From assembly GCA_009602735.1 (NCBI GenBank), contig WELA01003469.1:18166-82165 (forward strand): a stretch of 64,000 nt of DNA, read 5' to 3'. Made by a program: the position numbers and the translations under genes. The notes beneath the pieces are model-generated. The model was not told the origin of the DNA and did no database searches. It saw only the letters and a list, made by a program, of their open reading frames with translations. Below, one piece after another: positions 1 through 64,000 of this stretch. Every line of letters begins with the position of its first letter. Position 1 is the stretch's first letter. Origin of the DNA: Mesotaenium endlicherianum. Taxonomy: Eukaryota.

Positions 1-3
1 GTG

Positions 4-45
<42 letters not shown>

Positions 46-790
46 TTACATGGGTTGCGCTCGCGCTGCCAGTTCCCCCTGTTGCTTCTTCATGTGTGTG
101 CTTGCGCATGGGCGCGCTCTCTTGTTTGCGCGCGCGTTGCGAGTGCCCCCTGTTGCTTCTCCATGTGCGTGCCTGCGCATGGGCGCGCGCTCTCTCTTGA
201 GCGTGCATTGCCAGTACCCCTGTTGCTTCTTCATGTGCGTGCTTGCGCATAGGCGCGCGCTCTCTTTTCTTTCCTTTTCCGCCTCTCTTTTGCCCCTGCA
301 TTTGCGTGCTTTCGCTTGCGCGCACGTTCTTTTGCTCCCTCACTCTGGCCAATCTTTTTGTGTCTCCGCGCACAGCGATCGTGCGTCGCTTCTTGCTCCC
401 CCTGTCGCGCCTCCACGTGCGCGCCTGCGCATGCAGGCGCTCTCTCTCTCCCTCCCTCTAGCCTCTGTTCCTTTGTGTGCGTTGGCGCTGCCTGTCCCTC
501 CTCTTGTCCATTGCTCCGTGTTGTTCCTCCTTGTATGCGTGTGTGCTTGTTTGCGCGCTTTCTCTCTCCCTCCTTCCAACCTCTCTTTCTCTGTTTGCAC
601 GTGAACAGTAATGTGCGCGCCCGCGCGTGCGCGCTGTTCCTCCCCTTCCTCTGGCCTCTCTTTCTCCATCTGCGTGCGCGCTGCCAGTTTCCCCTCTTGT
701 CCATTGCTCCCTCTTGCACCTCCATGTGCGCGCCTGTCTTGACGCACGCGCTCAGTCTCCCTTCCTTTGCGTCTGCGCGCACAACCATGT
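1..790. repeat. (CT)n microsatellite followed by a CT/GC-rich degenerate minisatellite
   Basis: (CT)n at about 7-41. Three copies of a ~71-bp unit (gccagttccccctgttgcttcttcatgtgtgtgcttgcgcatgggcgcgc...) at about 68-270, then looser copies. The overlapping ORFs here are low-complexity. Confidence 0.75.
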
Positions 791-1663
791 GTTGGTGATC
801 AGCAGACGTCTGCGGGTGGCTGCTGGCTGCTGTCCTGGAGGCGTGCGCGCATGTGCGTGTGTGCTGTTGGGCAATGGGCTACGGGTTTCCTTTTATTGTC
901 ATGTAGCAAGCTTCATGTGGCTGCCGTGAGTCACTTTGTCATGCTGGTGATATTTATCTGAGATTAGAGTATGTGGTTAGATTGTCTCAAGAAGCCAGTT
1001 CAACAACAAGCACTCGGTGCTGCCACTACTCTGTCAGATTTCCCCGGAGGTTCAGGTCATATTTGTTGCCCCGCTCCTCTTAGTGTAGTATTTAGTATGC
1101 ATATTGTTGAGGTACAATATAGTGAAGGCAACAAGAACCATGGACGCAACTCTTCAACATGCACTTTTATGAATTTTGGAATCATGCACAAGTTACGACT
1201 TGTTGTATTTGGCATTTAAACCACGTGCATGCGTAGTTGCATGTATCTTGTCTGTCATGGTTTATTGACTCGAGGTCGACGCTCAAAACTGAGCTACACA
1301 TGTGTCAACCGTCAACATAGGAGAAACTACTTTTATTTGACTTCACGCATCCACATGTTGGATCTTTTTCAAATTCAAGTCATCAAAGTGGAGCGCGTCG
1401 AGTCACCTTTTTATTGGCACCCCTTTCGCGTCATTTGGTTGTATTGAGGGAGATATGAGCAATCTAGTTATGCCACCTACCGGCCCTTAGCGCCACCCAC
1501 ACCAGCGCTGCTGCCGCCACTGCCGCTGCTACCATCGTCGATGCAGCCCGCACAGTCGCAGCTGTCGCTCGAGCCGCATCTCGCATCCGCGCGCTGCACT
1601 CGGGCCCGAGGCTGAGAACTCTAAAGACTCGAACGATCGCTCCGACGTGCGATTGCGCCAGGA

Positions 1664-2990
1664 TGAAATGAATTGAGTCACTTATAAGCGATAACAATCA
1701 ATAGAAGATTCTTATATCATGAAGTAATCTTTATGCATGGTAGTTTTTGCTTAACTTAATAAAAAGCAAAAGACCACACAACTAGTAGTAGGCAATACTC
1801 ACAAGTCAAATGCCAGTTATGTGCATCAATCATGCAATCAGCAAACTCTTACATAAGCAAGGCTAGTAAGTTGTTCGTGTAACGGCTTGCAGCCTTGGAT
1901 TCAGATGTTTTCTCAGTAATTTGTCCGGAGAGAGTAGGCCTCATTTCCCAATGTCGAACTCGAGAGCATGACCCAACCTATGTACATGGATCGAGCTTAC
2001 TATTCAACGGCAAGTGTGGTGGCACCTCCTACTCGGGATACCAAAACCATTATAACTAATATATAAAACAACCCAAGTCAAATAAGGACGACGTAGTACG
2101 CCGAGACGACCCCCAACACCCCAAGTGCACGCCCCTACTCTCCCTAAAACCCTAGCAACCCCGTGGGCATACCCAGCGGGGGCTGCCTATCGTACGTGAT
2201 GACTAGGCCACAAGCAACTACAGCTCCCACTTGGTACCAGCGCCAACCCAACGAGCGAGGGAACTCGTGGGTCGACCTCCACACGTGTGGGCGGCAGGAC
2301 CACGTGTGAAAGTAGAAGGAAATGCGTGGAATCCCGGCGGAACCTCACAACTGCTCAACAGCAAAACCTAAAGAGCGGATCATAGGTCCAAGTGTTTGCT
2401 GAAGTCGTTTGTGGACTAGGTCATCCTCACCTACCACCCTAACCCGACTAACCACTAGCCTGTCAACGCCCACCACCCCAGATCAACTGGACCAGACATG
2501 CAGGAGACTCGACGGCATAAAGCATGACATACCGCGCACCACCACCTTTGAGCGAAAGGCGATGGAGATGCAACTGGGATGCAAGGAGGAGGAGGAGTCA
2601 AAGCCATCCCACGGACCACGGCATTGAAACCCCTCAGACGCCCACAGGCCCATGGTCCAGGCCCAGGCCGGTGGGAGGGCCTGGATTGACTAACTACAAG
2701 AGAGTGCAGAGCCGAGCCGGGCATGAAGCAGTCCAGACCCAGTCACCGATATCGTGACAAAGCTGGCCCAGTCGCTCACAACGTGATGTCAGCCCGCCTT
2801 TGCCAGCTCATGCTGCCCACGCACTCTACCAGTCCCCACCTGCGCAGCAGCCTGCAACCTCTTCAATCACCATCCGCCTAAGGCGTCATCTGGCCATTCA
2901 TCTATCACATTAGATGCATAACTAGGCAGTTTGCTGGTACTGCATAAGGTGGTCAGCTGGCTGTCAAAGAATGTATCAGTAAGCTGACCC
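1664..2990 (-). mobile_element. Diverged family-A LTR fragment, interrupted by an unrelated insertion at about 2040-2870
   Basis: Reverse complement of the LTR 3' end (tgaaatgaat) at 1664. LTR core motifs run to about 2038 and resume at about 2870-2990 (gtcatctggccattcatc, gtcagctggctgtcaaagaa). Confidence 0.75.
2040..2530 (+). repeat. Unclassified dispersed repeat X, copy 1
   Basis: Aligns by eye with the reverse complement of about 4790-5280, e.g. cctcacctaccaccctaaccc, ctgctcaacagca, gggtcgacctccaca. Confidence 0.6.
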
Positions 2991-2991
2991 A

Positions 2992-4238
2992 AAGTGTGAT
3001 TTCTTTAAGGACAGTATTGAATTCTTGGGCCACGTTGTCGGTAAGGAAAGCATCAGTGTGGATCCTAAGAAAGTCCAAACCATAAGGGACTGGCCAGTAT
3101 CTCAATCTGTCTCAGAAGTTAGCTCCTTCCTACAGGAGATTTTTTGAGAATGATTCCACAAAGGCCAGTAAATTGACTGACCTCCCTAAAAAGGACATAG
3201 GGTATGTATGGGGGAAAGAGCAGCAACCTCCCTTCCAGACCCTTAAAGATGCTTTGTGCTCTGCCCCTATTCTCGCTGTATATGATCCCAGCAAACCTGT
3301 GCATGTGGTCACTGACGCTTCTTACTTTGCTATGGGTGCGATTTTGTTGCAGCCTGCTGACCACACTACAAAGGATGGTGAGATAAAGCAAGAGTGGCAT
3401 CTTGTGCTGTATAACTCTATGAAATTTAATCCAGGTGAGTTTAATTTTTTTGTGCATGACAAGGAGTTGTTGGCTATTATGCATGTTCTCAAACAGTAGA
3501 GGGCCTACTTGCATGGGAAAGCTTCCAAGGTGATTACGGTTCACCTTGCTCTGACTCATTTTCAGAAGAAGTCCAAGCTGTTCAGGAGGGAGAATTGCTG
3601 GAGCCAAATGCTGGAGCAGTTCCAAGATCAAATTGGTTACAAACTAGGGAGGTTGAATCTTGATGATGCTCTCTCTAGAAGACCTGACTTGCAAGAAAGG
3701 AACTTTGATCAACATTCTGTAGACAAAGCCCTTCGTGCTCTCACTTCACTTAATGAAAAAGTCCTTCCTTGAACAACTTAGAAAAGCCTACTTTTCTGAC
3801 CCAACATTTGAGCCCATCCCCACTGATGGTGCGAGTCTTGCAACTGCACTCAAGTTTTGGCTGAAAGGAGGGATTTGGGTAAAAGAAACCACTTCAAGAA
3901 GGCTGAAGCTGGTTATTTCAAATAACGTGGAATTTGTTACTGAGTGAGGCTCATGATAGTCTACTGGGTGGGCATTTAGGGCAGGCCAAAACTGTTGGCA
4001 AATTGGCAAACACTACCACTGGGAAGGTTTGCCTCGAGAGGCCTTAAAATATGTTATGTCCCGTGATCAGTGTCAGAAGAATAAGTCCAGACACACACCA
4101 CCCAAGGGTTGGTTAGAACCATTACCTAATCCAACTGGGAGATTAGAAACCATATCAATGGATTGAGTGGTTACACTACCAATAACCGCCAATAGGCATG
4201 ATTCTATTCTGGTAGTAGTGGATAAGCTGGCAAAGTAG
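2992..4238 (+). pseudogene. Family-A pol fragment (RT C-terminus, RNase H, integrase N-terminus), disrupted
   Basis: Peptides such as [30 protein letters not shown] and DALSRRPD match the intact pol at 52803-56519. Stops and frameshifts are present. Confidence 0.9.
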
Positions 4239-4239
4239 A

Positions 4240-4745
4240 TAAGCTGACTGCCGTACTCGGTATCAGTGAATTGCCTAGTAATGCATCCAAGTGTGATAAA
4301 CTAGATGAGTGGCCAGATGACACCCTTGGGGTGGATGGCGATTCGGGATGATGCGAGATGGCTCTGGATTTGGTTAGCCAAGGTCCTATCGACATGGTTA
4401 ACTCTCGGGTAGGCGGTGCTATCGCAGTTGCCATTGAACAGTAAACTCATTCCATGTACATAGGTTAGGTCATGCTCTCGAGTTCGGCGTTAGGAAATGA
4501 GGCCAACTCTATCCGGACTGTTTACCAAAGGAACATCTGAATCTAAGGTTGCAAGTCGTTACACGAACAGCTTACTAGCCTTGCTTATGTTGAGTTTACT
4601 GATTGCATGATTGATGCTCGTTACGTGCATTTGACTTATGAGTATTGCTCAGTGCTCACGCTAGTTTTGTGGTCTTTCGCTGAAAAATAAATTAACCAGA
4701 AAACATCATAAAGATTACTTGCTGATGTATACATCCTTTTATTAA
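4240..4745 (+). mobile_element. Family-A LTR fragment
   Basis: Matches the LTR core (gagtggccagatgac...cagtaaactcattccatgtacat...gccttgcttatg). Confidence 0.8.
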
Positions 4746-4789
4746 AAACAGTCGATTTAAGTACCGAGCTAGGTACTAAAATAGGGTGT

Positions 4790-5280
4790 CATGCCCGTCC
4801 TTGTCGAGTCCCTTCGGTGTCTGGTGGGAGCACATACGGGTGGAGGGCCAATGACGAGACTAGTGGTTTGTTGGGTTAGGGTGGTAGGTGAGGATGGTAG
4901 TGTGGGCAGTAGTGGTGAACACTGGGACCCATGATCTGCTCACGAGGATCTGCTGTTGAGCAGCTGTGAGGCTCCTTCCAGATCACGCGCATAGGTCTTC
5001 CCTCCATGTGTGGCGTTGCCGCCCCCACATGTGGAGGTCGACCCTCAGGTTTGCTCGCCTGAAGGCTTGGTGCGGGTACTCAGTGGGATCCCCTACCGTC
5101 CATAGCTAGGTTGTCACGTACGGTAGACAATCCCGACGAGTATGCCCCCGAGATTGCTAGGGGATAGAGAGGGTAAGGGATGAGTGGGGGTGTCAAGTCA
5201 CTTGGGGATAGGTCGCACATGTTTGGTCGACCTTTGGTAGATTTTCTTGAAATTTCTATATAATTGGATTTGTGTGAGTA
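4790..5280 (-). repeat. Unclassified dispersed repeat X, copy 2 (inverted)
   Basis: Diverged reverse-complement match to 2040-2530. Confidence 0.6.
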
Positions 5281-6348
5281 GCGACGCGATGACGCGTCAA
5301 TCGATGCAGTTAGACTTTTGTTTCGTTCGAGTAGTGTTTGGGCATAGGAGAGGGCATGCTACTTAGGCCGCGAGCTAACATCATAAAGGTGTTAGCTTTG
5401 TATGTTTGTTTACATGAGAGAGATGCTTTACTTGTTTGTCGCGGCCTAATGTTGTGTTACGTGATTGTGCTTCCTCGTCCTCCTCACTTTTAGTGTAGGA
5501 TGCTTGTGTAACCACACACAAACACACGTTAACTTGCGAATCCGTTGCTCTCACTCGCGGCCGTAACAATGCTTATTGACTCCTATTCCTCTCGTTCTTT
5601 GTCTCACTGATTACTAGGCATTTGGGTGTGCACTTCCTCGCTTTAGCTCGTCCATAGCTCATTTTTTGCTCTCGCCAGTAGTTGCCCGTTTGCCCAGGAG
5701 TGCCCAGCTCAGTTTCCTGTTATTCTTTTCGCTTTTGTGGCTAACACGCTGCGGGCTTTTTCCCCTAAAAGGGGGGGTTTTTACCCAAAGCACATAGGTC
5801 AGTCGCTTGAGTTCCCAATCCAGGGAGTAGTCCCTCCCCAGTAATTGTCACCCGCGATTAGGGGCCTTTCTTCCCTCGGTAATATCGATGCCTAGCGTCT
5901 GCCGACAGTGCCAATTGCGACAAGAGTAGCACCTGTAAAGTCTCGCCGACCTCGTTCATCACACTAATATCATGCGATGATAGTCTGCCTTAGGTGTCCT
6001 CGGCCTTGAATTTATCGTTTGAAAGTGATCGTCGATTGTCAATACCTTATTGTTAGACATTCAATACCTTATTGTTAATCATTGTAAACAACACGTTATC
6101 TATCAGTTAAAAATATACCTTAAGGAGCACGTCAAGTGGTGGTGACCATGTGTGAATAACCATGATAGGTTGACTATCATAATTTGGTTCCCAGGGTGAC
6201 ATCTAGAGAGGATAGTCCTTGTCAACCGGACAAATGACAAACCAGACATAAGGACACATTAGGAAGGATATGTGTCGATAAGGAGTGGTAGGGCATCAAT
6301 TGATCTGAAGAAAACACACAACCGAATATGAATCAACTTGTTACTTCT

Positions 6349-6912
6349 TGTAATGAACCTGCCTTATAAAGTTCATTGCTCAGTCTGCTGAACTTTAATT
6401 CATATCAATTTTGCTAAACTTTTAGTAATATTCAGTATAATGACTCAGCCGAGAGCAGCAAGCTGAAGCCCACTATAGGTCAGCTTGCTGACACATTCTT
6501 TGACATTCAGCTGGCTGCCGCACTCGGTATCCGTGAACTGCCTAGTAATGCACCTAAGTGTGATATGTCGGATGAGTGGCCAGATGAGACCCTTAGGTGG
6601 ATGGCAATTTGGAATGATGGGAGGAAGATGGCTGTGAATTTGGTTAGCCGAGGTCCTATCGACGTAGTTAACTCTCGGGTAGGCGGTGCCATCACACTTG
6701 CCGTTGAACAGTAAACTCATTCCATGTACATAAGCTAGGTTACGTCTCAAGTTTGGCGTTGGAAAACAAGGCCAACTCGATGTACTGCTTATTGAGGGAA
6801 TATCTGAATCCAAGGCTAGAAGCCATTACACAAATTACTTCTTACCTTGCTTTATGGATGAGCTTACTGATGGCATGATTGATGTTAGTTTATTTGCAAT
6901 TGACTTGTAGCT
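6349..6912 (+). mobile_element. Family-A LTR, 3'-truncated
   Basis: Starts TGTAATGAA at 6349, has the 26-bp U3 repeat-like motif and the LTR core, and abuts the tandem array. Confidence 0.85.
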
Positions 6913-8480
6913 ATTGAGGGTTGTATTATGAATGGATGTGGGATTTAGGGACTTGGAACACTCTATAATTCCTATACAAAAACATGCAATGATTGAACAT
7001 AGTCACAAGGTTTAGACTAGACCAGTGAAAAAATTGATAAGTTGCTAGCCACATGGGTACTTAGGGGCAACTCGACGAGATCGAGCGCAACTTGCCATGT
7101 TATAGTCATGGAGGGTTGAATTTTGAATAGATGTGGGAACTGGGGACTTGGAACACTCTCTCATCCCCATAAAAAGACATGCAATGACTGAACATAGTCA
7201 CAAGGTTTGGACTAGGCTAGTGAAAATGTTAATAAGTTGCTAGCTGAATGGGTACTGAGGGGCAACTCGACCAGATCAAGTGTAACTTGCTCCGAGGTAG
7301 CTATGGAGAGTTGAATTATGAATGGATTTTAAAATTAGGGGCTTGGCATACTCACTAATCTTCATACAAACACACTTAATCACTCACCACAGTGACGAGG
7401 CTTTAACAAGGTCAGTGAAGTTATTCGAGCAGGTAATTAGGAGCAAATGGAGGAGATCGAGCGCAACTGGCGCTCTTGCAATTATGAAGGATTGTAATAC
7501 TAATGGTTGTGGAATCTAGAGGCTTGCCATACTCCCTAATACCCGTAAAGAGACATGCAATCAATCACCACAATGACAAAGCTTTGACACGACCAGTGAA
7601 AATGCAAAAGTATATTTTCCTAGCGGGTAATTAAGGGCAAATTAAGAAAATCGAGCGCAATTGGCGCTCTTGCAACTATGGAGGGTTGTAACATTAATGC
7701 AAGTGGAAGGTGGAGGCTTGGCATACTCCCTAATACTGTGAAAAAACATGCAAATACTCACCACAGTGACAAGGCTTTGACAAGGACAATAAAAATGCAA
7801 AAACAAATTATTCGAGCGGGGAGTTAAGGCAAGTTGTGGATATCGAGCGCAATTGGCGCTCTTACAACTATGGAGGGTATACTAGATGTGGGAATTAGAG
7901 GCTTGTCATACTCCCTACTAACCATTTAAAATCATGCAATGACTCAACATAGAGCCAAGGCTTTGATAAGAATTGTGAAAATGCAGAAATATTATTTGAG
8001 TGGGGAGTTAGGGGCAAATTGAGGACGATGAGCGCAATTGGCGCTCTTGCAACTATGGAGGACAGTAATATTGTTGAATGTGGGAGCTAGAGGCTTGAAG
8101 TACTCCCCAATACTTGTACAAAGACATGCAAACTCTCACCACAATGACTAGGCGTTGACATTGCAAATGCAGAAACAGATGATCCAATCAGGGAGTTAGG
8201 GGCAAATTGAGGAGATCAAGCGCAGCTGGCGCTCTTGCAACTGTAACATTAATGGATGTGGGACTTAGAGGCTTTTCATACTCCCTAATAATCATAACAA
8301 GACATGCAATGACACACCATAGTGCCAAGGCTTTGACAAGGATAATGGAAATGCAGCGGAGAGTTAGTGGCAAATTGAGGTGTTCGAGCGCAACTACCGC
8401 TCTTGTAGCTATGAAGAGTTGTAACATTAAAGAATGTTAGAGTGAAGCTTGCATACTCCTTAGTTGTAATTAAAATACAT
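6912..8480. repeat. Diverged tandem array of ~190-bp monomers, about 8 copies
   Basis: The landmark gagcgcaa, or a variant of it, recurs near 7083, 7278, 7459, 7653, 7845, 8030, 8219 and 8386. Shared blocks include agaggcttggcatactccc, acatgcaat and caaggctttgaca. Confidence 0.9.
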
Positions 8481-9654
8481 TGCGACATCGATATGAACAA
8501 AGTAAGTCAAAGACAGGGAGACAAGTGCTACAATTTTTTTACGTTGCGATTTAAATCAACTCTATTAACTTCATTGCAATTATTTGTCGCACTCTGCGCC
8601 CGGCTTGCAATTCTTGCAAATCTTTTAAGAAAGTAAAAAAACCGCAGCCAGTTAGCACCCCATGCTTTGCGACACTACACTACAACCTGTTCCCAATAAC
8701 TAATGAAACCTTTTCTTTTTGTTCATCACCTAGTCCAAATGCGTGTGTAGAACCTTGTGCACAATCTATTCGATAATAAATAATGTGACATGGTTCCAGT
8801 GGCTAGTAGTCAAGTGAATCAAGAAGCTGCATCCATTTGAATGGAACTAGGACCCACCCGTGCTAATGGTTGCATGTTGGCTGCTGACACGCTCATTGTC
8901 AGTGGACGGTGCACGAGTGGATGGGATGGACACAAATTGACACATTCGCAAACTACCTCACAGATCGCGAGCCATCTCACGATTAGTAGTGGTAGGGAAG
9001 ACCTATTTGTCATCATCTGTAGTAAGTCAATGTGCCTAATGTTGCAGCAAAATACTCCATTTGGTCGCTCGCTGTATGTCGTCGGAGTACTAACGACCCG
9101 TAATTTCAAAAAAATTGCCGGCTACCGCCGGTAGTCGTCCAAGTTTCGGACAAGGTACTATTGGGGTCTCTTGCCCCAAGGTATCGCCTCCTGTTCCCCC
9201 TCTGTCGCCTTCACTTCGATGCCCGTTCGCCCTCGAGCCCTATATACATACAGTCTCGACTCTCGAGGGACTGGACTGGACTGACGCCACACTGGCAGTT
9301 GCAGCTTGTTACAGGCCCGTCACCAGCGGACAAGTGAAAGAGAGCAGTTCCGTCAACCTTCGGACGTTTGGGTCGTATAAGAGCCGGTTTAGAGTGGGCA
9401 CTGGCGACGAAGTTCTATTCCGCTTATTGCGCTATTCCGGTTAGGGCGCTAACGAAATTTCAACTTTTGGTTTACAATGAGCAACGTCCCTACTATTCCA
9501 TCGACCGTCAAATTCCTCTACTACATGAGTCGCGATTAGCATCTCCTTTCTTTAGCGGGGGGATAGGTCACACCCAGACAAGTGTTTCAATTGTGGCAAC
9601 AACTTACGCGACAAAGTACAGTAGAAGGGCTTGACGAGTCGATTTTGACGTGTA

Positions 9655-10751
9655 CGGTTACGTGTTTGGACTCACCAACGCGCCAACAACTTTTATGATT
9701 ATGATGAACACCATATTTCAGCCCATGTTGGACAAGTGTGTGGTGGTATTTATTGTCGACATTCTGATCTACAGCAAGACCCTTGAAGAGCACGCAAGAC
9801 ACTTGAAAAAAGTCCTCGAAGTCTTAAGCAAAACAACTATTTGCAAAGGAGTCAAAGTGCGAGTTTGCTAAACAAGAAGTGGACTTCCTAGGTCTCCATG
9901 CGATCGCTGATGGCATCAAGATGAATCCCAAGAAGACTACGGTGGTGGAGGAATGGCCAACCTCCACGATCAAGAAAGAACTCTAATCATTTTTGGGATT
10001 TGCCAATTGGTACAGGAGATTCATCCAAAGCTTCTCCCACATAGCAGCCTCCCTCATGGACTTACTCAAGAAGGACAAGCCATATGTTTGGACCAAGAAA
10101 GAGGAGGAAGCATACCAACAACTGAAGCAAAGATTGACGACATCCCCAATGCTCACACTCCCAAGTCCAAATCCAGATTGGCCCCTTCCACGTCATCACC
10201 GATGCATCTTTCTATGCAATAGGAACAATTTTGCTTCAAGACCAAGGCAAGGGACTGCAACCCATTGCCTACGAGTCAAGGAAGCTACATCAAGCCGAGC
10301 AAATTTATACAATCACTGAGCGAGAGGCGTTGGCGATTATACATGCCTTGAATATTTGGCTCTGCAACGTTGAAGGACGCAAGGTGCTGATCACTATGGA
10401 CCACGAGGCGTTGAAGCACCTCCAGACGCAGCCTTATCTCTCAAGAAGACAAGCAAGATGGAGCGGCTACCTGCAACAATACAACATCGAGATTCAGTAC
10501 CAGTCCGGCAAGACAAATCCAGCCGACCCCCTTTCAAGGTTACAAGTAAACTCGATTACGACAACCTTGCATATGGATTTGGAGGCAAGATTTTCAGCCG
10601 CTTATGGAGAAGACCCCTGTTACAAGAATGAAGAAGCAGCCTTGGACCCATACAAGGAGCAAGAGGGCAATTATTGGGTGAGGCAAGACACGGACCAGAG
10701 ATGTGTTCCTAATGACTTGGACCTCCGGCTCTTCCTTCTCCGTGAAGCACG
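9655..10751 (+). pseudogene. Ty3/Gypsy RT-RNase H fragment from a second family
   Basis: [57 protein letters not shown]. Frameshifted, and the sequence is distinct from family A. Confidence 0.9.
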
Positions 10752-12830
10752 TGAAATAAATTGACTTACCAATAGGCTATTAACATTAAACAAAAGATTT
10801 TTATATCAGCATTAATCTTTATAGTAATTTTGCTCACCAATTTAACAGCAAAAGACAATACACTAGCGGTAGCTAATACTCATAAGTCAAATGCAAGTAA
10901 ACGAGCATCAATCATGTTGTAGTGATTTGAGTTATAATGTATTAGTTTGGTTTTATGTAAATGCTTTTGAAGATATTTGGAGTAGTATTGTGTGGATTCA
11001 AGTGTGAATAGATACTCTAGTGACTTGGTTTATGTCCTTTGAACCTTCCACGGCATTTTCAAAGTTAGAGGAAGGACCTAGAAGAACTCCATGTGGCAAA
11101 AGTCAAATGTGCCATTTTAGATCAAAAGGACATGTGTACATTATTCTAGAAAGAGGTGGCAAATTTTGGGATATGTTGGGTGCCAACACATCAACATGCA
11201 CCTTCCTAGAAATTACTTATGTAGCAAGTATATAGACAAGAGCTAGAACATAGAAAGGCATTCCAGAATCACCCTTGTACTTGCCTGAAATGAATCGACT
11301 TACCAATAGGCCATGTAGTGATTTGAGTTATAATATATTAGTTTGCATATACTTTCATGCTTTTGAATATATTTGGAGTAGTATTGTGTGGCGTCAAGTG
11401 TGAATAGATACTCTAGTGACTTGGTTCATGTCCTTTGAACCTTCTAAGGCATTTTCGAAGTTAGAGGAAGGACCTAGAAGAACTCCATGTGGCAAAAGTC
11501 AAATGTGCCATTTTTAGGTCAAAAGGACATGTGTACATTATTCTAGAAAGAGGTGGCAAGTTTTGGGATGTGTTGGGTGCCAACACATCAACATGCATTT
11601 TCCTAGAAATTACTTATGTAGCAAGTATATGAACAAGAGCTAGAACATAGAAAGACATTCGAGAATCACTCTTGTACTTGCCAAATTCAAGGCTAGGAGA
11701 CAGTGCATATCAATGGCTTCTCGCCTTGGATTCAGATCTCTCTCAGTAAGCAGTACAAGAGAGTTGGCCTCGTTTCCGAATGTCGAACTCGAGAGAAATC
11801 CTAGCATATGTACATGGAATGAGTATACTGTTCAACGGCCAATGCGATGGCACCGCCTACCCGGGCGTTAACCGCGTTGGTAGGACCTCGGTTAACCAAA
11901 TCCACCACCATCACCCATCATCCCGAATCGCCATCCATCCCAAGGATGTCATCTGGCCATTCATCTAGCACATCACACTTAGATTCATATCTAGGCACTT
12001 TGCTGCTACCGAGTACAAACGTCAGCTGGCTGTCAAAGAACGTGTCAGCAAGCTAATCTAAGTTGACTTCAGCTTGCTGCTCTCGGCTGAGTCATTAATC
12101 CGATTAGTTTATAAAGTCCAGCAGACTCAACATTAACTAAAGTTTAGCGGGCTGAACTTATTTAACTATTACATTTAAATGAATATACTGATTCATTACA
12201 ATCCCTCTAACTAAAATTGTTGTCGCCTCGACAACATTAAACTGTCAACTTATCTGGTCGGGGAACTAACAAAATTAACCCCCCATTGCTTGCCTCTTGC
12301 TTCAACACTATTGCCTAGCTGTGGGGATCACTAGTGACAGTGAACTGTCACCTCCACCCTCAGTCCACGTTTTGTGGGGTGCAAACAGAGAGACCTCCAG
12401 CAAGGCTTAACTGGAGGATGATTTTGATGTTTAGGGGGTTGTTCGTGGGACTTCAGGATCAGGAGAGTGAGATCTGGACCTAGATCTGGATAGCCCTCTA
12501 AGTCTGTTAGCTGGCCTTCTAAAAAACCCTGTTTGTTCTAAAATTGGGCCTCGAGGAGAACGTAGGACTGTAGCCTGCTCTTCAACCACCTGGGTGTTGA
12601 TGCCCACATAGAGGTGGTGGCCAGCATACCTCTCGCTACTCCGTGTGTCCCTCTTCTGGTACCCCTGTCCTCTGAAAATTTCGGCCTTTCTCTGTTGCCA
12701 AGAATAGTCAAATCAACTTCTTCCCCTGCTTGGGCAGGTGGACTGGGAGAACAAGTGCGGGGTCCTGTTGCCTCCATAATAGGGGTCACATTCTATACAC
12801 CTGATCTTGGCGCCCTAAGAGTCCCTGCTT
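10752..12830 (-). mobile_element. 3' end of a family-A element: ORF3 C-terminus, hairpin, PPT and an interrupted 3' LTR
   Basis: LTR 5' end (reverse complement of tgtaatgaat) at 12200, PPT-like atccctctaact next to it, hairpin tgttgtcgcctcgacaaca. The 12538-12789 peptide TGPRTCSPSPPAQAGEEVDLTILG matches ORF3. LTR 3' end at 10752. Confidence 0.85.
10918..11682 (+). repeat. Two ~370-bp direct repeats (10918-11285 and 11314-11682), probably the 5' part of a different LTR ('family B')
   Basis: Both start tgtagtgatttg and end cttgtacttgcc. They are separated by a 28-bp family-A LTR terminus. Confidence 0.8.
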
Positions 12831-12834
12831 CTGC

Positions 12835-13946
12835 CTTGTCATGATTTATTGTGTCGAGGTTGACGTACAAGACCAAGCTCCACTTGTGTGAACCATCAAC
12901 TTAGGAAGACTGACTTTGCATTGATCTTACGCATCCATATGTTGACCTTTTCTAGATTTTCCAAGTCACCAAAGTGTTCCAAGTCACCAAAGTGTAGCAC
13001 GTTAAAGCATCTTCCAAATGGCACCGGTTTCGCGTCATTTGGTTAAGTATCGAGCGAGATAGGCGCGATTTAGTCTGCACCCCTTCTTGCCCCTAGCGGA
13101 ATCACACCAAATGGCCAACTTGTGACTCAATGTACCCAAAGGTGACATTGTTGGCTATTTGTGACCCCAAGGACCCCTAGCTTTGTACGCACAATCCGCG
13201 AGCCCCTTAGCCTACAAAAATCTTGCATAGTAGTGCATCATTGAGGTTATAACTTGGTGACTGCATCACCTACTCCTAGAGGACGCTTCCTCAAGTTCCA
13301 GATTCACTTTTGAGGCACTATCTAGGTAGAATCACCCAAGGTAAGCTCCACCAATGAGAGACACATAGCATATTCTACGTGCTTTGCTTTGATTGATTTT
13401 GAGTTATGCTTAATCTATAGGAGTGCTAGTACATGCCTTGTACACATTAGTGGACATAGAACAGCCTCCTAGTGTGACTTCATGCATTGGATCCGCCGCA
13501 TACGACGCCGGGTTTCCAGAAGTATAAGTATTAGAGATGTCCTTAGAGGAACATCATTTTAGAAGTCCCATTATGCCAGTTTTAAGTCACAGAGGTTATC
13601 AGTAAAGCTTACACTTTCATCTCTTGTGTTTTAGAGACCACTTAGTCTCTCTCTTGTGAAGAGTAAGCCCTCCTGGCTTGCAAAATCTTGATGAACTTCA
13701 CAAGTGGTGAGCAAAGTCACAGCTTAAACCCTGCCAGAGGACTACTTTTGAAGATCATGATGTGCTTCGAGTGATCTTTTGGGCCAGACTTCATTAGTTG
13801 TTTTCCTACCAGATTACAGTCTTGAGGTGCTCACTTTGGAGAGTACACACTCCCGTACTTCTAAAATAATCTCTCTATGCCTGCACGCAAATAGAATCTT
13901 CAGCGTATGCCTACCCGTAGTGGACGTTCTTACCAGCCTTACTACA
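12835..13946 (+). mobile_element. Probable 3' part of the family-B LTR
   Basis: Ends ...TTACTACA, nearly the inverted repeat of TGTAGTGA at 10918/11314. 12880-13075 resembles 1290-1465 (gcgtcatttggtt...gagata). Confidence 0.45.
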
Positions 13947-16358
13947 GAGGAATTTGTGGAGAAGACTCGAACTCCGCTGGTCCCGATGTTTGTGCCAGCA
14001 GCCGAAGCGCCTGCGCCTGAAGCTCCGCTGGCATTCGCAGCCGCTCCTGCGGAGGCGCTAGCGTTTGCCAAGGCGCTAGTTGCAGGAGGACCAGAGCCAG
14101 CAACACTCACGGCGCCAGTGCCAGGTGGGCCAGTGCCACTGGGCGGCCTTCCGGCCGCCGAGGCGGCGCCATCTCTGACAGCTGAGCCAGCAGGCCTGGC
14201 ACCTGCGCCGGGAGCTGCGCAGGCATGCTCAAGAGTGGCCGCACTAGCTCCCGCTACCCTTGTGACGCCAGCGACGGGAGCGCCAGCCCACGAGACACCT
14301 GCTGCGCCTGCGCTGGACGCGCCAACGCCAGGCATGCCAGCGCCAAGGGTGCCAACACCCACGCCAACAGCCGCAGCCGTTCCTGCAGCTGTGCCACCGA
14401 CGGCCGCTGCGCTTTCAGCTGCTGCGCACGCGCTTGCGCCAGCAGCGCTCGCGCCTGCGTCCGGGGGTGCGCCGGCTCTCGCACACACGTCAGCGCCGGC
14501 AGCCATGTCAGCAGCCGCTACGTACGTACCAGCAGCTGCTCCAGCACCGGCAGCTGCGCCAGCATCCGTGACACCTGCGCTGGTAGCTGCGCCAACCGAG
14601 GCGTTCGCCGTCATGCCGACACACGCAGCTGCGCCAGTGCCTGCTGCGCCAACTTTGGCAGCAGCGCCAGCGGCCACTACGCCTACGCCAGCAGCTGTTA
14701 CTCCCATGCTCGCTGCAGCTTCGGACTTTGTTCTGGCCTGCTGCGCACGCACACGGCCTTTGGGCAGCCGCACAACAGCGGGCATGGTTGGATGCAAGCG
14801 CACATCGGTGGCGGCAGTCGGACAACCGGCAATGGCGCAGAAGCGCAACGGACCAGACCAAGGTCGCCACACAAAGGAGGCGCCGCGCTTGCCCCGCTCC
14901 TTCCGCGTGCTGGAGACGCCAGCGGAGCCAGCTACCCTTGCTCCACGCGCACTCGCCTCGCTGATGACTACGGTGCAGCTCAGCGCCGAAGTCATCTTGC
15001 TGACGCTACACCGGATGCCAGCCGTCTCCTTTGCGAAGCTCGGCGTGTCAATGGGGGCCACACGGCAGGCAACTCAGCTATTGCTTTAGTCGCGCAGGGC
15101 CAGCCATTGCACCTCTGGCGGCAGGCCAGCGCCAGACGCGGCAGCGGTGCTCTTCGCACCCGCGTGACCTGCGCGTGAGCGCAGAATGATCAGCACGCCT
15201 AAAGCTGCGTTCTTGGATAATTTGCAGGGGATCGTGCTGGTCAACACGCAGGCCCCGCAGCGCATCATGTTTGACTCTGGCGCCCAGCCAGTCCTCATCA
15301 ACCTGCGCTACTTCCGCCAGCTGGGCCTCTTGTCAGCCGACCTAGAGGATTTGCCGACGCGGATCAACACCGCAGCCGGCACGTCCGAGACCGTCACCGG
15401 GCGCACGCGGCTGGCCCTTTGCTTCACCTTTCAGCCAGGCACTCCGGATGAGACGAGCATCCACCAGCACATGTTGGTCACTCTCTCTGAGACCCTTGAC
15501 GTGCTCCTTGACCAGGACGTTCTCTTTCCTATCGATGCCGCAGTGGATAACTGGGTGGAGTGGGTCTTCTACCGACCTGACTGGCAGTCAGGGGGGACCC
15601 GCACGGCATCCATGTCGCTTGACATCGTGGATCGACGCTCAGCTGAGTCCGCCCTCTACGGCTTCATAGCGCTGGACGACGGTCGACCCGTGGTTTATAC
15701 CAATAAGAGGGGGCCGAGGAGGATGAGGTCTCCGTAGGCGCCAACTTGCTTGAGACGCAAGATGAGGACCCCTAGCTGTCTGGCAAAGCTCCACCTCATG
15801 CCCCAAAAGCAGGTTGACGTTCTAGCCGCACAGGCCAGGGAGACGGTGCGGATCTACGCCGCTCATAACGCCATGATGCGTCAAATGGCGGCGGATGCCG
15901 TCGAGGCACACGCCATCGCCACGGATGCCATTACAGCTGCAGCGCTCGCCCACAACACAGCGACAGCCGCTGCAGTTGCCCCCAGGCCACCGCCTCTAGC
16001 GACAAGTGAACCCTCAGCGAGATCAAACGCTCGCTGACCCGCTTACGGCCCGGTTCTGGCATCTGCTCCGCGTCCTCAACATGGTTGAGGACCGCCAGCC
16101 GCCGCACACGCTCGCCTGGGTGTTAGAGAACGTGGCTGTACGTCACGATTCTCGACCCAACGCTAGTGCCGACTTTGCCCCTCTGCAGCAGCTACGTCGG
16201 TCGTGAGGCCGTCATTGACGCTGCCCAAATTGGCTCCTTCGCGCACCCCGTGCGCGCTTACTTCACCAACTTGGCCATGCAACGCACGCTTAAGGCATTG
16301 GCGGCCGCACATCCACGCCACACGCGCAACGTTAATTCTATCCTCGACGTGGCGCGTC
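13947..16358 (+). mobile_element. Degenerate GC-rich retroelement: Ala/Pro-rich region, aspartic protease and C5 DNA methyltransferase fragment
   Basis: Retropepsin motif IMFDSGAQPVLI in 15186-15737. DNMT-like segments at 16006-16350 are described in the next feature. Confidence 0.7.
16006..16358 (+). pseudogene. Cytosine-5 DNA methyltransferase fragment (motifs V-VIII region), frameshifted
   Basis: LADPLTARFWHLLRVL (post-motif IV / motif V), WVLENV (motif VI ENV), then after a frameshift IDAAQIGSFAHPVRAYFTNL (motif VIII, xHRxRxF/Y-like). Motifs I and IV are not recognisable. Confidence 0.7.
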
Positions 16359-17008
16359 TGGTGAAACGTTTTTAGCTTTTCGAGAGGATCTTTCCTCGGT
16401 ATTCAAGGAATATTTAAATAAAGTAGAAATAAAATCTATATACTTGTGCACATTGAGACATCCTCGAGAAAGCGAAAATGAAATCTAACGTAGAATGTGT
16501 GCTTGTGAGAGTTGCACTCACAATGACTCTGCAGGTATTTATACCTGCACGACGTGAGGCACTGGAGTGCTTCGGGTCACCACCTAGGGCACTACTTCAT
16601 GTCAACAAAAACAGGCGAAGGAGTACGACCCATTTTGGCTGAATGCTCGAAACGCGCCATTTGGCCTTTTGGAGACTTTTTGACGATTTCCGAAAATCCG
16701 TTTCGCGCCAAACGAGCGTTTTCGCGTTCTCGCGACTTTTCGAAAAGTCGCGATTGTTTGCGGAGTCGCGTACACATGCTTTTTGTCATGAACCGGTAGT
16801 TATAAAAACTACTGCGCCAATTGGTTAGGTGTGAACAGTCAAACGACAGGTCGCGGGCTCGATTTTGCTCCGATGCAAAGTCGCTTTGCATATTATGTGT
16901 CGTTTGACTTTTACGACTGTTTGTTCGTATTAACGACTGGTCGTAAATCCAAAATCTGTGACTGTGCATTATCCAAAATAATGACAATCAAAATAACTGA
17001 ATCAAACA
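16359..17008 (-). mobile_element. Possible solo LTR of a third family
   Basis: Minus strand starts TGTTTGA and ends TTTCACCA, with an internal TATAAATA followed by a CT-rich tract. It separates two unrelated truncated elements. No TSD seen. Confidence 0.4.
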
Positions 17009-17014
17009 ATGATT

Positions 17015-19398
17015 AATTGCCCTGGACTCATATTCCTCAGGGTCACCATTGCGAACGGCTTGGACCGGTCCCGGTTGGACAAGTAACTGACTTGTGAACA
17101 GTGTGTCACCCGTAATGTATGGGTCCATGAAAGAGACATTAAAGATTGGGTGACCCTTGTATTCCGCTGACATGTTCAGCTTGTAAGCGTTTGACCGACG
17201 CGGCTTATCACCGTATATGGACCGACCCAAACCGGACCAAGCTTTTTCTTAACCACACCAGGAATATATAAGTGTTGGGAATGTAGTTTGACCAGGTCAC
17301 CTCTAGAAAAAGTCAACTCCCGCCTATGTTAGTTAGCATATTTTTGTTGGTTTTCCTGTGCTTTAAACAAATTTTGTTGGACTTCTGACAGAGTGTCAGC
17401 AAACTCTTGAGTCAATTGACGGGAGATTGGATTGTCAATCCCTTAGGGTGAGTCATAAACTCCCCGAGCACATTTAAAGGAGACTTAGAGACTCTACCCA
17501 AGCTGAGTTTAAAGGGAGTCTTCCCTCTTGTCGCGTGCACAGAACTGTTGACTGCGAATTGAATTTGAGGCAACAAGCCATCCCATTTATCCTGTTTTTG
17601 ATTAATAGAGGCTCTTAGCACCTCTTCTAGAATTCGGTTAGTTCTTTCATTTTGCCTATTTGTCTGAGGGTGGTTTGCTGTACTAAGTAGCTGTTTGACT
17701 CCCATCACCCCATTAAAGCTCTCCAGAACTTAGAGGTAAATTTTGAGACTTTAACTGAGTTTATATTGGAGGGTAGCCCATGTTGGCATACTACCTGATT
17801 GTAGAACCGTCTTGCACTTTTGAGTGCAGTCACCTTGACAGTTGTGGGGATAAAAATGACCACTTTTTTCAATTTATCCACTACTACCAATATAGAATCA
17901 TGCCCATTGGCAATTTGTGGTAGTGTTACCACCCAATCCATTGGTATTGTTTCCCACCTTTGAGCTGGGATTGGTAGTGGTTGTAGTAGCTCTCCAGGTG
18001 GTGCGTGTCTAGACTTATTCTTCTGACACTGATCACAAGACTTAACGTAATGTAAGACCTTCCGAGGCAATCCTTCCCAATGATAGTGTTTTGCCATTTT
18101 GCCAACTGTTTTGGCCTGCCCCAAATGCCCACCCAGTAGGCTGTCATGAGCTTGACTCAGGAAAAGAGACCTTAATTCCAAGTTATTAGGAACAAAGATC
18201 ATTCAGAGTGTGCACTCTTTGGGGATCTATATTGCTGAAGGTCTCCTTTATCTGGTTGTCAGGCATGCATAGTGAATCCACTTTAGCAGGGCCCATAACA
18301 CCTATTAGAGGGCAGCTAGCGATGACTCACTACCTTTAGCATCCTCACAGTCAGTAGACTGGATTACTGACTGTTGCTGTCTCTTGATAGGCTGATCCTT
18401 TCTCTCAACCTTGGGTAGCTGTGTCCTAGGCCACTGCTTCCCGTAGTGGCCTTTCTCTTGGCAATGGTAGCAAGTAGAATTTGCTGAGGCTGGTCTCGGC
18501 TTAGTCCTACCACCACCTCTTTAAAAGCCTCTTCAAAAGTATCCACCCCTACCACAAGACTCAATAGCATTGTACACATAAACATCATGCTCCACATCCT
18601 GGTCATTCTCAGCCTGGTCTCCTTCAATGGCATTGTAGGAAGCATGGAGCTCTTTGACGACTTTAGCCACAAGCGTGCTACTTTGACACTTGTAGATGAA
18701 TTGCTGCTGATTCCAGGCATCAGTATCCTGGATCAAGTGAGCCCGTTTCTCATAATTTTTTTCAGCAAAATGACTTGAGACCTCAGACTTCAAGCCATAC
18801 CTGAAGAATGCTACCCTATACTACTCTGGCAATTCTCGCTTCTTCATCATGTTCTCTTGGAACTTCTGAGCGTACTCAGCGACGGAGGTGGCGTGCCTCA
18901 TCATTAAGGAGATTATTGCATAGATAGCTTTCTCCTGCTGATTGATCACATCAAATTTCTCATGCAGCTTCTCAACAAACTCTACCCAAGTAGGGTCATC
19001 GAGTTATTGAGCCTTACGTTCTCCTTTCTAGTAGAGCAACCAGTCTGCTGCACTACCTTTCAGCAAAGCACCGGTGTGCCTGACCTTCTCGTAGTCTTGC
19101 ATTTTCGGATAGTTGTCCAGCCACTCCTCAACATCAGCAAGAAATTTGATGAGATAATACTTCTTGTTTCCCTCATGGTCATAGTCCTGAGGGAACTTTG
19201 GCTTAGGCTTACTGGGCCCTCTTCCTCCGCGAGTAGACTGAGAACCCAGTTGGTCTCTGTCACGCACCAGTGCTCTCATGATTCTTTTGTCCTCTTGTTG
19301 GGACTCATACATGATGGCCATTTGAGATTGCATTTGTACAAATAATGCACCAAGATCAATAGGCTGTCTTGGCATCCCAGCCATAGCAACAGCAGCAG
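17015..19398 (-). mobile_element. Internally deleted family-A element (gag and integrase/chromodomain remnant), first assembled copy
   Basis: gag and integrase peptides match the intact element. The copy ends at the N at 19399. Confidence 0.85.
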
Positions 19399-19399
19399 N

Positions 19400-22300
19400 T
19401 CAAGAGTGGCCGCACTAGCTCCCGCTACCCTTGTGACGCCAGCGACGGGAGCGCCAGCCCACGAGACACCTGCTGCGCCTGCGCTGGACGCGCCAACGCC
19501 AGGCATGCCAGCGCCAAGGGTGCCAACACCCACGCCAACAGCCGCAGCCGTTCCTGCAGCTGTGCCACCGACGGCCGCTGCGCTTTCAGCTGCTGCGCAC
19601 GCGCTTGCGCCAGCAGCGCTCGCGCCTGCGTCCGGGGGTGCGCCGGCTCTCGCACACACGTCAGCGCCGGCAGCCATGTCAGCAGCCGCTACGTACGTAC
19701 CAGCAGCTGCTCCAGCACCGGCAGCTGCGCCAGCATCCGTGACACCTGCGCTGGTAGCTGCGCCAACCGAGGCGTTCGCCGTCATGCCGACACACGCAGC
19801 TGCGCCAGTGCCTGCTGCGCCAACTTTGGCAGCAGCGCCAGCGGCCACTACGCCTACGCCAGCAGCTGTTACTCCCATGCTCGCTGCAGCTTCGGACTTT
19901 GTTCTGGCCTGCTGCGCACGCACACGGCCTTTGGGCAGCCGCACAACAGCGGGCATGGTTGGATGCAAGCGCACATCGGTGGCGGCAGTCGGACAACCGG
20001 CAATGGCGCAGAAGCGCAACGGACCAGACCAAGGTCGCCACACAAAGGAGGCGCCGCGCTTGCCCCGCTCCTTCCGCGTGCTGGAGACGCCAGCGGAGCC
20101 AGCTACCCTTGCTCCACGCGCACTCGCCTCGCTGATGACTACGGTGCAGCTCAGCGCCGAAGTCATCTTGCTGACGCTACACCGGATGCCAGCCGTCTCC
20201 TTTGCGAAGCTCGGCGTGTCAATGGGGGCCACACGGCAGGCAACTCAGCTATTGCTTTAGTCGCGCAGGGCCAGCCATTGCACCTCTGGCGGCAGGCCAG
20301 CGCCAGACGCGGCAGCGGTGCTCTTCGCACCCGCGTGACCTGCGCGTGAGCGCAGAATGATCAGCACGCCTAAAGCTGCGTTCTTGGATAATTTGCAGGG
20401 GATCGTGCTGGTCAACACGCAGGCCCCGCAGCGCATCATGTTTGACTCTGGCGCCCAGCCAGTCCTCATCAACCTGCGCTACTTCCGCCAGCTGGGCCTC
20501 TTGTCAGCCGACCTAGAGGATTTGCCGACGCGGATCAACACCGCAGCCGGCACGTCCGAGACCGTCACCGGGCGCACGCGGCTGGCCCTTTGCTTCACCT
20601 TTCAGCCAGGCACTCCGGATGAGACGAGCATCCACCAGCACATGTTGGTCACTCTCTCTGAGACCCTTGACGTGCTCCTTGACCAGGACGTTCTCTTTCC
20701 TATCGATGCCGCAGTGGATAACTGGGTGGAGTGGGTCTTCTACCGACCTGACTGGCAGTCAGGGGGGACCCGCACGGCATCCATGTCGCTTGACATCGTG
20801 GATCGACGCTCAGCTGAGTCCGCCCTCTACGGCTTCATAGCGCTGGACGACGGTCGACCCGTGGTTTATACCAATAAGAGGGGGCCGAGGAGGATGAGGT
20901 CTCCGTAGGCGCCAACTTGCTTGAGACGCAAGATGAGGACCCCTAGCTGTCTGGCAAAGCTCCACCTCATGCCCCAAAAGCAGGTTGACGTTCTAGCCGC
21001 ACAGGCCAGGGAGACGGTGCGGATCTACGCCGCTCATAACGCCATGATGCGTCAAATGGCGGCGGATGCCGTCGAGGCACACGCCATCGCCACGGATGCC
21101 ATTACAGCTGCAGCGCTCGCCCACAACACAGCGACAGCCGCTGCAGTTGCCCCCAGGCCACCGCCTCTAGCGACAAGTGAACCCTCAGCGAGATCAAACG
21201 CTCGCTGACCCGCTTACGGCCCGGTTCTGGCATCTGCTCCGCGTCCTCAACATGGTTGAGGACCGCCAGCCGCCGCACACGCTCGCCTGGGTGTTAGAGA
21301 ACGTGGCTGTACGTCACGATTCTCGACCCAACGCTAGTGCCGACTTTGCCCCTCTGCAGCAGCTACGTCGGTCGTGAGGCCGTCATTGACGCTGCCCAAA
21401 TTGGCTCCTTCGCGCACCCCGTGCGCGCTTACTTCACCAACTTGGCCATGCAACGCACGCTTAAGGCATTGGCGGCCGCACATCCACGCCACACGCGCAA
21501 CGTTAATTCTATCCTCGACGTGGCGCGTCTGGTGAAACGTTTTTAGCTTTTCGAGAGGATCTTTCCTCGGTATTCAAGGAATATTTAAATAAAGTAGAAA
21601 TAAAATCTATATACTTGTGCACATTGAGACATCCTCGAGAAAGCGAAAATGAAATCTAACGTAGAATGTGTGCTTGTGAGAGTTGCACTCACAATGACTC
21701 TGCAGGTATTTATACCTGCACGACGTGAGGCACTGGAGTGCTTCGGGTCACCACCTAGGGCACTACTTCATGTCAACAAAAACAGGCGAAGGAGTACGAC
21801 CCATTTTGGCTGAATGCTCGAAACGCGCCATTTGGCCTTTTGGAGACTTTTTGACGATTTCCGAAAATCCGTTTCGCGCCAAACGAGCGTTTTCGCGTTC
21901 TCGCGACTTTTCGAAAAGTCGCGATTGTTTGCGGAGTCGCGTACACATGCTTTTTGTCATGAACCGGTAGTTATAAAAACTACTGCGCCAATTGGTTAGG
22001 TGTGAACAGTCAAACGACAGGTCGCGGGCTCGATTTTGCTCCGATGCAAAGTCGCTTTGCATATTATGTGTCGTTTGACTTTTACGACTGTTTGTTCGTA
22101 TTAACGACTGGTCGTAAATCCAAAATCTGTGACTGTGCATTATCCAAAATAATGACAATCAAAATAACTGAATCAAACAATGATTAATTGCCCTGGACTC
22201 ATATTCCTCAGGGTCACCATTGCGAACGGCTTGGACCGGTCCCGGTTGGACAAGTAACTGACTTGTGAACAGTGTGTCACCCGTAATGTATGGGTCCATG

Positions 22301-24569
22301 AAAGAGACATTAAAGATTGGGTGACCCTTGTATTCCGCTGACATGTTCAGCTTGTAAGCGTTTGACCGACGCGGCTTATCACCGTATATGGACCGACCCA
22401 AACCGGACCAAGCTTTTTCTTAACCACACCAGGAATATATAAGTGTTGGGAATGTAGTTTGACCAGGTCACCTCTAGAAAAAGTCAACTCCCGCCTATGT
22501 TAGTTAGCATATTTTTGTTGGTTTTCCTGTGCTTTAAACAAATTTTGTTGGACTTCTGACAGAGTGTCAGCAAACTCTTGAGTCAATTGACGGGAGATTG
22601 GATTGTCAATCCCTTAGGGTGAGTCATAAACTCCCCGAGCACATTTAAAGGAGACTTAGAGACTCTACCCAAGCTGAGTTTAAAGGGAGTCTTCCCTCTT
22701 GTCGCGTGCACAGAACTGTTGACTGCGAATTGAATTTGAGGCAACAAGCCATCCCATTTATCCTGTTTTTGATTAATAGAGGCTCTTAGCACCTCTTCTA
22801 GAATTCGGTTAGTTCTTTCATTTTGCCTATTTGTCTGAGGGTGGTTTGCTGTACTAAGTAGCTGTTTGACTCCCATCACCCCATTAAAGCTCTCCAGAAC
22901 TTAGAGGTAAATTTTGAGACTTTAACTGAGTTTATATTGGAGGGTAGCCCATGTTGGCATACTACCTGATTGTAGAACCGTCTTGCACTTTTGAGTGCAG
23001 TCACCTTGACAGTTGTGGGGATAAAAATGACCACTTTTTTCAATTTATCCACTACTACCAATATAGAATCATGCCCATTGGCAATTTGTGGTAGTGTTAC
23101 CACCCAATCCATTGGTATTGTTTCCCACCTTTGAGCTGGGATTGGTAGTGGTTGTAGTAGCTCTCCAGGTGGTGCGTGTCTAGACTTATTCTTCTGACAC
23201 TGATCACAAGACTTAACGTAATGTAAGACCTTCCGAGGCAATCCTTCCCAATGATAGTGTTTTGCCATTTTGCCAACTGTTTTGGCCTGCCCCAAATGCC
23301 CACCCAGTAGGCTGTCATGAGCTTGACTCAGGAAAAGAGACCTTAATTCCAAGTTATTAGGAACAAAGATCATTCAGAGTGTGCACTCTTTGGGGATCTA
23401 TATTGCTGAAGGTCTCCTTTATCTGGTTGTCAGGCATGCATAGTGAATCCACTTTAGCAGGGCCCATAACACCTATTAGAGGGCAGCTAGCGATGACTCA
23501 CTACCTTTAGCATCCTCACAGTCAGTAGACTGGATTACTGACTGTTGCTGTCTCTTGATAGGCTGATCCTTTCTCTCAACCTTGGGTAGCTGTGTCCTAG
23601 GCCACTGCTTCCCGTAGTGGCCTTTCTCTTGGCAATGGTAGCAAGTAGAATTTGCTGAGGCTGGTCTCGGCTTAGTCCTACCACCACCTCTTTAAAAGCC
23701 TCTTCAAAAGTATCCACCCCTACCACAAGACTCAATAGCATTGTACACATAAACATCATGCTCCACATCCTGGTCATTCTCAGCCTGGTCTCCTTCAATG
23801 GCATTGTAGGAAGCATGGAGCTCTTTGACGACTTTAGCCACAAGCGTGCTACTTTGACACTTGTAGATGAATTGCTGCTGATTCCAGGCATCAGTATCCT
23901 GGATCAAGTGAGCCCGTTTCTCATAATTTTTTTCAGCAAAATGACTTGAGACCTCAGACTTCAAGCCATACCTGAAGAATGCTACCCTATACTACTCTGG
24001 CAATTCTCGCTTCTTCATCATGTTCTCTTGGAACTTCTGAGCGTACTCAGCGACGGAGGTGGCGTGCCTCATCATTAAGGAGATTATTGCATAGATAGCT
24101 TTCTCCTGCTGATTGATCACATCAAATTTCTCATGCAGCTTCTCAACAAACTCTACCCAAGTAGGGTCATCGAGTTATTGAGCCTTACGTTCTCCTTTCT
24201 AGTAGAGCAACCAGTCTGCTGCACTACCTTTCAGCAAAGCACCGGTGTGCCTGACCTTCTCGTAGTCTTGCATTTTCGGATAGTTGTCCAGCCACTCCTC
24301 AACATCAGCAAGAAATTTGATGAGATAATACTTCTTGTTTCCCTCATGGTCATAGTCCTGAGGGAACTTTGGCTTAGGCTTACTGGGCCCTCTTCCTCCG
24401 CGAGTAGACTGAGAACCCAGTTGGTCTCTGTCACGCACCAGTGCTCTCATGATTCTTTTGTCCTCTTGTTGGGACTCATACATGATGGCCATTTGAGATT
24501 GCATTTGTACAAATAATGCACCAAGATCAATAGGCTGTCTTGGCATCCCAGCCATAGCAACAGCAGCAG
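19400..24569. repeat. Exact-looking tandem duplicate of 14229-19398 (5171-bp offset), probable scaffold-overlap artefact
   Basis: Every ORF is repeated with identical translation at +5171, and the junction is a single N. Confidence 0.9.
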
Positions 24570-25730
24570 CAGCAGCATTATCTCGCAAAGCAGCAGCTTC
24601 GGCACTTCCCCTTTCTGCTGCATTTGCAATGCCCTCAGCGTCCATTTATCTATGGATCCTATCCATCGGCACAGTAGTATTGACAGTAGCAGGAGGTGGA
24701 TTAAGGCGATTGGCCCTGGCTGCCATGAGTTCTTCCACCGTCAGCTCGTCTGCCAGGCGCCTTATCTCCATCTCCCTATCCTCCCCTGCTTTAGCTAATC
24801 TTTCTTCTTCAGCTTGCTGGGTTGCTACCGCAGCAATGGCTGCCGCCTCTTCGGCAGCTTCTCTGCCTGCGGTATTTTCCAAAGCTTATAGGTAAGTGGG
24901 AGGTCCAAAGGATCGGCTCTTTGCCTGACCTTCCACAGTATCATTGTTTTTGTTCTCCATACTTTGAGAGCGGCTAGTTTGAGACTTGGTCTCAGCTACC
25001 ATGCAGAAAACTATGATAAGACCTCCGACACCACTAAAATGAATCGACTTACCAATAAGCAAACAACAACTAATAAAAGATCTTTCTATCAACAATTAAT
25101 CTTTATGGTATATTCTGGTTAAGACCACACAACTAGTGTAAGCAATACTCATAAGTCATATGCAAGTAAACGAACATCAATCATGCAATCCGTAAACTCA
25201 TACATAAGCAAGGCTAGAAGACAGTTTGCATCAATGGCTTCTCGCATTGGATTCAAATCCCTCTCAGTAAGCAATACAAGAAAGTTGGCCTCGTTTTCGA
25301 ATGTCGAACTCGAGAGCATGCCCTAACCTGTGTACATGGAATGAGTTTACTGTTCAACGGCAAGTGCGATGGCACAGCCTATTCGAAGGTAACCACATCG
25401 GTAGGACCTCGGCTAACCAAATGCAAAGCCATCTCCCATCATTCCAAATTGCCATCCATCCGAGGGTGTCCTCTGGCCATTCATTGAGCATATCACACTT
25501 AGATGCATATCTAGGCAGTCACTGATACCGAGTACAGCAGTCAGCTCCCTGTCAAAGAATGTGTCAGCAAGCTGACCTATGTTGACTTCAGCCTGCTGCT
25601 CTCGACTGAGTCATTATACTGAATATTAGTACAAGTCCGGCAGACTTAATATTAACTAGTACAGTAAATTGAACTGAATGAATTATTGTAATCAAATAAA
25701 CATTATATCTAGCAATACTGATTCATTACA
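22186..25730 (-). mobile_element. Internally deleted family-A element with 5' LTR (25035-25730), degenerate PBS, broken gag and integrase remnant
   Basis: LTR begins TGTAATGAATC at 25730 (minus). PBS variant tggtgtcggagg follows. gag MVAETKSQTS... is disrupted, and the sequence jumps from the pol start to integrase at about 23370. Confidence 0.9.
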
Positions 25731-27212
25731 CCACTCTCCTTCATTTCTTTCTCCAAGGGCCAAAGCCTCCATAGTACGCTCATGATGTGTACGCTTTTGC
25801 AAAAGCTTATGTGAGCGAGAGGGACCTTGTAATACCTAGACCTATCATTATCATGGCAAACTGCAGCAAAAATTGCTTGCACGCTCGCATGAACTTTTGG
25901 ACATCCCGCTATTCCTTGCCACTGAACACGTCGTAAGTGATACTCAATCCTGTATGCACCACCAAGATTCTTATGTCTACAATGCTTACAGTCATTACCT
26001 GCTGCTCCATGGTAGTCAACCTTCTCTACCTTATCGACATGCTCATGCTCTGAAGGCTGTACATCATTGACCTTACGCTTGCCTTTGTTTGCAGAAGTGA
26101 GCCGAGAAAAGCTACAAGGAGTGGCAAGCTGAACGTCAGCATCTTCATCAAAATTTGCTTGGGGAGAGATATGTATTTGCCATAAGAGCTTGTAAATAAG
26201 CAAGCAAGGGAATGTAGAATAGTAGGAGTGTGTGGAAGAGTAGCAGATATATACAGGGGTAGAAATTACGGCGACATGCACCTTGGTTCACATTGCTTAC
26301 CAAATTGAAGCGACAAAAGTGGGCGAAGGGCATCCTACCAATTGCTCTGCATACTGCCTCAGTGGAAATTGTTGATTGGGCAAGCAGAAGATAAGGCAGT
26401 TAGATACGTATATCAATGGTCCGACAACAACAACGCAGAACACGAGCACACACTAACAATGAGCAGCGAGCGGAAAAGCAAACAATTTTGCAGGAAGATG
26501 GGAGACGATTTCCCCCTCTCTTCTTTAATTTTTGGGTGTTCAAACATAATTAGGGTCGGCTGGGATAAGGCCTGCTGTGACGGAAACAAGATTGGTCGTC
26601 ATCTCCTAAGTTGCCACAATTCATAACCGTCAATGGCCATGCGTGTAGGCTTTCGAGTCAGCAATTATGGGCCTAGTTATGGGATTCGCGCTTATTGGTC
26701 CGTGAGTGACGTGAAACACCATGTATTTCGCCTTATTTTCAAAATACACAAAATACGCGTCTCGACGAGGTAAAAATGAATCTTTGGCAATTTGAAAATG
26801 CAACAATGAATTTCTTACTTTCTCCACCTTCATATCATAGCAAGTTGAGTCCTCTACCATTTGCGACCAATTGTGCTCGAAGTTTCTAAGCAATCTGAAA
26901 ATTATAAGCCCTGCCAATTTTTCGAGCATCTTGAAAAACGTAATACACACGTAATTTCACAATATGTATTTATTTTACGTATTCTCCAAATACGTATACC
27001 ATATCTAGGATCATGGGATCTATCGTGAATGTTTTAAGAGCACAATCAAACATGTTAGATTTGCACGATGTCGCACGCTTTAAAAACGTTTCCAATTTGC
27101 ACCACCCACAGGCGCGTATTTTGCCAAATTTCGCCGTATTATCTCGTGAACCACGTACCGTACGGATGGTCGGTACGTCCATACATATGAGCCGTATCCG
27201 TATTTTGTAATT
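25731..27212 (-). mobile_element. hAT-like DNA transposon remnant (BED zinc finger), truncated by the LTR insertion
   Basis: CKHCRHKNLGGAYRIEYHL...QGIAGCPKV fits a hAT BED finger. Subterminal-type TACGG repeats lie at about 27155-27205. Confidence 0.6.
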
Positions 27213-28583
27213 TGGTCAGGGAGAGAGACCTGGCTCAGTGGGAGGAGCCTAGGGGGATTGGTGGGGGCCAGGGTACCAGGGGGAGGAATCGGGTTGTCTC
27301 AGAAGGTAAAGTGGGAGGAGGGGAACGCCAGGGGGAGTGTCCGGGAGAGTGCTAGGAAGAGGCACAGGAGGAGCGCGAGGAGTGTCGGGCATAGGCACCT
27401 CTGGAAGGTGGGGGTAGGTGAAAGGTCAAACCCCAGGGAGTGCAGGGGGTTCTTCTACAAGGGGATTTGACGAGGAAGTATATGTAGCGGGCTCTGCAAG
27501 ACCCTTGGGCAAGGGCAACTTCACAGGGCTAGGGGATGGGACCTCAGAGGGAGCACCGGTGTGGGGTTGATCTCAGGAACAAGGCAAGCAGAGAAAGAGA
27601 GAGGGCAACGGAGAGGAAAGGGGGGAAGGAGGGAGGGAGACAAAGAAAGAGAGAGAGGGAGTCACAAGGACCGCGTGCCCGTCAACAAGGACATACTAAT
27701 TCAACGTTGGTGATGTGCACGTAGGGGCCTGAACGCACCTGCGCTGCCTGCCCCTGCCGTTGCTGCCATTTCCGCCGCTGCTGGCGCTGCTCGCCCAGTA
27801 ATCCCTCCTTCATACCACATCACATAAAACCAGGTGGTAGCACCACACAGGCCACGCCTCAATCAACCTCAACCTCTCATTAGGGACGGCATCCGCTCTA
27901 CACAGCTAATGGCACAGCCATGACCGGCAAAGGCGACATGGACTACTGAACGTATGTATGTGCCTGACAGCAAGCTGCCAATTGTCAGGCGCTCGGCCAA
28001 GCGCTCTACCACGTGTCATCGCCTGCACGCGCGGATGCGCGGGCTGCCGACGTGCAGTGGCGGTTGCGCGCGAGCGTGGCCAAGGGGGCTAGAAAGATTA
28101 ACGCCGCACGCGCGCTGTGGGCTGTCACGTATGCTTCAGCTGATGCCACAGCACAAAAGGACCTGCGGCAAAGGACCCCTCGGGAGACAAACGCTCGAGA
28201 AGCTTGATTGTGAAGCATTTCACACGAGGCTAACACAAGACACACAGCCAATCCTGTGAGCGATTCACACTACTTGCGAACGGCCATCTTGCGAAAAAAT
28301 TTCATCGCGTTCCAAGTTGCATGCTCGTCCTCGTTGCGTTTCATACAAGTGAGGATGGTAAGGAGCCCCACTGTCTCTGATGCATGTTGTCGAAGGAACT
28401 TCAAGAAAGCTCAGTAGCAAACGTCCTGTGATTATACAAATGAAGCTGTGACGGGAAGCACCGCAACGATGACTCTGAACTGAGTTCATTGATTCTGGAC
28501 TTTTCGTTTTTCCAGCGGCATCTTGCACATACCAAATTTGCGCCATGGCTGCGAAGACCGACGCATGACGTTACTTGGCAGGT

Positions 28584-30914
28584 ATGGAAGGCGATACGCA
28601 GATATTGCATGAAATTGACGATATAAGAGGGACAACCCTGGCTGTCAACGGGCAGCTTGTGCATTGCGCTCTTTCTGTGCCTGTGGGTGATACTCAACTG
28701 TTCGACGGAGACACGGCAATAAGACGCGGGTCAGCTGACCATGTGCCTCAAAATTACGGCGAGAAAAGACGGCTAGAATTCGGGGCGACAGTGAGGGCCG
28801 ACAAGAGGGACGGCCTCTCGCGTTCGTGCTCGGTGGCCTCTGACGCGTCCACGCAAGGCGACGAGCTGGAGACGGAGATACAGATGCACTGCGGCGCAGA
28901 TGAAGAAGGGGCTAACGAAGTAGAACAGGAGAGTGGAGCTGCAGCGGACAAGTGTCCCCGGCACGAGCTCCCATGCGGCGGGGGCGGCCCCAGCGAGCAA
29001 GTCAGCCAGCCGTACAGCCGGCCCTCCCAAAAGGGCAGGAGGGTGGTGGCGTCTCAGCGCTGGGGCCTGAGCTCGAAGGAGAAGGCCTCAAGCGCGGCCG
29101 CTGTCACAGGGGTAGCGAGCCCTGTGCAGAGGCGTCTGAGTCTGGTTCTGCAGGAGACTCAGCTCACGCCACCTGGCAGCCCTCAGGGTAGGGGAAGCCC
29201 GGCGCTGACGGCGGCAGCGTGCGCGCCGCCCACCGCAACGCCTGGGCGGTCGCCAGCAGGCCTTGTGCTTGTCATGGACGAGGTGGGGGAGGGGGAGGAG
29301 GAGGAGAGGGAGGAGGAGGAGGAGGAAGGGGAGGCGGTGATGCAAATGCCACTAATGAGAGGAGAGGCCCATAGGTCAGCCATGGAGGAGGGCAGCCGGC
29401 CTCCAGGACTCAGCGTGGCACGTGCGCTGCAAGCGCCGCCAATGCAGCTGCTCCACCCAGTGGCTGACACGTGTCCCGCTGGGGTGCCCGAAGCCTGTCT
29501 CCTAGCGATGCCCGACACCTGTCCGCTGGGGATGCCTGACACGTGCGACGCCTCCACCCAGGACAGGGAGAGGTGGTGGCGCCCCTGGTGCCCGCCTCCT
29601 CGACCCGCAGAGGAGGCCCAGCTGGCGCACACGCACAGCGCCACCCGCATCCGCATCCCCGGGGTTGCAGGCGGCCACTTGAGGGCTCCTGCATTATTGC
29701 CTGCCGTAGAGGGAGGGGAGGGCCTTTCTTTGGAGAGCGCACCGTCAGCGGCTACAGGGACAGGTGGCAAAGGAGAGGGCACTTGCAGCAGTGCAGGGCA
29801 GTCAGCCATGGGTGTGGGCACGGGTATGGCTATGGCTGCCAGCACAGGGACGGCTGCGACGGCCGAGACGGAGGAGTACTTTTTCCCGGTACCGTCTTCT
29901 ATCAGGCAGGAGGTGGAGGAGGGTGCAGCTCTGGCGGAGGCTGAGGTGGTGCTGCTGGGGCGTCGCCACTTGGCAGTGGGAGGAGCCGGATGGAGTCGCA
30001 GGGGTGCAGGTGAGTGGGGGAGAGAGTGTCATCATCTGTATGTCCCTCCCTTTCCGTGCTTTCCAGGGATGACATCACCTGATCATACTACTCTTCTCCC
30101 CAGCACGCAGTGCGGCATGGTGTGGGGCCGCGCGTGTGTATGCAGCGCGCAGAAGCGGCGGGTCACTGTTAGCCGTCATTGTTGCAGGTCCCCTCAGACA
30201 CGTCAATGGTAGTGACAAAACAGAACTCAATCTCTGAATGCACGGCCAAAAACTGCCGGTTCTTTTCCCTGCAACTGGAACAGCGGTGAGCTTGCTTGCT
30301 TGCTGGCGGAACGAGAGAGACGGATGGGACACCCTTGTTGTCCTGGTCGCTGCCTGCCTGCCTGCCTACTCGCCCGGTACTGCCTGTGCTGGACGGGAGT
30401 GCCCTCCGTTGCTCTGTCGCTGCTATGAGGGGGATCGGGCCTCACAGCCACTACCTCCACTACTACTTGCCTGGCTGCAGCTGCTGCGGGGTCGCAGACA
30501 GCGGAGACGGGAACAGCAGCAGCAGCAGCAGCGTATTCCGGCGGAGGAGAGGGTGGCGGAGCCACCGCCGCTGCTTGGAGCGGCTCTGAGGTGGCACCTG
30601 CAGGGCACGGGCACCACAAGGGGGGGGATGGGGCTGCTGAGTGTTGGGGACGGGAGACGCTGGGAGAGAGCAGGTCTGCCGGAGAGAGCGCATCGCTGGC
30701 GCCGCAGCCTGCCTGCGCTTTGTCCCCAGGTCCTGCTGCCGCCGACTGTGAGCCAAGTGGCGACCCTATAGCAGCAGCAGAAGTGAAGGGCCAGAAAAGG
30801 GCGGGGGCGGCGGAGGACGGGGCACAGGAGGCTGCTGCTGCCTCTGCTGATGCTGCTGCTCCTCCTCCTGCTGCTGCTGCTGCCGCTGCTCTTCCAGTGC
30901 TCCAGCTCGTGGGC

Positions 30915-30956
<42 letters not shown>

Positions 30957-33900
30957 GAGGAGGAGGAGGAGGAGGCGGCACCAGGGCTGCGTGAGCTGGG
31001 TGGGGCAGGAGGAGCCGGGGCAAGCAATCAGCCAGGTGGCACTGTGAGAGTGGACGCAGGCTCAGCAGACACATGTTCCAAGGGCGGGGACGAAGGACAG
31101 GTGGCAGGCGGAGGGGGGCGCAGAGCGTCCCTTGGGGGTCTTGGAGGGCTAGGGGCGTACTACGCGCTCAAGCGGGGCCGCGGCAGCACAAGGAGCCCCC
31201 AGCTGCAGCAGCTGCGCCATCAGCAGCAGCAGGTACAGGCGCAGACGCCGCAGCAGGCAGAGGCCAATGAGGGTGCACCCGCGGATCAGGAGCAGGAGGA
31301 GCAGGGCGGCAAAGCATACCTGGAGGAGGAGGCAGCAGCAGTGGCATCGGCAACAAGGAGAAGCCTGAGCATGACCAAGGGCGCCGCATTGGCTGCGCAC
31401 GGGGGGCCAGGCACGGAGGAGGAGAAGGAGGAGGAGCACGGGGGGTGCACGGCCTCCCGGGGTGCCCAGCGGGCTCCTCTGCCTCCTGCTTTCCCAACGG
31501 GTGCTGAGGCCGAGATTGGGGCAGGGGCAGGGGCAGGAGCAAAGGAAAGCTCGCCTGAGGGCGCCGCGGGGGACTCGCGACCTCCAGGTGGCACATCTGG
31601 AGATGATACCCCCCTGTGGGTGAGCGACCAGCACCATAGCCGCCTCCTCCTCCTGCAGCGCGCCTCTTCCCCTGCAGAGCCGATCGGGCCCATTGACACT
31701 CAGGAGGAGGGGAGGCACCAGGGTGGTGGTGCTCTGCGGGCTGAGGAGCAGCAAGGGGAGGGTGGCACGCCTCCAGCAGCAGCAGAAGCGGTAGCAGCCC
31801 TCCGGAATGGTGGGGGGGTGGTAGCGCCAGCGGGCCTGGGGGGCTACGGCGAGCCGGCCAGCGAGCCGGGCGAGGAGACGCAGGCGGACGCGCTGGATGT
31901 CATCGGCCAGCTGCTGCTCTCCGAGCTGGGCGGCGGCGGCGGCGGCGCTGACGGCGACGACGGCGCCATGCCCAGCAGCCCCGCGCGCGCGCCCCTGCCC
32001 CTCTTCTTTGGGGGGCACCCTCCTCCTCCTCCTCCTCATCCTTTGGTTTCTGCCAGGCCAGCTGCAGCAGCAGTAGCAGCAGCACGCAGGCAAGAGGAGG
32101 AGAGGGGAGGCAGTGGCGGGGGTGGTGGCGATGGCGGCTCTCCGCCGGCCACGGAGGAGCTGTGCCCCGCTGCCATGAAGGCCCCGCAGCAGCAACAGCC
32201 GGAGTCAGTCTCTCCAGCACCTCTCGGGGGGGCGGAAGCTGGCGAGAGAAGGAAGCGTGGGGGTGACTCCAGCAGCCTCAGCCTGAGCCCGAGCCTGCCG
32301 CCCGGCAGCAGCAGCCGCCGCCCCGTGCCCTTCCGGCCCCTCACTGCGCCAAAGCTGCAAGCGGCTGGACAGGAGCAGCCCGCAGGAGGACACATGTTGT
32401 CGCCAGGGGGTGGCTACCAGGGCGCGGGGGCTCTGGGCTTTGGGCGGGCGGCAGACAAAGCCAAGGGCTTGCTGTCCGGCATCCTGAAGCAGAAGCACGT
32501 CAAATCTCCCCCTGTAGCCTGCATCTTTGACTGGGTCAACACTCAAGACGATGCGCCGGAAGTCAGCCCTCATTGCCACCCGCCCCCTCCCCCTGCTGCG
32601 CCTGCGCCTGCGCCTGCGGGTGCGGGTGCGGCTGCAGGTGCAGGTGCAGGTGCAGGTGCGGGTGCGAGTTTTGCAAAAGTCTTGACGTATGCCCGGAGGC
32701 CGCAGAAGGAGGGGCCCTCTGATGAGGTCTCGCCAGGCGGGCAGGAAGGGGAAGGCACCAGCGGGGTGCTGCCACCTGGGACAGAGCGGACAAGCAGCCC
32801 AGGCGCAAGGCTGAAGCCTGCAGGAGCTGCTGGGGAAGCGGAAGTGTACGACTGGATCGACAGCCAGGCAACCCCAGGCGCCAGTAAGCACGCACCACCT
32901 GCGCACCCCGTTGGAGAAAGGGACACCAGGCGTGGCTCCGCAGCAGGAGGTGCCCGGGGCAGGGAAAGGGGCAGGGGCAGGGGCAGGGGCAGAGGCAGAT
33001 CTGCTGGTGCTGGTGCTGCGGGTGTCAGAGTGCGACCGGCACCGCACCCGCTAGGCGTCACTAAGGCTCCTCGTGGCGGCAACAAACAAGGACGAGGAGG
33101 AGGAGGCAGCAGGGCTCGAGGTGCTGGCCCTGCCGAAGCTCCTCCTGCTCCTCCTCCTCCTCCTCCTCCTGTGTCCAGAAGAGCTTCTTTTGGTGGGCTC
33201 CCTTTTGAAGGCCGGGGCGAAAGCGCTGCGGAAGAGCAGCTTTTCCCCCTTCCAGGAGCAGGCAGAGGAGCAGCAGGAACGGCAGAAGGGCCTGGGGATG
33301 GGCAAGCAAGGCCTGCTGCTGCTGCTGCTGCTGCTAGTAGAGCCCAGAAAATAAAGAAGCTCCCTGTCGTCAATCTGGGAGCCCCAGTGGAGCTGCTGCT
33401 GCCGCCCGAGGGAAGGCGTGTGAGCAGTGGGGGCGGGAGTGCGCCAGGTGCCACTCCTCCAGCAGTAGCTGTGAGCGTGAAGAAGAAGCTGCCAGGTGGC
33501 AGCGAGGAGCGGGACAATGCAGGTGGCACGCTCAGAAAAGCCCCCAAAGCTGCAGGGCATGGGGGCATAGGTGCTCCCTCCCCTGCAGTGGCAGCTGCAG
33601 TGACAGGGGCAGACGCGGCGCATTTCAGAAGGTCTCCCTCTTCCTCTTCTCGGCATGCTCCCTCGCATGTGCCTTCTCCTCATCCTCCCGCTCCTGCCCC
33701 TGCTGCCCCTGCTGCGCCTGCGCTGCTGCCGGGCCGGCATCCTCCTGCAGCAAGGAGGACGGGGCAGATCTCTGCTGCGGCTGCGGCTGCGGCTGCGGCT
33801 GTTGTTAGCAGAGATCAGTCCAGAGGGGAGAAGGTGGCAGCACCGAGCACCCCCCACAGAGGGCAGGCCAAGCCTGCTGTTGCTGCTGCAAGAGAGGTGG

Positions 33901-36900
33901 GGTTGTCGCCAGTTGGGGAGATGACGCAGGCGGCTGCGGAGGCCATGGACCTGCTGAGCTGGACGCTGGAGTTCCAGAGCCCCCAGGTGGCGGCGCCACC
34001 ATGGCCGCCACCGCTGCCTCTGCCATTGCCTCTGCCTCTGCCGCCGTGCAGGGAGGATGCGCAGGCACCACCTGTCCAGGCAGGAGCCGTCCGGGAAGGT
34101 GGCGATACACCAACAACAGCAGCAGTAGCTGCAGCAGGAGAAATGTTGAAGGCCCAGGAGGGGGAGGGGGAGGCGGAGGGGGCAAAGGAGGGGGTGCGGA
34201 GGGTTCAGAGAGGGGGGCACACAGCTGGCGCTAGGTTTGCCAAGAGGAAGAGGAGAGGTTGCAGGCAGCCAACGGCTGAGCGCTCTACATGCCGGCAGGA
34301 AAAGATGGCCTGGGACTCGGGCACGGCCGCCGATGAGACGACGACAGCGACAGCCACTCAGAGGAGGCCGATTGCGGCCCGCAGGCGGCTGCCCCTGGAG
34401 GAGGGCGGAGAGAAGCGCCGGGAGGGGGAGGACGGAGAGGGCGGAGAGAAGGAGAAGAGAGCGGGCGGCGCCCAGGAGGTGGCGAGGGGAATCAAGGGTG
34501 TAGCGGCGTTTCGGGAGCAGAGGCTGGAGGGGAGGGCGGGGAGGAAGGAGAGCGCCAGCCGCAGCACCAGCGCCAGCACCAGCCCGCCAGACAGTGGGCT
34601 CCAGAGGGCGAGGATGCGCCCCGTGGTGGAGGCGGGCCGCAAGCGCCGGCGCCTCTCTGCCGTCTTTGCTGGCCCCGCCCAGCAGTTGCCTGCTGCTGCT
34701 GATGTTGCCAGTGGCGCTGTTGGTGCTGTAGGCATTGCAGCAGCAGCTTCAGCAGCAGCAGTAGCGCGGGAGGAGGAGGAGGAGGAGGAGGAGGAGGAGG
34801 AGAGTGCGAACGCTGAGTCTGATGTGGAGGCCGTGGCTGAGGCTGAGGCTGAGGCCTTCCCTAGCCCTAGCAGGCAGAGACGGGCTCCACGAGGGAAGGG
34901 GAAGAGGAGGAGAGAGGAGCTGGAGAAGGAGCAGGAGAAGGAGGAGGAGCAGCAGCAGGTGGGGCCACCTGGTAGTGCCGGGTGGGTGCGCTTGCCTGTG
35001 GCAGAGAGAGTGAAGCGACGTCGCAGTCTGCCTGGGGACGAGCTGGCACCGTCCGGCATCACGGGGGGCGCGGGGATGGGGATGGGGGGTGTGAGCGTCA
35101 CGAGGAAGGGGCGGAGTGACAGTGGCCTGAGGAGGGGCAGGAAGACAGGGACCGCCGGGCTGCGCACTCGCTCCCGCCTGTCTCCGCCTGCTGCAGGCGT
35201 CGCTGCAGCACCAGCACCACTATCATCAGCAGGAGCAGCACCAGCAGCAGCAGGAGCAGCCGGAGGAGGGAGGGGAGGACAGAGCTCCAGAAGAGGCCCT
35301 GCTGCGCCAGAGAAGGAAGAGGAGCAAGCAGGGAGGGCTGCTGCTGCTGCTGCAGCGAGGAGTGGCAGAGGCATCACTGCCGCACCTCCTGCTGCTGCTG
35401 CTGGTGCTGGTGCTGCTACGCTACGACGACGAGGAGGAGGAGGGGGGGGGCATCAGAAGAGGGCCACGCGCGTCCCACAGGCGGCAGCGGAGACGGAGGA
35501 GGTGATGGTGGTGGACGAAGAGGAGGAGGAGGAGGAGGAGGCAGGGGCGGCGCCTCCGCTGGCGCCGCACTCCTCCCGAGAGTATGAGCCCTCCGCCTCC
35601 CAAGACAGCTGGAGGGCAACGCCCGGCACCGTAACAGATGGCATCGCCGCCCGGGTGGCCACCATGAGGGCCCGGAGGGGAGAGCTGCCGAAAGTGCGAG
35701 CGGCGGTGCTGTTCAGCCACTCTTTGGCGGACGACGTGGTGGCGCACCAGAAGAAGGTGCCTCCCTCTTCTGTCTTGGCCTCCGTCCAGTCTGTGCATGC
35801 ACGTTTGTCGTGTCTAGATGGGCCTGTTGTAGGTGTCCTTGCACTGAGTCTTTCCACTGGAGATAGTCATAGTCGCCCCCCGCACATGCATGCATTCTGC
35901 CAGGGTGGACTCCCTCCCAGCCGACTGAGAGCGTCGAGGTTTGGTCCCACCCACCGCGTGTCTTCCCCACCACATGACTCATCCACAGCACTCAGCGTGC
36001 CCCCATCCCCCACTCTCCTGCGACACATGCTTACGCCGGACCCGTTCCGGCGGGCAGGCCCATTCGGGATTCCCCACTGTGCCTCTGCCGAGTGGAGTGT
36101 TGTGCGAGAGCCACACGCACGCCTGTGCCGACGCCATCTGGCAGAACAAAGGCCAAATACGCGATCCTAATCTCGTCAACTAACGCCCAGCTGGCAGCTC
36201 TCCCATGCCCGAGTGGCTGGCAGCCAAGCGCGGCGGCTGCAGGCATGTGTGCCGCCTGGCAGTCCACTGCACAGCCCCAGCTAGTATTCAACCATTGCTT
36301 CCGTTCGTGTCGCGGCCACCTCCTCTTCCTCACGAGGCCTAGTGTGTCATCATGGTCCATGGCCCATGCTTGCTCATAGCGGAAGAATGCGGGCCCCGAC
36401 GGGCAGCGTCAGGAGGATGCCAGCAAGCCCGTCGTCGAGCGGCCTATGGTCGTGCGAGGAGGAGGAGGAGGAGGAGGAGGAGGAGGAGGAGGAGAAGACT
36501 GCTGATGCCTGCCGAGGGCAGGGGCAAGTGACAAATGCTTGTCCTTGGAGCAGATTGGCAACTGGCACAAGCGTGTGAATGCGCATTGTTACTTGGCACA
36601 CGGACGTCTGAGATTTTGGGCGGCCAATGGAACGTATTTTGGCTTGCGTGCCTGGGCCCGAAGAGGAGGCGTCACTTTGCACCCATTGGGAGGGAGTCTC
36701 TTGTGGTGAGTGGTGTGGCTGGGAGCAGATTCTGGGCACCCTGGGGGGGCGCACGACTGGCAGAGCGTCGGAGTGCACCCACTTCGTCACCAAGGGCTTT
36801 GCGCGCACGGCCAACATGCTGGAGGCTGTGGCCAGGGGGTGCCACGTGGTCACGCCCAGGTGGCTGGAGGCGTGCAGGCAGGAGGCGAAGATTCTGGAGC

Positions 36901-39776
36901 CCGCCCGGTTCCTGCTGCGGGACAGGACGAAGGAGAAGGAGATGGGCTTCTCGCTGCGCCATGCGGTGGAGAAGGCCCGGGAGGCACCCATCTTCGAGGT
37001 ACCGCTCTTTCTGCCTGGTCTGCCAAGCTCCCTGCTGCTGCCAAGTGGCTTGGTGGACTTCACCCCCCTATTTTGCCTCGACCCCTCCATTCCCGAACCC
37101 CGCTCCTTCTCCTGTTTTCCTTCCCACTGCCCACCCTGTGACATCTGGCGCACCGGGGATGGTCGTGCAGAGTTACCTCGCTGCCGAGCGGTGTGCGGAG
37201 CTGGAGCCACCCGGCTGGGCTCATGGCTCACCTCCACCTCCTCTCGTCATTGTCAGATGCAAATGGGGACTCTCATGGCTGGCTCTCGCCACGGACAGCC
37301 ATGGAGCCACGGCGCATGCGACGTTTCTGTGACCCCGTCATGCGCGTCCCATCAGACCTCACTCCACACGCGTGCATGATGGTGAGAGAGAGAGAAAAAT
37401 TGTGAGCTGTTGTCACATTGACCAAGCTTGCCCCCCTGTTTCCCCCCCTCATGCAAGCATTTGGCGGGCGCATTTGTGTGAGAGAACAAAGGGCTCTCTC
37501 ACAAAATTGATGTCTCAGTTGTTCACGAGCTGTTGAGTGACGAGAACAGAGACACGCGCAGCGTTACGCGGAGCTGGCCGATCTTCGGTCAGTCCAGCAT
37601 AGGGCTTAACATTTGTTGCGTGCAGTCAGGCGGGTGATGAGATCATTCTCCCACTGCCTGCCTTCCACTGCGCGTCGGGCAGCAGGCCGGCCTTGACTTC
37701 GCGGTTTTGTCGCGTCCACGGTTCTGATTGGTTTGGGGGTTAGCATATCTGTAGTTTCAAAATGTTTCGTCTGCATGGATTTGCATGTGATATCAGAGTA
37801 TCCTAGGCCGATGGAGCCCCAAGTGCTGGGTGTGGGCTGGTGGTGGGGGTGCTTCTGCGACCTAGAGGTTGAATGTGGGGTGGCGTCGGCTGGTTTGTGC
37901 TCGAGATGCCCTCCAGCCAAAAAGGCTGCTCGTCTTGCGTGCCCCTTGCGGATCGGGCCGTAGTAGTCATTGCCGCCCAGCGAGCCGTGCTTGTGTTAGG
38001 AAGCTGGTGGTGCCACGTGGACCCACACGCTCACATGGACGCGTTGTCTCGTGCCGCTTGGGCTCCCGTGCGGAGGAGGGGAGGGGAGGGCGCTGCTAAC
38101 CCTATTGCGGCTGGTGGTGCTGCTGCTGCTGCTGCGGGTGGTGCAGGGATGGAGGGTGCACATAACGCCGCACACAGTGCCGCCCCAAGAAGCGCTCGCC
38201 TCCATCGCTGAAGCTGCAGGCGCTGAGGTGCCACCCCCTCAACCGCTCTCCGCCTTCCCCGCCCCTTCCCCCCCCCCTCCCCCCAAAATGCGCGTCTTTG
38301 CCTCTCCCCTCGAATGCTTGTCATTGCTGCCGTGTCTCAACACTTTCTTATTGCAGGCGCTTCCAATGCGCCAGATTCACCCCGGCCTAAGCCTGGCTGG
38401 CTGAGGGCTCGTTACATTGCTGTCGGACCCACGGACCTTGCTCTGAACGGCATCTGTCCATCAGTCGCACAGACAGGACAGGCTGCCATTGCTGGGCACC
38501 GGCAACCTTCTGATTCCGGCACGGAGAGCACTCGAGGTTCTCGTGCTGCCCTTGTGGTCCCCATTCGGGATCCTGGTTCATTACACCCGGGGCTGAGAGG
38601 GGCTCTGCCCGCGCGTGTGCATGCGTGCGTGCGTGCATGCACGCACCTGGTGCGGTTGGGCAGCAGTGCAGCACTGGCGTGGGTAGCAGCATTTCTTATG
38701 CCAGGGCTCTCTCTTTCAGCTGCGAGGCTCATGGGAGGGAGCGATTGGGACTCTACTCTTTCTCTCTCTGTGTGTGCCTGAAAGAGTATCTTCGTCGCCT
38801 CACCTCGCATTGCAACAATGCTCCGGCTTTCTCTCGCAGGTGGTGGCCGCCTACACTCCCCCAGGCCCAGGGGAGGGGGTGCACAACCCGTGCGTTGTGC
38901 TCTCCTCCGAGGCGGACAGAGCCCTCTGCCGGTCGCTCATTGCCAGGAGTAAGCAGGCACCGCACGCGCTGTCCTCTTGCAAACATTTGGCCGCTTGTGT
39001 CATCTGTACACGTGTGATTGGTTGCTGCTCATTCTCGTCTTGCTCTGTCGCCTCACGCCGATGAGTGGAGTTGAAGGAGTTCGATGCTGCATGTTGTTTG
39101 TCTCAAGTTTGCACAGGCGTTTTCATATCTGTCATATCTCCTCGGGTGGCAAGCCGCCTGGGGGGGTGGGTGAAACGAGAGGGAGAGACATGACGAGGAG
39201 GGTATGGCCAAGTTGAGGACATGCTGACCACGGGTGGACATGGCTATGGCAAGGGTGTTCTTGTGTGAGCAGGGGCTCCTATCTACTCTCCGGAGTTCCT
39301 CATGTTTGCCATCCTCCGGCACAATATAAGCTTGACAGAGTCAGCGATTCTTTTCCCCTCCATGTCACCCCGTCGTTCCACCACCAGCTGGTGAAAGCTT
39401 GGTGCCCCTTGCTGACAGGCTGTCTAGAATTCTTTGCTTCATCATAGTGGACATATTACGACATAGCAATCATGCATCACCAGTCACTGGTCGCCTACTT
39501 CTGCAGACTTGTCCACGATCAGCCTTTCGCATGTTTTTCTGTGACAGGATGCTGCATATCAGTGTGTATTTAGTTTTTGGGATGCAGCAGGCCCTTTCGG
39601 TGGCCAATGAGTCGAACATTCGTTCTAAACTGACTTTTTGGCATGCACTGCCGATTCTTGAAAAGGCGTGTCAATTGACAAGGCAAAGGCTGGAATGGGT
39701 GTCACCATCATGTCGCATGTTAACTGATAGATTATATTGGGTGCTGTTGCTGTGCAGAAACAGGTTGTTCATGTAG
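28584..39776 (+). CDS. Spliced gene for an MDC1-like tandem-BRCT DNA-damage mediator (plant BCP3/BCP4 type), about 2400 aa
   Basis: Proposed exons: 28584-30009; about 30448 or 30481 to 35756; 36729-36998; 38147-38227; 38840-38948; 39273-39339; 39758-39776. All are GT-AG and phase-compatible. They give the tBRCT VLFSHSL..QKK|ILGTLGG..CTHFVTKGFARTANMLEA..VVTPRWL..|GWRVHITP..|..IYSPEFLM..|ENRLFM*. Family motifs TQADALDV, FDW and TQAAAEAM are present. The exon 1-2 junction is uncertain. Confidence 0.8.
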
Positions 39777-40735
39777 GCTGATGTCAAGCGGTTAGAGGTG
39801 TAATATAGCTCTAGCAGTAGCAGGCTCAGGTAAAACTATTGCAGTAGATGAAGATAGTCTTTGCTCTACCACACAAAAGATCTTTTCCACTATCAAGTAG
39901 TTGTTTTTGTGAGCAATTTGCCTTTAAGCTTGCTTCCTGAGAAGTAAGCTTGGTTTAATGGCAGGGCCGTGCCAAATTTTCTGGTGCTTTGTCACCTATA
40001 AAAAGAAATCATTTCAAAATGTACTCTGCTGGATCTTGGCCCTCAGGTGAAGTACGCTGATTGATAATGTATTCCCCTAGCCTGGCTAGCACCGCATCTT
40101 GGGGATTTTGACCTTTTGCAGAGCCAAGAACTTACCATCATGCAACAGGTATACAAAGAAAAACCAGTGAGGGGTTGCCAACAAGATCCTGGTAGAAAAA
40201 TGACACCAGTAGGTCAGTACGCCTGAACACAGCCAGAATTGACAAAATATTGTCATGCAGCTGACAGACTACTTCACAGGTCTGTTACTCCATTAGCATT
40301 TGTAAAACCAAAATTGCATAATAAGCTAGGATGTATGTCCTTGTTCAAGTGATATTAATATGCTTAGGCGCACATCAGACCCTGCCAAGAAGGCATGAGC
40401 ATGGACAAGCTAACCACCTGCCATCAGTCATAAAAGCAGGACTACATGGTGAATTCTTACCTCACCTTCTTGAATAGTCTACCAAAAATTGTTGTCATTA
40501 TGGTACATGTATAGAATCTTCTCTCTAACTATCAGCTACGTCTTGCTTAAAGAATATGGACTGTGTACTTCTACAAAGAATATGTATCATCCTAGTAACC
40601 GTACTGGGCTGCAGTCTCCAACAGAGCTATAGACGTAGTGTGTAGAGCTAAGCTGTCATTCTAATGTGCTCAATAATGTATGATACAGCCATGGTAGGCA
40701 TGGGTTAGCTTAGCCGTCTAACCTAATGCTCATCA

Positions 40736-42370
40736 CTACGTACAAGTATTGGTATGTGTGGCTGATGATACATTGAACTGCCAAATGTATCCGACTGGTT
40801 CGGAATCCAGGCCATCAACTCGAGTTGCCACGCAAGGAGCATGCAAAAGGCATTTTCGTTGGTTCTGTTCCCAATTCAGTCTAGAAGTACAATGGTAAGC
40901 TGGACTGGTGAATGACAGACGTCCAAGACCTCCAACCTTAACCTCACCCATCAACATGGACGAGGAACAAGTCTCATTGTCTCCCAAAGTAAGAGGAAGC
41001 CAAGAACATTCTGGCTGCCCTATCATCCTGCTGTAAGCAGAATTGACCCAGCGGACGCGATTTGATCTATCTGTCCATATTACTGGCATGCTCCACATTT
41101 CACAAGCCTTTTTGACAGAGTCCAAGTTTCCTCTGATAGGATCATCACGTCTCCCAGAAAGATCCATTATCTGTATTGCCGAGCCAACTGCCCGCACAGG
41201 CTGAGGAGTGATAACCTGAGGCTCCTTCTTTGGCACAGCTGATGAAGAGATGGGTTCTTGATGGTAGTTACTGGCAAGAACCTCCTTAAGAAACTCCCAA
41301 AGAGTAGCCTTGACTGCAGGAGAGGCTGGAAACTTTGTAGCATGATACCAGAAATGGCCTACAGCCTTGACATTGGAAAGTTGTGGAGGAAGGGGTAGCA
41401 CAACCTGTCCAGATGCCCATGAGGTGCCTTCTACTGCCCTTTTAAATGCCTGATTGGACCAAAGGAGCTTATGAGCCTCATCTGTCACCATTACTGGCTC
41501 TTCAGCACTGCCATACTTTTGCTCCATGGTAACTGTATCCATAGGATGAAAGAGCGACTCCAATTTCATATCAGATGATTGAGCATTGTTACCCACTGCA
41601 TATCCACCAGTTGCTGGTGTAGTAAGAGAACCCACTGGAAATGCTAAAGGAGCAGGCCGAACCCCTAGTCTCAGTTCAGATGAACATGTGCTGGAAGACT
41701 TTGCATTTTGTCCTAGACTGAAAGCAACTCCAGCGCTAGGAAGTATGAGAGGGAGCCTAACCGGTAGCTGATGACAATGAGGAGCTTCTGAAGAATCTTT
41801 CAGCTTCAAAGGAGCAGGTTTCACCTTCAGGGGTCTGAGCTCGCTACAGGTTGAAGTTAAATACGATTGCATGATAGCAGTAGTTGCTTTTGCTCGACCC
41901 GCTGTGCTTCCAGCTGCTTCAGCTCCTCGTGCTCCATACTGCCTGCCCCTGAGATCCGCTCTGATGTCAGGTGTAGCCTTCAATAGCTTCCCTAAAGGTG
42001 TTCCGTCCAGAGCTTCCAACCCCAACGAGAGATCTAGAACAGGGTACCTTCTCTCCATCTCCATGGGCTTAATTGGGCGTATTGGAACCGGGCCAATGCC
42101 ATTCTTGATCTTTTTCTTCATTCTGTCCCCGATATCGCGCTTGCGTTTTTTCTTCCCTGTCAGCAGATGCTCCGGAGAAGGAGGGAGCACTCCATCCTCA
42201 ACACCTGATACTTCTAGGTTTGAAAGTACCCCTGCTCCTGTGTTCCTTGGAGCAATAGTGCGAAATCTTGGGAGACTGTTCTGCAAGGCTGGATAAGATG
42301 TGGTCTGAATCTGGGGCCGAACAACACTTGACGGCATAAACCTGACTACACAACAGCCTCCTTGCTCCAT
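40736..42370 (-). CDS. Intronless plant-specific uncharacterised protein, 544 aa (RFRxIAP motif, C-terminal PAS-like domain)
   Basis: Long clean ORF from the ATG at 42370 (MEQGGCCVVRF). Contains PRFRTIAPR, ITPQPVRAVGS and PVIWTDRSNRVRWVNSAYSRMIGQPECSWL, motifs I recall from a land-plant DUF family. Basic NLS-like KKKRKR. Confidence 0.8.
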   Translation of the reverse strand: MEQGGCCVVRFMPSSVVRPQIQTTSYPALQNSLPRFRTIAPRNTGAGVLSNLEVSGVEDGVLPPSPEHLLTGKKKRKRDIGDRMKKKIKNGIGPVPIRPIKPMEMERRYPVLDLSLGLEALDGTPLGKLLKATPDIRADLRGRQYGARGAEAAGSTAGRAKATTAIMQSYLTSTCSELRPLKVKPAPLKLKDSSEAPHCHQLPVRLPLILPSAGVAFSLGQNAKSSSTCSSELRLGVRPAPLAFPVGSLTTPATGGYAVGNNAQSSDMKLESLFHPMDTVTMEQKYGSAEEPVMVTDEAHKLLWSNQAFKRAVEGTSWASGQVVLPLPPQLSNVKAVGHFWYHATKFPASPAVKATLWEFLKEVLASNYHQEPISSSAVPKKEPQVITPQPVRAVGSAIQIMDLSGRRDDPIRGNLDSVKKACEMWSMPVIWTDRSNRVRWVNSAYSRMIGQPECSWLPLTLGDNETCSSSMLMGEVKVGGLGRLSFTSPAYHCTSRLNWEQNQRKCLLHAPCVATRVDGLDSEPVGYIWQFNVSSATHTNTCT

Positions 42371-43811
42371 ATATGCTGTACTGGAACCAGTAATCTTGTA
42401 TAGAAGAAATATTGGTGACAAGCGAACGGCTGTATATACAACCTACACACTAGAATTGCACGACAAATTCACTAGAGAGGACGAGACTAGATTGGGTAAA
42501 ACCGAAGCACTTATACTCCCGTCCGTCTCGACAAGGTAGGGCAGCGTACTTTGGAAAGAGGAATCTTGCCGCTGTAGTATTAGGTGTTTGAACAATGGAA
42601 GTGAGAGAACCACGCTGAAGCTGGATAACTTACCTGATTCTAAAGTCTCCTCTTACCTCGTAGAGAGTCGGTTAGCCACTTACATTGCAGTATTACTTGG
42701 AATGCAGTTTCGCTCATGCAACGTAAGCCCCAATGGAGTGGCTGCAGAAGTCAGCTTACCACGCACCCCAACACTTCACACCACTTCACACTACCGGCTT
42801 AAGACTGTCGACTGACACGCGGTCAAGCAGCTGTGAAAGCCTGGTGAGCCGGTCTGAAGCGGGAGGATTTTGCTGGTCAAGGGCTCAAGAAAAAAAACCG
42901 ACAATCTGTAGCAAACATCAACACACGCAGTTGCCCCGGATTCAAATAGCCGCGCCTTGCAAGCCATTTAATTTTTTGAAAAAAATTACAACAATTAGTA
43001 GTTGCATGTGATAGGCCGCTAATTTTAAACATCACGTTAGAGTTCGAGTCAGTTTGCGTGGAGTGTATCCTCCAGTATCCGCCAATTTTTTCTCATCGGA
43101 ATAAGCTGGGAATAAGCAATGCTGGCGGACTCTGGACTACACAGGAATTATCTGCTTATTGCCAAGTAAGCAATCCGGTGAATTTATGGCAGCCTGATTG
43201 AGCCTGATACACCGGGATGGACAGGATGGAGGTTACTTTTGGCAACTTTTGGACCTTTTATGACGGCGGAAAGGCCTCCCTCAGTCATTCACAGTCTAAA
43301 TGTCCTGGAGGCGCACTCAACTGCCGCCGCTTCAAAGATCAATCCACGTCAGGAGCTCTACACTTGCTTTTTGCAGAGTGGATATATATGGAGCCAGTAT
43401 GGTGCCCATACTTGAAGTTGCTTGAAGTTGCTTGAAGTGAACTGAACGAACTGAACTAGCTGGAACTAGCATGAATTCGCATGAGCCAAGTTGCATTTAA
43501 TGGGCCTTCTATCTGCCAGTAGGCACTTCGAAGTGATATGATTGCACGCGTGTCTCCCACAACTCTACTGATGCGCTGGTTCCGATACCTGTAATGTAAG
43601 GTGCGCTTGACACGATTGAGTGCAGAAGGTCAGAAAGTGCACTAGTCCACTTTTGATTGGTTAGATGAAGTCGCTCCAGTCGATTCTCTTGTTGCTGACA
43701 AGCAATGTCAGGAAATGTCAGGTTTGGTGCTTTCATTGGTTCCGTCTAGTCAGCTTTAGTAAAGTAAGCTGAAAGTAGGGACCACTCAAAACGCTCAGGA
43801 CTGCAAGCAGC

Positions 43812-43995
43812 GTGGGAGTCAGGAGTCAGGACTCAGGAGTCGGGACTCGGGACTGCTCAGGACTGCTCAGAATTACCCGTGACGCAAGTTTTGACCGCCG
43901 AAGCAAGCCGAAGCTGGCGACTTGTCGCAATGACTTCCGACCACTTCCGACTGCTTCCGACCCATTCCGACCACTTCCGACCAGCTCCCCGACCT
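43812..43995. repeat. Two short minisatellites (7-10-bp units)
   Basis: Repeats of ggagtca/ggactca and of cttccgacca. Confidence 0.6.
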
Positions 43996-46446
43996 CCATC
44001 GTGATTCGTGAGTCGTCATAACCGTGAGCCGCTTATTGCTCACGACGATGCCACAATCAAATACGTGTGCACACTTTCATACAGGGCTTGGGCTGGTCCA
44101 GGTAGGCTACTCTTGGTCAGGCTGACCGCTTCAGCTTCCAGCTTCAAAAAACAGAAGGGTGTGCACTTAACATTCTTGTCGCGACTACTATCCATTTGAA
44201 GGCGAGGCACGCGTACCGCAAGTTTCGGCCGCCCAGGTACGGTGGTCAACGCTGACCTAGGACCATTGATGACCATCAACAGGTCAGCCTTGGCACAAGA
44301 TACGTGCAGTTTGAAAGACAGATTGACCCCGACCCTCAGGGGTCAGCGGGGATAAACGGCCCAGTCAGCTGGACAGCTGACTAAACCAAGGCCGCAAGAG
44401 TGTACAGCTCAGCTGAGAAGCTGACACGGTCAAGTGACCATGTGAAGACGCCCAGTCAGCTGCAAAGCTGACTATGCTGCAGACATGCAGCCGTCACAAG
44501 AGCCCAAGCGCTGACTGGACGATGCTCTCAGTCGCCAGGCTCGAGCCAAGGCTGCCATGACTTAAGCAACCAGCCAAAGGGCGTAAAGCGCTAACGTCAC
44601 GCAGCCCTGCATGCTATTTGAAAGGCTGAAGACGGTCGAGCGATGTAATGAATTAGTATATTGGTAGATATAATATTCATTTTAATATAATATTTAAATA
44701 AGTTCAGCCTGCTGAAGTTAGTTAGTATTGAGCCTGCTGGACTTTATATCATTACCAGTTTAATGACTCAGCCGGGAGCAGCAGGTTGAAGTCTACTAGG
44801 TCAGCTTGCTGACACATTCTTTGCCAGCCAGCTGCCTTCCGTACTCGGTATCAGCGAACTGTCTAGATATGCATTTAAGTGTAGTGTGCTAGATGAATGG
44901 CCAGATGACATCCTTAGGATGGATGGCGATTCGGGATGATGGGAGATGGCGGTGGATTTGGTCAACTGAGGTCCTACCAACGTGGTTAACTCTCAGATAG
45001 GCGGTGCCATCGCACTGGCCGTTGAACAGTAAACTCATTCCATGTACATATGCTAGGTATTGCCCTCGAGTTCGGCATTCGAAAACGAGGCCAACTCTCT
45101 TGTACAGCTTACTGAGAGAGATCTGAATCCAAGGCGAGAAGCCATTGATATGCACAATCTCCTAGCCTTGCTTATGTGTGAGTTTACTGATTGCATTATT
45201 GATGCTAGTTTAATTCCATTTGACTTACGAGTATTGTCCACTGCTAGTGTGTTGTCTTTTGCAGTTTAACCAATGAACAGAAAATACCATGAAGATAACT
45301 TGCTAATAGAAAGATCTTCATTAATTGTTTATCGCCTTCTTAGTAAGTCAATTCATTTCAGTGATATCGGAGCTGTTACCACAGTCTTCTTTGTATAGTA
45401 AGGACAAGGTCTCAAACTAGCAACTCCCGAGACATGGAGAACCAGGATAACGAGAATGTCGAAAATCAGGCTAAAAGCCATGTAGCGGGAACCCGTACCT
45501 ATTCTGAAGCAGTGGCAGATACTGCAGCTAGAGAGGCTGCAGATGAGTTAGCTGCTATTGCCGCAGTCGCAGCACAGCAGGCTGAGGAGGAGAGAGCCAG
45601 ATTAAACGCTAAACGATTAGCAAAGGCTGCTGAAGATGCAGAAAAGAGGGAAGGACAACCAGCAGACGAGCACACTGTCGAAGAACTTATGGCATCAAGG
45701 GCCAATGTTCTGATCCCACCTCCTGCTGTACAACTCAATGTGCCCCTAGGTCAAATTCGTGACCGGCAGAATGCGGCAGGAATTGCTGCTGCAGGAGCGA
45801 GAGGGACTGTTGAGGACACTACTCAGCAAGTGGATGCCACTGCTACTGCTGCATTTGCTAAACTCCCACCTCAGAGTGTCGATTTGGGAGCATTGTTCGT
45901 GCAAAAGTAATCGCAAATGGCGAGCATGTATCAGTCCCAACAGGAGGACAAAAGAATCATAATGTCTCTGCTGCGAGACAGAGACCAACTGGGTTCTCAA
46001 ACCACTGGTGGTGGTGGCAGAGGGCCTAGTAAGCCCAAGCCGAAACCTCCCCAGGATTATGATCCTGAGGGGAACAAGAAGTATTACCTGATCAAGTTTC
46101 TGCCTGATGTTGAGCAGTGGCTGGAGAACTACCCAAAACTGCAGGATTACGAGAAGATCAAGCACACTGGTGCTCTACTGAAAGGCAGTGCAGCAGACTG
46201 GTGGTTGTATTGGAAAGGAGAGCGTAAGGCTCAACAACTAGGTGACCCTACTTGGGTAGAGTTTGCCGAGAAGCTGCATGAGAAGTTTGATGTGATCAAT
46301 CAGCAAGAGAAAGCTATCTATGCGATGATCTCCTTGACACTGATGCACACCACTTCAGTTACTGAGTTTGCTCAAAGGTTTCAGGAGATAATGATAAAGC
46401 AGACAGACTTGCCAGAGCGGTATAGGATAGCATACTTCAGGTATGG

Positions 46447-47166
46447 TGTAATGAATCAGTATATTAGTGGATAAAATATTCATTTAAATATAATAGTTAA
46501 TTTAGTTCAGCCTGCTGAACTTTAGTTAATAGTCAGTCTGCTGGACTTTACATAATTATCAGTTTAATGACTCAGCCGGAAGCAGCAGGCTGAAGTCCAT
46601 ATAAGTCAGCTTGCTGACCCATTCTTTGACAGCCAGCTGACTTCCGTACTCGGTAGCAGCGAACTGCCTTGACTTACACCTAAGTACGATATGCTAGATG
46701 AATGGCCAGATGACATCCCTATGATGGATGGCTATTCGGGATGATGGGAGATGGCGGTGGATTTGGTTAACCGAGGTCCTACCAACGTGGTTAACTCCCG
46801 GGTAGGCGGTGCCATCGCACTGACCGTTGAACAGTAAACTCATTCCATGTACATATGCTAGGCATTGCTCTCGAGTTCGGCATTCAGAAACGAGGCCAAC
46901 TCTCTTGTACAGCTTACTGAGAGAGATCTGAATCCAAGGCGAGAAGCCATTGATACGCACTGTCTTCTAACCTTGCTTATGTATGAGTTTACTAATTTGC
47001 ATTATTGATGCTAGTTTACTCGCATTTGACTTACGAGTGTTATTCACTGCTAGTGTATTGTCCTTTGCCGTTTAACCAGTTAACGGAAATTACCATAAAG
47101 ATTACTTGCTGATATAAAGATCTTTATTAATTGTTAATCGCTTATTTGGTAAGTCGATTCATTTCA
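46447..47166 (+). mobile_element. Family-A solo LTR (720 bp) inserted in gag
   Basis: TGTAATG...CATTTCA flanked by TSD TATGG (46442-46446 and 47167-47171). The gag frame FRYG|LK resumes after it. Confidence 0.95.
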
Positions 47167-49150
47167 TATGGCCTGAAATACGAAGTCTCTGGTCATTTTG
47201 CTGAAAAGAAGTATGAGAAATTGGCTGACTTGATCCAGGATGCTGATGCTTGGGATCAGCAGCAGTTCAATCACAAGCGCCAGAGTAATGCTTTGGTGTC
47301 TAAGGTTGTCAAAAAGCCCCACAATTCCTACAATGCAATTGAAGGAGACCAGGCTGAGGATGATCAGGGTGATGAATATGCAGTCTAGAGGGAGAGGTGT
47401 TTTCTCTCGAGGCGACTATGGAAGAGGTGGTGGTAGGACTAAGCCGAGACCAACCTCAGCAAAATCTGTTTGCTTCCATTGCCAGCAATTGATCCACTTC
47501 AGAGAGCAGTGTCCAGTCAAGCACCTCCCAAAGGTCGAGAGAAATGACCAGCCTTTAAAAGACAGCAACAGTCAGTAATCTAGTCTACTGACTGTGAGGA
47601 TGCTAGAGATAGTGAGTCGTCACTAGCTGCCCTCGTAACAGGTATTATGGGTCCTGATGAACTGGATTTACTATGCATGCTTGACAACCAGATAAAGGAG
47701 ACCATCAGCAATATAGATCTCCAGAGAGTGCACACTCTGGATGATCTTGTTCCACCTGATGTCCAACATTTCTCTGCTAAGTCAGTAGAACAATGCGAAA
47801 GTCAGGAAAAGTCAGTCCCCCCTAAACTGCGAGACAGTTCTACAGCCATGTAGTATGCCAACATGGGCTACCCTCTAATATAATCTCAGACAGAGACTCA
47901 AAACTTACCTCTAAGTTATGGAGAGCTTTAATGGGGTTAATGGGAGTCAAACAGCTGCTCAGCACAGCAAACCACCCTCAGACTGATGAGCAGATTGAAA
48001 GAACTAACCGATTTCTGCAAGAGGTACTGAGAGCCTATCTTAACCAAAACAAGATAATTGGGATGACCTCTTACCTCAAATCCCGTTTGCGGTCAACCGT
48101 GCGGTGCACGCGTCAACGGGCAAGACTCCTTTTGAACTGAGCCTGGGTAGAGTCCCTAAGTCTCCTTTAGATGTACTAGGGGAGTCTTTATCTCACCCTG
48201 AAGAGATCTGGTCTCCCTCCAATTAACCCAAGAGTTTGCTGACACCCTGTCAGAAGTCCAACAGGAACCTGCACAAAGCCCAAGAAAACCAACAAAAATA
48301 CGCTACTCAGCACCGTTGAGAATTGACATTTTCTAAGGGCGATTTGGTCAAACTGCATTTTCAGCACCTGTACCAGCCTGGTGTGGTCAAGAAAAAGCTT
48401 GGTCCTGTCTGGGTCGGTCCATATTCTGTGGTGCGCCGTGTCGTTCAGATTGTTTACAAACTGAACATGTCAGCAGATTACAAGGTCACCCAGTCTTTAA
48501 TGTTTCCTTCCTGGAACCATATATTAAAGGTTACACATTGTTCACAGGTCGGTTACCTGTCCAACCGGGACCGGTCCCCGCTGTCCGGGATGGTAACCCT
48601 GAGGAATATGAGGTCGAGGACATTTTAGACGGTCGCTCTGTCCGTCTATCGTCTAAATATGTCATGAAGTACCTGGTCGGATGGAAGGGTTACGATGCCT
48701 CTGGGGACACTTGGGAATTTAAAGACCAGCTGACCAATGCCAAAGGGGCGTTGAAACGGTTCCACCTTCGGGCGGCTGGCACCCCTCCCTAATTGTCATT
48801 TCAGTGGACATGGACAGGTGACAGGAGGTCCGGTCTCCGTATAAGTCGCAGGGGAATGTGACAGTTAGTGACAGATAGTGATAGTCGTGACAAGCAGCCA
48901 ACCTTTATAATTAAGTTGGAGAGAGTGTGTTCGGTATCGGGATCAGCCAAGCGAATTTTATGACCATTCTACACACTCAACCTGCGCTCACACTCACTTT
49001 TTCTCTCTAACTCAATTCTCTCTTATACTCACTCAGACAAGATACTACACACTAGAGACTCTCCCTATCACGTTCTTCTTCACCACGGGCACTCAGTTGC
49101 GGCAAAGTGTCATGACTTCACTGACTGCATTGTGTTTATAATTGAGCAGG

Positions 49151-50424
49151 ATGACTCAAAAGTCGAAATTTAAGAGGAAGAGAAGAGCGGAAGAGGCACA
49201 TGCAGAATACTTGCAATTCCGTGGCGACATCAAATCATCCTCCATTGCCGCTTGGGAATCACAACGACTCCAACAACAGGGGGAGGCACAGAAGAAAGAG
49301 GAGGAGGAGGAACAAGCCAGATTGAGGCAGGAAGAACTAGACAGAAAAGCTACAGAGGAGGCCAAGAAGGAAGAGGAGGAGAGGCAAGTTGAGGAGAAGC
49401 GAAAGCAGCAGGCTGAAGATGAACAGAGGAGAATGAGCAGCTACCGCTACACAGTGCTGGGCAAGGGCTTTGATCTACTGGCGAAGGCCTTCAAGTATGC
49501 CCAGAGAAGTCGCAGTGAGTCACAGAAGGACATCCTGCAGAGGGAAGGGGAGACATCCCTATAGAGGTCAGCACAGGGCTCCTCCTCTACCACGATTATG
49601 CCAGGATGGTATGATATACAGTCACAGAGTCGAAGGCCCTGGCCCAAGTGAATGAGGCAGGAGCCGTATCGATTCCAGGTATTTGGGGGGAAAATAGGGT
49701 GATCCCCACGGACGCGGCCAGCTTTAAACACTCTACATCCCATAACAGGTTCAAGGCCATGTATAATGAGGTGGAGAGGAGGAGCTGGGAGTTCTTGGCC
49801 AAAGAAATCAGTCAGCTGGACTTCGCAGGGCATTGGTACCCGTGTACTCTGAAAAGGACAAACCCTGCCTTTATCCAGAAGCCCACCGATTGGCGAAGGA
49901 TGACCATCAATATGAGGGGCCAGCAGAATGACAGGGCAGGGGAGGAAGATTTCCTTACAGACTTACAGGAGAACATAGTGTTGCCTCCTCACATTGCAGC
50001 TTGGGACCCAAGATTGGATGGGGTAAGGGACTGTATGAGTCAAGAAATGCAGCAGGATAGGAGCAGGGCCCGCGAGGCATTCTCTAAAGGGAAGCACTCT
50101 TATGCCAAATGGGCAAGCAAGCAGTGAGAGAAAGACTTGTATAAGGTCAGGACTCAAGAGCCTCCACCAGCACCCAAAAGGGGAAGGTCGGTGGATAACT
50201 CTTTTTCTCGGGCAGAGCTGGAGCACCTGACAGAGGAGATCCCAGCAGTCTCAGAGAAGCCGGGGGAAGAAGAGGAGGAGTCAGAGGAAGAAGAGGAGGT
50301 TGACGAGAAAGAGGACACTAGCCCCGCTGTGACCCAGACACCTGCCACATCCCCTGTAATAGAGAAGACAAAGTTGGCCAGGGCAGACACAGCTCTGCAC
50401 CAGCTCGCTGAAGAGGAAGATATC
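49151..50424 (+). pseudogene. Diverged ORF3 homologue of the older element, interrupted at 50424 and continuing at 59377
   Basis: Shares YRYTV, YNEVERRSWE.LA, HW.PC.L, PTDWR.MT, LPPHIA.WDPRL.G and FSKGKH with the intact ORF3. Confidence 0.85.
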
Positions 50425-51222
50425 TGTAATGAATCAGTATATTAGTAGATATAATATTCAGTTAAATATAATAGTTAATTTAGTTCAGCCTGCTGGACTT
50501 TAGTTAGTAGTCAGTTTGCTGAACTTTAGTTAGTAATCAGTCTGCTGGACTTTAGTTAGTAGTCAATCTGCTGAACTTTAGTTAGTAGTCAGTCTGCTGA
50601 ACTTTAGTTAATTATCAGTTTAATGACTCGGCCAAAAGCAGCAGGCTGAAGTCAACTTAAGTCAGCTTGCTGACACATTCTTTGACAGCCAGCTGACTTC
50701 CGTGCTCGGTAGCAGCGAACTGCCTTGATATGCATCTAAGTACCACCTGCTAGTTGAATGGCCAGATGACATCCCCATGATGGATGGCTATTCGGGATGA
50801 TGGGAGATGGCGGTGGATTTGGTTAACCGAGGTCCTACCAACGTGGTTAACTCCCGGGTAGGCGGTGCCATCGCACTGACCGTTGAACAGTAAACTCATT
50901 CCATGTACATATGCTAGGCATTGCTCTCGAGTTCGGCATTCGGAAACGAGGCCAACTCTCTTGTACAGCTTACTGAGAGAACTCTGAATCCAAGGCGAGA
51001 AGCCATTGATACGCACTGTCTTCTAACCTTGCTTATGTATGAGTTTACTGATTTGCATCATTGATGCTAGTTTACTCGCATTTGACTTACGAGTATTATT
51101 CCCTGCTAGTGTATTGTCCTTTGCCGTTTAACTAGTTAACGGAAATACCATAAAGATTACTTGCTGATATAAAGATCTTTATTAATTGTTAATCGCCTAT
51201 TTGGTAAGTCGATTCATTTCAG

Positions 51223-51234
51223 TGGTATCGGAGC
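51223..51234 (+). promoter_or_regulatory. Primer-binding site, tRNA-iMet type
   Basis: TGGTATCGGAGC lies 1 nt after the LTR and differs at one base from the plant consensus TGGTATCAGAGC. Confidence 0.9.
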
Positions 51235-51255
51235 AGTTATCACAGTCTTCTTTGT

Positions 51256-52734
51256 ATGGTAAGGACAAGGTCTCAAACTAGCAACTCCCGAGACATGGAG
51301 AACCAGGATAACGAGAATGTCGAAAACCAGGCGGAAAGCCATGTAGCGGGAAACCGTACCTATTCGGAAGCAGTAGCGGATACTGCAGCTAGGGAGGCTG
51401 CAGATGAGGCAGCTGCTATTGCCTCAGTCGCAGCTCAGCAAGCTGAGGAGGAGATAGCCAGACTAGAAGCTGAACAAGTAGCAAAGGCCGCTGAAGATAT
51501 ACAAAGGAGGGAAGGACAGCCAGCTGACGAGCGCACTGTTGAAGAACTTATGGCATCAAGGGCCAATGTTCTGAACCCACCTCCTGCCGTACAACTCAAT
51601 GTACCCCTAGGTCAAATACGTGACCGGCTGAATGCGGCAGGAATTGCTGCTGCAGGAGCAAGAGGGATTGTTGAGGACACTACTCAGCGAGTAGATGCCA
51701 ATGCTGCTGCTGCATTTGCTAATCTACCACCCCAAAATGTAGACTTGGGAGCATTGTTCGTTCAGATGCAGTCGCAAATGGCGACCATGTATCAGTCCCA
51801 GCAGGAGGACAAAAGAATCATAATGTCCCTACTCCGGGACAGAGACCAACTGGGGTCTCACACCACTAGTGGTGGTGGCCGAGGGCCTAGTAAGCCCAAG
51901 CCGAAACCTCCCCAGGACTATGATCCTGAGGGAAACAGAAAATATTACCTGATCAAGTTTCTCGCGGATGTTGAGCAGTGGCTGGAGAACTACCCAGAAC
52001 TGCAAGATTACGAGAAGGTCAGGCACACCGGTGCGCTACTGAAAGGCAGTGCCGCAGACTGGTGGCTTTACTGGAAGGAAGAGCGTAAGGCTCGGCAACT
52101 CGGTGACCCTACGTGGGTAGAGTTTGTCGAGAAGTTGCATGAGAAGTTTGATGTCATCAACCAGCAGGAGAAAGCTATCTATGCGATGATCTCCCTGACA
52201 CTGAAGCAGACCACTTCAGTTGCTGAGTTTGCTCAAAAGTTCCAAGAGAACATGATGAAGCAGCCTGATTTGCCAGAACGGTATAGGATAGCATACTTCA
52301 GGTATGGCTTGAAATCCGAGGTCTCTGGTCATTTTGCTGAGAAAAAGTATGAGAAACTGGCTGACTTGATCCAGGATGCTGACGCCTGGGATCAGCAGCA
52401 GTTCAATCACAAGCGCCAGAGTAACGCTTTGGTGTCTAAGATTGTCAAAAAGCCCCACGGTTCCTACAATGCAGTTGAAGGAGACCAGGCTGAGGATAAT
52501 CAGGGTGATGAATATGAGTATGAGTACAATGCTATTCAGTCTAGAGGTAGAGGTGGTCCCTCTCGAGGTGGCTATGGAAGGGGTGGTGGTAGGACTAAGC
52601 CGAGACCAGCCTCAGCAAAATCTACTTGCTACCATTGTCAGCAGAAAGGCCACTACAGAGAACAGTGTCCGGTCAAGCACCTGCCTAAGGTCGAGAGAAA
52701 AGACCAGCCTTTAAAAGACAGCAACAGTCAGTAA
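51256..52734 (+). CDS. gag: Gag, 492 aa
   Basis: Capsid-like LKGSAADWW...[16 protein letters not shown] tract, CCHC knuckle [14 protein letters not shown]. Confidence 0.95.
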
Positions 52735-55700
52735 TCCAGTCTACTGACTGTGAGGATGCTAGAGATAGTGAGTCGTCACTAGCTGCCCTCGTAGCAGGTA
52801 TTATGGGTCCTGCTGAACTGGATTCACTATGCATGCCTGACAACCAGATAAAGGAGACCATCAGCAATATAGACGTCCAGAGAGTGCACACTCTGGATGC
52901 TCTTGTTCCACCTGATGTCCAACATTTCTTTGCTACGTCAGGAGAACAATGCGAAAGTCAGGAAAAGACAGTCCCCCCTATCCTACTGCATTGCATGATT
53001 GCAGGTAGGAAGGTGAGGGCATTTGTTGACGGAGGGGCGTCACATACTTTTATCCACAAGGACTTAGTTAAGCGGCTAAGGCTGCCTACTGTCACCCAAG
53101 GGAATAGAAAAATATTCCTTGGAGATGCCTCAAGTATCCCGGGAGGAGTTATAACCAAGCCTATTGAGGTCCAGTTAGGTTCTGGCATTGCAGTTCTAAC
53201 TGAAACGCTTACATTTGAGGTACTCAACACTGGCTTTTATGATCTCGTGCTAGGCAGGTCCTGGCTTAATAGACATCAAGCTGAAGTGTGTTGGAGCAGA
53301 GGTACAGTTAAAGTGAGAGGAGCCAGTGATGGGCAGACTGACTTGGCACCCACCAGTGCTCTTCCTCTTGTCCTGTGTGGATGGCAAATGAAGGAAAAGA
53401 AGAGGCTTCCAGAAGGATGCAAGTTGCTGAATGCAATGGAGTTCGTCAAAAGCTGGAACCAGAAGGAAGACAGAATGTTCTGTCTGCTGCTAAGAGAGGT
53501 ACCTCCTCAACCTGAAGAAGTGGTTGAGAAAAAGGTACACCCTCCGGAACACCCTACTGCTGCAAACATTGTTGCTCAGTACACGGATGTGTTTAATATG
53601 CCTCCAGGACTACCCCCTAAGCGGGAAGTAGATCATAGGATTGATTTATTACCTGGTAGCCAGCCACCCTGGCAACGCACGTATGGCTTGTCTTATTTGG
53701 AGAGTGAGGAGTTGAAAACACAGATTGCAGAGCTGGAGGAAAATGGTTACATTTCTCCCAGTAAATCACCGTACGGCGCACCTATCCTATTTGTTAAGAA
53801 AAAGGATGGCAGTATGCGGATGTGTGTGGATTACAGAGCCCTGAACAGAATTACAGTAAAGAACAAGTATGCTTTACCCAGAATCGAGGACTTGCTTGAT
53901 ACCCTGTCTGGCGCTAAGGTGTTCAGTAAGATAGATCTCAAGAGTGGTTATCATCAAATCAGAATTGCTGAGGGGGATGAACACAAGACTGCTTTCCGCA
54001 CACGTTATGGACACTATGAGTTCAACGTGATGCCATTTGGACTGACTAATGCTCCTGCTACCTTTATGGGTGCTATGAATGACATTTTCAGACCTTATTT
54101 GGATAAGTTTGTGCAAGTTTTCCTGGATGATATTTTAATTTTCTCTAAAGATGAAGCTCAGCACACTGAACACTTAAAGAAAGTGCTGGACACTCTGCGG
54201 AAAAATCACTTGTATGCTAAAATGAGCAAGTGTGATTTCTTTAAGGAAAGTATTGAATTCTTAGGCCACGTTGTCAGTAAAGAGGGCATCAGTGTGGATC
54301 CTAAGAAAGTCCAGACCATAAGGGACTGGCCAGTACCACAGTCTGTCTCTGAAGTTAGATCCTTCCTCGGGTTGGCTAACTACTATAGGAGATTTATTGA
54401 GAATTATTCCACAAAGGCCAGTAAACTGACTGACCTTACTAAGAAAGACATCGGGTATGTGTGGGGGGAAGAGCAGCAGGCTGCCTTCCAGACCCTTAAA
54501 GATGCCCTTTGTTCTGCCCCAGTGCTAGCCGTGTATGACCCCAGCAAACCGGTGCAGGTGGTTACTGATGCCTCTGATTTTGCCATGGGTGCTATTTTGT
54601 TGCAGCCTGCTGACAAAACCACAAAGGATGGTAAGGTACGGCAGGAGTGGCATCCTGTGTTGTATGAGTCTATGAAATTTAATCCAGCGGAGATTAATTA
54701 CTCAGTGCATGATAAAGAGCTGCTAGCTATCATTCATGTACTCAAACAGTGGAGAGCATACTTACATGGTAAAGCTTTTAAGGTGATTACAGATCATCTA
54801 GCTCTGACCCACTTTCAGAAGAAGTCCAAGCTGTCGAGGAGGGAGAACCGCTGGAGCCAGATGCTGGAGCAGTTCCAAGTCCAGATCGACTACAAACCAG
54901 GGAAGTTGAATCCTGCTGATGCACTCTCTAGAAGACCTGACTTGCAAGAAAGGAACTTTAGTCAGCATACTGTAGATAAAGTCCTGTGTGCACTCACTTC
55001 ACTAAAGGTGAAAAAGTCCTTCCTTGAACAACTTAGGAAAGCCTACCTTTCTGACCCAACATTTGAGCCCAGCCCCACTACTGGTATGTGTCGTGCTACC
55101 GCACTCGGGTATAAGCTCAAGGGAGGGGTCTGGGTGACTGAAACCACTTCAGGCAGGCTGAAGCTGGTCATTCCTAATAATTTGGAAATAAGGTCTCTCT
55201 TACTGAGTCAAGCTCATGACAGTCTCCTGGGTGGACATTTGGGGCAGGCCAAAACTGTTGGCAAACTGGCAAAACATTATCATTGGGAGGGGTTACCCCG
55301 GGAGGTCTTGAAATATGTCAAGTCCTGTGACCAGTGTCAGAGAAATAAGTCTCGGCACACACCACCCGGAGGTCTCTTGCAACCGCTACCCATCCCAGCG
55401 GGACGCTGGGAAACTATATCCATGGACTGGGTGGTCTCACTACCAAGAACTGCCAACGGGCATGATTCAATACTGGTAGTCGTGGATAAACTGACAAAAA
55501 TGGTCATTTTTATCCCCACAACTGTCAAAGTGACTGCACTCGAAACAGCGAGACAGTTTTACAACCATGTAGTATGCCAACATGGGCTCCCTTCTAATAT
55601 CATCTCAGACAGAGACTCAAAATTCACCTCTAAGTTCTGGAGAGCTTTAATGGGGTTAATGGGAGTCAAACAGCTGCTCAGCACAGCAAACCACCCTCAG

Positions 55701-56519
55701 ACTGATGGGCAGACTGAAAGAACTAACCGAGTTCTGCAGGAGGTGCTGAGAGCATATATTAACCAAAAACAAGATAATTGGGATGACCTGTTGCCTCAAA
55801 TTCAGTTTGCGGTCAACAGTGCGGTGCACGCGTCAACGGGCAAAACTCCTTTTGAACTCAGCCTGGGTAGAGTCCCTAAGTCTCCTCTAGATGTGCTAGG
55901 GGAATCTTTAACTCACCCTGAAGGGATTGACAACCCGGTCTCCCTCCAGTTAACTCAGGAGTTTGCTGACACCCTGTCAGAAGTCCAACGAAACTTGCAC
56001 ACGGCCCAAGAAAACCAACAAAAATACGCTAATCAACACCGTCGGGAACTGACATTTTCCAAGGGGGATTTAGTCAAACTGCATTCTCAGCACCTGTACC
56101 TCCCTGGTGTGGTCAAGAAAAAGCTTGGCCCTGTCTGGGTCGGTCCATATTCGGTGGTCCGTCGTGTCGGTCAGAATGCTTACAAACTGAACATGTCAGC
56201 TGAATACAAGGGGCACCCGGTCTTTAATGTCTCCTTCCTGGAACCGTACATCAAAGGTGATACACTGTTCACAGGTCGGTTCCCTGTCCAACCGGGACCG
56301 GTCCCCGCTGTCCGGGACGGCGACCCTGAGGAATATGAGGTCGATGAGATTTTAGACGCTCGCTCGGTCCGTCGATCGTCTAAATATGTCATGAAATACC
56401 TCATTCGATGGAAGGGTTACGATGCCTCTGGGGACACTTGGGAGTTTAAGGACCACTTGACCAATGCCAAAGGGGCGTTGACACGGTTCCACCTTCGGGC
56501 CGCTGGAGTCCCTCCATAA
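52689..56519 (+). CDS. pol: Pol: protease, RT, RNase H, integrase, chromodomain
   Basis: VDGGASH (PR); MPFGLTNAP and FLDD (RT); TDAS and DKELLA (RH); H-H-C-C, DDE and GPY (INT); YEVDEIL...YLIRWKGY...DTWE (chromodomain with aromatic-cage residues). First ATG at 52803. Confidence 0.97.
52710..52823 (+). promoter_or_regulatory. Predicted -1 ribosomal frameshift signal
   Basis: T_TTA_AAA in the gag frame, 7-nt spacer, perfect 10-bp stem at 52724-52751. pol is in the -1 frame and open from 52689. Confidence 0.8.
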
Positions 56520-56786
56520 CTGTCATTTCAGTTGACACGGGAAGGTGACAGGCGGTCCTGTCTCCATTTAAGTTGGAGGGGAAAATATATGACAGTTAGT
56601 GAGCGAGAGCGATAAAAACACACTCATACGTTTATGTGTAGCGCATCGCAACTACGTCAACTTTTAGCAATCATCCTGTAAGGTAAACAGCAGCGAAGCC
56701 ACTATACTAAATACTAACATACTTCCTGCAATCCCTATGACAAAGGTCCATATCCTACTAACTTGTGCCCTGGTTACATGTGCAGG

Positions 56787-58463
56787 ATGGCGCCCACCAC
56801 ACAAAAGGAGGACAGAAAGCGCAAGGCAGAAGAAGCCAGGAGGACAATGGAGCAATACCAGAAGGAGCTGGCGGCGACGTCCCTCACCAGGAGAGAACAA
56901 GAAAGGGTCCGCAAACAACAAGAGGCGGCAGAAGAGGCACAGAGGAAGAAGGATCAGGAAGCGGAAAACCTCAGGAAGGCTGAGGAGGAGAGACAGAAGA
57001 AACAGCAAGAAGAAGCGGCAGCGGCAGAAGAGGAGAAAAGAAAAAAGATTGAAGCGGACAGACAGAAGAGCTTGGCCACTTACAGGTATACTGTGGTGGG
57101 TGGCCAAAACTTCGATAACCTGAAGGAAGCATTGCTGGCAGCCCAGGAGATCAACAGGCTGGAACAGACAACACTGCTACAGAAGGAAGGAGCTACAGCA
57201 CTGGACAGGTACATCGAGACACACACCGGCGTGGTCCTTTACGAAGATTATGCTAAGATGGTGGGCTATACAGCAGAGCAGGCCCGGTATCTCGCAGATG
57301 ATTCAGAGGACAAGCCGGTCCCCATACCGGGAATAGTGGGAGATCAGAGACTCATCCGGATGGTGAGCATGCGGCCCGATAGCTTTAAGGATACGGTATT
57401 CTACCTCACACTCCTGCCAGCTTACAATGAAGTTGAGAGAAGGAGCTGGGAGTACTTGGCCAGGGAAGCAGGACAGCAGATGTTCTCTCCCCACTGGTTC
57501 CCGTGTAAACTGAGGAAGGCTGAGCACGGACCCCAGTACTACCAGCAGCCAACAGACTGGAGGTGGATGACCGTCACAAATAAGAAGCAGGAGTGTGACC
57601 GAGCCCAACCGGATGACTTCCACTATGGCCTAGACGGCTATCTCATCCTACCACCTCACATTGCCCCTTGGGACCCCAGGCTGAATGGATGCCTGAGCAA
57701 TATGAATGCAGAGACCAAGGAACATAGGAGGAGGGGAAGAGACTACTTCTCTAAGGGAAAGCATGCCTTTGTCAAATGGGCAAAGAATGCAGGCCGGATA
57801 GATATCAGTAGGCTGAAGGCCAAGCAACCTCCAGCGCGCCCTAAGAAAGGGAGGTCGGTAGACTACTCCATGTCTACTAGGGAGCAGGACGACTTAGTGG
57901 ACGAGACCCCTACTCTCTCCGAGGAGGAGGATGAGGAGGCTGAGGAAGAAGAACAGGGCAGAGGAGAAGCATCAGCAGCAGGTACTCAGGATACCCAGGG
58001 ACAGGTAGGGGCGCTTCTTAAAGAACCACGATCAGGTGTTTGGAATGTGATCCCCGTTATGGCGACTACTGGACCCCGCGCTCGCTCCCACAGCCCACCT
58101 GCCCAAGCAGGGGAAGAAGCTGATCTGACTGTATTGGGCAGCAGACACAGGCAGAAATCCCCAGAGGACAGGGGTGCCAGAAGAGGGACACGCGGGTGGG
58201 CCAGAGGTATGCCAGCCTCCCCCTCCGCTCAGGGGCATGTACCTCTAGCCAATGTATTTCAGCATCCTACTGGAATGCCTGTCTATGTGGGCATCAACAC
58301 CCAAGTGGTTGAAGAGCAGGCTACCATCCTTCGTTCTCCTCGAGGTCCAACTTTAGAGCAAACCGGGTTCTTTAGAAGGCCAGCTGACAGACCTAGAGGG
58401 CTGTCCAGATCTAGGTCCAGATCTCCGTCCCCTGATCCTGAAGCCCCAGGAACCACCCCTTAA
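56787..58463 (+). CDS. ORF3: extra sense-strand retrotransposon protein of unknown function, 558 aa
   Basis: Intact ORF between pol and the PPT. Charged coiled-coil N-terminus, conserved central domain, acidic and RS-rich tail. Homologues at 49151, 63327 and about 12440-12830. Confidence 0.88.
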   Translation: MAPTTQKEDRKRKAEEARRTMEQYQKELAATSLTRREQERVRKQQEAAEEAQRKKDQEAENLRKAEEERQKKQQEEAAAAEEEKRKKIEADRQKSLATYRYTVVGGQNFDNLKEALLAAQEINRLEQTTLLQKEGATALDRYIETHTGVVLYEDYAKMVGYTAEQARYLADDSEDKPVPIPGIVGDQRLIRMVSMRPDSFKDTVFYLTLLPAYNEVERRSWEYLAREAGQQMFSPHWFPCKLRKAEHGPQYYQQPTDWRWMTVTNKKQECDRAQPDDFHYGLDGYLILPPHIAPWDPRLNGCLSNMNAETKEHRRRGRDYFSKGKHAFVKWAKNAGRIDISRLKAKQPPARPKKGRSVDYSMSTREQDDLVDETPTLSEEEDEEAEEEEQGRGEASAAGTQDTQGQVGALLKEPRSGVWNVIPVMATTGPRARSHSPPAQAGEEADLTVLGSRHRQKSPEDRGARRGTRGWARGMPASPSAQGHVPLANVFQHPTGMPVYVGINTQVVEEQATILRSPRGPTLEQTGFFRRPADRPRGLSRSRSRSPSPDPEAPGTTP

Positions 58464-58540
58464 GGTGACAGGCTGAAAAGATAGTCAGTAAGGGAGGCTG
58501 GTCAGGGTCAGTTTCTTTATTTAAAGCTTTTGCAGTTTAA

Positions 58541-58576
58541 TGTTGTCGAGGCGACAACAACTTAAGTTGGAGGGAT
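58541..58576 (+). promoter_or_regulatory. Hairpin and polypurine tract before the 3' LTR
   Basis: TGTTGTCG-AGG-CGACAACA stem-loop followed by ttaagttggagggat|TG. Confidence 0.8.
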
Positions 58577-60114
58577 TGTAATGAATCAGTATATTAGTAG
58601 ATATAATATTCAGTTAAATATAATAGTTAATTTAGTTCAGCCTGCTGGACTTTAGTTAGTAGTCAGTTTGCTGAACTTTAGTTATTAGCCAGTCTGCTGG
58701 ACTTTACCTAATTAGTCAGACTGCTGGACTTTACATAATTAGTCAGTCTGCTGGACTTTACATAATTATCAGTTTAATGACTCAGCCGGAAGCAGCAGGC
58801 TGAAGTCCATATAAGTCAGCTTGCTGACCCATTCTTTGACAGCCAGCTGACTTCCGTACTCGGTAGCAGCGAACTGCCTTGATATGCATCTAAGTGCGAT
58901 ATGCTAGATGAATGGCCAGATGACATCCCTATGATGGATGGCTATTCGGGATGATGGGAGATGGCGGTGGATTTGGTTAACCGAGGTCCTACCAACGTGG
59001 TTAACTCCCGGGTAGGCGGTGCCATCGCACTGACCGTTGAACAGTAAACTCATTCCATGTACATATGCTAGGCATTGCTCTCGAGTTCGGCATTCGGAAA
59101 CGAGGCCAACTCTCTTGTACAGCTTACTGAGAGAGATCTGAATCCAAGGCGAGAAGCCATTGATACGCACTGTCTTCTAACCTTGCTTATGTATGAGTTT
59201 ACTGATTTGCATTATTGATGCTAGTTTACTCTCATTTGACTGACGAGTAGTATTCCCTGCTAGTGTATTGTCCTTTGCCGTTTAAACGAGTTAACGGAAA
59301 TACCATAAAGATTACTTGCTGATATAAAGATCTTTATTAATTGTTAATCGCCTATTTGGTAAGTCGATTCATTTCAATATCACTTGGCTGGGGATTGCCA
59401 GGGGACAAAGCTCAGTTGCAGGCGCAGAGACCCAGTCAGTTAGGGTAGACAGAAGGGCTGCCAGAGAAATAGCCAGAGGCCTGCCAGCATCTCCCTTGCA
59501 GAGAGGACATTTGCCATTGGCTCATGTCATGCAATATCCTTTTGGAATGCCGGTATATGTACCTGTCAGTTTGAGGGATGCCCAGGAGAAGGCTGCTTTT
59601 CTTCAGTTTCAAACTGTGTAGGAGAAAACAGCCCAGTTACTACGTTCTCCCCTTGGTTCCCCCTACTCGGAGCCCCCAGGCTTCAGGAGACCCTAAGACA
59701 GAAGCAGGAGGTGTGGCTCTCAGTCTCGCTCCCCTAATTGTAGAGCCCCAGGAACATCTCCTTCATAAGAACAGTAGGCTGAGAGGAAGGAGACCAATAC
59801 TCAGTTGGGAAAAAACATGTACCCAATGTTAGTGTTGTCGAGGCGAAAACTTGTTAAGTTGGAGGGATTGTAATGAATCAATATATTGGTAGATATAATA
59901 TTCATTTAAATATAATAGTTAAATAAGTTCAAGCTGCTGAACTTAGTTAGTATTGAGCCTGCTGGACTTTGTATAATTACCAGTTTAATGACTCAGCCGG
60001 GAGCAGCAGGCTAAAGTAAACTAGGTCAGCTTGCTGACACATTCTTTGCCAGCCAGCAGCTGCCTTTCGAACTCGGTAGCAGCGAACTGCCTAGATATGC
60101 ATTCAAGTGTGGTG

Positions 60115-63100
60115 TGCTCACTACACGGATGTATTTAATATGCCTCCAGGACTACTCCCTAAGAGGGAAGTAGATCATAGGATTGATTTATTACCTGGGA
60201 GTCAACCACCCTGGCAACGCACATATGGCTTGTCTTATGTGGAGAGCGAGGAGTTGGAAACACAGATTGCAGAGCTTGAGGAAAATGGTTATATTTCTCC
60301 CAGTAAATCACCTTACGGCGCACCCATCCTATTTGTTAAGGAAAAGGATGGCAGTATGCAAATGTGTGTGGATTACAGAGCTCTGAACAGAATTACAGTA
60401 AAAAACAAGTATGCCTTACCCAGAATCGAGGACTTGCTTGATACCCTGTCTGGTGCTTAGGTGTTCAGTAAGATAGATCTCAAGAGTGGCCATCATCACA
60501 TCAGAATTGCTGAGGGGGATGAACACAAGACTGCCTTCCGCACACGTTATGGACACTATGAGTTCAACGTGATGCCATTTGGACTGACTAATGCTCCGCG
60601 ACCTTCATGGGTGCTATGAATGACATTTTCAGACCTTATTGGATAAGTTTGTGCAAGTTTTCCCGGATGATATTTTAATTTTCTCTAAAGATGAAGCTCA
60701 GCACGCTGAACACTTGAACACAGTCATGGCCACTCTGAGAAGAAATCACTTATATGCTAAAATGAGCAAGTGTGATTTCTTCAAAGAAAGTATTGAATTC
60801 TTAGGCCACGTCGCCAGTAAAGCAGGCATCAGTGTGGATCCTAAGAAAGTCCAGACCATAAGGGACTGGCCAGTACCACAGTCTGTCTCTGAAGTTAGAT
60901 CCTTCCTCGGGTTGGCTAACTACTATAGGAGATTTATTGAGAATTATTCCACAAAGGCCAGTAAACTGACTGACCTTACGAAGAAAGACATAGGGTATGT
61001 GTGGGGGGAAGAGCAGCAGGCTGCCTTCCAGACCCTTAAAGATGCTCTTTGTTCTGCCCCGATGCTAGCCGCGTATGACCCCAGCAAACCGGTGCAGAAG
61101 GTCACTGATGCCTCTGACTTTGCCATGGGTGCTATTTTGTGGCATCCTGCTGACAAAACCACAAAGGATGGTAAGGTATGGCAGGAGTGGCACCCTGTGT
61201 TGTATGAGTCTATGAAATTTAATCCAGCGGAGATTAATTACTCAGTGCATGATAAAGAGCTGCTAGCTATCATTCATGTGCTCAAACAGTGGAGAGCATA
61301 CTTACATGGTAAAGCTTTTAAGGTGATTGTAGATCATCTAGCTCTGATTCACTTTCAGAAGAACTCCAAGCTGTCGAGGAGGGAGAACCGCTCGAGCCAG
61401 ATTCTGGAGCAGGTTCAATTCCAGATCGACTACAAACCAGGGAAGTTAAATCCTGCTGATGCACTCTCTAGAAGACCTGACTTGCAAGAACGGAACTTTG
61501 GTCAGCATGCTGTAGATAAAGTCCTATGTGCACTCACTTCACTAAAGGTGAAAAAGTCATTCTTTGAACAACTTAGAAAAGCCTACCTTTCTGACCCAAC
61601 ATTTGAGGCCAGCCCCACTACTGGTATTGAGTCAAGCACATGACAGTTTACTGGGTGGGCCTTTGGGGCAAGCCAAAACTGTTGGCAAACTGGCAAAACA
61701 CTATCATTGGGAGCAATTACCCCGGGAGGTCTTGAAATACGTTGTCCTGTGACCAGTGTCAAAAGAATAAGTCTAGGCACACACCACCGGGAGGCCTCTT
61801 ACAACCGCTGCCCATCCCAGCTAGCCGCTGGGATACAATATCCTGGGACTGGGTGGTCACACTGCCACGAACTGCCAATGGGCATGATTCGATATTGGTA
61901 GTCGTGGGTAAACTGACAAAAATGGTCATTTTCATCCCCACAATTGTCAAAGTAACTGCACTCGAAACAGCGAGACGGTTCTACAACCATGTAGTATGCC
62001 AACATGGGCTACCCTCTAATATAATCTTAGACAGGGACTCGAAATTTACCTCTAAGTTCTGGAGGGCTTTAATGGGGTTAATGGAAGTCAAGCAGCTGCT
62101 CAGCACAGCAAACCACCCTCAGACTGATGGGCAGACTAACCGAGTCCTGCAAGAAGTACTGAAATCTTATATTAACCAAAAACAAGATAATTGGGATGAC
62201 GTGTTACCCCAAATCCAATTTGCGGTCAACAGTGCGGTGCACGCGTCAACGGGCAAGACTCCTTTTGAACTAAGCCTGGGTAGGATCCCTAAGTCTCCTT
62301 TGGATGTCTTAGGGGAGTCTTTAACTCACCCTCAAGGGACTGACAATCCGGTCTCCCTCCAGTTAACTCAGGAGTTTGCTGACACCCTGTCAGAAGTCCA
62401 ACAAAACTTGCACAAAGCCCAAGAAAACCAACTAAAGTATGCTAATCAGCACCGTCGAGAACAAACCTTTTCTAAGGGCAATTTGGTCAAACTGCATTCT
62501 CAGCACCTGTACCTCCCTGGCGTGGTCAAGAAAAAGCTTGGTCCTGTTTGGGTCATTCCATATTCGGTGGTGCGCCGTGTCGGTCAGATCACTTACAAAC
62601 TGAACATGTCAACAGAATACAAGGGTCACCCGGTCTTTAATGTTTCCTTCCTTGAACCCTACATCAAAGGGGACACACTGTTCACAGGTCGGTTACCTGT
62701 CCAACCGAAACCGATCCTCGCTGTCCGGGACGGTGACCCTGAGGAATTTGAGGTTGAGGAGATTTTAGACGCGCGCTCGGTCCGTCGATCGTCTAAATAT
62801 GTCATGAAGTACCTCATTCGATGGAAGGGTTAGGATGCCTCTGGGGACATTTGGGAATTTAAGGACCATTTGACCAATGCCAAAGGGGCGTTGAAACGGT
62901 TCCATCTTCGGGCGACTGGAGCCCCTCCATAACTGTCAATTCAGTTGACACGGGAAGGTTCTAGGCGGACCTGTCTCCATTTAAGTTGGAGGGGAAAATA
63001 TATGACAGTTAGTGTGCGAGAGCGAGAAAGGAACAGTTATGTAAACCCTAAGTGTCAGCATAGTGACAGATGGGACAGCCTGGCCAACATAACGCACCTT

Positions 63101-63644
63101 GGGCAGAAGGAAAATGGGCCTCACACAGCAATACATCACTTAACGCACCTTCAAACACATTCATATGTTTATGTATAGTGCACCGCAACTACGTCAACTC
63201 TTAGCAATCACTTGCTAAGGTAAACAGAGGCAAATCCACCATACTAATACGAACATACTTCCTGCCTGCAATTCCTATGACAAAGGTCGATATCCTACTA
63301 ACTTGTGCCCTGGTTACATGTGCAGAATGGCTTTCACCACACACAAGGAGGACAGAAAGCGCAAGGCAGAAGAAGCCAGGAGGACAATGGAGCAATACCT
63401 GAAGGAGCTGGCGGCGACGTCCCTCACCAAGAGAGAACAAGAAAGGGTCCGCAGACAACAAGAGGCGGCAGAAGAAGCACAGAGAAAGAAGGATCGAGAA
63501 GCGGAAAATCTCAGGAAAGCTGAGGAGGAGAGACAGAAGAAACAACAAGAAGAAGCGGCAGCGGCAGAGGAGGAGAGAAGGAAAAAGGCTGTAGCGGACA
63601 GGCAGAAGAGCTTGGCCACTTACGGGTATACTGTGGTGGGTGGC
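60115..63644 (+). mobile_element. Third, degenerate family-A internal region (RT to chromodomain, and the 5' part of ORF3 from 63327), fused to a truncated LTR
   Basis: Close match to 53575-57104 with stops, frameshifts and a deletion at about 61627. The LTR-pol junction has TGCT microhomology. Confidence 0.9.
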
Positions 63645-64000
63645 TGTAATGAATCAGTATATTAGTAGATATAATATTCATTTAGATGTAATAGTAAATT
63701 AAGTTCAACCTGCTGAACTTTAGTTAAATTATCAGTTTGCTGGACTTTATATTTAATAACAGTTTAATGACTCAGACGGATGCAGCAGGCTGAAGTCAAC
63801 TTAAGTCAGCTTGCTGACACATTCTTTGACAGCGAGCTGACTTCCGTACTCGGTAGCAGCGAACTGCCTCATATGCATTTAAGTGTGGTAGGCTAGATGA
63901 ATGGCCAGATGACATCCCTATGATGGATGGCCATTCGGGATGATGGGAGATGGCGGTGGATTTGGTTAATCGAGGTCCTACCAACGTGGTTAACTCCCGG
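63645..64000 (+). mobile_element. Family-A LTR inserted in ORF3, running off the window
   Basis: TGTAATGAATCAG starts at 63645 and interrupts YTVVGG. Confidence 0.92.

Follow-up and report, generated by a model that had tools for sequence, protein, structure and literature searches.

Organization of the locus

The analysed window, i.e. the whole stretch of 64,000 nucleotides from Mesotaenium endlicherianum (GCA_009602735.1 WELA01003469.1:18166-82165), contains on its plus strand the remains of a retroelement in which a retropepsin-type protease is followed by a broken stretch homologous to C5 cytosine DNA methyltransferases (DNMTs). The features of this remnant and its surroundings are given below, where profile positions and E-values refer to a family profile built from 12 DNMT domains of proteins that were found only through the protease.

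13960-15167, plus strand: gag-side polyprotein remnant, consisting of an Ala/Pro-rich stretch and a pre-protease segment common to relatives
15168-15737, plus strand: retropepsin-type aspartic protease, 189 aa ORF with FDSGAQP motif
15738-16028, plus strand: protease-to-DNMT linker (252 codons from the catalytic Asp to the junction)
16028-16029, plus strand: junction of an internal deletion of ~105 codons, which removes DNMT motifs I-IV including the catalytic cysteine
16030-16177, plus strand: DNMT piece 1 (motifs V and VI, ENV kept), profile positions 110-165, E=1.8e-8
16178, plus strand: one-base frameshift, largely private to the window copy
16179-16361, plus strand: DNMT piece 2 (motif VIII region), profile positions 163-223, E=2.9e-13
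16362-17020, no strand assigned: unrelated, far more abundant repeat adjoining the truncated end, where GC content falls from 0.62 to 0.42
19400-24569, plus strand: exact duplicate of 14229-19398, identical at all 5170 bases

The FDSGAQP motif, read as that of a retropepsin in the initial annotation, is located in an ORF with its catalytic Asp codon at 15273 (15168-15737), which was shown to match Pfam Asp_protease_2 (PF13650) with an E-value of 2.9e-5 and to pass the curated cut-off. Three in-frame stops are present in the protease frame, at 15087, 15165 and 15735, the last of these being the TAG that closes the ORF (15735-15737). The context of this TAG was checked for a readthrough signal and is not CARYYA (see below); the stop is likely a product of decay.

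The gag-side remnant is covered by an ORF in the protease frame (13761-15089) and is interrupted by the in-frame stops at 15087-15089 and 15165-15167. Neither a capsid nor a zinc knuckle was found within 13960-15167, nor was any Pfam match. Upstream similarity to relatives extends back to ~14830, as observed in tblastn searches with the relatives P0033 (window 14832-15626, E=9e-19) and P0019 (14886-15593, E=2e-26), and an R-L-P-x-S-F-type motif near 14850-14920 is common to the window and its relatives. The left end of the element is approximate (~13900-13990), and contig depth drops near 13987, coming from a flanking high-copy repeat.

Downstream of the retropepsin, the DNMT remnant occupies ~16030-16361. 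The DP of its first piece lies at 16036, 299 nt past the end of the protease ORF, in agreement with the ~300 nt given previously, and all of the motifs quoted at that time were retrieved, with DP..FWHLLRVL and LENV in the frame of 16000 and DAAQIGSFAHPVRAYFTNL in the frame of 16127, the two frames overlapping. The motif numbers used here (I, IV, V, VI and VIII) are labels that we assume, and their placement rests on alignment to DNMT3A.

Lesions of the window copy

The window copy is a dead pseudogene that cannot make an active enzyme. Its lesions comprise three in-frame stops, a deletion of ~105 codons, a frameshift and the loss of both ends. Motifs I and V are separated by 100-106 residues in 12/12 relatives, a segment that is missing from the window copy, in which motif V follows the protease Asp after 254 codons with no trace of motifs I-IV in between; in 12 relatives, 170-423 residues (median 228) separate the protease Asp from DNMT motif I. 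A contig derived from another copy in the species (run X4, record 5) matches the window up to 16028-16029 and then continues with 279 differing letters, and a second such contig (run X1, record 7) exhibits 154 differing letters ahead of 16028. The lack of motifs I-IV in the window copy is thus due to deletion and not to divergence.

The frameshift is represented by one extra base at 16178, which is absent from contigs accounting for about nine tenths of the depth (4823/5256 in run X1 and 1462/1653 in run X4). The DNMT match stops at 16360-16361, behind which loose ends in four contigs indicate that other copies continue differently, and summed contig depth, which was not used as copy number, rises ~tenfold at 16375-16384. 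The earlier description of this copy as frameshifted, devoid of motifs I and IV (only profile positions 110-223 of 326 being present) and cut off at ~16359 is thereby borne out. The same holds for the repeat reported at +5171, as 14229-19398 and 19400-24569 are exactly identical and separated by a single N at 19399, the only N in the window; this second copy is likely an assembly artefact, i.e. an unmerged scaffold overlap.

One contig in each of four runs from the same sample joins the DNMT piece (16182) to the flanking repeat (16370) on opposite strands, which suggests that another locus exists where the two meet. The observed/expected CpG ratio of the flanking repeat (16362-17020) is 1.5. 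Sampling of three raw RNA runs (6-24% of each) yielded no reads on 15850-16361, a result that is not taken as silence, run X7 being uninformative; runs X10 and X13 each contained three reads on the flanking repeat.

Identity of the DNMT remnant

The remaining stretch was shown by profile matches and a shuffle test to be homologous to the C5 cytosine methyltransferases (PF00145), with motifs V, VI and VIII in order. When the family profile was searched against the six-frame translation of the window (2399 peptides), the best peptide after these two pieces, the duplicate copy aside, had an E-value of 5.5. The fragment, joined with an X at the break, aligned with the relative P0015 at 34% identity over 115 aa with a score of 132, compared with a maximum of 53 among shuffled sequences (n=1000). 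Together, the pieces account for positions 110-223 of the 326 in the profile, motifs I-IV and IX-X being absent, and thus the window copy is devoid of the SAM loop (motif I) and the catalytic Cys (motif IV); in the second piece, the first Arg of the motif VIII region is replaced. Together with the DNMT3A alignment and the matches to solved structures described below, the profile and shuffle results sustain the DNMT identity originally proposed from the motifs. The Pfam DNA_methylase match that had been expected did not materialize, as neither piece, searched separately, produced a match even at E=10.

One could also envisage that a fragment of a host DNMT3, or a motif match due to chance, lies beside a protease remnant at this locus only, given the missing Pfam match, the nest of repeats that makes up the window and a database homologue search with the second piece (16127-16372) that yielded 70 candidates, none of them at E<=1. 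This reading is scarcely credible: with the protease alone as query, the relatives retrieved have this domain too, at a corresponding spacing, contigs from other copies cover linker and DNMT alike, and variation among these copies is silent. It is refuted by the domain content of the relatives, by the family-profile matches and by the silent-only variation.

Comparison with solved structures placed DNMT3 entries in the top 29 positions of a PDB profile search, with DNMT3A/B/C as the best matches (59 bits vs 34 for HaeIII and 28 for HhaI). PDB sequence searches with the relatives also ranked DNMT3 entries ahead of every bacterial enzyme and of 4onj, a plant entry, and DNMT3 led the fold search with an AlphaFold model of the DNMT of metagenome locus L003, which is of low confidence (pLDDT 51, seven sequences). 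The top match of the L003 DNMT was an Atlas cluster of 57 eukaryotic proteins, which are mostly streptophyte. By these comparisons, the DNMT domain is DNMT3-like. For the window fragment, Dnmt3-relatedness is predicted only from its grouping with relatives, as it was placed among 12 element DNMTs and apart from 20 metagenome/phage-locus DNMTs (SH-aLRT 90, long branch) in a quick tree that was built without K. nitens or host DNMT3 sequences, that omits five partial relatives (P0001, P0017, P0018, P0019 and P0042) and in which the fragment fills 30% of the columns.

Domain order and hosts of the relatives

The first search with the protease returned a single protein, P0001, in which a protease and a DNA_methylase domain are combined, and a full HMMER search with the protease alone identified 95 relatives at E<=1e-3. 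In a domain scan of the 41 longer members of this set, all eight relatives that extend 300 residues or more beyond the protease match (8/8) were found to carry Pfam DNA_methylase there, and BLAST aligned seven shorter relatives with part of the DNMT. The window protease exhibits 28-40% identity to these DNMT-linked proteases. All relatives that extend to motif IV (12/12) have its catalytic Cys, although EC replaces PC in 4/12, and this Cys, the ENV motif and the motif VIII arginines are conserved across algae and liverwort-level distances.

Relatives with a named host were derived from Closterium, Coleochaete scutata, Calypogeia fissa and Marchantia polymorpha (OAE29514.1). The Closterium relatives are GJP34393.1, which encompasses protease and DNMT, and CAI5964179.1; in all named relatives except GJP34393.1, the protease is accompanied by no more than a portion of the DNMT. 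As judged by these proteins, the family would have a wider host range than was found in print, with relatives in other algae and in liverworts. Among metagenome loci, 5/69 were close matches (L001-L005), the other 64 (L006-L069) being weak and DNMT-only, and the 52 loci on viral contigs, which were used as an outgroup, were all matches of 26-40% to the DNMT only.

Three relatives connect the protease to the DNMT and to RT and integrase, a linkage that the initial annotation had proposed to look for in other copies. P0108 contains zf-CCHC, PR, DNMT, RT, RNase H and rve domains in a single ORF, and L001 and L003 contain PR-DNMT followed by RT-RNase H-integrase-PHD. The gypsy polyprotein comprising RT, RNase H and integrase by which Gypsy-Dnmt3 elements are recognized is thus seen in P0108, L001 and L003, whereas the window copy ends inside the DNMT. 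Counted against this assignment are the finding that only 1/8 DNMT-bearing relative proteins holds an RT and the absence of any RT, integrase or LTR of this family from the 64-kb window. The lesions, the DNMT in 8/8 long protease relatives and the other copies in the species (see below) agree with the decayed member of a DNMT-retroelement family that was originally suggested. We consider it highly probable that the window copy is a dead, truncated member of a multi-copy retroelement family with a DNMT3-like DNMT directly after the protease; this family likely belongs to the Ty3/gypsy elements and, among these, to the streptophyte Gypsy-Dnmt3 kind.

A DIRS-like element with a tyrosine recombinase, as in SymbioDIRS-Dnmt3, is extremely improbable. 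The three complete relatives each encode an rve integrase, and none of them a recombinase (among the relatives, an rve match and no recombinase match were obtained for P0108, P0112, L001 and L003), and we know of no DIRS elements with a retropepsin. An LTR search in L001 and L003 detected no long terminal repeat, and the lack of an ordinary LTR pair would suit a DIRS-like structure, but these contigs may be cut inside repeats. KnitGypsy-Dnmt3, the Klebsormidium nitens element considered below, has itself been said to have a DIRS-like repeat structure (PMC5890265).

In L003, the same 23-nt palindromic motif occurs at 11-33 and 9257-9279, near both contig ends, where the contig perhaps broke inside a terminal repeat. 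Non-coding regions 3' of the integrase (L001:7807-8399 and L003:8229-8900) hold short blocks common to both subfamilies, one of which appeared hairpin-like by eye and in which an inverted repeat was found; these may be RNA signals.

A stop codon between DNMT and RT in relatives

In all metagenome loci that reach the end of the DNMT ORF (4/4), gag-PR-DNMT is split from RT-integrase-PHD by a single TAG, with the RT in the same frame. The following junctions, each consisting of TAG plus CARYYA between DNMT and RT, were identified:

L001:4661-4669
L002:2079-2087
L003:5083-5091
L004:1780-1788

CARYYA is found behind the TAG in all four loci, in two spellings that encode different residues, and across L001-L005 only 6/1957 stop triplets precede CARYYA, the four junctions included. 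The first Met after the TAG is codon 117 in L003, eleven residues ahead of the Pfam RT domain, and codon 14 in L001. These loci represent two subfamilies of one group (DNMT 74% and Pol 89% identical), in which the integrase ends in a PHD finger, and therefore count as a single instance of conservation rather than as four. Tobacco mosaic virus uses CAR-YYA as its readthrough signal, and readthrough in MuLV amounts to 5% (PMC2194720). The TAG-CARYYA of the relatives is predicted to direct programmed readthrough; it is known from relatives alone, as the window copy ends upstream of that point.

One in-frame stop between polyprotein halves is likewise found in MuLV, SIRE1 and Tca2, where it parts gag/pol or pol/env (PMC2194720), whereas in L001-L004 it follows protease and DNMT. 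Two-ORF groups split after GAG or GAG-PROT have been described (PMC6317226), and the accessible part of that paper mentions neither methyltransferase nor PHD nor readthrough. A literature search, which left subscription journals mostly outside its reach, found no paper on readthrough between DNMT and RT.

Such a junction would account for the several long relatives whose sequence stops behind the DNMT, an observation that could otherwise point to a non-autonomous gag-PR-DNMT family borrowing RT and integrase from another gypsy element. This alternative could draw on the 7/8 DNMT-bearing relatives that end without an RT and on the absence of a family RT from the 64 kb, but we regard it as very unlikely, since L001-L004 have an RT in frame behind one stop, which accounts for such protein ends, 2/7 of the RT-less relatives end inside the DNMT, and P0108 holds all domains in a single ORF.

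Other copies in the species and selection

Other copies of the element are present in the species' DNA. Many diverged contigs cover protease, linker and DNMT in four DNA runs of one sample, which is possibly the source of the window, and run X5 of a second study contributed low-depth pieces at 16179-16347. These copies lack the frameshift and exhibit extra sequence where the window copy has its deletion, and one variant site is supported by up to 42 contigs. No contig spans the element and no intact copy was seen among the species' short contigs; an intact copy with RT is nevertheless likely to be present in this genome.

All 15 listed segregating DNMT sites among the other copies are silent (15/15; expected share 0.31, p=3e-8), in a test that was confined to 25 DNMT sites among the 40 variant rows listed of 98 (run X4) and to one sample. 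Near-private sites of the window copy change the residue in 5/10 cases. Since variation among the other copies is only silent, the family DNMT was under purifying selection, the window copy having decayed since.

Comparison with known systems

DNMT retrotransposons have been reported from dinoflagellates and one charophyte by de Mendoza et al. 2018 (PMC5890265), the paper to which the initial annotation had correctly attributed them. In its accessible part, the only streptophyte case described is KnitGypsy-Dnmt3 of Klebsormidium nitens, where the DNMT lies in the RT ORF and, according to the peer-review file, shares this ORF with RT and RNase H. The present family resembles KnitGypsy-Dnmt3 in having an intronless Dnmt3-related DNMT in what is likely a gypsy-type polyprotein, in its streptophyte host, its multiple copies and its purifying selection, a likeness drawn from the published description. 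It differs in that the window copy is dead and without an RT; P0108, with DNMT and RT in one ORF, agrees with the K. nitens arrangement, whereas L001-L004 have TAG-CARYYA in between and an integrase-PHD end.

The relatives also share a DNMT3-type domain in retrotransposon Pol with SymbioDIRS-Dnmt3 of Symbiodinium, which is, however, a DIRS element with a tyrosine recombinase, found in dinoflagellates and regarded as an independent capture (PMC5890265). The EpiLTRs of Cymbomonas and Euglena are likewise LTR elements that combine a C5 DNMT with a chromatin-reader domain, the DNMT being located at the 3' end of pol in Cymbomonas, but their DNMT is sister to DNMT4 and is accompanied by an adenine methyltransferase and a chromodomain (10.64898/2026.05.21.726589). 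The same work names 'streptophytes (Gypsy-DNMT3)' as known, and PMC12344493 mentions such elements in streptophytes, labelling them Copia. PHD-transposon fusions are common (10.1101/2021.11.30.470311), and the Phygy non-chromovirus elements of Physcomitrella prefer NCGN for insertion (PMC6317226). Within the reach of our literature search, to which subscription journals were mostly closed, no paper was found that describes Gypsy-Dnmt3 elements from Zygnematophyceae, Coleochaete or liverworts.

Taken by itself, the window copy is a dead repeat of an ordinary sort, and its kind is already known. What it adds is a selected multi-copy DNMT family where only the K. nitens streptophyte example was found described. 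Furthermore, the relatives in Coleochaete, Closterium and two liverworts provide many natural DNMT domains for assay, and the readthrough junction in relatives offers a cheap, testable prediction of DNMT amount.

Possible function of the element DNMT

An intact element would be translated as a polyprotein, from which the protease would free the DNMT inside the particle, so that the DNMT may travel with the RT and add CG methylation to the cDNA before integration. A new copy would then arrive resembling host DNA, and may thereby be hidden or have its chromatin set. In one group of relatives, readthrough after the DNMT would place the DNMT at Gag level and the RT at a few percent. Taken as a whole, a dead copy of the Gypsy-Dnmt3 kind whose intact members likely methylate their own cDNA is probably the best explanation; cDNA self-methylation as such, proposed after de Mendoza et al. 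(PMC5890265) as the function of the family DNMT, might equally well prove right or wrong.

The same element could harbour a DNMT with another job, i.e. one that acts in nucleic acid binding, that has RNA or the target site as its methylation substrate, or that dampens the activity of the element. These options are listed by the authors of PMC5890265, who call the role of retrotransposon DNMTs unclear, and the K. nitens domain produced no methylation in yeast, a result that they deemed inconclusive; DNMT3B was likewise inactive in the same yeast assay. SymbioDIRS-Dnmt3 domains, conversely, were shown to perform de novo CG methylation in yeast, while SymbioDIRS-Dnmt3 elements and DIRS elements without a DNMT displayed no significant CG difference (PMC5890265). 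The replacement of PC by EC in a third of the relatives (4/12) would suit another job, whereas the catalytic Cys, the ENV motif and the arginines of motif VIII, which have been retained among algae and over distances as large as that to liverworts, argue against it.

CpG content bears on both readings. The element (13960-16361) exhibits an observed/expected CpG ratio of 0.96, compared with 0.37-0.50 for the neighbouring chromoviruses and 0.57 for the GC-rich host gene, and only 3/12 T/C and A/G differences lie in a CpG-decay context. Long-term CG methylation is expected to erode CpG, and the undepleted element therefore counts against self-methylation and is compatible with another job, which we hold to be possible, if somewhat doubtful.

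More broadly, Gypsy-Dnmt3 might constitute an ancient streptophyte-wide clade that extends into land plants, much of which, the window family included, would use UAG-CARYYA readthrough, with the DNMT as a Gag-level structural particle cargo that methylates cDNA before PHD-guided integration; we put this forward as a speculative and rather unlikely extension.

Neighbouring features of the window

Membership of the family among the chromoviruses was considered and rejected, as the window protease has no match to the chromovirus Pol at 52689-56519 (and none by BLAST, even at E=10, to the chromovirus protease of the window), and the relatives' Pol is 30-31% identical to this Pol, with either a PHD or no further domain at its end. 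The RTs in the window are those of chromoviruses, with 30-31% identity to the relatives' Pol, compared with 48% of the relatives' Pol to each other.

A near-intact chromovirus is located at 51208-56519, with a gag that includes a zinc knuckle, related repeats on both sides and a pol in a different frame from gag, represented by an ORF of 1276 aa (PR-RT-RNase H-integrase-SH3-chromodomain). Many decayed chromovirus relatives are found throughout the window. Just past the chromovirus pol, an extra ORF of 581 aa (56718-58463) has a coiled-coil start and no convincing Pfam family; a related piece occurs at 49615-50127, the ORF thus being repeated within the chromovirus element family.

Two host genes were also observed. 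A large GC-rich gene at 28569-37400, which we take to be MDC1-like, has long low-complexity exons and a BRCT domain. On the minus strand, the gene at 40736-42442, whose best matches are Streptophyta clusters and point to a likely streptophyte host, encodes a DUF7950 domain with weak PAS similarity.

Follow-up and report, generated by a model that had tools for sequence, protein, structure and literature searches.

Two divergent types of an additional open reading frame downstream of pol in a Ty3/gypsy family of Mesotaenium endlicherianum

In a nest of Ty3/gypsy elements of Mesotaenium endlicherianum, an open reading frame between pol and the 3' LTR (ORF3) differs strongly between copies that otherwise resemble each other. 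This raises the question of whether such a gene evolves fast in place or is exchanged as a unit, and what its product may do for the element. Sense extra ORFs in this position are a known class (PMC7264820, PMC6317226; these and all other papers given by PMC number are drawn on in excerpt). The excerpt of PMC6317226 describes thousands of extra ORFs in plant LTR retrotransposons and names fast evolution or repeated acquisition as an open question.

Architecture of the nested elements

One family supplies all nested elements in the window, meaning the whole 64-kb stretch of DNA that was analyzed (Table 1). The young element is Ty3/gypsy by its LTRs and target-site duplication (TSD), its gag, and the order protease, reverse transcriptase (RT), RNase H (RH), and integrase in its pol. 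Its two LTRs show 36 differences in 797 columns. The TSD ATATC on both sides bears out the insertion into the ORF3 of an older element, as had been proposed in a preliminary description of the sequence. The primer binding site TGGTATCGGAGC is one that we take to be of the tRNA-Met type. The C terminus of the integrase carries a chromodomain (PF00385, E 2e-8) with aromatic residues (Tyr/Trp/Tyr) at three cage positions. The protease-RT-RH-integrase-chromodomain order, the Tyr/Trp/Tyr cage, and the 5-bp TSD are common to the non-seed-plant chromoviruses Chlamyvir, Galadriel, and Tcn1 (REXdb), from all of which the young element differs by carrying a 3' ORF3; its tRNA-type primer binding site additionally argues against membership in Tcn1. 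Aromatic-cage chromodomains are, in the excerpt of PMC6317226, reported only for non-seed plants. In a tree of 118 RT-RH segments, built without labeled references, the nearest relatives are 57-61% identical. The adjoining host gene matches streptophyte DUF7950 clusters and, taken together with the aromatic cage, marks the host as a likely non-seed streptophyte.

The window contains four copies or fragments of ORF3, which fall into two types, Y and O. The gag and integrase end of the old element span 45347-48883, and the 5' part of its type-O ORF3 is damaged by a frameshift near 49561-49567 and by stops near 49612 and 50125. Both types also occur in run X1, and ORF3 is no one-off capture. As a sense ORF of 558 codons between pol and the 3' LTR, where at least 250 codons are asked for, it belongs to the class termed aORF-3S or eORF-3'F. 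It is like the representatives in Bagy2, Athila, and SIRE in its position, orientation, presence in several copies, and lack of a database match. Unlike them, it is devoid of a transmembrane segment, and its two versions are homologous (47%) with exchange boundaries that can be mapped. Within a single lineage, the eORF-3'F proteins of SIRE form 19 groups that are unrelated to one another (PMC6317226, excerpt), and the extra ORF of Bagy2 is reported to be spliced (PMC7264820, excerpt). Chromovirus aORFs in seed plants are mostly located 5' as far as the excerpt of PMC11728184 goes; in contrast to these, ORF3 is located 3' in a chromovirus.

Table 1. Features of the nested elements and of the ORF3 protein (positions in the window unless given as aa)
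Feature	Position	Strand	Basis or remark
Young element	50425-59376	+	LTR pair, TSD, open gag, pol, and ORF3; sits in ORF3 of old element
5' LTR, young element (TG...CA)	50425..51221	+	26-nt tandem array in 5' part
3' LTR, young element	58577..59376	+	alignment
TSD ATATC	left 50420..50424, right 59377-59381	+	sequence
Primer binding site	51223..51234	+	sequence
Predicted splice donor GTAAGT	51204..51209	+	18 nt before LTR end
gag (capsid, zinc knuckle)	51256..52734	+	Pfam Ty3_capsid, Retrotrans_gag, zf-CCHC
pol, -1 frame: protease, RT, RNase H, integrase, SH3, chromodomain	52689..56519	+	Pfam
Slippery heptamer TTTAAAA	52710-52716	+	sequence
Internal copy of polypurine-tract word	56569..56582	+	at 5' edge of swapped block
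Type-Y cassette (leader, ORF3, 3' UTR), divergent from old element	56615..58536	+	identity drop
Predicted branch point TACTAAC and acceptor AG (56784-85), young element	56756..56786	+	AG one base before ATG
ORF3 type Y, 558 aa	56787..58463	+	open frame between pol and 3' LTR
Polypurine tract	58563..58576	+	sequence
Old element: 5' LTR, split gag, pol with large internal deletion, integrase end	44644..48883	+	alignment
Solo LTR splitting gag of old element	46447-47166	+	alignment
Predicted branch point CTGAC and acceptor AG, old element	49121..49150	+	before ORF3 ATG
ORF3 type O, 5' part, broken	49151..50424	+	alignment; cut by insertion of young element
ORF3 type O, 3' part, with in-frame stops	59377..59770	+	alignment
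Third element, own pol	60115-62932	+	upstream of its type-Y ORF3 piece
Third element, type-Y ORF3 5' part	63327..63644	+	cut by LTR starting at 63645
Fourth fragment, type-Y ORF3 3' end before LTR	12434..12819	-	alignment
ORF3 type Y, charged single-helix-like N terminus	aa 8-95		composition
ORF3 type Y, conserved core	about aa 100-345		Y-O alignment
ORF3 type Y, basic motif PKKGRS	aa 352-357		followed by acidic tract and low-complexity region
ORF3 type Y, short conserved block	aa 472-500		followed by RS/SP tail

Divergence and exchange of the ORF3 cassette

Gag and integrase of the old and young elements, initially described as nearly identical, are 85-90% identical. At the protein level, types Y and O share 42-53% in ORF3 compared with 81-87% in gag and integrase, as would suit an arms race in which ORF3 evolves much faster than gag and pol in place. 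The dN/dS of 0.16-0.32 in the longer ORF3 segments, somewhat above the 0.11-0.15 of the cleanest pol segments, points the same way. However, synonymous sites and non-coding flanks diverge along with the protein, and the claim that the protein outpaces gag and pol is not confirmed for this reason. For the young-old pair, pS amounts to 0.69-0.73 in ORF3 versus 0.21-0.31 in gag and integrase, and of the fourfold-degenerate sites, 53 out of 87 are different in ORF3 and 55 out of 307 in gag/pol (p=5e-14; one overlapping integrase alignment is left out of the gag/pol sum). Fast evolution of ORF3 in place would predict a gag/pol-like synonymous divergence, and the mismatch hence speaks for a swap and not for speed. 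The third element (T) provides a further comparison. Distances in the integrase end are 0.096 for Y-O, 0.091 for Y-T, and 0.110 for O-T (975 columns), and those in the 5' part of ORF3 are 0.064 for Y-T and 0.44 from O to either (297 columns). The third copy is thus 6% apart from the young element in ORF3 and 9% in integrase, meaning that between same-type copies the ORF3 distance does not exceed the pol distance. This largely refutes an arms race in place, which is left very improbable, and the divergence formerly taken as a sign of host conflict reflects an old split instead.

The swapping of ORF3 cassettes between subfamilies, which had also been proposed, is upheld by the three-way distances, the fourfold-site excess, and the sharp ends of the divergent block. 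The identity of Y and O falls from ~90% to unalignable at ~56615 and is back at ~58537, non-coding leader and 3' UTR included; these edges lie ~95 bp past the pol stop and ~40 bp before the polypurine tract. A divergent block with such ends implies that a common gag/pol backbone carries either of two ancient ORF3 cassettes. In run X1, both ORF3 types form contigs of their own beside shared pol contigs, with depths, which are not copy numbers, of 23-37 for pol, 13-20 for type Y, and 8.7 for type O. The integrase end is represented therein by two contigs with depths of 23.1 and 8.2. Evidently, type O is more than one aberrant copy. The cassettes were very probably exchanged by template switching between co-packaged RNAs, for which the integrase end and the polypurine tract/LTR would serve as homologous flanks. 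That LTR elements recombine while being reverse-transcribed is well established (PMC6894440, excerpt).

The purifying selection suggested for ORF3 in the preliminary description is confirmed by a dN/dS of 0.16-0.26 in three ORF3 segments of the young-old pair, with 0.22 in gag; these ORF3 estimates compare two types, one of which is a decayed copy. Outliers are 1.38 in a stretch of 97 codons at the gag-pol junction, where changes are very few, and 0.61 in a frameshift-affected integrase alignment. With dS close to saturation and a decayed old copy, an ORF3 rate modestly above that of RT/integrase or a few positively selected sites may be hidden herein. TE accessory proteins generally have a higher dN/dS than core enzymes (PMC13547354, excerpt). 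ORF3 is, with little room for doubt, an open frame under purifying selection that occurs in two types with sharp block ends.

The ORF3 protein in comparison with known systems

The sequence blocks YNEVERRSWE[YF]LA, HW[FY]PC.L, PTDWR.MT, LPPHIA.WDPRL.G, and FSKGKH, on which the preliminary description had based the homology of both types, are all present in the Y-O alignment. The core shows 47% identity across 252 codons (tblastn E 3e-80). Identity amounts to 42% in the N-terminal part and to 53% across 90 codons (E 9e-19) in the C-terminal block, which had correctly been recognized beyond position 59377. The core is not particularly rich in Trp, Pro, His, and Cys as had been stated, since these residues make up 12.2% of aa 100-345 compared with 12.0% of pol; they are conserved at 16 of 28 positions versus 62 of 142 other residues (p=0.22). 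Trp alone stands out with five of six kept, as opposed to one of three Cys. By composition and charge pairing, a single α-helix fits the N terminus better than the coiled coil that was first suggested: the N-terminal 88 aa consist of 82% E/K/R/Q/A and only 7% hydrophobic residues and contain 25 i,i+4 charge pairs versus 13.7 in shuffles. The SRSRSRSPSP tail is found in the young type only; what is left of it in the old type is a shorter S/R-SP remnant.

Directly after the core and at the same aligned place, both types carry a basic motif (PKKGRS/PKRGRS, K-[KR]-x-[KR]); their N termini are basic, and SP/TP sites are found in both C termini. Together, these features suggest a nuclear phosphoprotein, and ORF3 is predicted to be nuclear with good probability. 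A leucine-rich export signal at aa 278-288 is aligned in both types, but the loose pattern also matches elsewhere and was not counted. An env-like protein would be suggested by the env position and by the predicted env-like splicing described below, and a captured host gene carried along as a passenger is a variant of this explanation. No transmembrane or signal-like segment was found in either type (maximum Kyte-Doolittle 19-mer of 0.73 in type Y and 0.92 in type O), and hence ORF3 is hardly env-like. Capture is opposed by the lack of a homologue among the host or viral proteins searched, and a mere passenger would hardly stay under purifying selection across a saturated split, so that this explanation is most improbable in any of its forms.

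Searches with the ORF3 core yielded no homologue at E 0.001 among 4140 candidates, none at E 1 among 430 candidates with a two-sequence profile, and none at E 0.001 among 1.84 billion representatives. None of 185 pattern matches in metagenome contigs was confirmed (viral contigs, 0 of 50). The best match among PDB sequences has an E of 0.32, Pfam gives sub-threshold low-complexity matches to ORF3 at most, and the best score in the ESM Atlas, 0.84, is at the level of a lead only. AlphaFold2 models of ORF3 reach a mean pLDDT of 33.8 with a single sequence and 39.5 with two sequences; Foldseek with the latter returned nothing at E 0.001, the model being too poor to be informative. The models do not bear out the globular domain ascribed to the core. 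The domain, which had not been recognized at first sight, thus matches neither a described extra-ORF domain nor a captured host gene in the databases searched. Within the searched literature and databases, outside which lie Additional file 4 of PMC6317226 (eORF groups) and Steinbauerova 2011, the ORF3 family appears to be undescribed.

Anti-silencing had been the candidate role of ORF3. The protein would then act on DNA in the manner of VANC or else suppress RNA silencing, and the two types of the swapped cassette would persist because they counter host silencing differently. ORF3 is predicted to be nuclear, is an orphan, and is under purifying selection in both types; the 26-nt tandem array of the LTR is a possible binding site, and balancing selection might explain why a single backbone carries two old alleles. 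As a predicted nuclear accessory protein, it is comparable to VANC. VANC of the VANDAL DNA transposons (PMC13547354, excerpt) is likewise TE-encoded and accompanied by tandem repeats in the non-coding DNA of its element, and such roles have been proposed for other plant aORFs (PMC11728184, excerpt). However, ORF3 has no sequence match to VANC, its type does not co-vary with the LTR, and it shows no accelerated change. LTR starts are 10-15% apart among the three elements and ORF3 is 6% or 44% apart, meaning that both are uncoupled, and a VANC-like fast co-evolution with a target motif was not seen in these three. There is no excess of amino-acid change and no Pfam match. GW/WG repeats occur at most once per type and form no array, and a conserved Cys pattern is absent, with one conserved Cys in the core. 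RNA of the element is, moreover, scarce in the runs examined. Since rapid evolution is unsupported, the argument originally given for anti-silencing is gone, and the sequence, selection, and domain analyses of ORF3 gave no sign specific to it. Anti-silencing is regarded as unlikely.

Predicted splicing and possible role

GCAG-G abuts the ATG in both ORF3 types, with a branch-point match 28-29 nt upstream; in the 55 nt further upstream, Y and O agree at 13 positions only. On the + strand of the window, a branch point with GCAG-R-ATG occurs only at three ORF3 starts, with one further match on the - strand. On the donor side, GTAAGTCRATT is found in seven LTR ends compared with 0.03 expected. The donor overlaps the integrase attachment end, and its conservation thus has another possible cause. 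A splice that joins the U5 donor (after 51203) with the acceptor preceding the ATG (56786) is predicted from these signals and is somewhat favored; it would remove the primer binding site, gag, and pol and leave an ORF3 mRNA. Another donor-like site, located at the gag ATG, was rejected since a splice from there would put ORF3 out of frame.

No type-Y splice junction is listed for the RNA reads of runs X10, X13, and X16, of which 6-24% each was read and in which coverage of ORF3 is very thin (depth 0 to 2.6 over the first 1 kb of type Y). For the 207 (X10), 812 (X13), and 477 (X16) reads on the young element, the sole joint listed is a 289-nt skip with non-splice ends. Similarly, no type-O joint to 49150 was seen in X13, X16, and X11, and X13 reads flank the type-O acceptor on both sides at similar depth, as unspliced RNA would. 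None of the RNA datasets is listed as carrying the ORF3 stretch. In the stranded runs, reads covering the integrase end and U5 mostly have their first mate on the plus strand, which corresponds to antisense RNA in most such libraries; the reads are hence probably read-through of old copies. The read test is weak owing to the thin coverage and slightly unfavorable to splicing.

The missing junction would also fit an ORF3 cassette that forms a second unit behind an ancestral polypurine tract (a relic LTR), with its own promoter and another helper role, such as a particle, retrosome, or nuclear-import scaffold. The polypurine-tract word TAAGTTGGAGRG occurs five times in the window compared with 0.04 expected, twice before LTRs and three times internally, and the internal copy directly follows the pol stop in three of three elements, at the 5' edge of the cassette. 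The extra gene of Grande has its own promoter (PMC7264820, excerpt), and the long charged helix and the disordered parts of ORF3 would suit a scaffold. A promoter of its own, however, would not require the branch point and AG that both types keep, similarly spaced, directly before the ATG, and this second-unit explanation is considered doubtful.

The reading put forward herein, tentatively, is that ORF3 consists of two ancient swapped cassettes, expressed from a spliced LTR-to-ORF3 mRNA, and encodes a nuclear protein that possibly regulates splicing or export of the element's RNA. The conserved acceptor signal lends indirect support to the RNA-processing role that had been mentioned as an alternative to anti-silencing. 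If gag and pol lie between a strong donor and a strong acceptor, the element would need a route to export its unspliced RNA, which ORF3 might conceivably supply as CERV and Rev do. CERV of the Caenorhabditis elegans element Cer1, the one such case established among Ty3/gypsy elements, is made from a spliced mRNA and needed for unspliced-RNA export (PMC10309623, also PMC12786077, both in excerpt); it has 517 aa, is nuclear and phosphorylated at an S/T-P site, and its acceptor lies before the ATG (PMC10309623, excerpt). ORF3 is like it, as far as that excerpt describes CERV, in being a Ty3/gypsy accessory protein of similar size, its own splicing and function being predictions only. By contrast, neither the exons shared with gag nor the Cys loop and the G-protein-like domain described for CERV (PMC10309623, excerpt) are seen in ORF3.

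An RNA-export role hence rests on analogy to CERV and not on homology, and is held with low confidence. ORF3 has no sequence match to CERV or Rev and one conserved Cys in its core, and its models are too poor for a fold comparison, so that neither a sequence nor a structural link speaks for an RNA regulator. The RS tail, moreover, is only partly kept in type O, and the donor of the spliced-mRNA model lies in an LTR end that is constrained anyway. Leader folding was no better than that of shuffles (z 0.19 and 0.32), which provides no response-element-like structure in the leaders. The most specific version would give a non-seed-plant chromovirus the gene plan of a complex retrovirus: a spliced non-env regulatory gene that licenses the export of unspliced genomic RNA as a plant counterpart of Rev and CERV, with an undescribed fold and two ancient recombining alleles. 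This version is rather unlikely to hold as a whole.

With respect to the diversity of extra ORFs, the ORF3 locus is a clean case of a third route besides fast evolution and repeated acquisition—homologous ancient alleles that are exchanged as a cassette whose ends can be mapped. It offers an orphan core of about 250 aa, and the single predicted splice junction would be a cheap probe of how a non-env regulatory gene may be expressed in a plant chromovirus.

Ends of the young element and its relatives

In each of the three elements, the polypurine-tract word recurs shortly 3′ of the pol stop, namely at 56569 in the young Ty3/gypsy chromovirus, at 62982 in the third element, and twice, at 48842 and 48912, in the old broken copy. 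These internal copies may be left over from an ancestral 3′ end or may serve as a second plus-strand primer.

Aligned over 797 columns, the LTR pair of the young element shows 36 differences, which are clustered. The 3′ LTR is nearer to the solo LTR (19 of 719 columns differ), and the internal region differs by less than 1% from contigs of the sequencing run X1. The 5′ LTR may be a recombinant, in which case the insertion age of the young element is overstated by LTR divergence.

In all RNA runs aligned, many reads exit the element at the LTR end (51221) or just inside gag (51324) and continue into foreign sequence that is the same each time. This suggests that one or two truncated copies at other sites of the host genome are transcribed.

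Other features of the window

The DUF7950 protein gene is a streptophyte host gene. Neither of the two long open frames has a Pfam match. The recent tandem duplication of approximately 5.2 kb contains a GC-rich segment and, on the minus strand, fragments of this retrotransposon that belong to a more distant subfamily.

Coordinates of LTRs, repeats, and coding features
Feature	Position	Strand	Remarks
Degenerate tandem array	6922-8442		period ~190 nt
Tandem duplication, ~5.2 kb	13761-19345 and 19276-24516		
Two long open frames	28569-36170		GC-rich; 547 and 1913 codons between stops; poly-Q and poly-E runs
DUF7950 protein gene	40736-42442	-	single exon; weak PAS-like match
Solo LTR	46447-47166		
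5′ LTR, young element	50425-51221		
3′ LTR, young element	58577-59376		

Nested self-insertion

Within 44644-64000, the family has inserted into itself at least three times in a nested fashion (at 46447, 50425, and 63645), the pattern to be expected if the chromodomain guides integration to the family's own heterochromatin.

Follow-up and report, generated by a model that had tools for sequence, protein, structure and literature searches.

A probable −1 frameshift signal with a long stem and a candidate pseudoknot at the gag-pol overlap of a chromodomain Ty3/gypsy retrotransposon from Mesotaenium endlicherianum

A full-length chromodomain Ty3/gypsy LTR retrotransposon occupies positions 50425-59376 of the window, the 64,000-nt stretch of Mesotaenium endlicherianum DNA that was analysed (Table 1). 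Its gag and pol are both intact and overlap by 46 nt in the 0 and −1 frames, and pol carries no Gag domain. The domain search gave the order Gag-PR-RT-RH-IN with a C-terminal chromodomain, which fits a Ty3/gypsy chromovirus. By eye, the chromodomain has Y...W..Y at what we take to be the aromatic-cage positions, matching the aromatic-cage chromodomain of the Tcn1 clade. The primer-binding site (PBS) resembles the plant initiator tRNA-Met type, and a search of the 5′ LTR detected no self-priming complement of at least 9 nt. In an RT-RH tree of 115 sequences (FastTree), with no named Tcn1 reference among them, the element has a long branch of its own apart from the seed-plant chromoviruses, the deep nodes being weakly supported. 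No Gag relatives were found at E 1e-8 among candidates of near length. The extra ORF downstream of pol gave no significant Pfam family, one weak match of low-complexity type lying below the cut-off; there was no Atlas match, and a further search of 1.84 billion representatives gave 0 matches. A paralogue of this third ORF, 45% identical, lies at 49418-50253 of the window. A host ORF at 40736-42442 had two matches, both to unnamed sequences.

Table 1. Features of the element and of its gag-pol junction, in window coordinates.
Feature	Position	Strand	Description and basis
5′ LTR	50425..51221	+	TG...CA ends; 760/796 ungapped columns identical to 3′ LTR (95.5%)
3′ LTR	58577..59376	+	LTR pair comparison
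Target-site duplication	50420-50424 and 59377-59381		ATATC, 5 bp; flanks both LTRs
Primer-binding site	51223..51234	+	one wobble position; sequence
gag	51256..52734	+	492 aa, capsid and CCHC zinc knuckle; Pfam Ty3_capsid, Retrotrans_gag, zf-CCHC
pol ORF	52689..56519	+	−1 frame; transframe segment, protease, RT, RNase H, integrase, SH3, chromodomain; ORF and domain search
Slippery heptamer	52710..52716	+	TTTAAAA, phased U_UUA_AAA in gag frame; sequence, chance test
Spacer	52717-52723	+	7 nt; sequence
Stem 1	52724..52751	+	52724-52733 / 52742-52751, 10 Watson-Crick pairs, about −13.9 kcal/mol; predicted fold
Stem-1 loop	52734-52741	+	ATCCAGTC, 8 nt; sequence
Predicted stem 3	52752..52790	+	irregular hairpin closed by GAGG/CCUC; closing pairs 0.73-0.90
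Predicted stem 4	52792..52815	+	7 bp; probability 0.65-0.88 constrained, 0.03 free
Distal strand	52817..52823	+	ACUGGAU, candidate 3′ arm of pseudoknot stem 2, 6-7 bp with stem-1 loop; complementarity
Downstream hairpin	52871..52903	+	loop A-GUGCAC-A (palindrome 52884-52889), candidate kissing loop; z −2.9, window picked after seeing the fold
Further predicted hairpin	52903..52949	+	in low-divergence stretch; z −2.9, post hoc
Extra sense ORF after pol	56718..58463	+	581 codons stop to stop; ORF list

The initial annotation of this DNA placed a U_UUA_AAA heptamer in the gag frame, a 7-nt spacer and a stem at the junction. All three are present, with pol in the −1 frame, and the gag stop codon TAA (52732-52734) sits at the top of stem 1. 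The junction has the canonical layout of eukaryotic −1 PRF, namely a phased X_XXY_YYZ in a 0/−1 overlap and a stable predicted structure within 5-9 nt. The pairs of stem 1 were predicted with probabilities of 0.88-1.0 (z −4.1), and its arms are unchanged in two independent copies. Only two of the 277 heptamers in the window (47554 and 52710) are followed by a 5-9 nt spacer and a perfect stem of at least 10 bp, and both are junctions of this family; 30 dinucleotide shuffles yielded one case among 7,868 heptamers. The combination of heptamer, spacer and perfect stem 1 is therefore far beyond chance.

We then compared the junction with 79 related metagenome loci of 40-64% identity. By our reading, 50 had an upstream ORF followed by pol in the −1 frame, 13 had a single ORF and 16 were truncated or other; the 50 probably include one misplaced locus (L047), which falls in a single-ORF branch of the tree. 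The upstream ORF was Gag in all 21 cases tested. An in-frame heptamer was found in 41 of the 50 (strict XXXYYYZ in 38), with the gag stop ending 15 nt later in 31 of these 41, and a contiguous stem of at least 7 bp starts 3-9 nt past the heptamer in 21 of 26 non-redundant junctions, this element included. When 18 alignable relatives were laid over one another, 93% of stem 1 was paired and two of its columns showed changes on either side; its covariation score was reached by none of 500 shuffles, the rows being related by descent. The core GTCAGTA..TCTACTGAC is common to this element and some relatives. By eye, the published lycophyte element SM-Tcn1 shows GGGAAAC, a 6-nt spacer and a stem of 11 bp whose loop has a 7-nt match 33 nt further on. 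As the same layout recurs in these 41 junctions (judged by the heptamer) and in SM-Tcn1, −1 frameshifting at the heptamer is very likely, and it is of a known kind with an ordinary core mechanism. Frame geometry, the chance tests and the relatives all speak well for such slippage with stem 1 as its stimulator.

The window itself contains four copies of the junction, representing three independent sequences (this element and two others). Only two other independent copies are available because the two minus-strand copies stem from a single duplication event (5,170/5,171 bp identical). The plus copy (heptamer at 47554) has the same gag/pol frame relation as the main element. In the minus copy the heptamer is lost and gag is read into pol in frame, with stem 1 still intact, and its distal arm reads AGTGGAT, which produces a G-G mismatch in stem 2. 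No compensatory double change in stem 2 was seen in the two informative in-window copies, one being wobble-compatible and one pair-breaking. The variants previously listed as largely G-U compatible (loop atctagt at about 47578; tagtga/tcgcta in the minus copy) are both real, but that list was selective, given the mismatch and the missing heptamer of the minus copy.

The proposed complementarity between the loop ATCCAGT and ACTGGAT was confirmed, 7 of the 8 loop nucleotides being matched. An H-type geometry needs at least one unpaired loop-1 base, and the knot would consequently comprise 10+6 or 9+7 bp, not 10+7. Here another reading has to be weighed, in which −1 frameshifting is real, stem 1 is a simple hairpin and the distal match is a chance or incidental one, ACUGGAU being sequestered in nested hairpins. 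Stem 2 was assessed via constraints and duplex energies; ViennaRNA cannot score pseudoknots. When the RNA was folded without constraints, a competing nested helix took up the four 3′-terminal bases of the distal strand (52820-52826 in the MFE; unpaired probability 0.01-0.18), and releasing the strand costs about 4 kcal/mol versus −8.1 for the stem-2 duplex. This agrees with the simple hairpin, whereas the MFE fold of the isolated segment 52724-52824 leaves the distal strand unpaired. A 7-bp loop match was obtained in 35 of 3,000 shuffles of the following 75 nt, in 78 of 3,000 with 100 nt shuffled and in 235-362 of 3,000 with G-U allowed, so that on its own the match has a p of 0.01-0.1; a second 6-nt loop complement at 52893 shows that such matches come cheap. 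The copy that breaks the pairing also counts for the simple hairpin, as does the title of a paper, 'Stem-loop structures can effectively substitute for an RNA pseudoknot' (PMC3203594).

The relatives give a mixed picture. On average, their loops bind the sequence downstream of them more strongly than that taken from another element (−7.6 vs −5.2 kcal/mol; permutation p 1e-4). In 7 of 17 lineage picks, where about 2 would be expected, the loop pairing was the best among its own control windows (Fisher p 0.001 with this element left out). In the other 10 it did not rank first, and in several picks it is no longer than 4-5 bp. In relatives with an individually strong match (p < 0.05) the distal strand follows stem 1 by 12-17 nt, compared with 65 nt here. 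The enrichment in relatives, the presence of the pairing in SM-Tcn1 and the conservation of silent sites through 52817-52823 argue against a simple hairpin, which we regard as rather unlikely. A contribution of the distal pairing is plausible and, judged from these comparisons, somewhat favoured. For the pseudoknot of the initial annotation, the loop complement and the above-chance pairing in relatives count in favour, one in-window copy and the competing nested fold against.

Its third stem, TAGTGA-gtcg-TCACTA, is present at 52766-52781 in the inner part of predicted stem 3, where it represents one of two registers (probability 0.28-0.46 vs 0.44-0.57 for GCTAG/CTAGC). A fourth hairpin, stem 4, is also predicted; it arises only with the distal strand held free and is not intact in the other copies. 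The 'three-stem' fold with TAGTGA/TCACTA as third stem is therefore under-determined in these models.

A new observation is a suppression of silent-site divergence past the heptamer. Third-position changes in the two independent copies number 105/319 and 78/476 in gag, compared with 3/30 and 0/30 over 52735-52824 (p about 0.005 for each copy), and the suppression extends 190-260 nt beyond the heptamer, covering the hairpin with the GUGCAC loop palindrome. This loop is unchanged in both other independent copies and is the only such motif within the element. The hairpin has a DIS-type sequence, a 6-nt GC-rich palindrome in a purine-flanked loop. None of the 41 relatives has a DIS-like hairpin at that position downstream of the junction, which makes it family-specific; four of them, from one lineage, carry a palindrome in the stem-1 loop instead.

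The low divergence could also stem from recombination that gave this stretch a recent common ancestor, rather than from selection on the RNA, with the downstream hairpins being incidental. First- and second-position changes in the stretch are indeed at background level, and there are only two other independent copies, which share differences from this element at 52794, 52874, 52875 and 52900. On the other hand, the heptamer marks the onset of the drop in both copies, with 16-33% third-position change in the preceding gag and the following integrase, and the shared changes at 52874, 52875 and 52900 retain the 52871-52903 hairpin via a shifted bulge. We consider recombination unlikely. Improbable, too, is the most far-reaching model, in which the junction would be a 190-260-nt multi-helix RNA domain, combining a four-stem frameshift pseudoknot with a DIS-like kissing loop in pol and coupling Gag-Pol synthesis to dimerisation or packaging. 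This coupling would account for the retention of the domain in two independently deleted copies and for the stems that persist in one of them after its in-frame gag-pol fusion. Among plant LTR retrotransposons such a domain would be the first of its kind, and it would be the hallmark of a chromovirus lineage not yet classified, whose third gene is an orphan.

A route to pol that bypasses frameshifting, through splicing or a shorter RNA that begins at ATG 52803, with the stem serving packaging or termination control, say, is very unlikely. This ATG is in the pol frame, in strong context and upstream of the protease, plant Ogre and Copia elements rely on splicing to express Gag apart from Pol, and the minus copy retains stem 1 without the heptamer; yet such a scheme leaves no role for a phased heptamer at canonical stem distance, here and in 41/50 relatives, and the pol frame is open for 38 codons upstream of the ATG. 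No RNA joint is listed, though the junction is without read coverage. Three poly(A) RNA runs, of which 6-12% each was read, gave 200-325 mapped reads each (few 99% alike, none on the third ORF) and a depth of 0-0.41 over 52485-53014, too thin to bear on splicing or expression in these regions. We reject a decayed single ORF broken by a frameshift mutation: gag and pol are each intact, their frame relation recurs in the plus copy, and the cassette exceeds chance expectation by far.

Taken together, we find probable the model of slippage at the gag/−1 pol overlap with stem 1 and a distal H-type pseudoknot, which we infer, together with its effect on efficiency, from the observed features, frames and conservation pattern. 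A minority of ribosomes would slip back one base on U_UUA_AAA to give Gag-Pol, with the 10-bp stem 1, 7 nt downstream, likely stalling them. The stem-1 loop would pair with ACUGGAU 65 nt further on, and the 65-nt connecting loop would compact into one or two hairpins, giving three or four stems in total. Most ribosomes would end at the gag UAA atop stem 1, providing the excess of Gag that particles need; those that shifted would read ...DQPLK-RQQQSV... and continue into protease, RT, RNase H, integrase and chromodomain.

Chromoviruses of the Tf1/sushi group (plant Tcn1: SM-Tcn1, PpatensLTR2; fungal Tcn1, MAGGY, skippy) are likewise chromodomain Ty3/gypsy elements with overlapping gag and −1 pol. 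They mostly use −1 frameshifting, according to an excerpt of 10.1101/2022.12.06.519325, and overlapping ORFs are found in 149 Tcn1 elements (60%) and prevail in moss and lycophyte Tcn1 (PMC6317226 Additional file 5). Thus, the mechanism is the retrotransposon's own inherited one and not a virus-like oddity. The contrast initially drawn with single-ORF plant elements is valid for the seed-plant clades only. Seed-plant chromoviruses (Tekay, Reina, CRM, Galadriel) and Chlamyvir resemble this element in their chromodomain, 5-bp target-site duplication and common tRNA-Met PBS, but the former mostly have a single ORF (60-74%) and Chlamyvir an in-frame stop (80%), in contrast to the −1 overlap here (PMC6317226 Additional file 5). 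Tcn1 elements differ in being self-priming in 83% and using tRNA-Met in 5% (same file), whereas this element has a tRNA-Met-like PBS and lacks that Tcn1 feature. In addition, no extra 3′ sense ORF is listed for Tcn1, the RT motif of SM-Tcn1 is GAYNL versus SGYHQ here (by eye), and its connecting loop has 33 nt versus a predicted structured loop of 65 nt.

The three-stemmed SARS-CoV pseudoknot resembles this junction in having a heptamer, a short spacer and a long stem 1, and its stem 2 and the extra stem in its connecting loop have predicted counterparts here; deletion of its stem 3 barely changed frameshifting (PMC1110908, in excerpt). Its structure was measured, whereas the one described here, with up to two nested hairpins, is predicted. 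A palindromic kissing loop is linked to the SARS-CoV frameshift element (PMC3575852, in excerpt); here the palindrome belongs to a different hairpin, some 60 nt beyond the predicted knot. Rfam gave no sequence relation to the SARS-CoV element, its single match being a chance one (E 4.9). The DIS of retroviruses, including HIV-1, is located in the 5′ leader, whereas the GUGCAC candidate is inside pol. GUGCAC is one of three prevalent HIV-1 DIS palindromes, in a purine-flanked hairpin (PMC5874298, in excerpt). In the literature search we found no paper describing or testing a stimulatory RNA structure of a plant chromovirus; Gao et al. 2003, outside the reach of the search, may predict some.

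For Tf1/sushi-type elements, frameshift-driven Gag-Pol expression is assumed. This junction, SM-Tcn1 and the 41 metagenome junctions supply natural variants of a compact −1 signal built on a common stem-1 core, suited to direct reporter tests of loop length and extra stems. Should the palindromic hairpin downstream dimerise, a packaging or dimerisation signal would lie inside pol.

The gag/pol junction lies in a chromodomain Ty3/gypsy LTR retrotransposon whose LTRs are 95.5% identical (760/796 ungapped columns) and whose primer-binding site resembles the plant initiator tRNA-Met type, suggesting a host among the green plants. All or part of the stretch is present in 20 listed public runs from 7 studies. 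Both ORFs are intact and they overlap; the heptamer is in phase, and the stem, which is not a product of chance, stands at the canonical distance from it. All motifs that the initial annotation had assigned to a −1 frameshift cassette at 52689–52823 were found in place in the window sequence. Only 2 of the 277 heptamers in the window are followed, after a gap of 5–9 nt, by a perfect stem of at least 10 bp, both at junctions of the element's family; in 30 shuffles the same holds for 1 of 7,868 heptamers.

Coordinates of the element, its ORFs and the parts of the junction (window positions)
Feature	Position	Remarks
Full-length LTR retrotransposon	50425–59376 (+)	LTRs; duplication ATATC on both flanks
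gag	51256–52734	Ty3 capsid, CCHC knuckle
pol	open 52689–56519	−1 frame; protease, RT, RNase H, integrase, SH3, chromodomain
Third ORF	56718–58463	sense; 3′ of pol
Heptamer U_UUA_AAA	52710–52716	7-nt spacer to stem 1
Stem 1	52724–52733/52742–52751	
Distal strand ACUGGAU	52817–52823	candidate 3′ arm of stem 2, with the stem-1 loop

The same layout is present in many relatives. Scanning metagenome contigs at the protein level gave 519 matches, from which 79 loci were kept and sorted by their reading frames: 50 with an upstream ORF and pol in the −1 frame, 13 with a single ORF and 16 truncated or other. The upstream ORF was Gag in 21 of the 21 tested. A phased heptamer was found in 41 of the 50 gag/−1 pol relatives under a slightly relaxed rule (38 under the strict rule), and in 31 of these 41 the gag stop ends 15 nt past the heptamer, the distance being 18 nt in the element. 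Gag/−1 pol relatives without a canonical heptamer include L002, L007, L008, L027, L055 and L030–L032; in the last three, G_GGG_AAA at the usual place is a possible non-canonical shift site. In the tree, where deep support is weak, the branch of the element is long and falls outside the group of single-ORF elements from seed plants.

Removal of near-duplicates left 26 junctions, the element's own included, of which 21 have a contiguous stem of at least 7 bp. Two sister branches provide 18 junctions that can be aligned; across these, pairing in stem 1 is 93.3%, and 8 cells are altered on both sides. The covariation score of the stem, which is inflated by the relatedness of the rows, was reached by 0/500 shuffles. 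Double changes were also seen by eye (GGGTGTC/GACACCC to GGCGTC/GACGCC in L077; GTGCC/GGCAC in L052 and L057).

The window contains three other junctions, two of which (the minus copy, 18189–18459 and 23360–23630) represent a single duplicated event; the tandem duplication, 14229–24570, spans 5,171 bp with 5,170 identical and is either very recent or an assembly artefact. In both independent copies stem 1 is unchanged (0/20 nt each), compared with 12/70 and 19/70 changes immediately upstream. Silent change is suppressed: third-codon-position changes amount to 105/319 and 78/476 in gag and 125/383 and 53/316 in integrase, compared with 3/30 and 0/30 over 52735–52824, 2/27 and 1/27 over 52825–52905, and 0/25 over 52906–52980 in the single copy reaching there. 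There thus seems to be RNA-level constraint from the heptamer on, far past the annotated cassette. Recombination remains a rival explanation for the low divergence, since the copies have some differences from the element in common. Two independent deletions, each taking out protease–RT–RNase H, join 52980 to 55527 and 52909 to 55171 (element coordinates); both breaks (47808–47824 and 18189–18192/23360–23363) lie just past the structured region.

The initial annotation had described the variants in the copies as largely G-U compatible. The plus copy (heptamer at 47554) does carry a C-to-T change in the stem-1 loop that still allows wobble, and the minus copy has a wobble within the proposed third stem, TAGTGA/TCACTA (52766–52781). 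The evidence is more mixed, however, as the minus copy also has a G-G mismatch within stem 2 and has lost the heptamer; no compensatory stem-2 change was found in the two independent copies. An extra base and two third-position changes, all at the heptamer, place its gag in frame with pol. The resulting protein, ...KDQPIKRQQQSV..., is nearly exactly the predicted frameshift product, up to a 1-nt deletion opposite 52791. The origin of this single case may be a lineage that carries Gag-Pol in frame, or the reverse transcriptase may have slipped at the shift site.

Stem 1 is predicted to be stable (pair probabilities 0.88–1.0; z −4.1). Seven of the 8 nt in its loop are complementary to the distal strand, a match reached by 35, 78 and 132 of 3,000 shuffles within 75, 100 and 150 nt, respectively, and by 235–362 of 3,000 when G-U pairs are admitted; on its own it is modest evidence for pairing. 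In the relatives, excluding the 5 junctions without such a stem of at least 7 bp, the pairing of a loop with sequence downstream in its own element is stronger than with the corresponding sequence of others (−7.6 vs. −5.2 kcal/mol; p 1e-4). Of 17 lineage picks, 7 were best among their own control windows (∼2 expected) and 10 were not (Fisher p 0.001 without the element). Relatives in which the match is individually strong (p < 0.05) have the distal strand 12–17 nt past stem 1 and weaker picks 7–64 nt; the 65 nt of the element is at the long end of the range.

Within this 65-nt connecting loop an irregular hairpin is predicted, with closing pairs GAGG/CCUC at 0.73–0.90. Inside it two registers compete, the proposed third stem TAGTGA/TCACTA at 0.28–0.46 and a rival GCTAG/CTAGC at 0.44–0.57. 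As hairpins in the connecting loop were also seen by eye in L028, L036, L049, L051 and L070, three-stem forms may be common in the group. A fourth hairpin of 7 bp has probabilities of 0.65–0.88 with the stem-2 strands held free and 0.03 in free folding. In the free fold of 52717–52840 the final four distal-strand bases pair within a nested helix; undoing it would cost ∼4 kcal/mol, and the stem-2 duplex is predicted at −8.1. Since the folding tools cannot score pseudoknots, the knot is a feasible but putative structure.

Further downstream, each of the three sequences is predicted to form a hairpin at 52871–52903 (z about −3, with windows picked post hoc). Its loop, A-GUGCAC-A, is the sole palindromic loop of its kind in the 8,952-nt element; under criteria set post hoc, 18.5% of 200 shuffled elements have such a motif, with 0.006 expected per 270 nt. 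The 3′ arm also contains a second 6-nt complement to the stem-1 loop. GUGCAC is reported among three prevalent HIV-1 DIS palindromes (PMC5874298), and a palindromic kissing loop is described as affecting SARS-CoV frameshifting (PMC3575852). No palindromic hairpin was found at the matching position in 41 relatives, and a DIS-like role is a lead only.

The predicted working of the element resembles that of Tf1/sushi elements, in which −1 frameshifting is reported to predominate (10.1101/2022.12.06.519325), and of Tcn1 elements, in which overlapping ORFs (60%) and self-priming (83%) prevail and there is no extra ORF (PMC6317226 Additional file 5). We do not class it as Tcn1 because its priming differs and the tree includes no named Tcn1. 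Seed-plant chromoviruses are described as mostly single-ORF and Chlamyvir as mostly having an in-frame stop (PMC6317226); a 2003 survey lists separate frames in only two plant element types, both +1 (PMC5009743). In the SM-Tcn1 sequence (PMC2864245 supplement S3), as read here, GGGAAAC is followed after a 6-nt spacer by an 11-bp stem, the loop of which has a 7-nt match 33 nt further on; the main text of that paper does not mention frameshifting. Three-stem and elaborated pseudoknots are described in viruses, where deletion of SARS stem 3 hardly altered frameshifting (PMC1110908, PMC3835772; background in PMC12786077 and PMC7175516). Our literature searches listed nothing on frameshift pseudoknots in chromoviruses; Gao et al. 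(2003), the.DOC supplements of PMC2864245 and PMC6317226 Additional file 1 might cover such structures.

The third ORF has a coiled-coil-like start, a globular-looking middle and a low-complexity end, and homology searches found no homologue. Its paralogue (49418–50253) in the host copy, an older copy of the family containing nested insertions, is 45% identical although gag and integrase DNA is ∼89% identical, suggesting that the ORF is either fast-evolving or swapped. The insertions, within 44645–64000 and of one family, are a solo LTR (46447–47166) and the full-length element. A DNA run shows this family to be very abundant, with 61,242 contig pieces matched, whereas RNA reads of three poly(A) runs reach a depth of just 0–0.41 over the stretch around the junction (52485–53014). 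Elsewhere in the window, ORFs of 547 and 1,913 codons at 28569–36170, with a GC content of about 67%, match no Pfam family, and a 568-codon intronless ORF at 40736–42442 (minus), which matches DUF7950 and, weakly, a PAS-like domain, is probably a host gene.

Taken together, tandem slippage of the Leu- and Lys-tRNAs at the heptamer very probably yields Gag-Pol; production of pol by splicing or by initiation at 52803 is unlikely. On balance we favor a stimulatory pseudoknot of 10+6 or 9+7 bp in which the long loop would be compacted, though with clearly less confidence than the slippage itself. Of moderate interest are the length and predicted structure of the connecting loop, the apparent constraint reaching on to a DIS-like hairpin, the copy that reads gag and pol in frame, and the orphan third ORF.

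What the first reader, a model, noticed from the sequence alone, without database searches (positions are those of the whole stretch)
56700..58463. Chromovirus with a third, non-env ORF apparently expressed from a spliced subgenomic RNA
Seen: a canonical branch point TACTAAC (56756-56762) and acceptor TGCAG|G lie directly before the ORF3 ATG (56787). The same geometry occurs in the third copy (63296-63327). It also occurs in the diverged older element (CACTGAC...GCAG|GATG, 49119-49153), whose surrounding spacer is otherwise unalignable. A consensus donor G|GTAAGT sits near the 3' end of the LTR (51204), upstream of the PBS, and GTAAGT is kept in most LTR copies. Known: retroviruses and errantiviruses express env this way. 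Inference: this family makes a PBS-less, ORF3-only mRNA. ORF3 has no evident signal peptide or transmembrane helix, so it would be an accessory or regulatory protein, not an envelope.
Basis: partly seen in the sequence, partly recalled or inferred. Interest (0 to 1): 0.9.

Follow-up and report, generated by a model that had tools for sequence, protein, structure and literature searches.

The report
Retrotransposon with swappable, spliced accessory gene
A jumping gene, probably of a plant-lineage host, carries a third gene with no known relatives in two anciently diverged versions that both start one base after a splice-acceptor signal, so it is likely made from a spliced message and is predicted to act in the nucleus, although the RNA reads examined were too few to show the splice.

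Summary
An intact chromodomain Ty3/gypsy element (50425-59376) carries a 558-aa ORF3 with no homologue in any library searched and no hydrophobic segment. ORF3 is a real gene: dN/dS is 0.19-0.36 between copies. The window holds two ORF3 types, 45% identical in protein (dS about 2), on gag/pol backbones with dS about 0.3, so the cassette was probably swapped. Both types start one base after a branch point plus CAG, and only the three ORF3 starts, of 2131 ATGs, show this (chance 0.5-4% for the independent copy). The acceptor is therefore credible. The donor is not settled: GTAAGT in U5 is kept in 7 of 8 LTR ends, but so is the rest of the LTR end, and a rival donor lies in the spacer. No junction was listed in five RNA runs, but coverage there was 0-3 reads. 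Extra 3' ORFs in chromoviruses, spliced non-envelope third genes (Cer1 CERV) and LTR-located donors (foamy viruses) are each known. New here are the orphan protein, the conserved acceptor and the cassette swap. Verdict: new variant of a known kind; 0.9 is too high.

The parts
50425..51221 (+). 5' LTR of the intact element (797 nt, TG...CA), with a 26-nt tandem array near its 5' end
   Evidence: 95.5% to 3' LTR; 96.9% without the array; target duplication ATATC on both sides
51203..51209 (+). Candidate splice donor G|GTAAGT, 18 nt before the LTR end and upstream of the primer site
   Evidence: use not shown
51223..51234 (+). Primer binding site, initiator-Met tRNA type (assignment recalled, one base off the usual plant form)
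   Evidence: no 8-mer self-primer match in the LTR
51256..52734 (+). gag, 492 aa (Ty3 capsid, CCHC knuckle)
52711..52750 (+). Likely -1 frameshift signal: T TTA AAA followed by a predicted 10-bp hairpin
   Evidence: inference
52713..56519 (+). pol frame: protease, RT, RNase H, integrase, SH3/GPY-F, chromodomain
   Evidence: Chromo E 2e-8, above cut-off; best hit Ty3 Gag-Pol
56568..56581 (+). Internal copy of the polypurine tract just after pol; left edge of the swapped cassette
   Evidence: reads and contigs of other copies diverge at 56580-56582
56680..56688 (+). Rival donor AAG|GTAAAC in the spacer (would give a 103-nt intron)
   Evidence: kept in third copy (63220); last base C>T in an X5 contig; no counterpart in the older spacer
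56756..56762 (+). Branch point TACTAAC
   Evidence: unchanged in the X5 contig that spans it
56781..56786 (+). Acceptor TGCAG|G, one base before the ATG
   Evidence: X5 contig differs at 56781-2 but keeps CAG
56787..58463 (+). ORF3, 558 aa: basic N-terminus and Lys/Glu-rich helix (1-95), conserved aromatic-rich core (96-345), basic then acidic tract, Pro-rich tail ending in an Arg/Ser repeat
   Evidence: no family or homologue
58562..58576 (+). 3' polypurine tract; right edge of the cassette lies about 40 nt before the LTR
58577..59376 (+). 3' LTR (800 nt), with the second GTAAGT at 59359
49119..49153 (+). Older element: branch point CTGAC, acceptor GAGCAG|G and ATG 49151
49151..50424 (+). Older-type ORF3, 5' part: broken by a frameshift and stops, cut by the intact element's insertion; continues after 59376
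63296..63644 (+). Third copy: branch point, acceptor TGCAG|A and ORF3 start (93% to intact), cut by an LTR at 63645
12431..12819 (-). Fragment of an ORF3 3' end, keeping the Arg/Ser tail

Best explanation
This is an intact chromodomain Ty3/gypsy retrotransposon whose third reading frame is a gene under purifying selection, present in two anciently diverged versions that were likely exchanged as a cassette, and it is likely expressed from a spliced RNA that joins a donor, most likely the one at the LTR end, to the acceptor one base before its start codon, giving a protein predicted to be a nuclear regulator and not an envelope. Shown: element anatomy, selection on ORF3, the two types, the acceptor geometry in both, no membrane segment. 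Inferred: use of the acceptor (about 0.75); the LTR donor given splicing (about 0.6), which would drop the primer site, gag and pol so that the message is not reverse transcribed; exchange by template switching near the two polypurine tracts. Most likely job (about 0.3, untested): a Rev- or CERV-like factor that lets unspliced genomic RNA, which then carries strong splice sites, leave the nucleus. The basic N-terminus, coiled-coil-like helix and Arg/Ser tail fit this; an anti-silencing role is nearly as likely.
For: dN/dS 0.30 (106 codons, intact vs third, p 0.012), 0.19 (229 codons, core vs older), 0.28, 0.30, 0.36 in other segments. ORF3 dS 2.0-2.3 against gag 0.26 and pol end 0.31 for the same pair of elements; identity falls to shuffle level just after the internal polypurine tract and returns 40 nt before the LTR. 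Acceptor geometry at 3 of 2131 ATGs, all ORF3; chance 0.5-4% for the independent copy. An exon of a host BRCT gene (Pfam) is preceded by GAGCAG like the older ORF3, and other inferred host acceptors end in GCAG (junctions inferred from frames, not from reads). GTAAGT occurs only at the LTR ends of the element. With the LTR donor no upstream ATG reads into ORF3: the five ATGs examined in the last 380 nt of the leader all stop by 51133. Reads with third-copy letters at 5 of 9 variant places, 7 of 9 at third codon positions, show ORF3-family RNA exists. Precedent: Cer1 CERV (PMC10309623, passages); foamy donor in the LTR (PMC3694450, abstract).
Against: No joint 51203-56786 in the three raw RNA runs laid on a stretch holding both sites (only joint listed: 55993-56283, not GT-AG). 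No joint and no listed loose end at 56786 in three raw runs (13 of 14 loose ends shown). Depth on the presumed sense strand is 0 over 56700-56779 and starts at 56796 or later (X16 about 3, X17 1-2, X18 0), which fits an RNA start near the ATG as well as clipped reads of variant copies. X10 and X13 have no depth over 56735-57264. Contigs of X1 and X5 span the acceptor unspliced (they may be DNA). LTR GTAAGT is no better kept than the LTR end itself and is lost in 1 of 8 ends. Sixteen other sites score as well as donors. The host BRCT gene shows CTRAC in only 2 of 5 inferred acceptors, about 49 nt away. Nothing was found that bears on ORF3's function: both models are unusable (pLDDT 34 and 37).
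Confidence: 0.45

Rival explanations
1. ORF3 has its own promoter in the spacer, perhaps a relic of an ancestral LTR (polypurine tract followed by TG), and is expressed either unspliced or after removal of a short 103-nt leader intron from the spacer donor at 56683.
For: Internal polypurine tract plus TG after pol. AAG|GTAAAC kept in intact, third and X5 copies. Presumed-sense depth starts at 56796 or later with none over 56700-56779. One presumed-sense fragment lies at about 56616-56685 in X16.
Against: The older spacer has no such donor within 300 nt of its acceptor. No TATA-like site in either spacer by simple scan. No joint 56682-56786 listed (low depth).
Confidence: 0.25
2. The acceptor is used, but with another donor: AG|GT just after the pol stop (56545, 48818, 62958), the one right after the gag ATG (51259), or one within gag or pol.
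For: Seventeen sites score 7 or more of 9. Errantivirus env is spliced from at or near the gag start.
Against: The 51259 donor would put the gag ATG out of frame with ORF3 (from the sequence). The post-pol site lies in generally conserved sequence and is weak in the third copy.
Confidence: 0.12
3. The LTR GTAAGT serves integration-end or U1-dependent poly(A) control, the acceptor-like motif is a relic or chance, and ORF3 is translated by another route (reinitiation, internal entry).
For: LTR end conserved as a block. In foamy viruses U1 binding at the LTR donor suppresses polyadenylation (PMC3694450, abstract; a section heading says independent of splicing). No junction seen. Chance up to 4% under the loosest test.
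Against: The same spacing survives in an unalignable spacer across dS of about 2. A third cistron 6 kb into an RNA is hard to translate by scanning (general knowledge).
Confidence: 0.14
4. ORF3 is an envelope-like or movement protein.
For: It sits where env sits and is probably spliced like env.
Against: No hydrophobic segment, signal-like N-terminus or glycosylation sequon; 3 Cys. No Pfam or PDB match to fusion proteins.
Confidence: 0.04

Closest known systems
Plant chromoviruses with extra ORFs (REXdb; PMC6317226, passages and supplement 5)
   Same: [quoted passage not shown]
   Different: The table lists no extra ORFs for Tcn1, Chlamyvir, Galadriel, Reina, CRM or unclassified chromoviruses. 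This element has an aromatic-cage-type chromodomain (residue positions recalled from HP1), which that paper limits to non-seed plants, and overlapping gag/pol. The passages seen give no expression route.
Cer1 CERV of C. elegans (PMC10309623, passages)
   Same: Gypsy-type element with a non-envelope ORF between pol and 3' LTR, no homologue outside its host group, made from a spliced mRNA; it exports unspliced genomic RNA.
   Different: CERV's ORF is the C-terminal half of a protein whose first half comes from upstream and has a Cys finger. Here the ORF has its own ATG one base after the acceptor and no Cys cluster. No sequence comparison with CERV was run.
Barley Bagy-2 and other plant env-like 3' ORFs (PMC7264820, part 1 of 3; the primary paper PMC311225 is not held)
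   Same: Plant Ty3/gypsy with a sense 3' ORF and reported splicing.
   Different: Athila-type non-chromoviruses; some of those proteins have transmembrane domains, this one has none.
Foamy viruses (PMC3694450, abstract; PMC7828637, passages)
   Same: Major splice donor inside the LTR, so spliced messages lack the primer site (the last step is my inference from the donor's position).
   Different: Retroviruses with env. Their donor is upstream of the poly(A) signal; here it is 18 nt from the LTR end, probably downstream of it (read starts at 50936 and 50950 hint at RNA 3' ends there; library strand assumed).
Errantiviruses (bioRxiv 2023.08.03.551782, passages) and rotifer ORF3s (PMC5408684, passages)
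   Same: Third ORF as a separate spliced unit; some rotifer ORF3s are non-envelope.
   Different: No chromodomain in the rotifer elements; errantivirus env takes its start from the upstream exon; rotifer ORF3s have recognisable enzyme domains.

Membership tests
Ty3/gypsy LTR retrotransposon | LTRs with TG...CA ends, target duplication, primer site and polypurine tract | tested here: met
Ty3/gypsy LTR retrotransposon | Domain order gag, protease, RT, RNase H, integrase | tested here: met
Chromovirus | Chromodomain at the integrase C-terminus | tested here: met
   Pfam Chromo 34.4 bits against cut-off 25.1 at pol 1208-1260
Chromovirus | Placement in the chromovirus lineage and a named clade by RT-RH-INT tree | not testable with these tools
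   No named reference set was available; REXdb sequence files too large to read
Tcn1 clade | Self-priming instead of a tRNA primer site (83% of members) | tested here: not met
   tRNA-type site present; no 8-mer complement in the LTR. 5% of Tcn1 use tRNA-Met, so this lowers but does not exclude membership
Envelope-bearing elements (errantivirus, env-like ORFs) | Signal peptide and transmembrane anchor in ORF3 | tested here: not met
   Highest KD19 0.73; charged N-terminus; hydropathy only, no dedicated predictor
Elements with a spliced subgenomic third-gene RNA | Acceptor signals before ORF3, conserved across copies | tested here: met
   3 of 3 ORF3 starts in the window and the X5 contig
Elements with a spliced subgenomic third-gene RNA | Junction reads | tested here: inconclusive
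   None listed in five raw RNA runs; 6-24% of each run read, depth 0-3, listing needs 3 reads
Rev/CERV-like export factors | Nuclear protein needed for export of unspliced RNA | not testable with these tools
   Only composition (basic motifs, Arg/Ser tail)

The most novel reading that the evidence does not exclude
A non-seed plant-lineage chromovirus runs a complex-retrovirus programme: a foamy-like donor inside the LTR makes a primer-site-free message for an orphan nuclear regulator that controls the fate of its own genomic RNA, and this regulator exists as anciently diverged alleles exchanged as a cassette between two polypurine tracts, as would be expected in an arms race with host silencing.
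Probability: 0.2. Interest if true: 0.8.

Novelty: new variant of a known kind. Interest (0 to 1): 0.52.

Why it matters
Thousands of extra ORFs are known in plant retrotransposons, but how they are expressed and what they do is mostly open. Here an intact element, a precise predicted junction (51203 to 56786, rival 56682 to 56786) and two divergent protein types that mark the constrained residues make both questions testable with one RT-PCR and one tagging experiment. If true, spliced non-envelope regulators would extend to a chromovirus group for which the plant reference table lists no extra ORFs, and accessory genes would be shown to move between backbones as cassettes.

Tried and rejected
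No whole genome is held, so only the copies in the window and laid runs could be compared. No RNA holder listed in the run index. ORF3 homologue searches were all blank: whole protein and residues 95-360 in the 5.8-billion set, lengths 306-977 only, so fused or short forms were not searched; 266-aa core against 1.84 billion representatives, 0 at E 0.001; viral and metagenome contigs with the protein and the 2-row alignment; Pfam only a coiled-coil-type hit below cut-off; PDB sequences best E 0.4-1. Gag also found nothing in the 5.8-billion set, so these blanks partly reflect poor sampling of this host group and do not prove that ORF3 is unique. Exact look-up of 6 proteins: none held. ESM Atlas gave no answer. 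AlphaFold2 models with 1 and 2 rows were unusable (pLDDT 34.3, 37.4); Foldseek on the second gave nothing at E 0.001 and is uninformative. PHROGs was not run successfully. The pol-end dN/dS of 2.8 came from a wrong frame; corrected to 0.19. The 25730 LTR row is offset by 2 nt. The X17 peak at 56920-57050 comes from reads with foreign sequence before 56928-56932, so it was not counted as evidence on the acceptor. Leader trans-splicing was considered and dropped: no sign in reads, and not known to me in this host group (recalled). The second read-laying run did not cover the older-type acceptor, which is untested in RNA. Paper searches for a chromovirus with a spliced third gene or an LTR donor listed no direct case; most subscription papers, including Steinbauerova 2011 and Vicient 2001, were not readable. 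REXdb supplements 1 and 3 were too large and may list per-element extra ORFs that bear on novelty.

Full report
Anatomy. The finding lies in an intact LTR element at 50425-59376: LTRs of 797 and 800 nt, 95.5% alike, a 5-nt target duplication ATATC, a tRNA-type primer site at 51223, gag (492 aa), an overlapping pol frame with protease, RT, RNase H, integrase and chromodomain, then a 267-nt spacer and a 558-aa ORF3. It is inserted in the ORF3 of an older family member, whose ORF3 starts at 49151 and resumes after 59376. A third copy has its ORF3 start at 63327, cut by another LTR at 63645, and a 3' fragment lies at 12431-12819 on the minus strand. The host is probably a streptophyte without seeds: the window holds a BRCT-domain gene and a DUF7950 gene (its plant distribution is recalled), and the chromodomain seems to keep the aromatic cage (positions recalled) that PMC6317226 limits to non-seed plants (passages). 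The species was not determined.

ORF3 is a gene. Every comparison between copies shows purifying selection: dN/dS 0.30 over 106 codons against the third copy (Fisher p 0.012), 0.19 over 229 core codons and 0.28 over 129 N-terminal codons against the older copy, 0.30 and 0.36 against the minus-strand fragment; gag and pol give 0.14-0.24. In RNA reads and one contig, 7 of 9 variant places in ORF3 are third positions and 5 of 9 match the third copy. The protein has no hydrophobic segment and no detectable relative, but Gag found no relative in the largest set either, so sampling is poor.

Two types and a cassette. Intact and older elements are 89-90% alike in LTR, gag and pol end (dS 0.26-0.31), yet their ORF3s are 45% identical in protein with dS 2.0-2.3 (near saturation, so imprecise). 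Similarity drops to shuffle level just after a copy of the polypurine tract that follows pol (56568) and returns about 40 nt before the 3' LTR. Reads and contigs from other copies break off at 56580-56582. The simplest reading is that two old ORF3 lineages ride on one backbone family and are exchanged by recombination near the two tracts. This is inference from one pair of elements. An earlier AI note reports a similar swap for an antisense gene in another genome (e1-8590810); I did not check it and it is not support.

The acceptor. All three ORF3 starts have a branch point 25-26 nt before the exon start, a CAG, one base and the ATG. No other of 2131 ATGs in the window has this. Since the pattern was drawn from these sites and two copies are 89% alike in the spacer, the real test is the older copy with its unalignable spacer: chance is 0.4-0.6% for the exact offset and about 4% within 10 nt. 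An X5 contig with 8 changes in 172 spacer bases keeps both signals, which alone is weak. Host acceptors inferred in the BRCT gene end in GCAG, including GAGCAG as in the older ORF3, though only 2 of 5 show a CTRAC, at about 49 nt. I judge use of the acceptor at about 0.75.

The donor. GTAAGT occurs only at the LTR ends of the element and in 7 of 8 LTR ends in the window, but the last 12 nt, which integrase needs (general knowledge), are about as conserved. Seventeen sites upstream of the acceptor score 7 or more of 9 on a simple consensus, among them AAG|GTAAAC at 56683, kept in the third copy but absent from the older spacer. The LTR site is the only perfect hexamer shared by both types' backbones, and it leaves ORF3's ATG free of overlapping upstream frames, so I rank it first at about 0.6 given splicing.

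RNA. Five raw RNA runs of one species label were laid, 6-24% of each. The element is barely transcribed in them, with mostly presumed-antisense reads over the pol end. No joint from the LTR to 56786 was listed in X10, X13 or X16; no joint or loose end at 56786 in X16, X17 or X18 (13 of 14 loose ends shown). Presumed-sense depth is zero over 56700-56779 and reaches about 3, 1-2 and 0 just inside ORF3. Listing needs three reads, and reads from third-type copies would be clipped near 56795 and 56804, so the test is underpowered. It leans slightly against a long abundant leader and does not decide. Library strand was assumed, not checked. Most reads are 90-99% alike to this copy, so they come from other copies or a related strain.

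Mechanism. Best reading: transcription from the 5' LTR; unspliced RNA serves as genome and as gag/pol message (a likely -1 frameshift site with a hairpin lies at 52711); a share is spliced from 51203 to 56786, losing primer site, gag and pol, and gives ORF3. An element with such sites must get unspliced RNA out of the nucleus. ORF3 has a basic N-terminal motif in both types, a long charged helix, a conserved aromatic core, a second basic motif and an Arg/Ser tail kept in the minus-strand fragment. I therefore put a Rev- or CERV-like role first (about 0.3), anti-silencing next; both are untested, and structure prediction gave nothing.

Comparison. Forward 3' extra ORFs occur in 18% of Tekay chromoviruses, and none are listed for the other chromovirus clades (PMC6317226 supplement 5, read whole). 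Splicing of a 3' ORF is reported for barley Bagy-2 (PMC7264820, part 1 of 3), called typical for LTR-element ORF3s (PMC5408684, passages) and mapped for errantiviruses (bioRxiv 2023.08.03.551782, passages). A spliced non-envelope regulator is known from Cer1 (PMC10309623, passages; PMC12786077, passages), and a donor within the LTR from foamy viruses (PMC3694450, abstract and outline). PMC11728184 (passages) describes nuclear, largely disordered extra-ORF proteins in sunflower Tekay elements. PMC7828637, PMC1142308 and PMC3350952 were seen as passages. Seven searches listed no chromovirus with a spliced third gene, within the library's limits.

Verdict. Observation confirmed; interpretation partly supported. 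It works like a complex retroelement with a spliced accessory gene, it is a chromovirus by domain, and it is not an envelope-bearing element. New variant of a known kind, interest 0.52.

Noticed in passing
window 52711-52750: Slippery site T TTA AAA at the gag/pol overlap followed by a predicted perfect 10-bp hairpin: a likely -1 ribosomal frameshift signal.
   Followed up: partly
window 44644-64000: At least three insertions of this family into itself (solo LTR in gag at 46447, intact element in the older ORF3, LTR in the third ORF3 at 63645), two of them inside ORF3.
   Followed up: partly
window 50425-51221 vs 58577-59376: LTRs differ at 39 columns, clustered in the tandem array and near 50742-50754, while all three ORFs are open; this suggests recombination between LTR variants more than age.
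   Followed up: no
window 56568-56581, 62981, 48911: Copy of the 3' polypurine tract right after pol; could also serve as a second plus-strand primer.
   Followed up: partly
window 55400-56580: Presumed antisense RNA over the 3' end of pol in X10 and X16, from a copy with a different spacer.
   Followed up: no
window 28584-39345: Host gene with long low-complexity exons ending in tandem BRCT domains (Pfam on the exon at 36729); introns inferred only.
   Followed up: partly
window 40736-42370 minus: Single-ORF host gene, 544 aa, with a C-terminal DUF7950 domain.
   Followed up: no
window 13800-23400: Two similar blocks about 5.2 kb apart, each with a decayed minus-strand copy of this family and part of another element with an aspartyl protease ORF (15186-15737).
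   Followed up: no
window 6922-8442: Degenerate tandem array with a period of about 190 nt.
   Followed up: no
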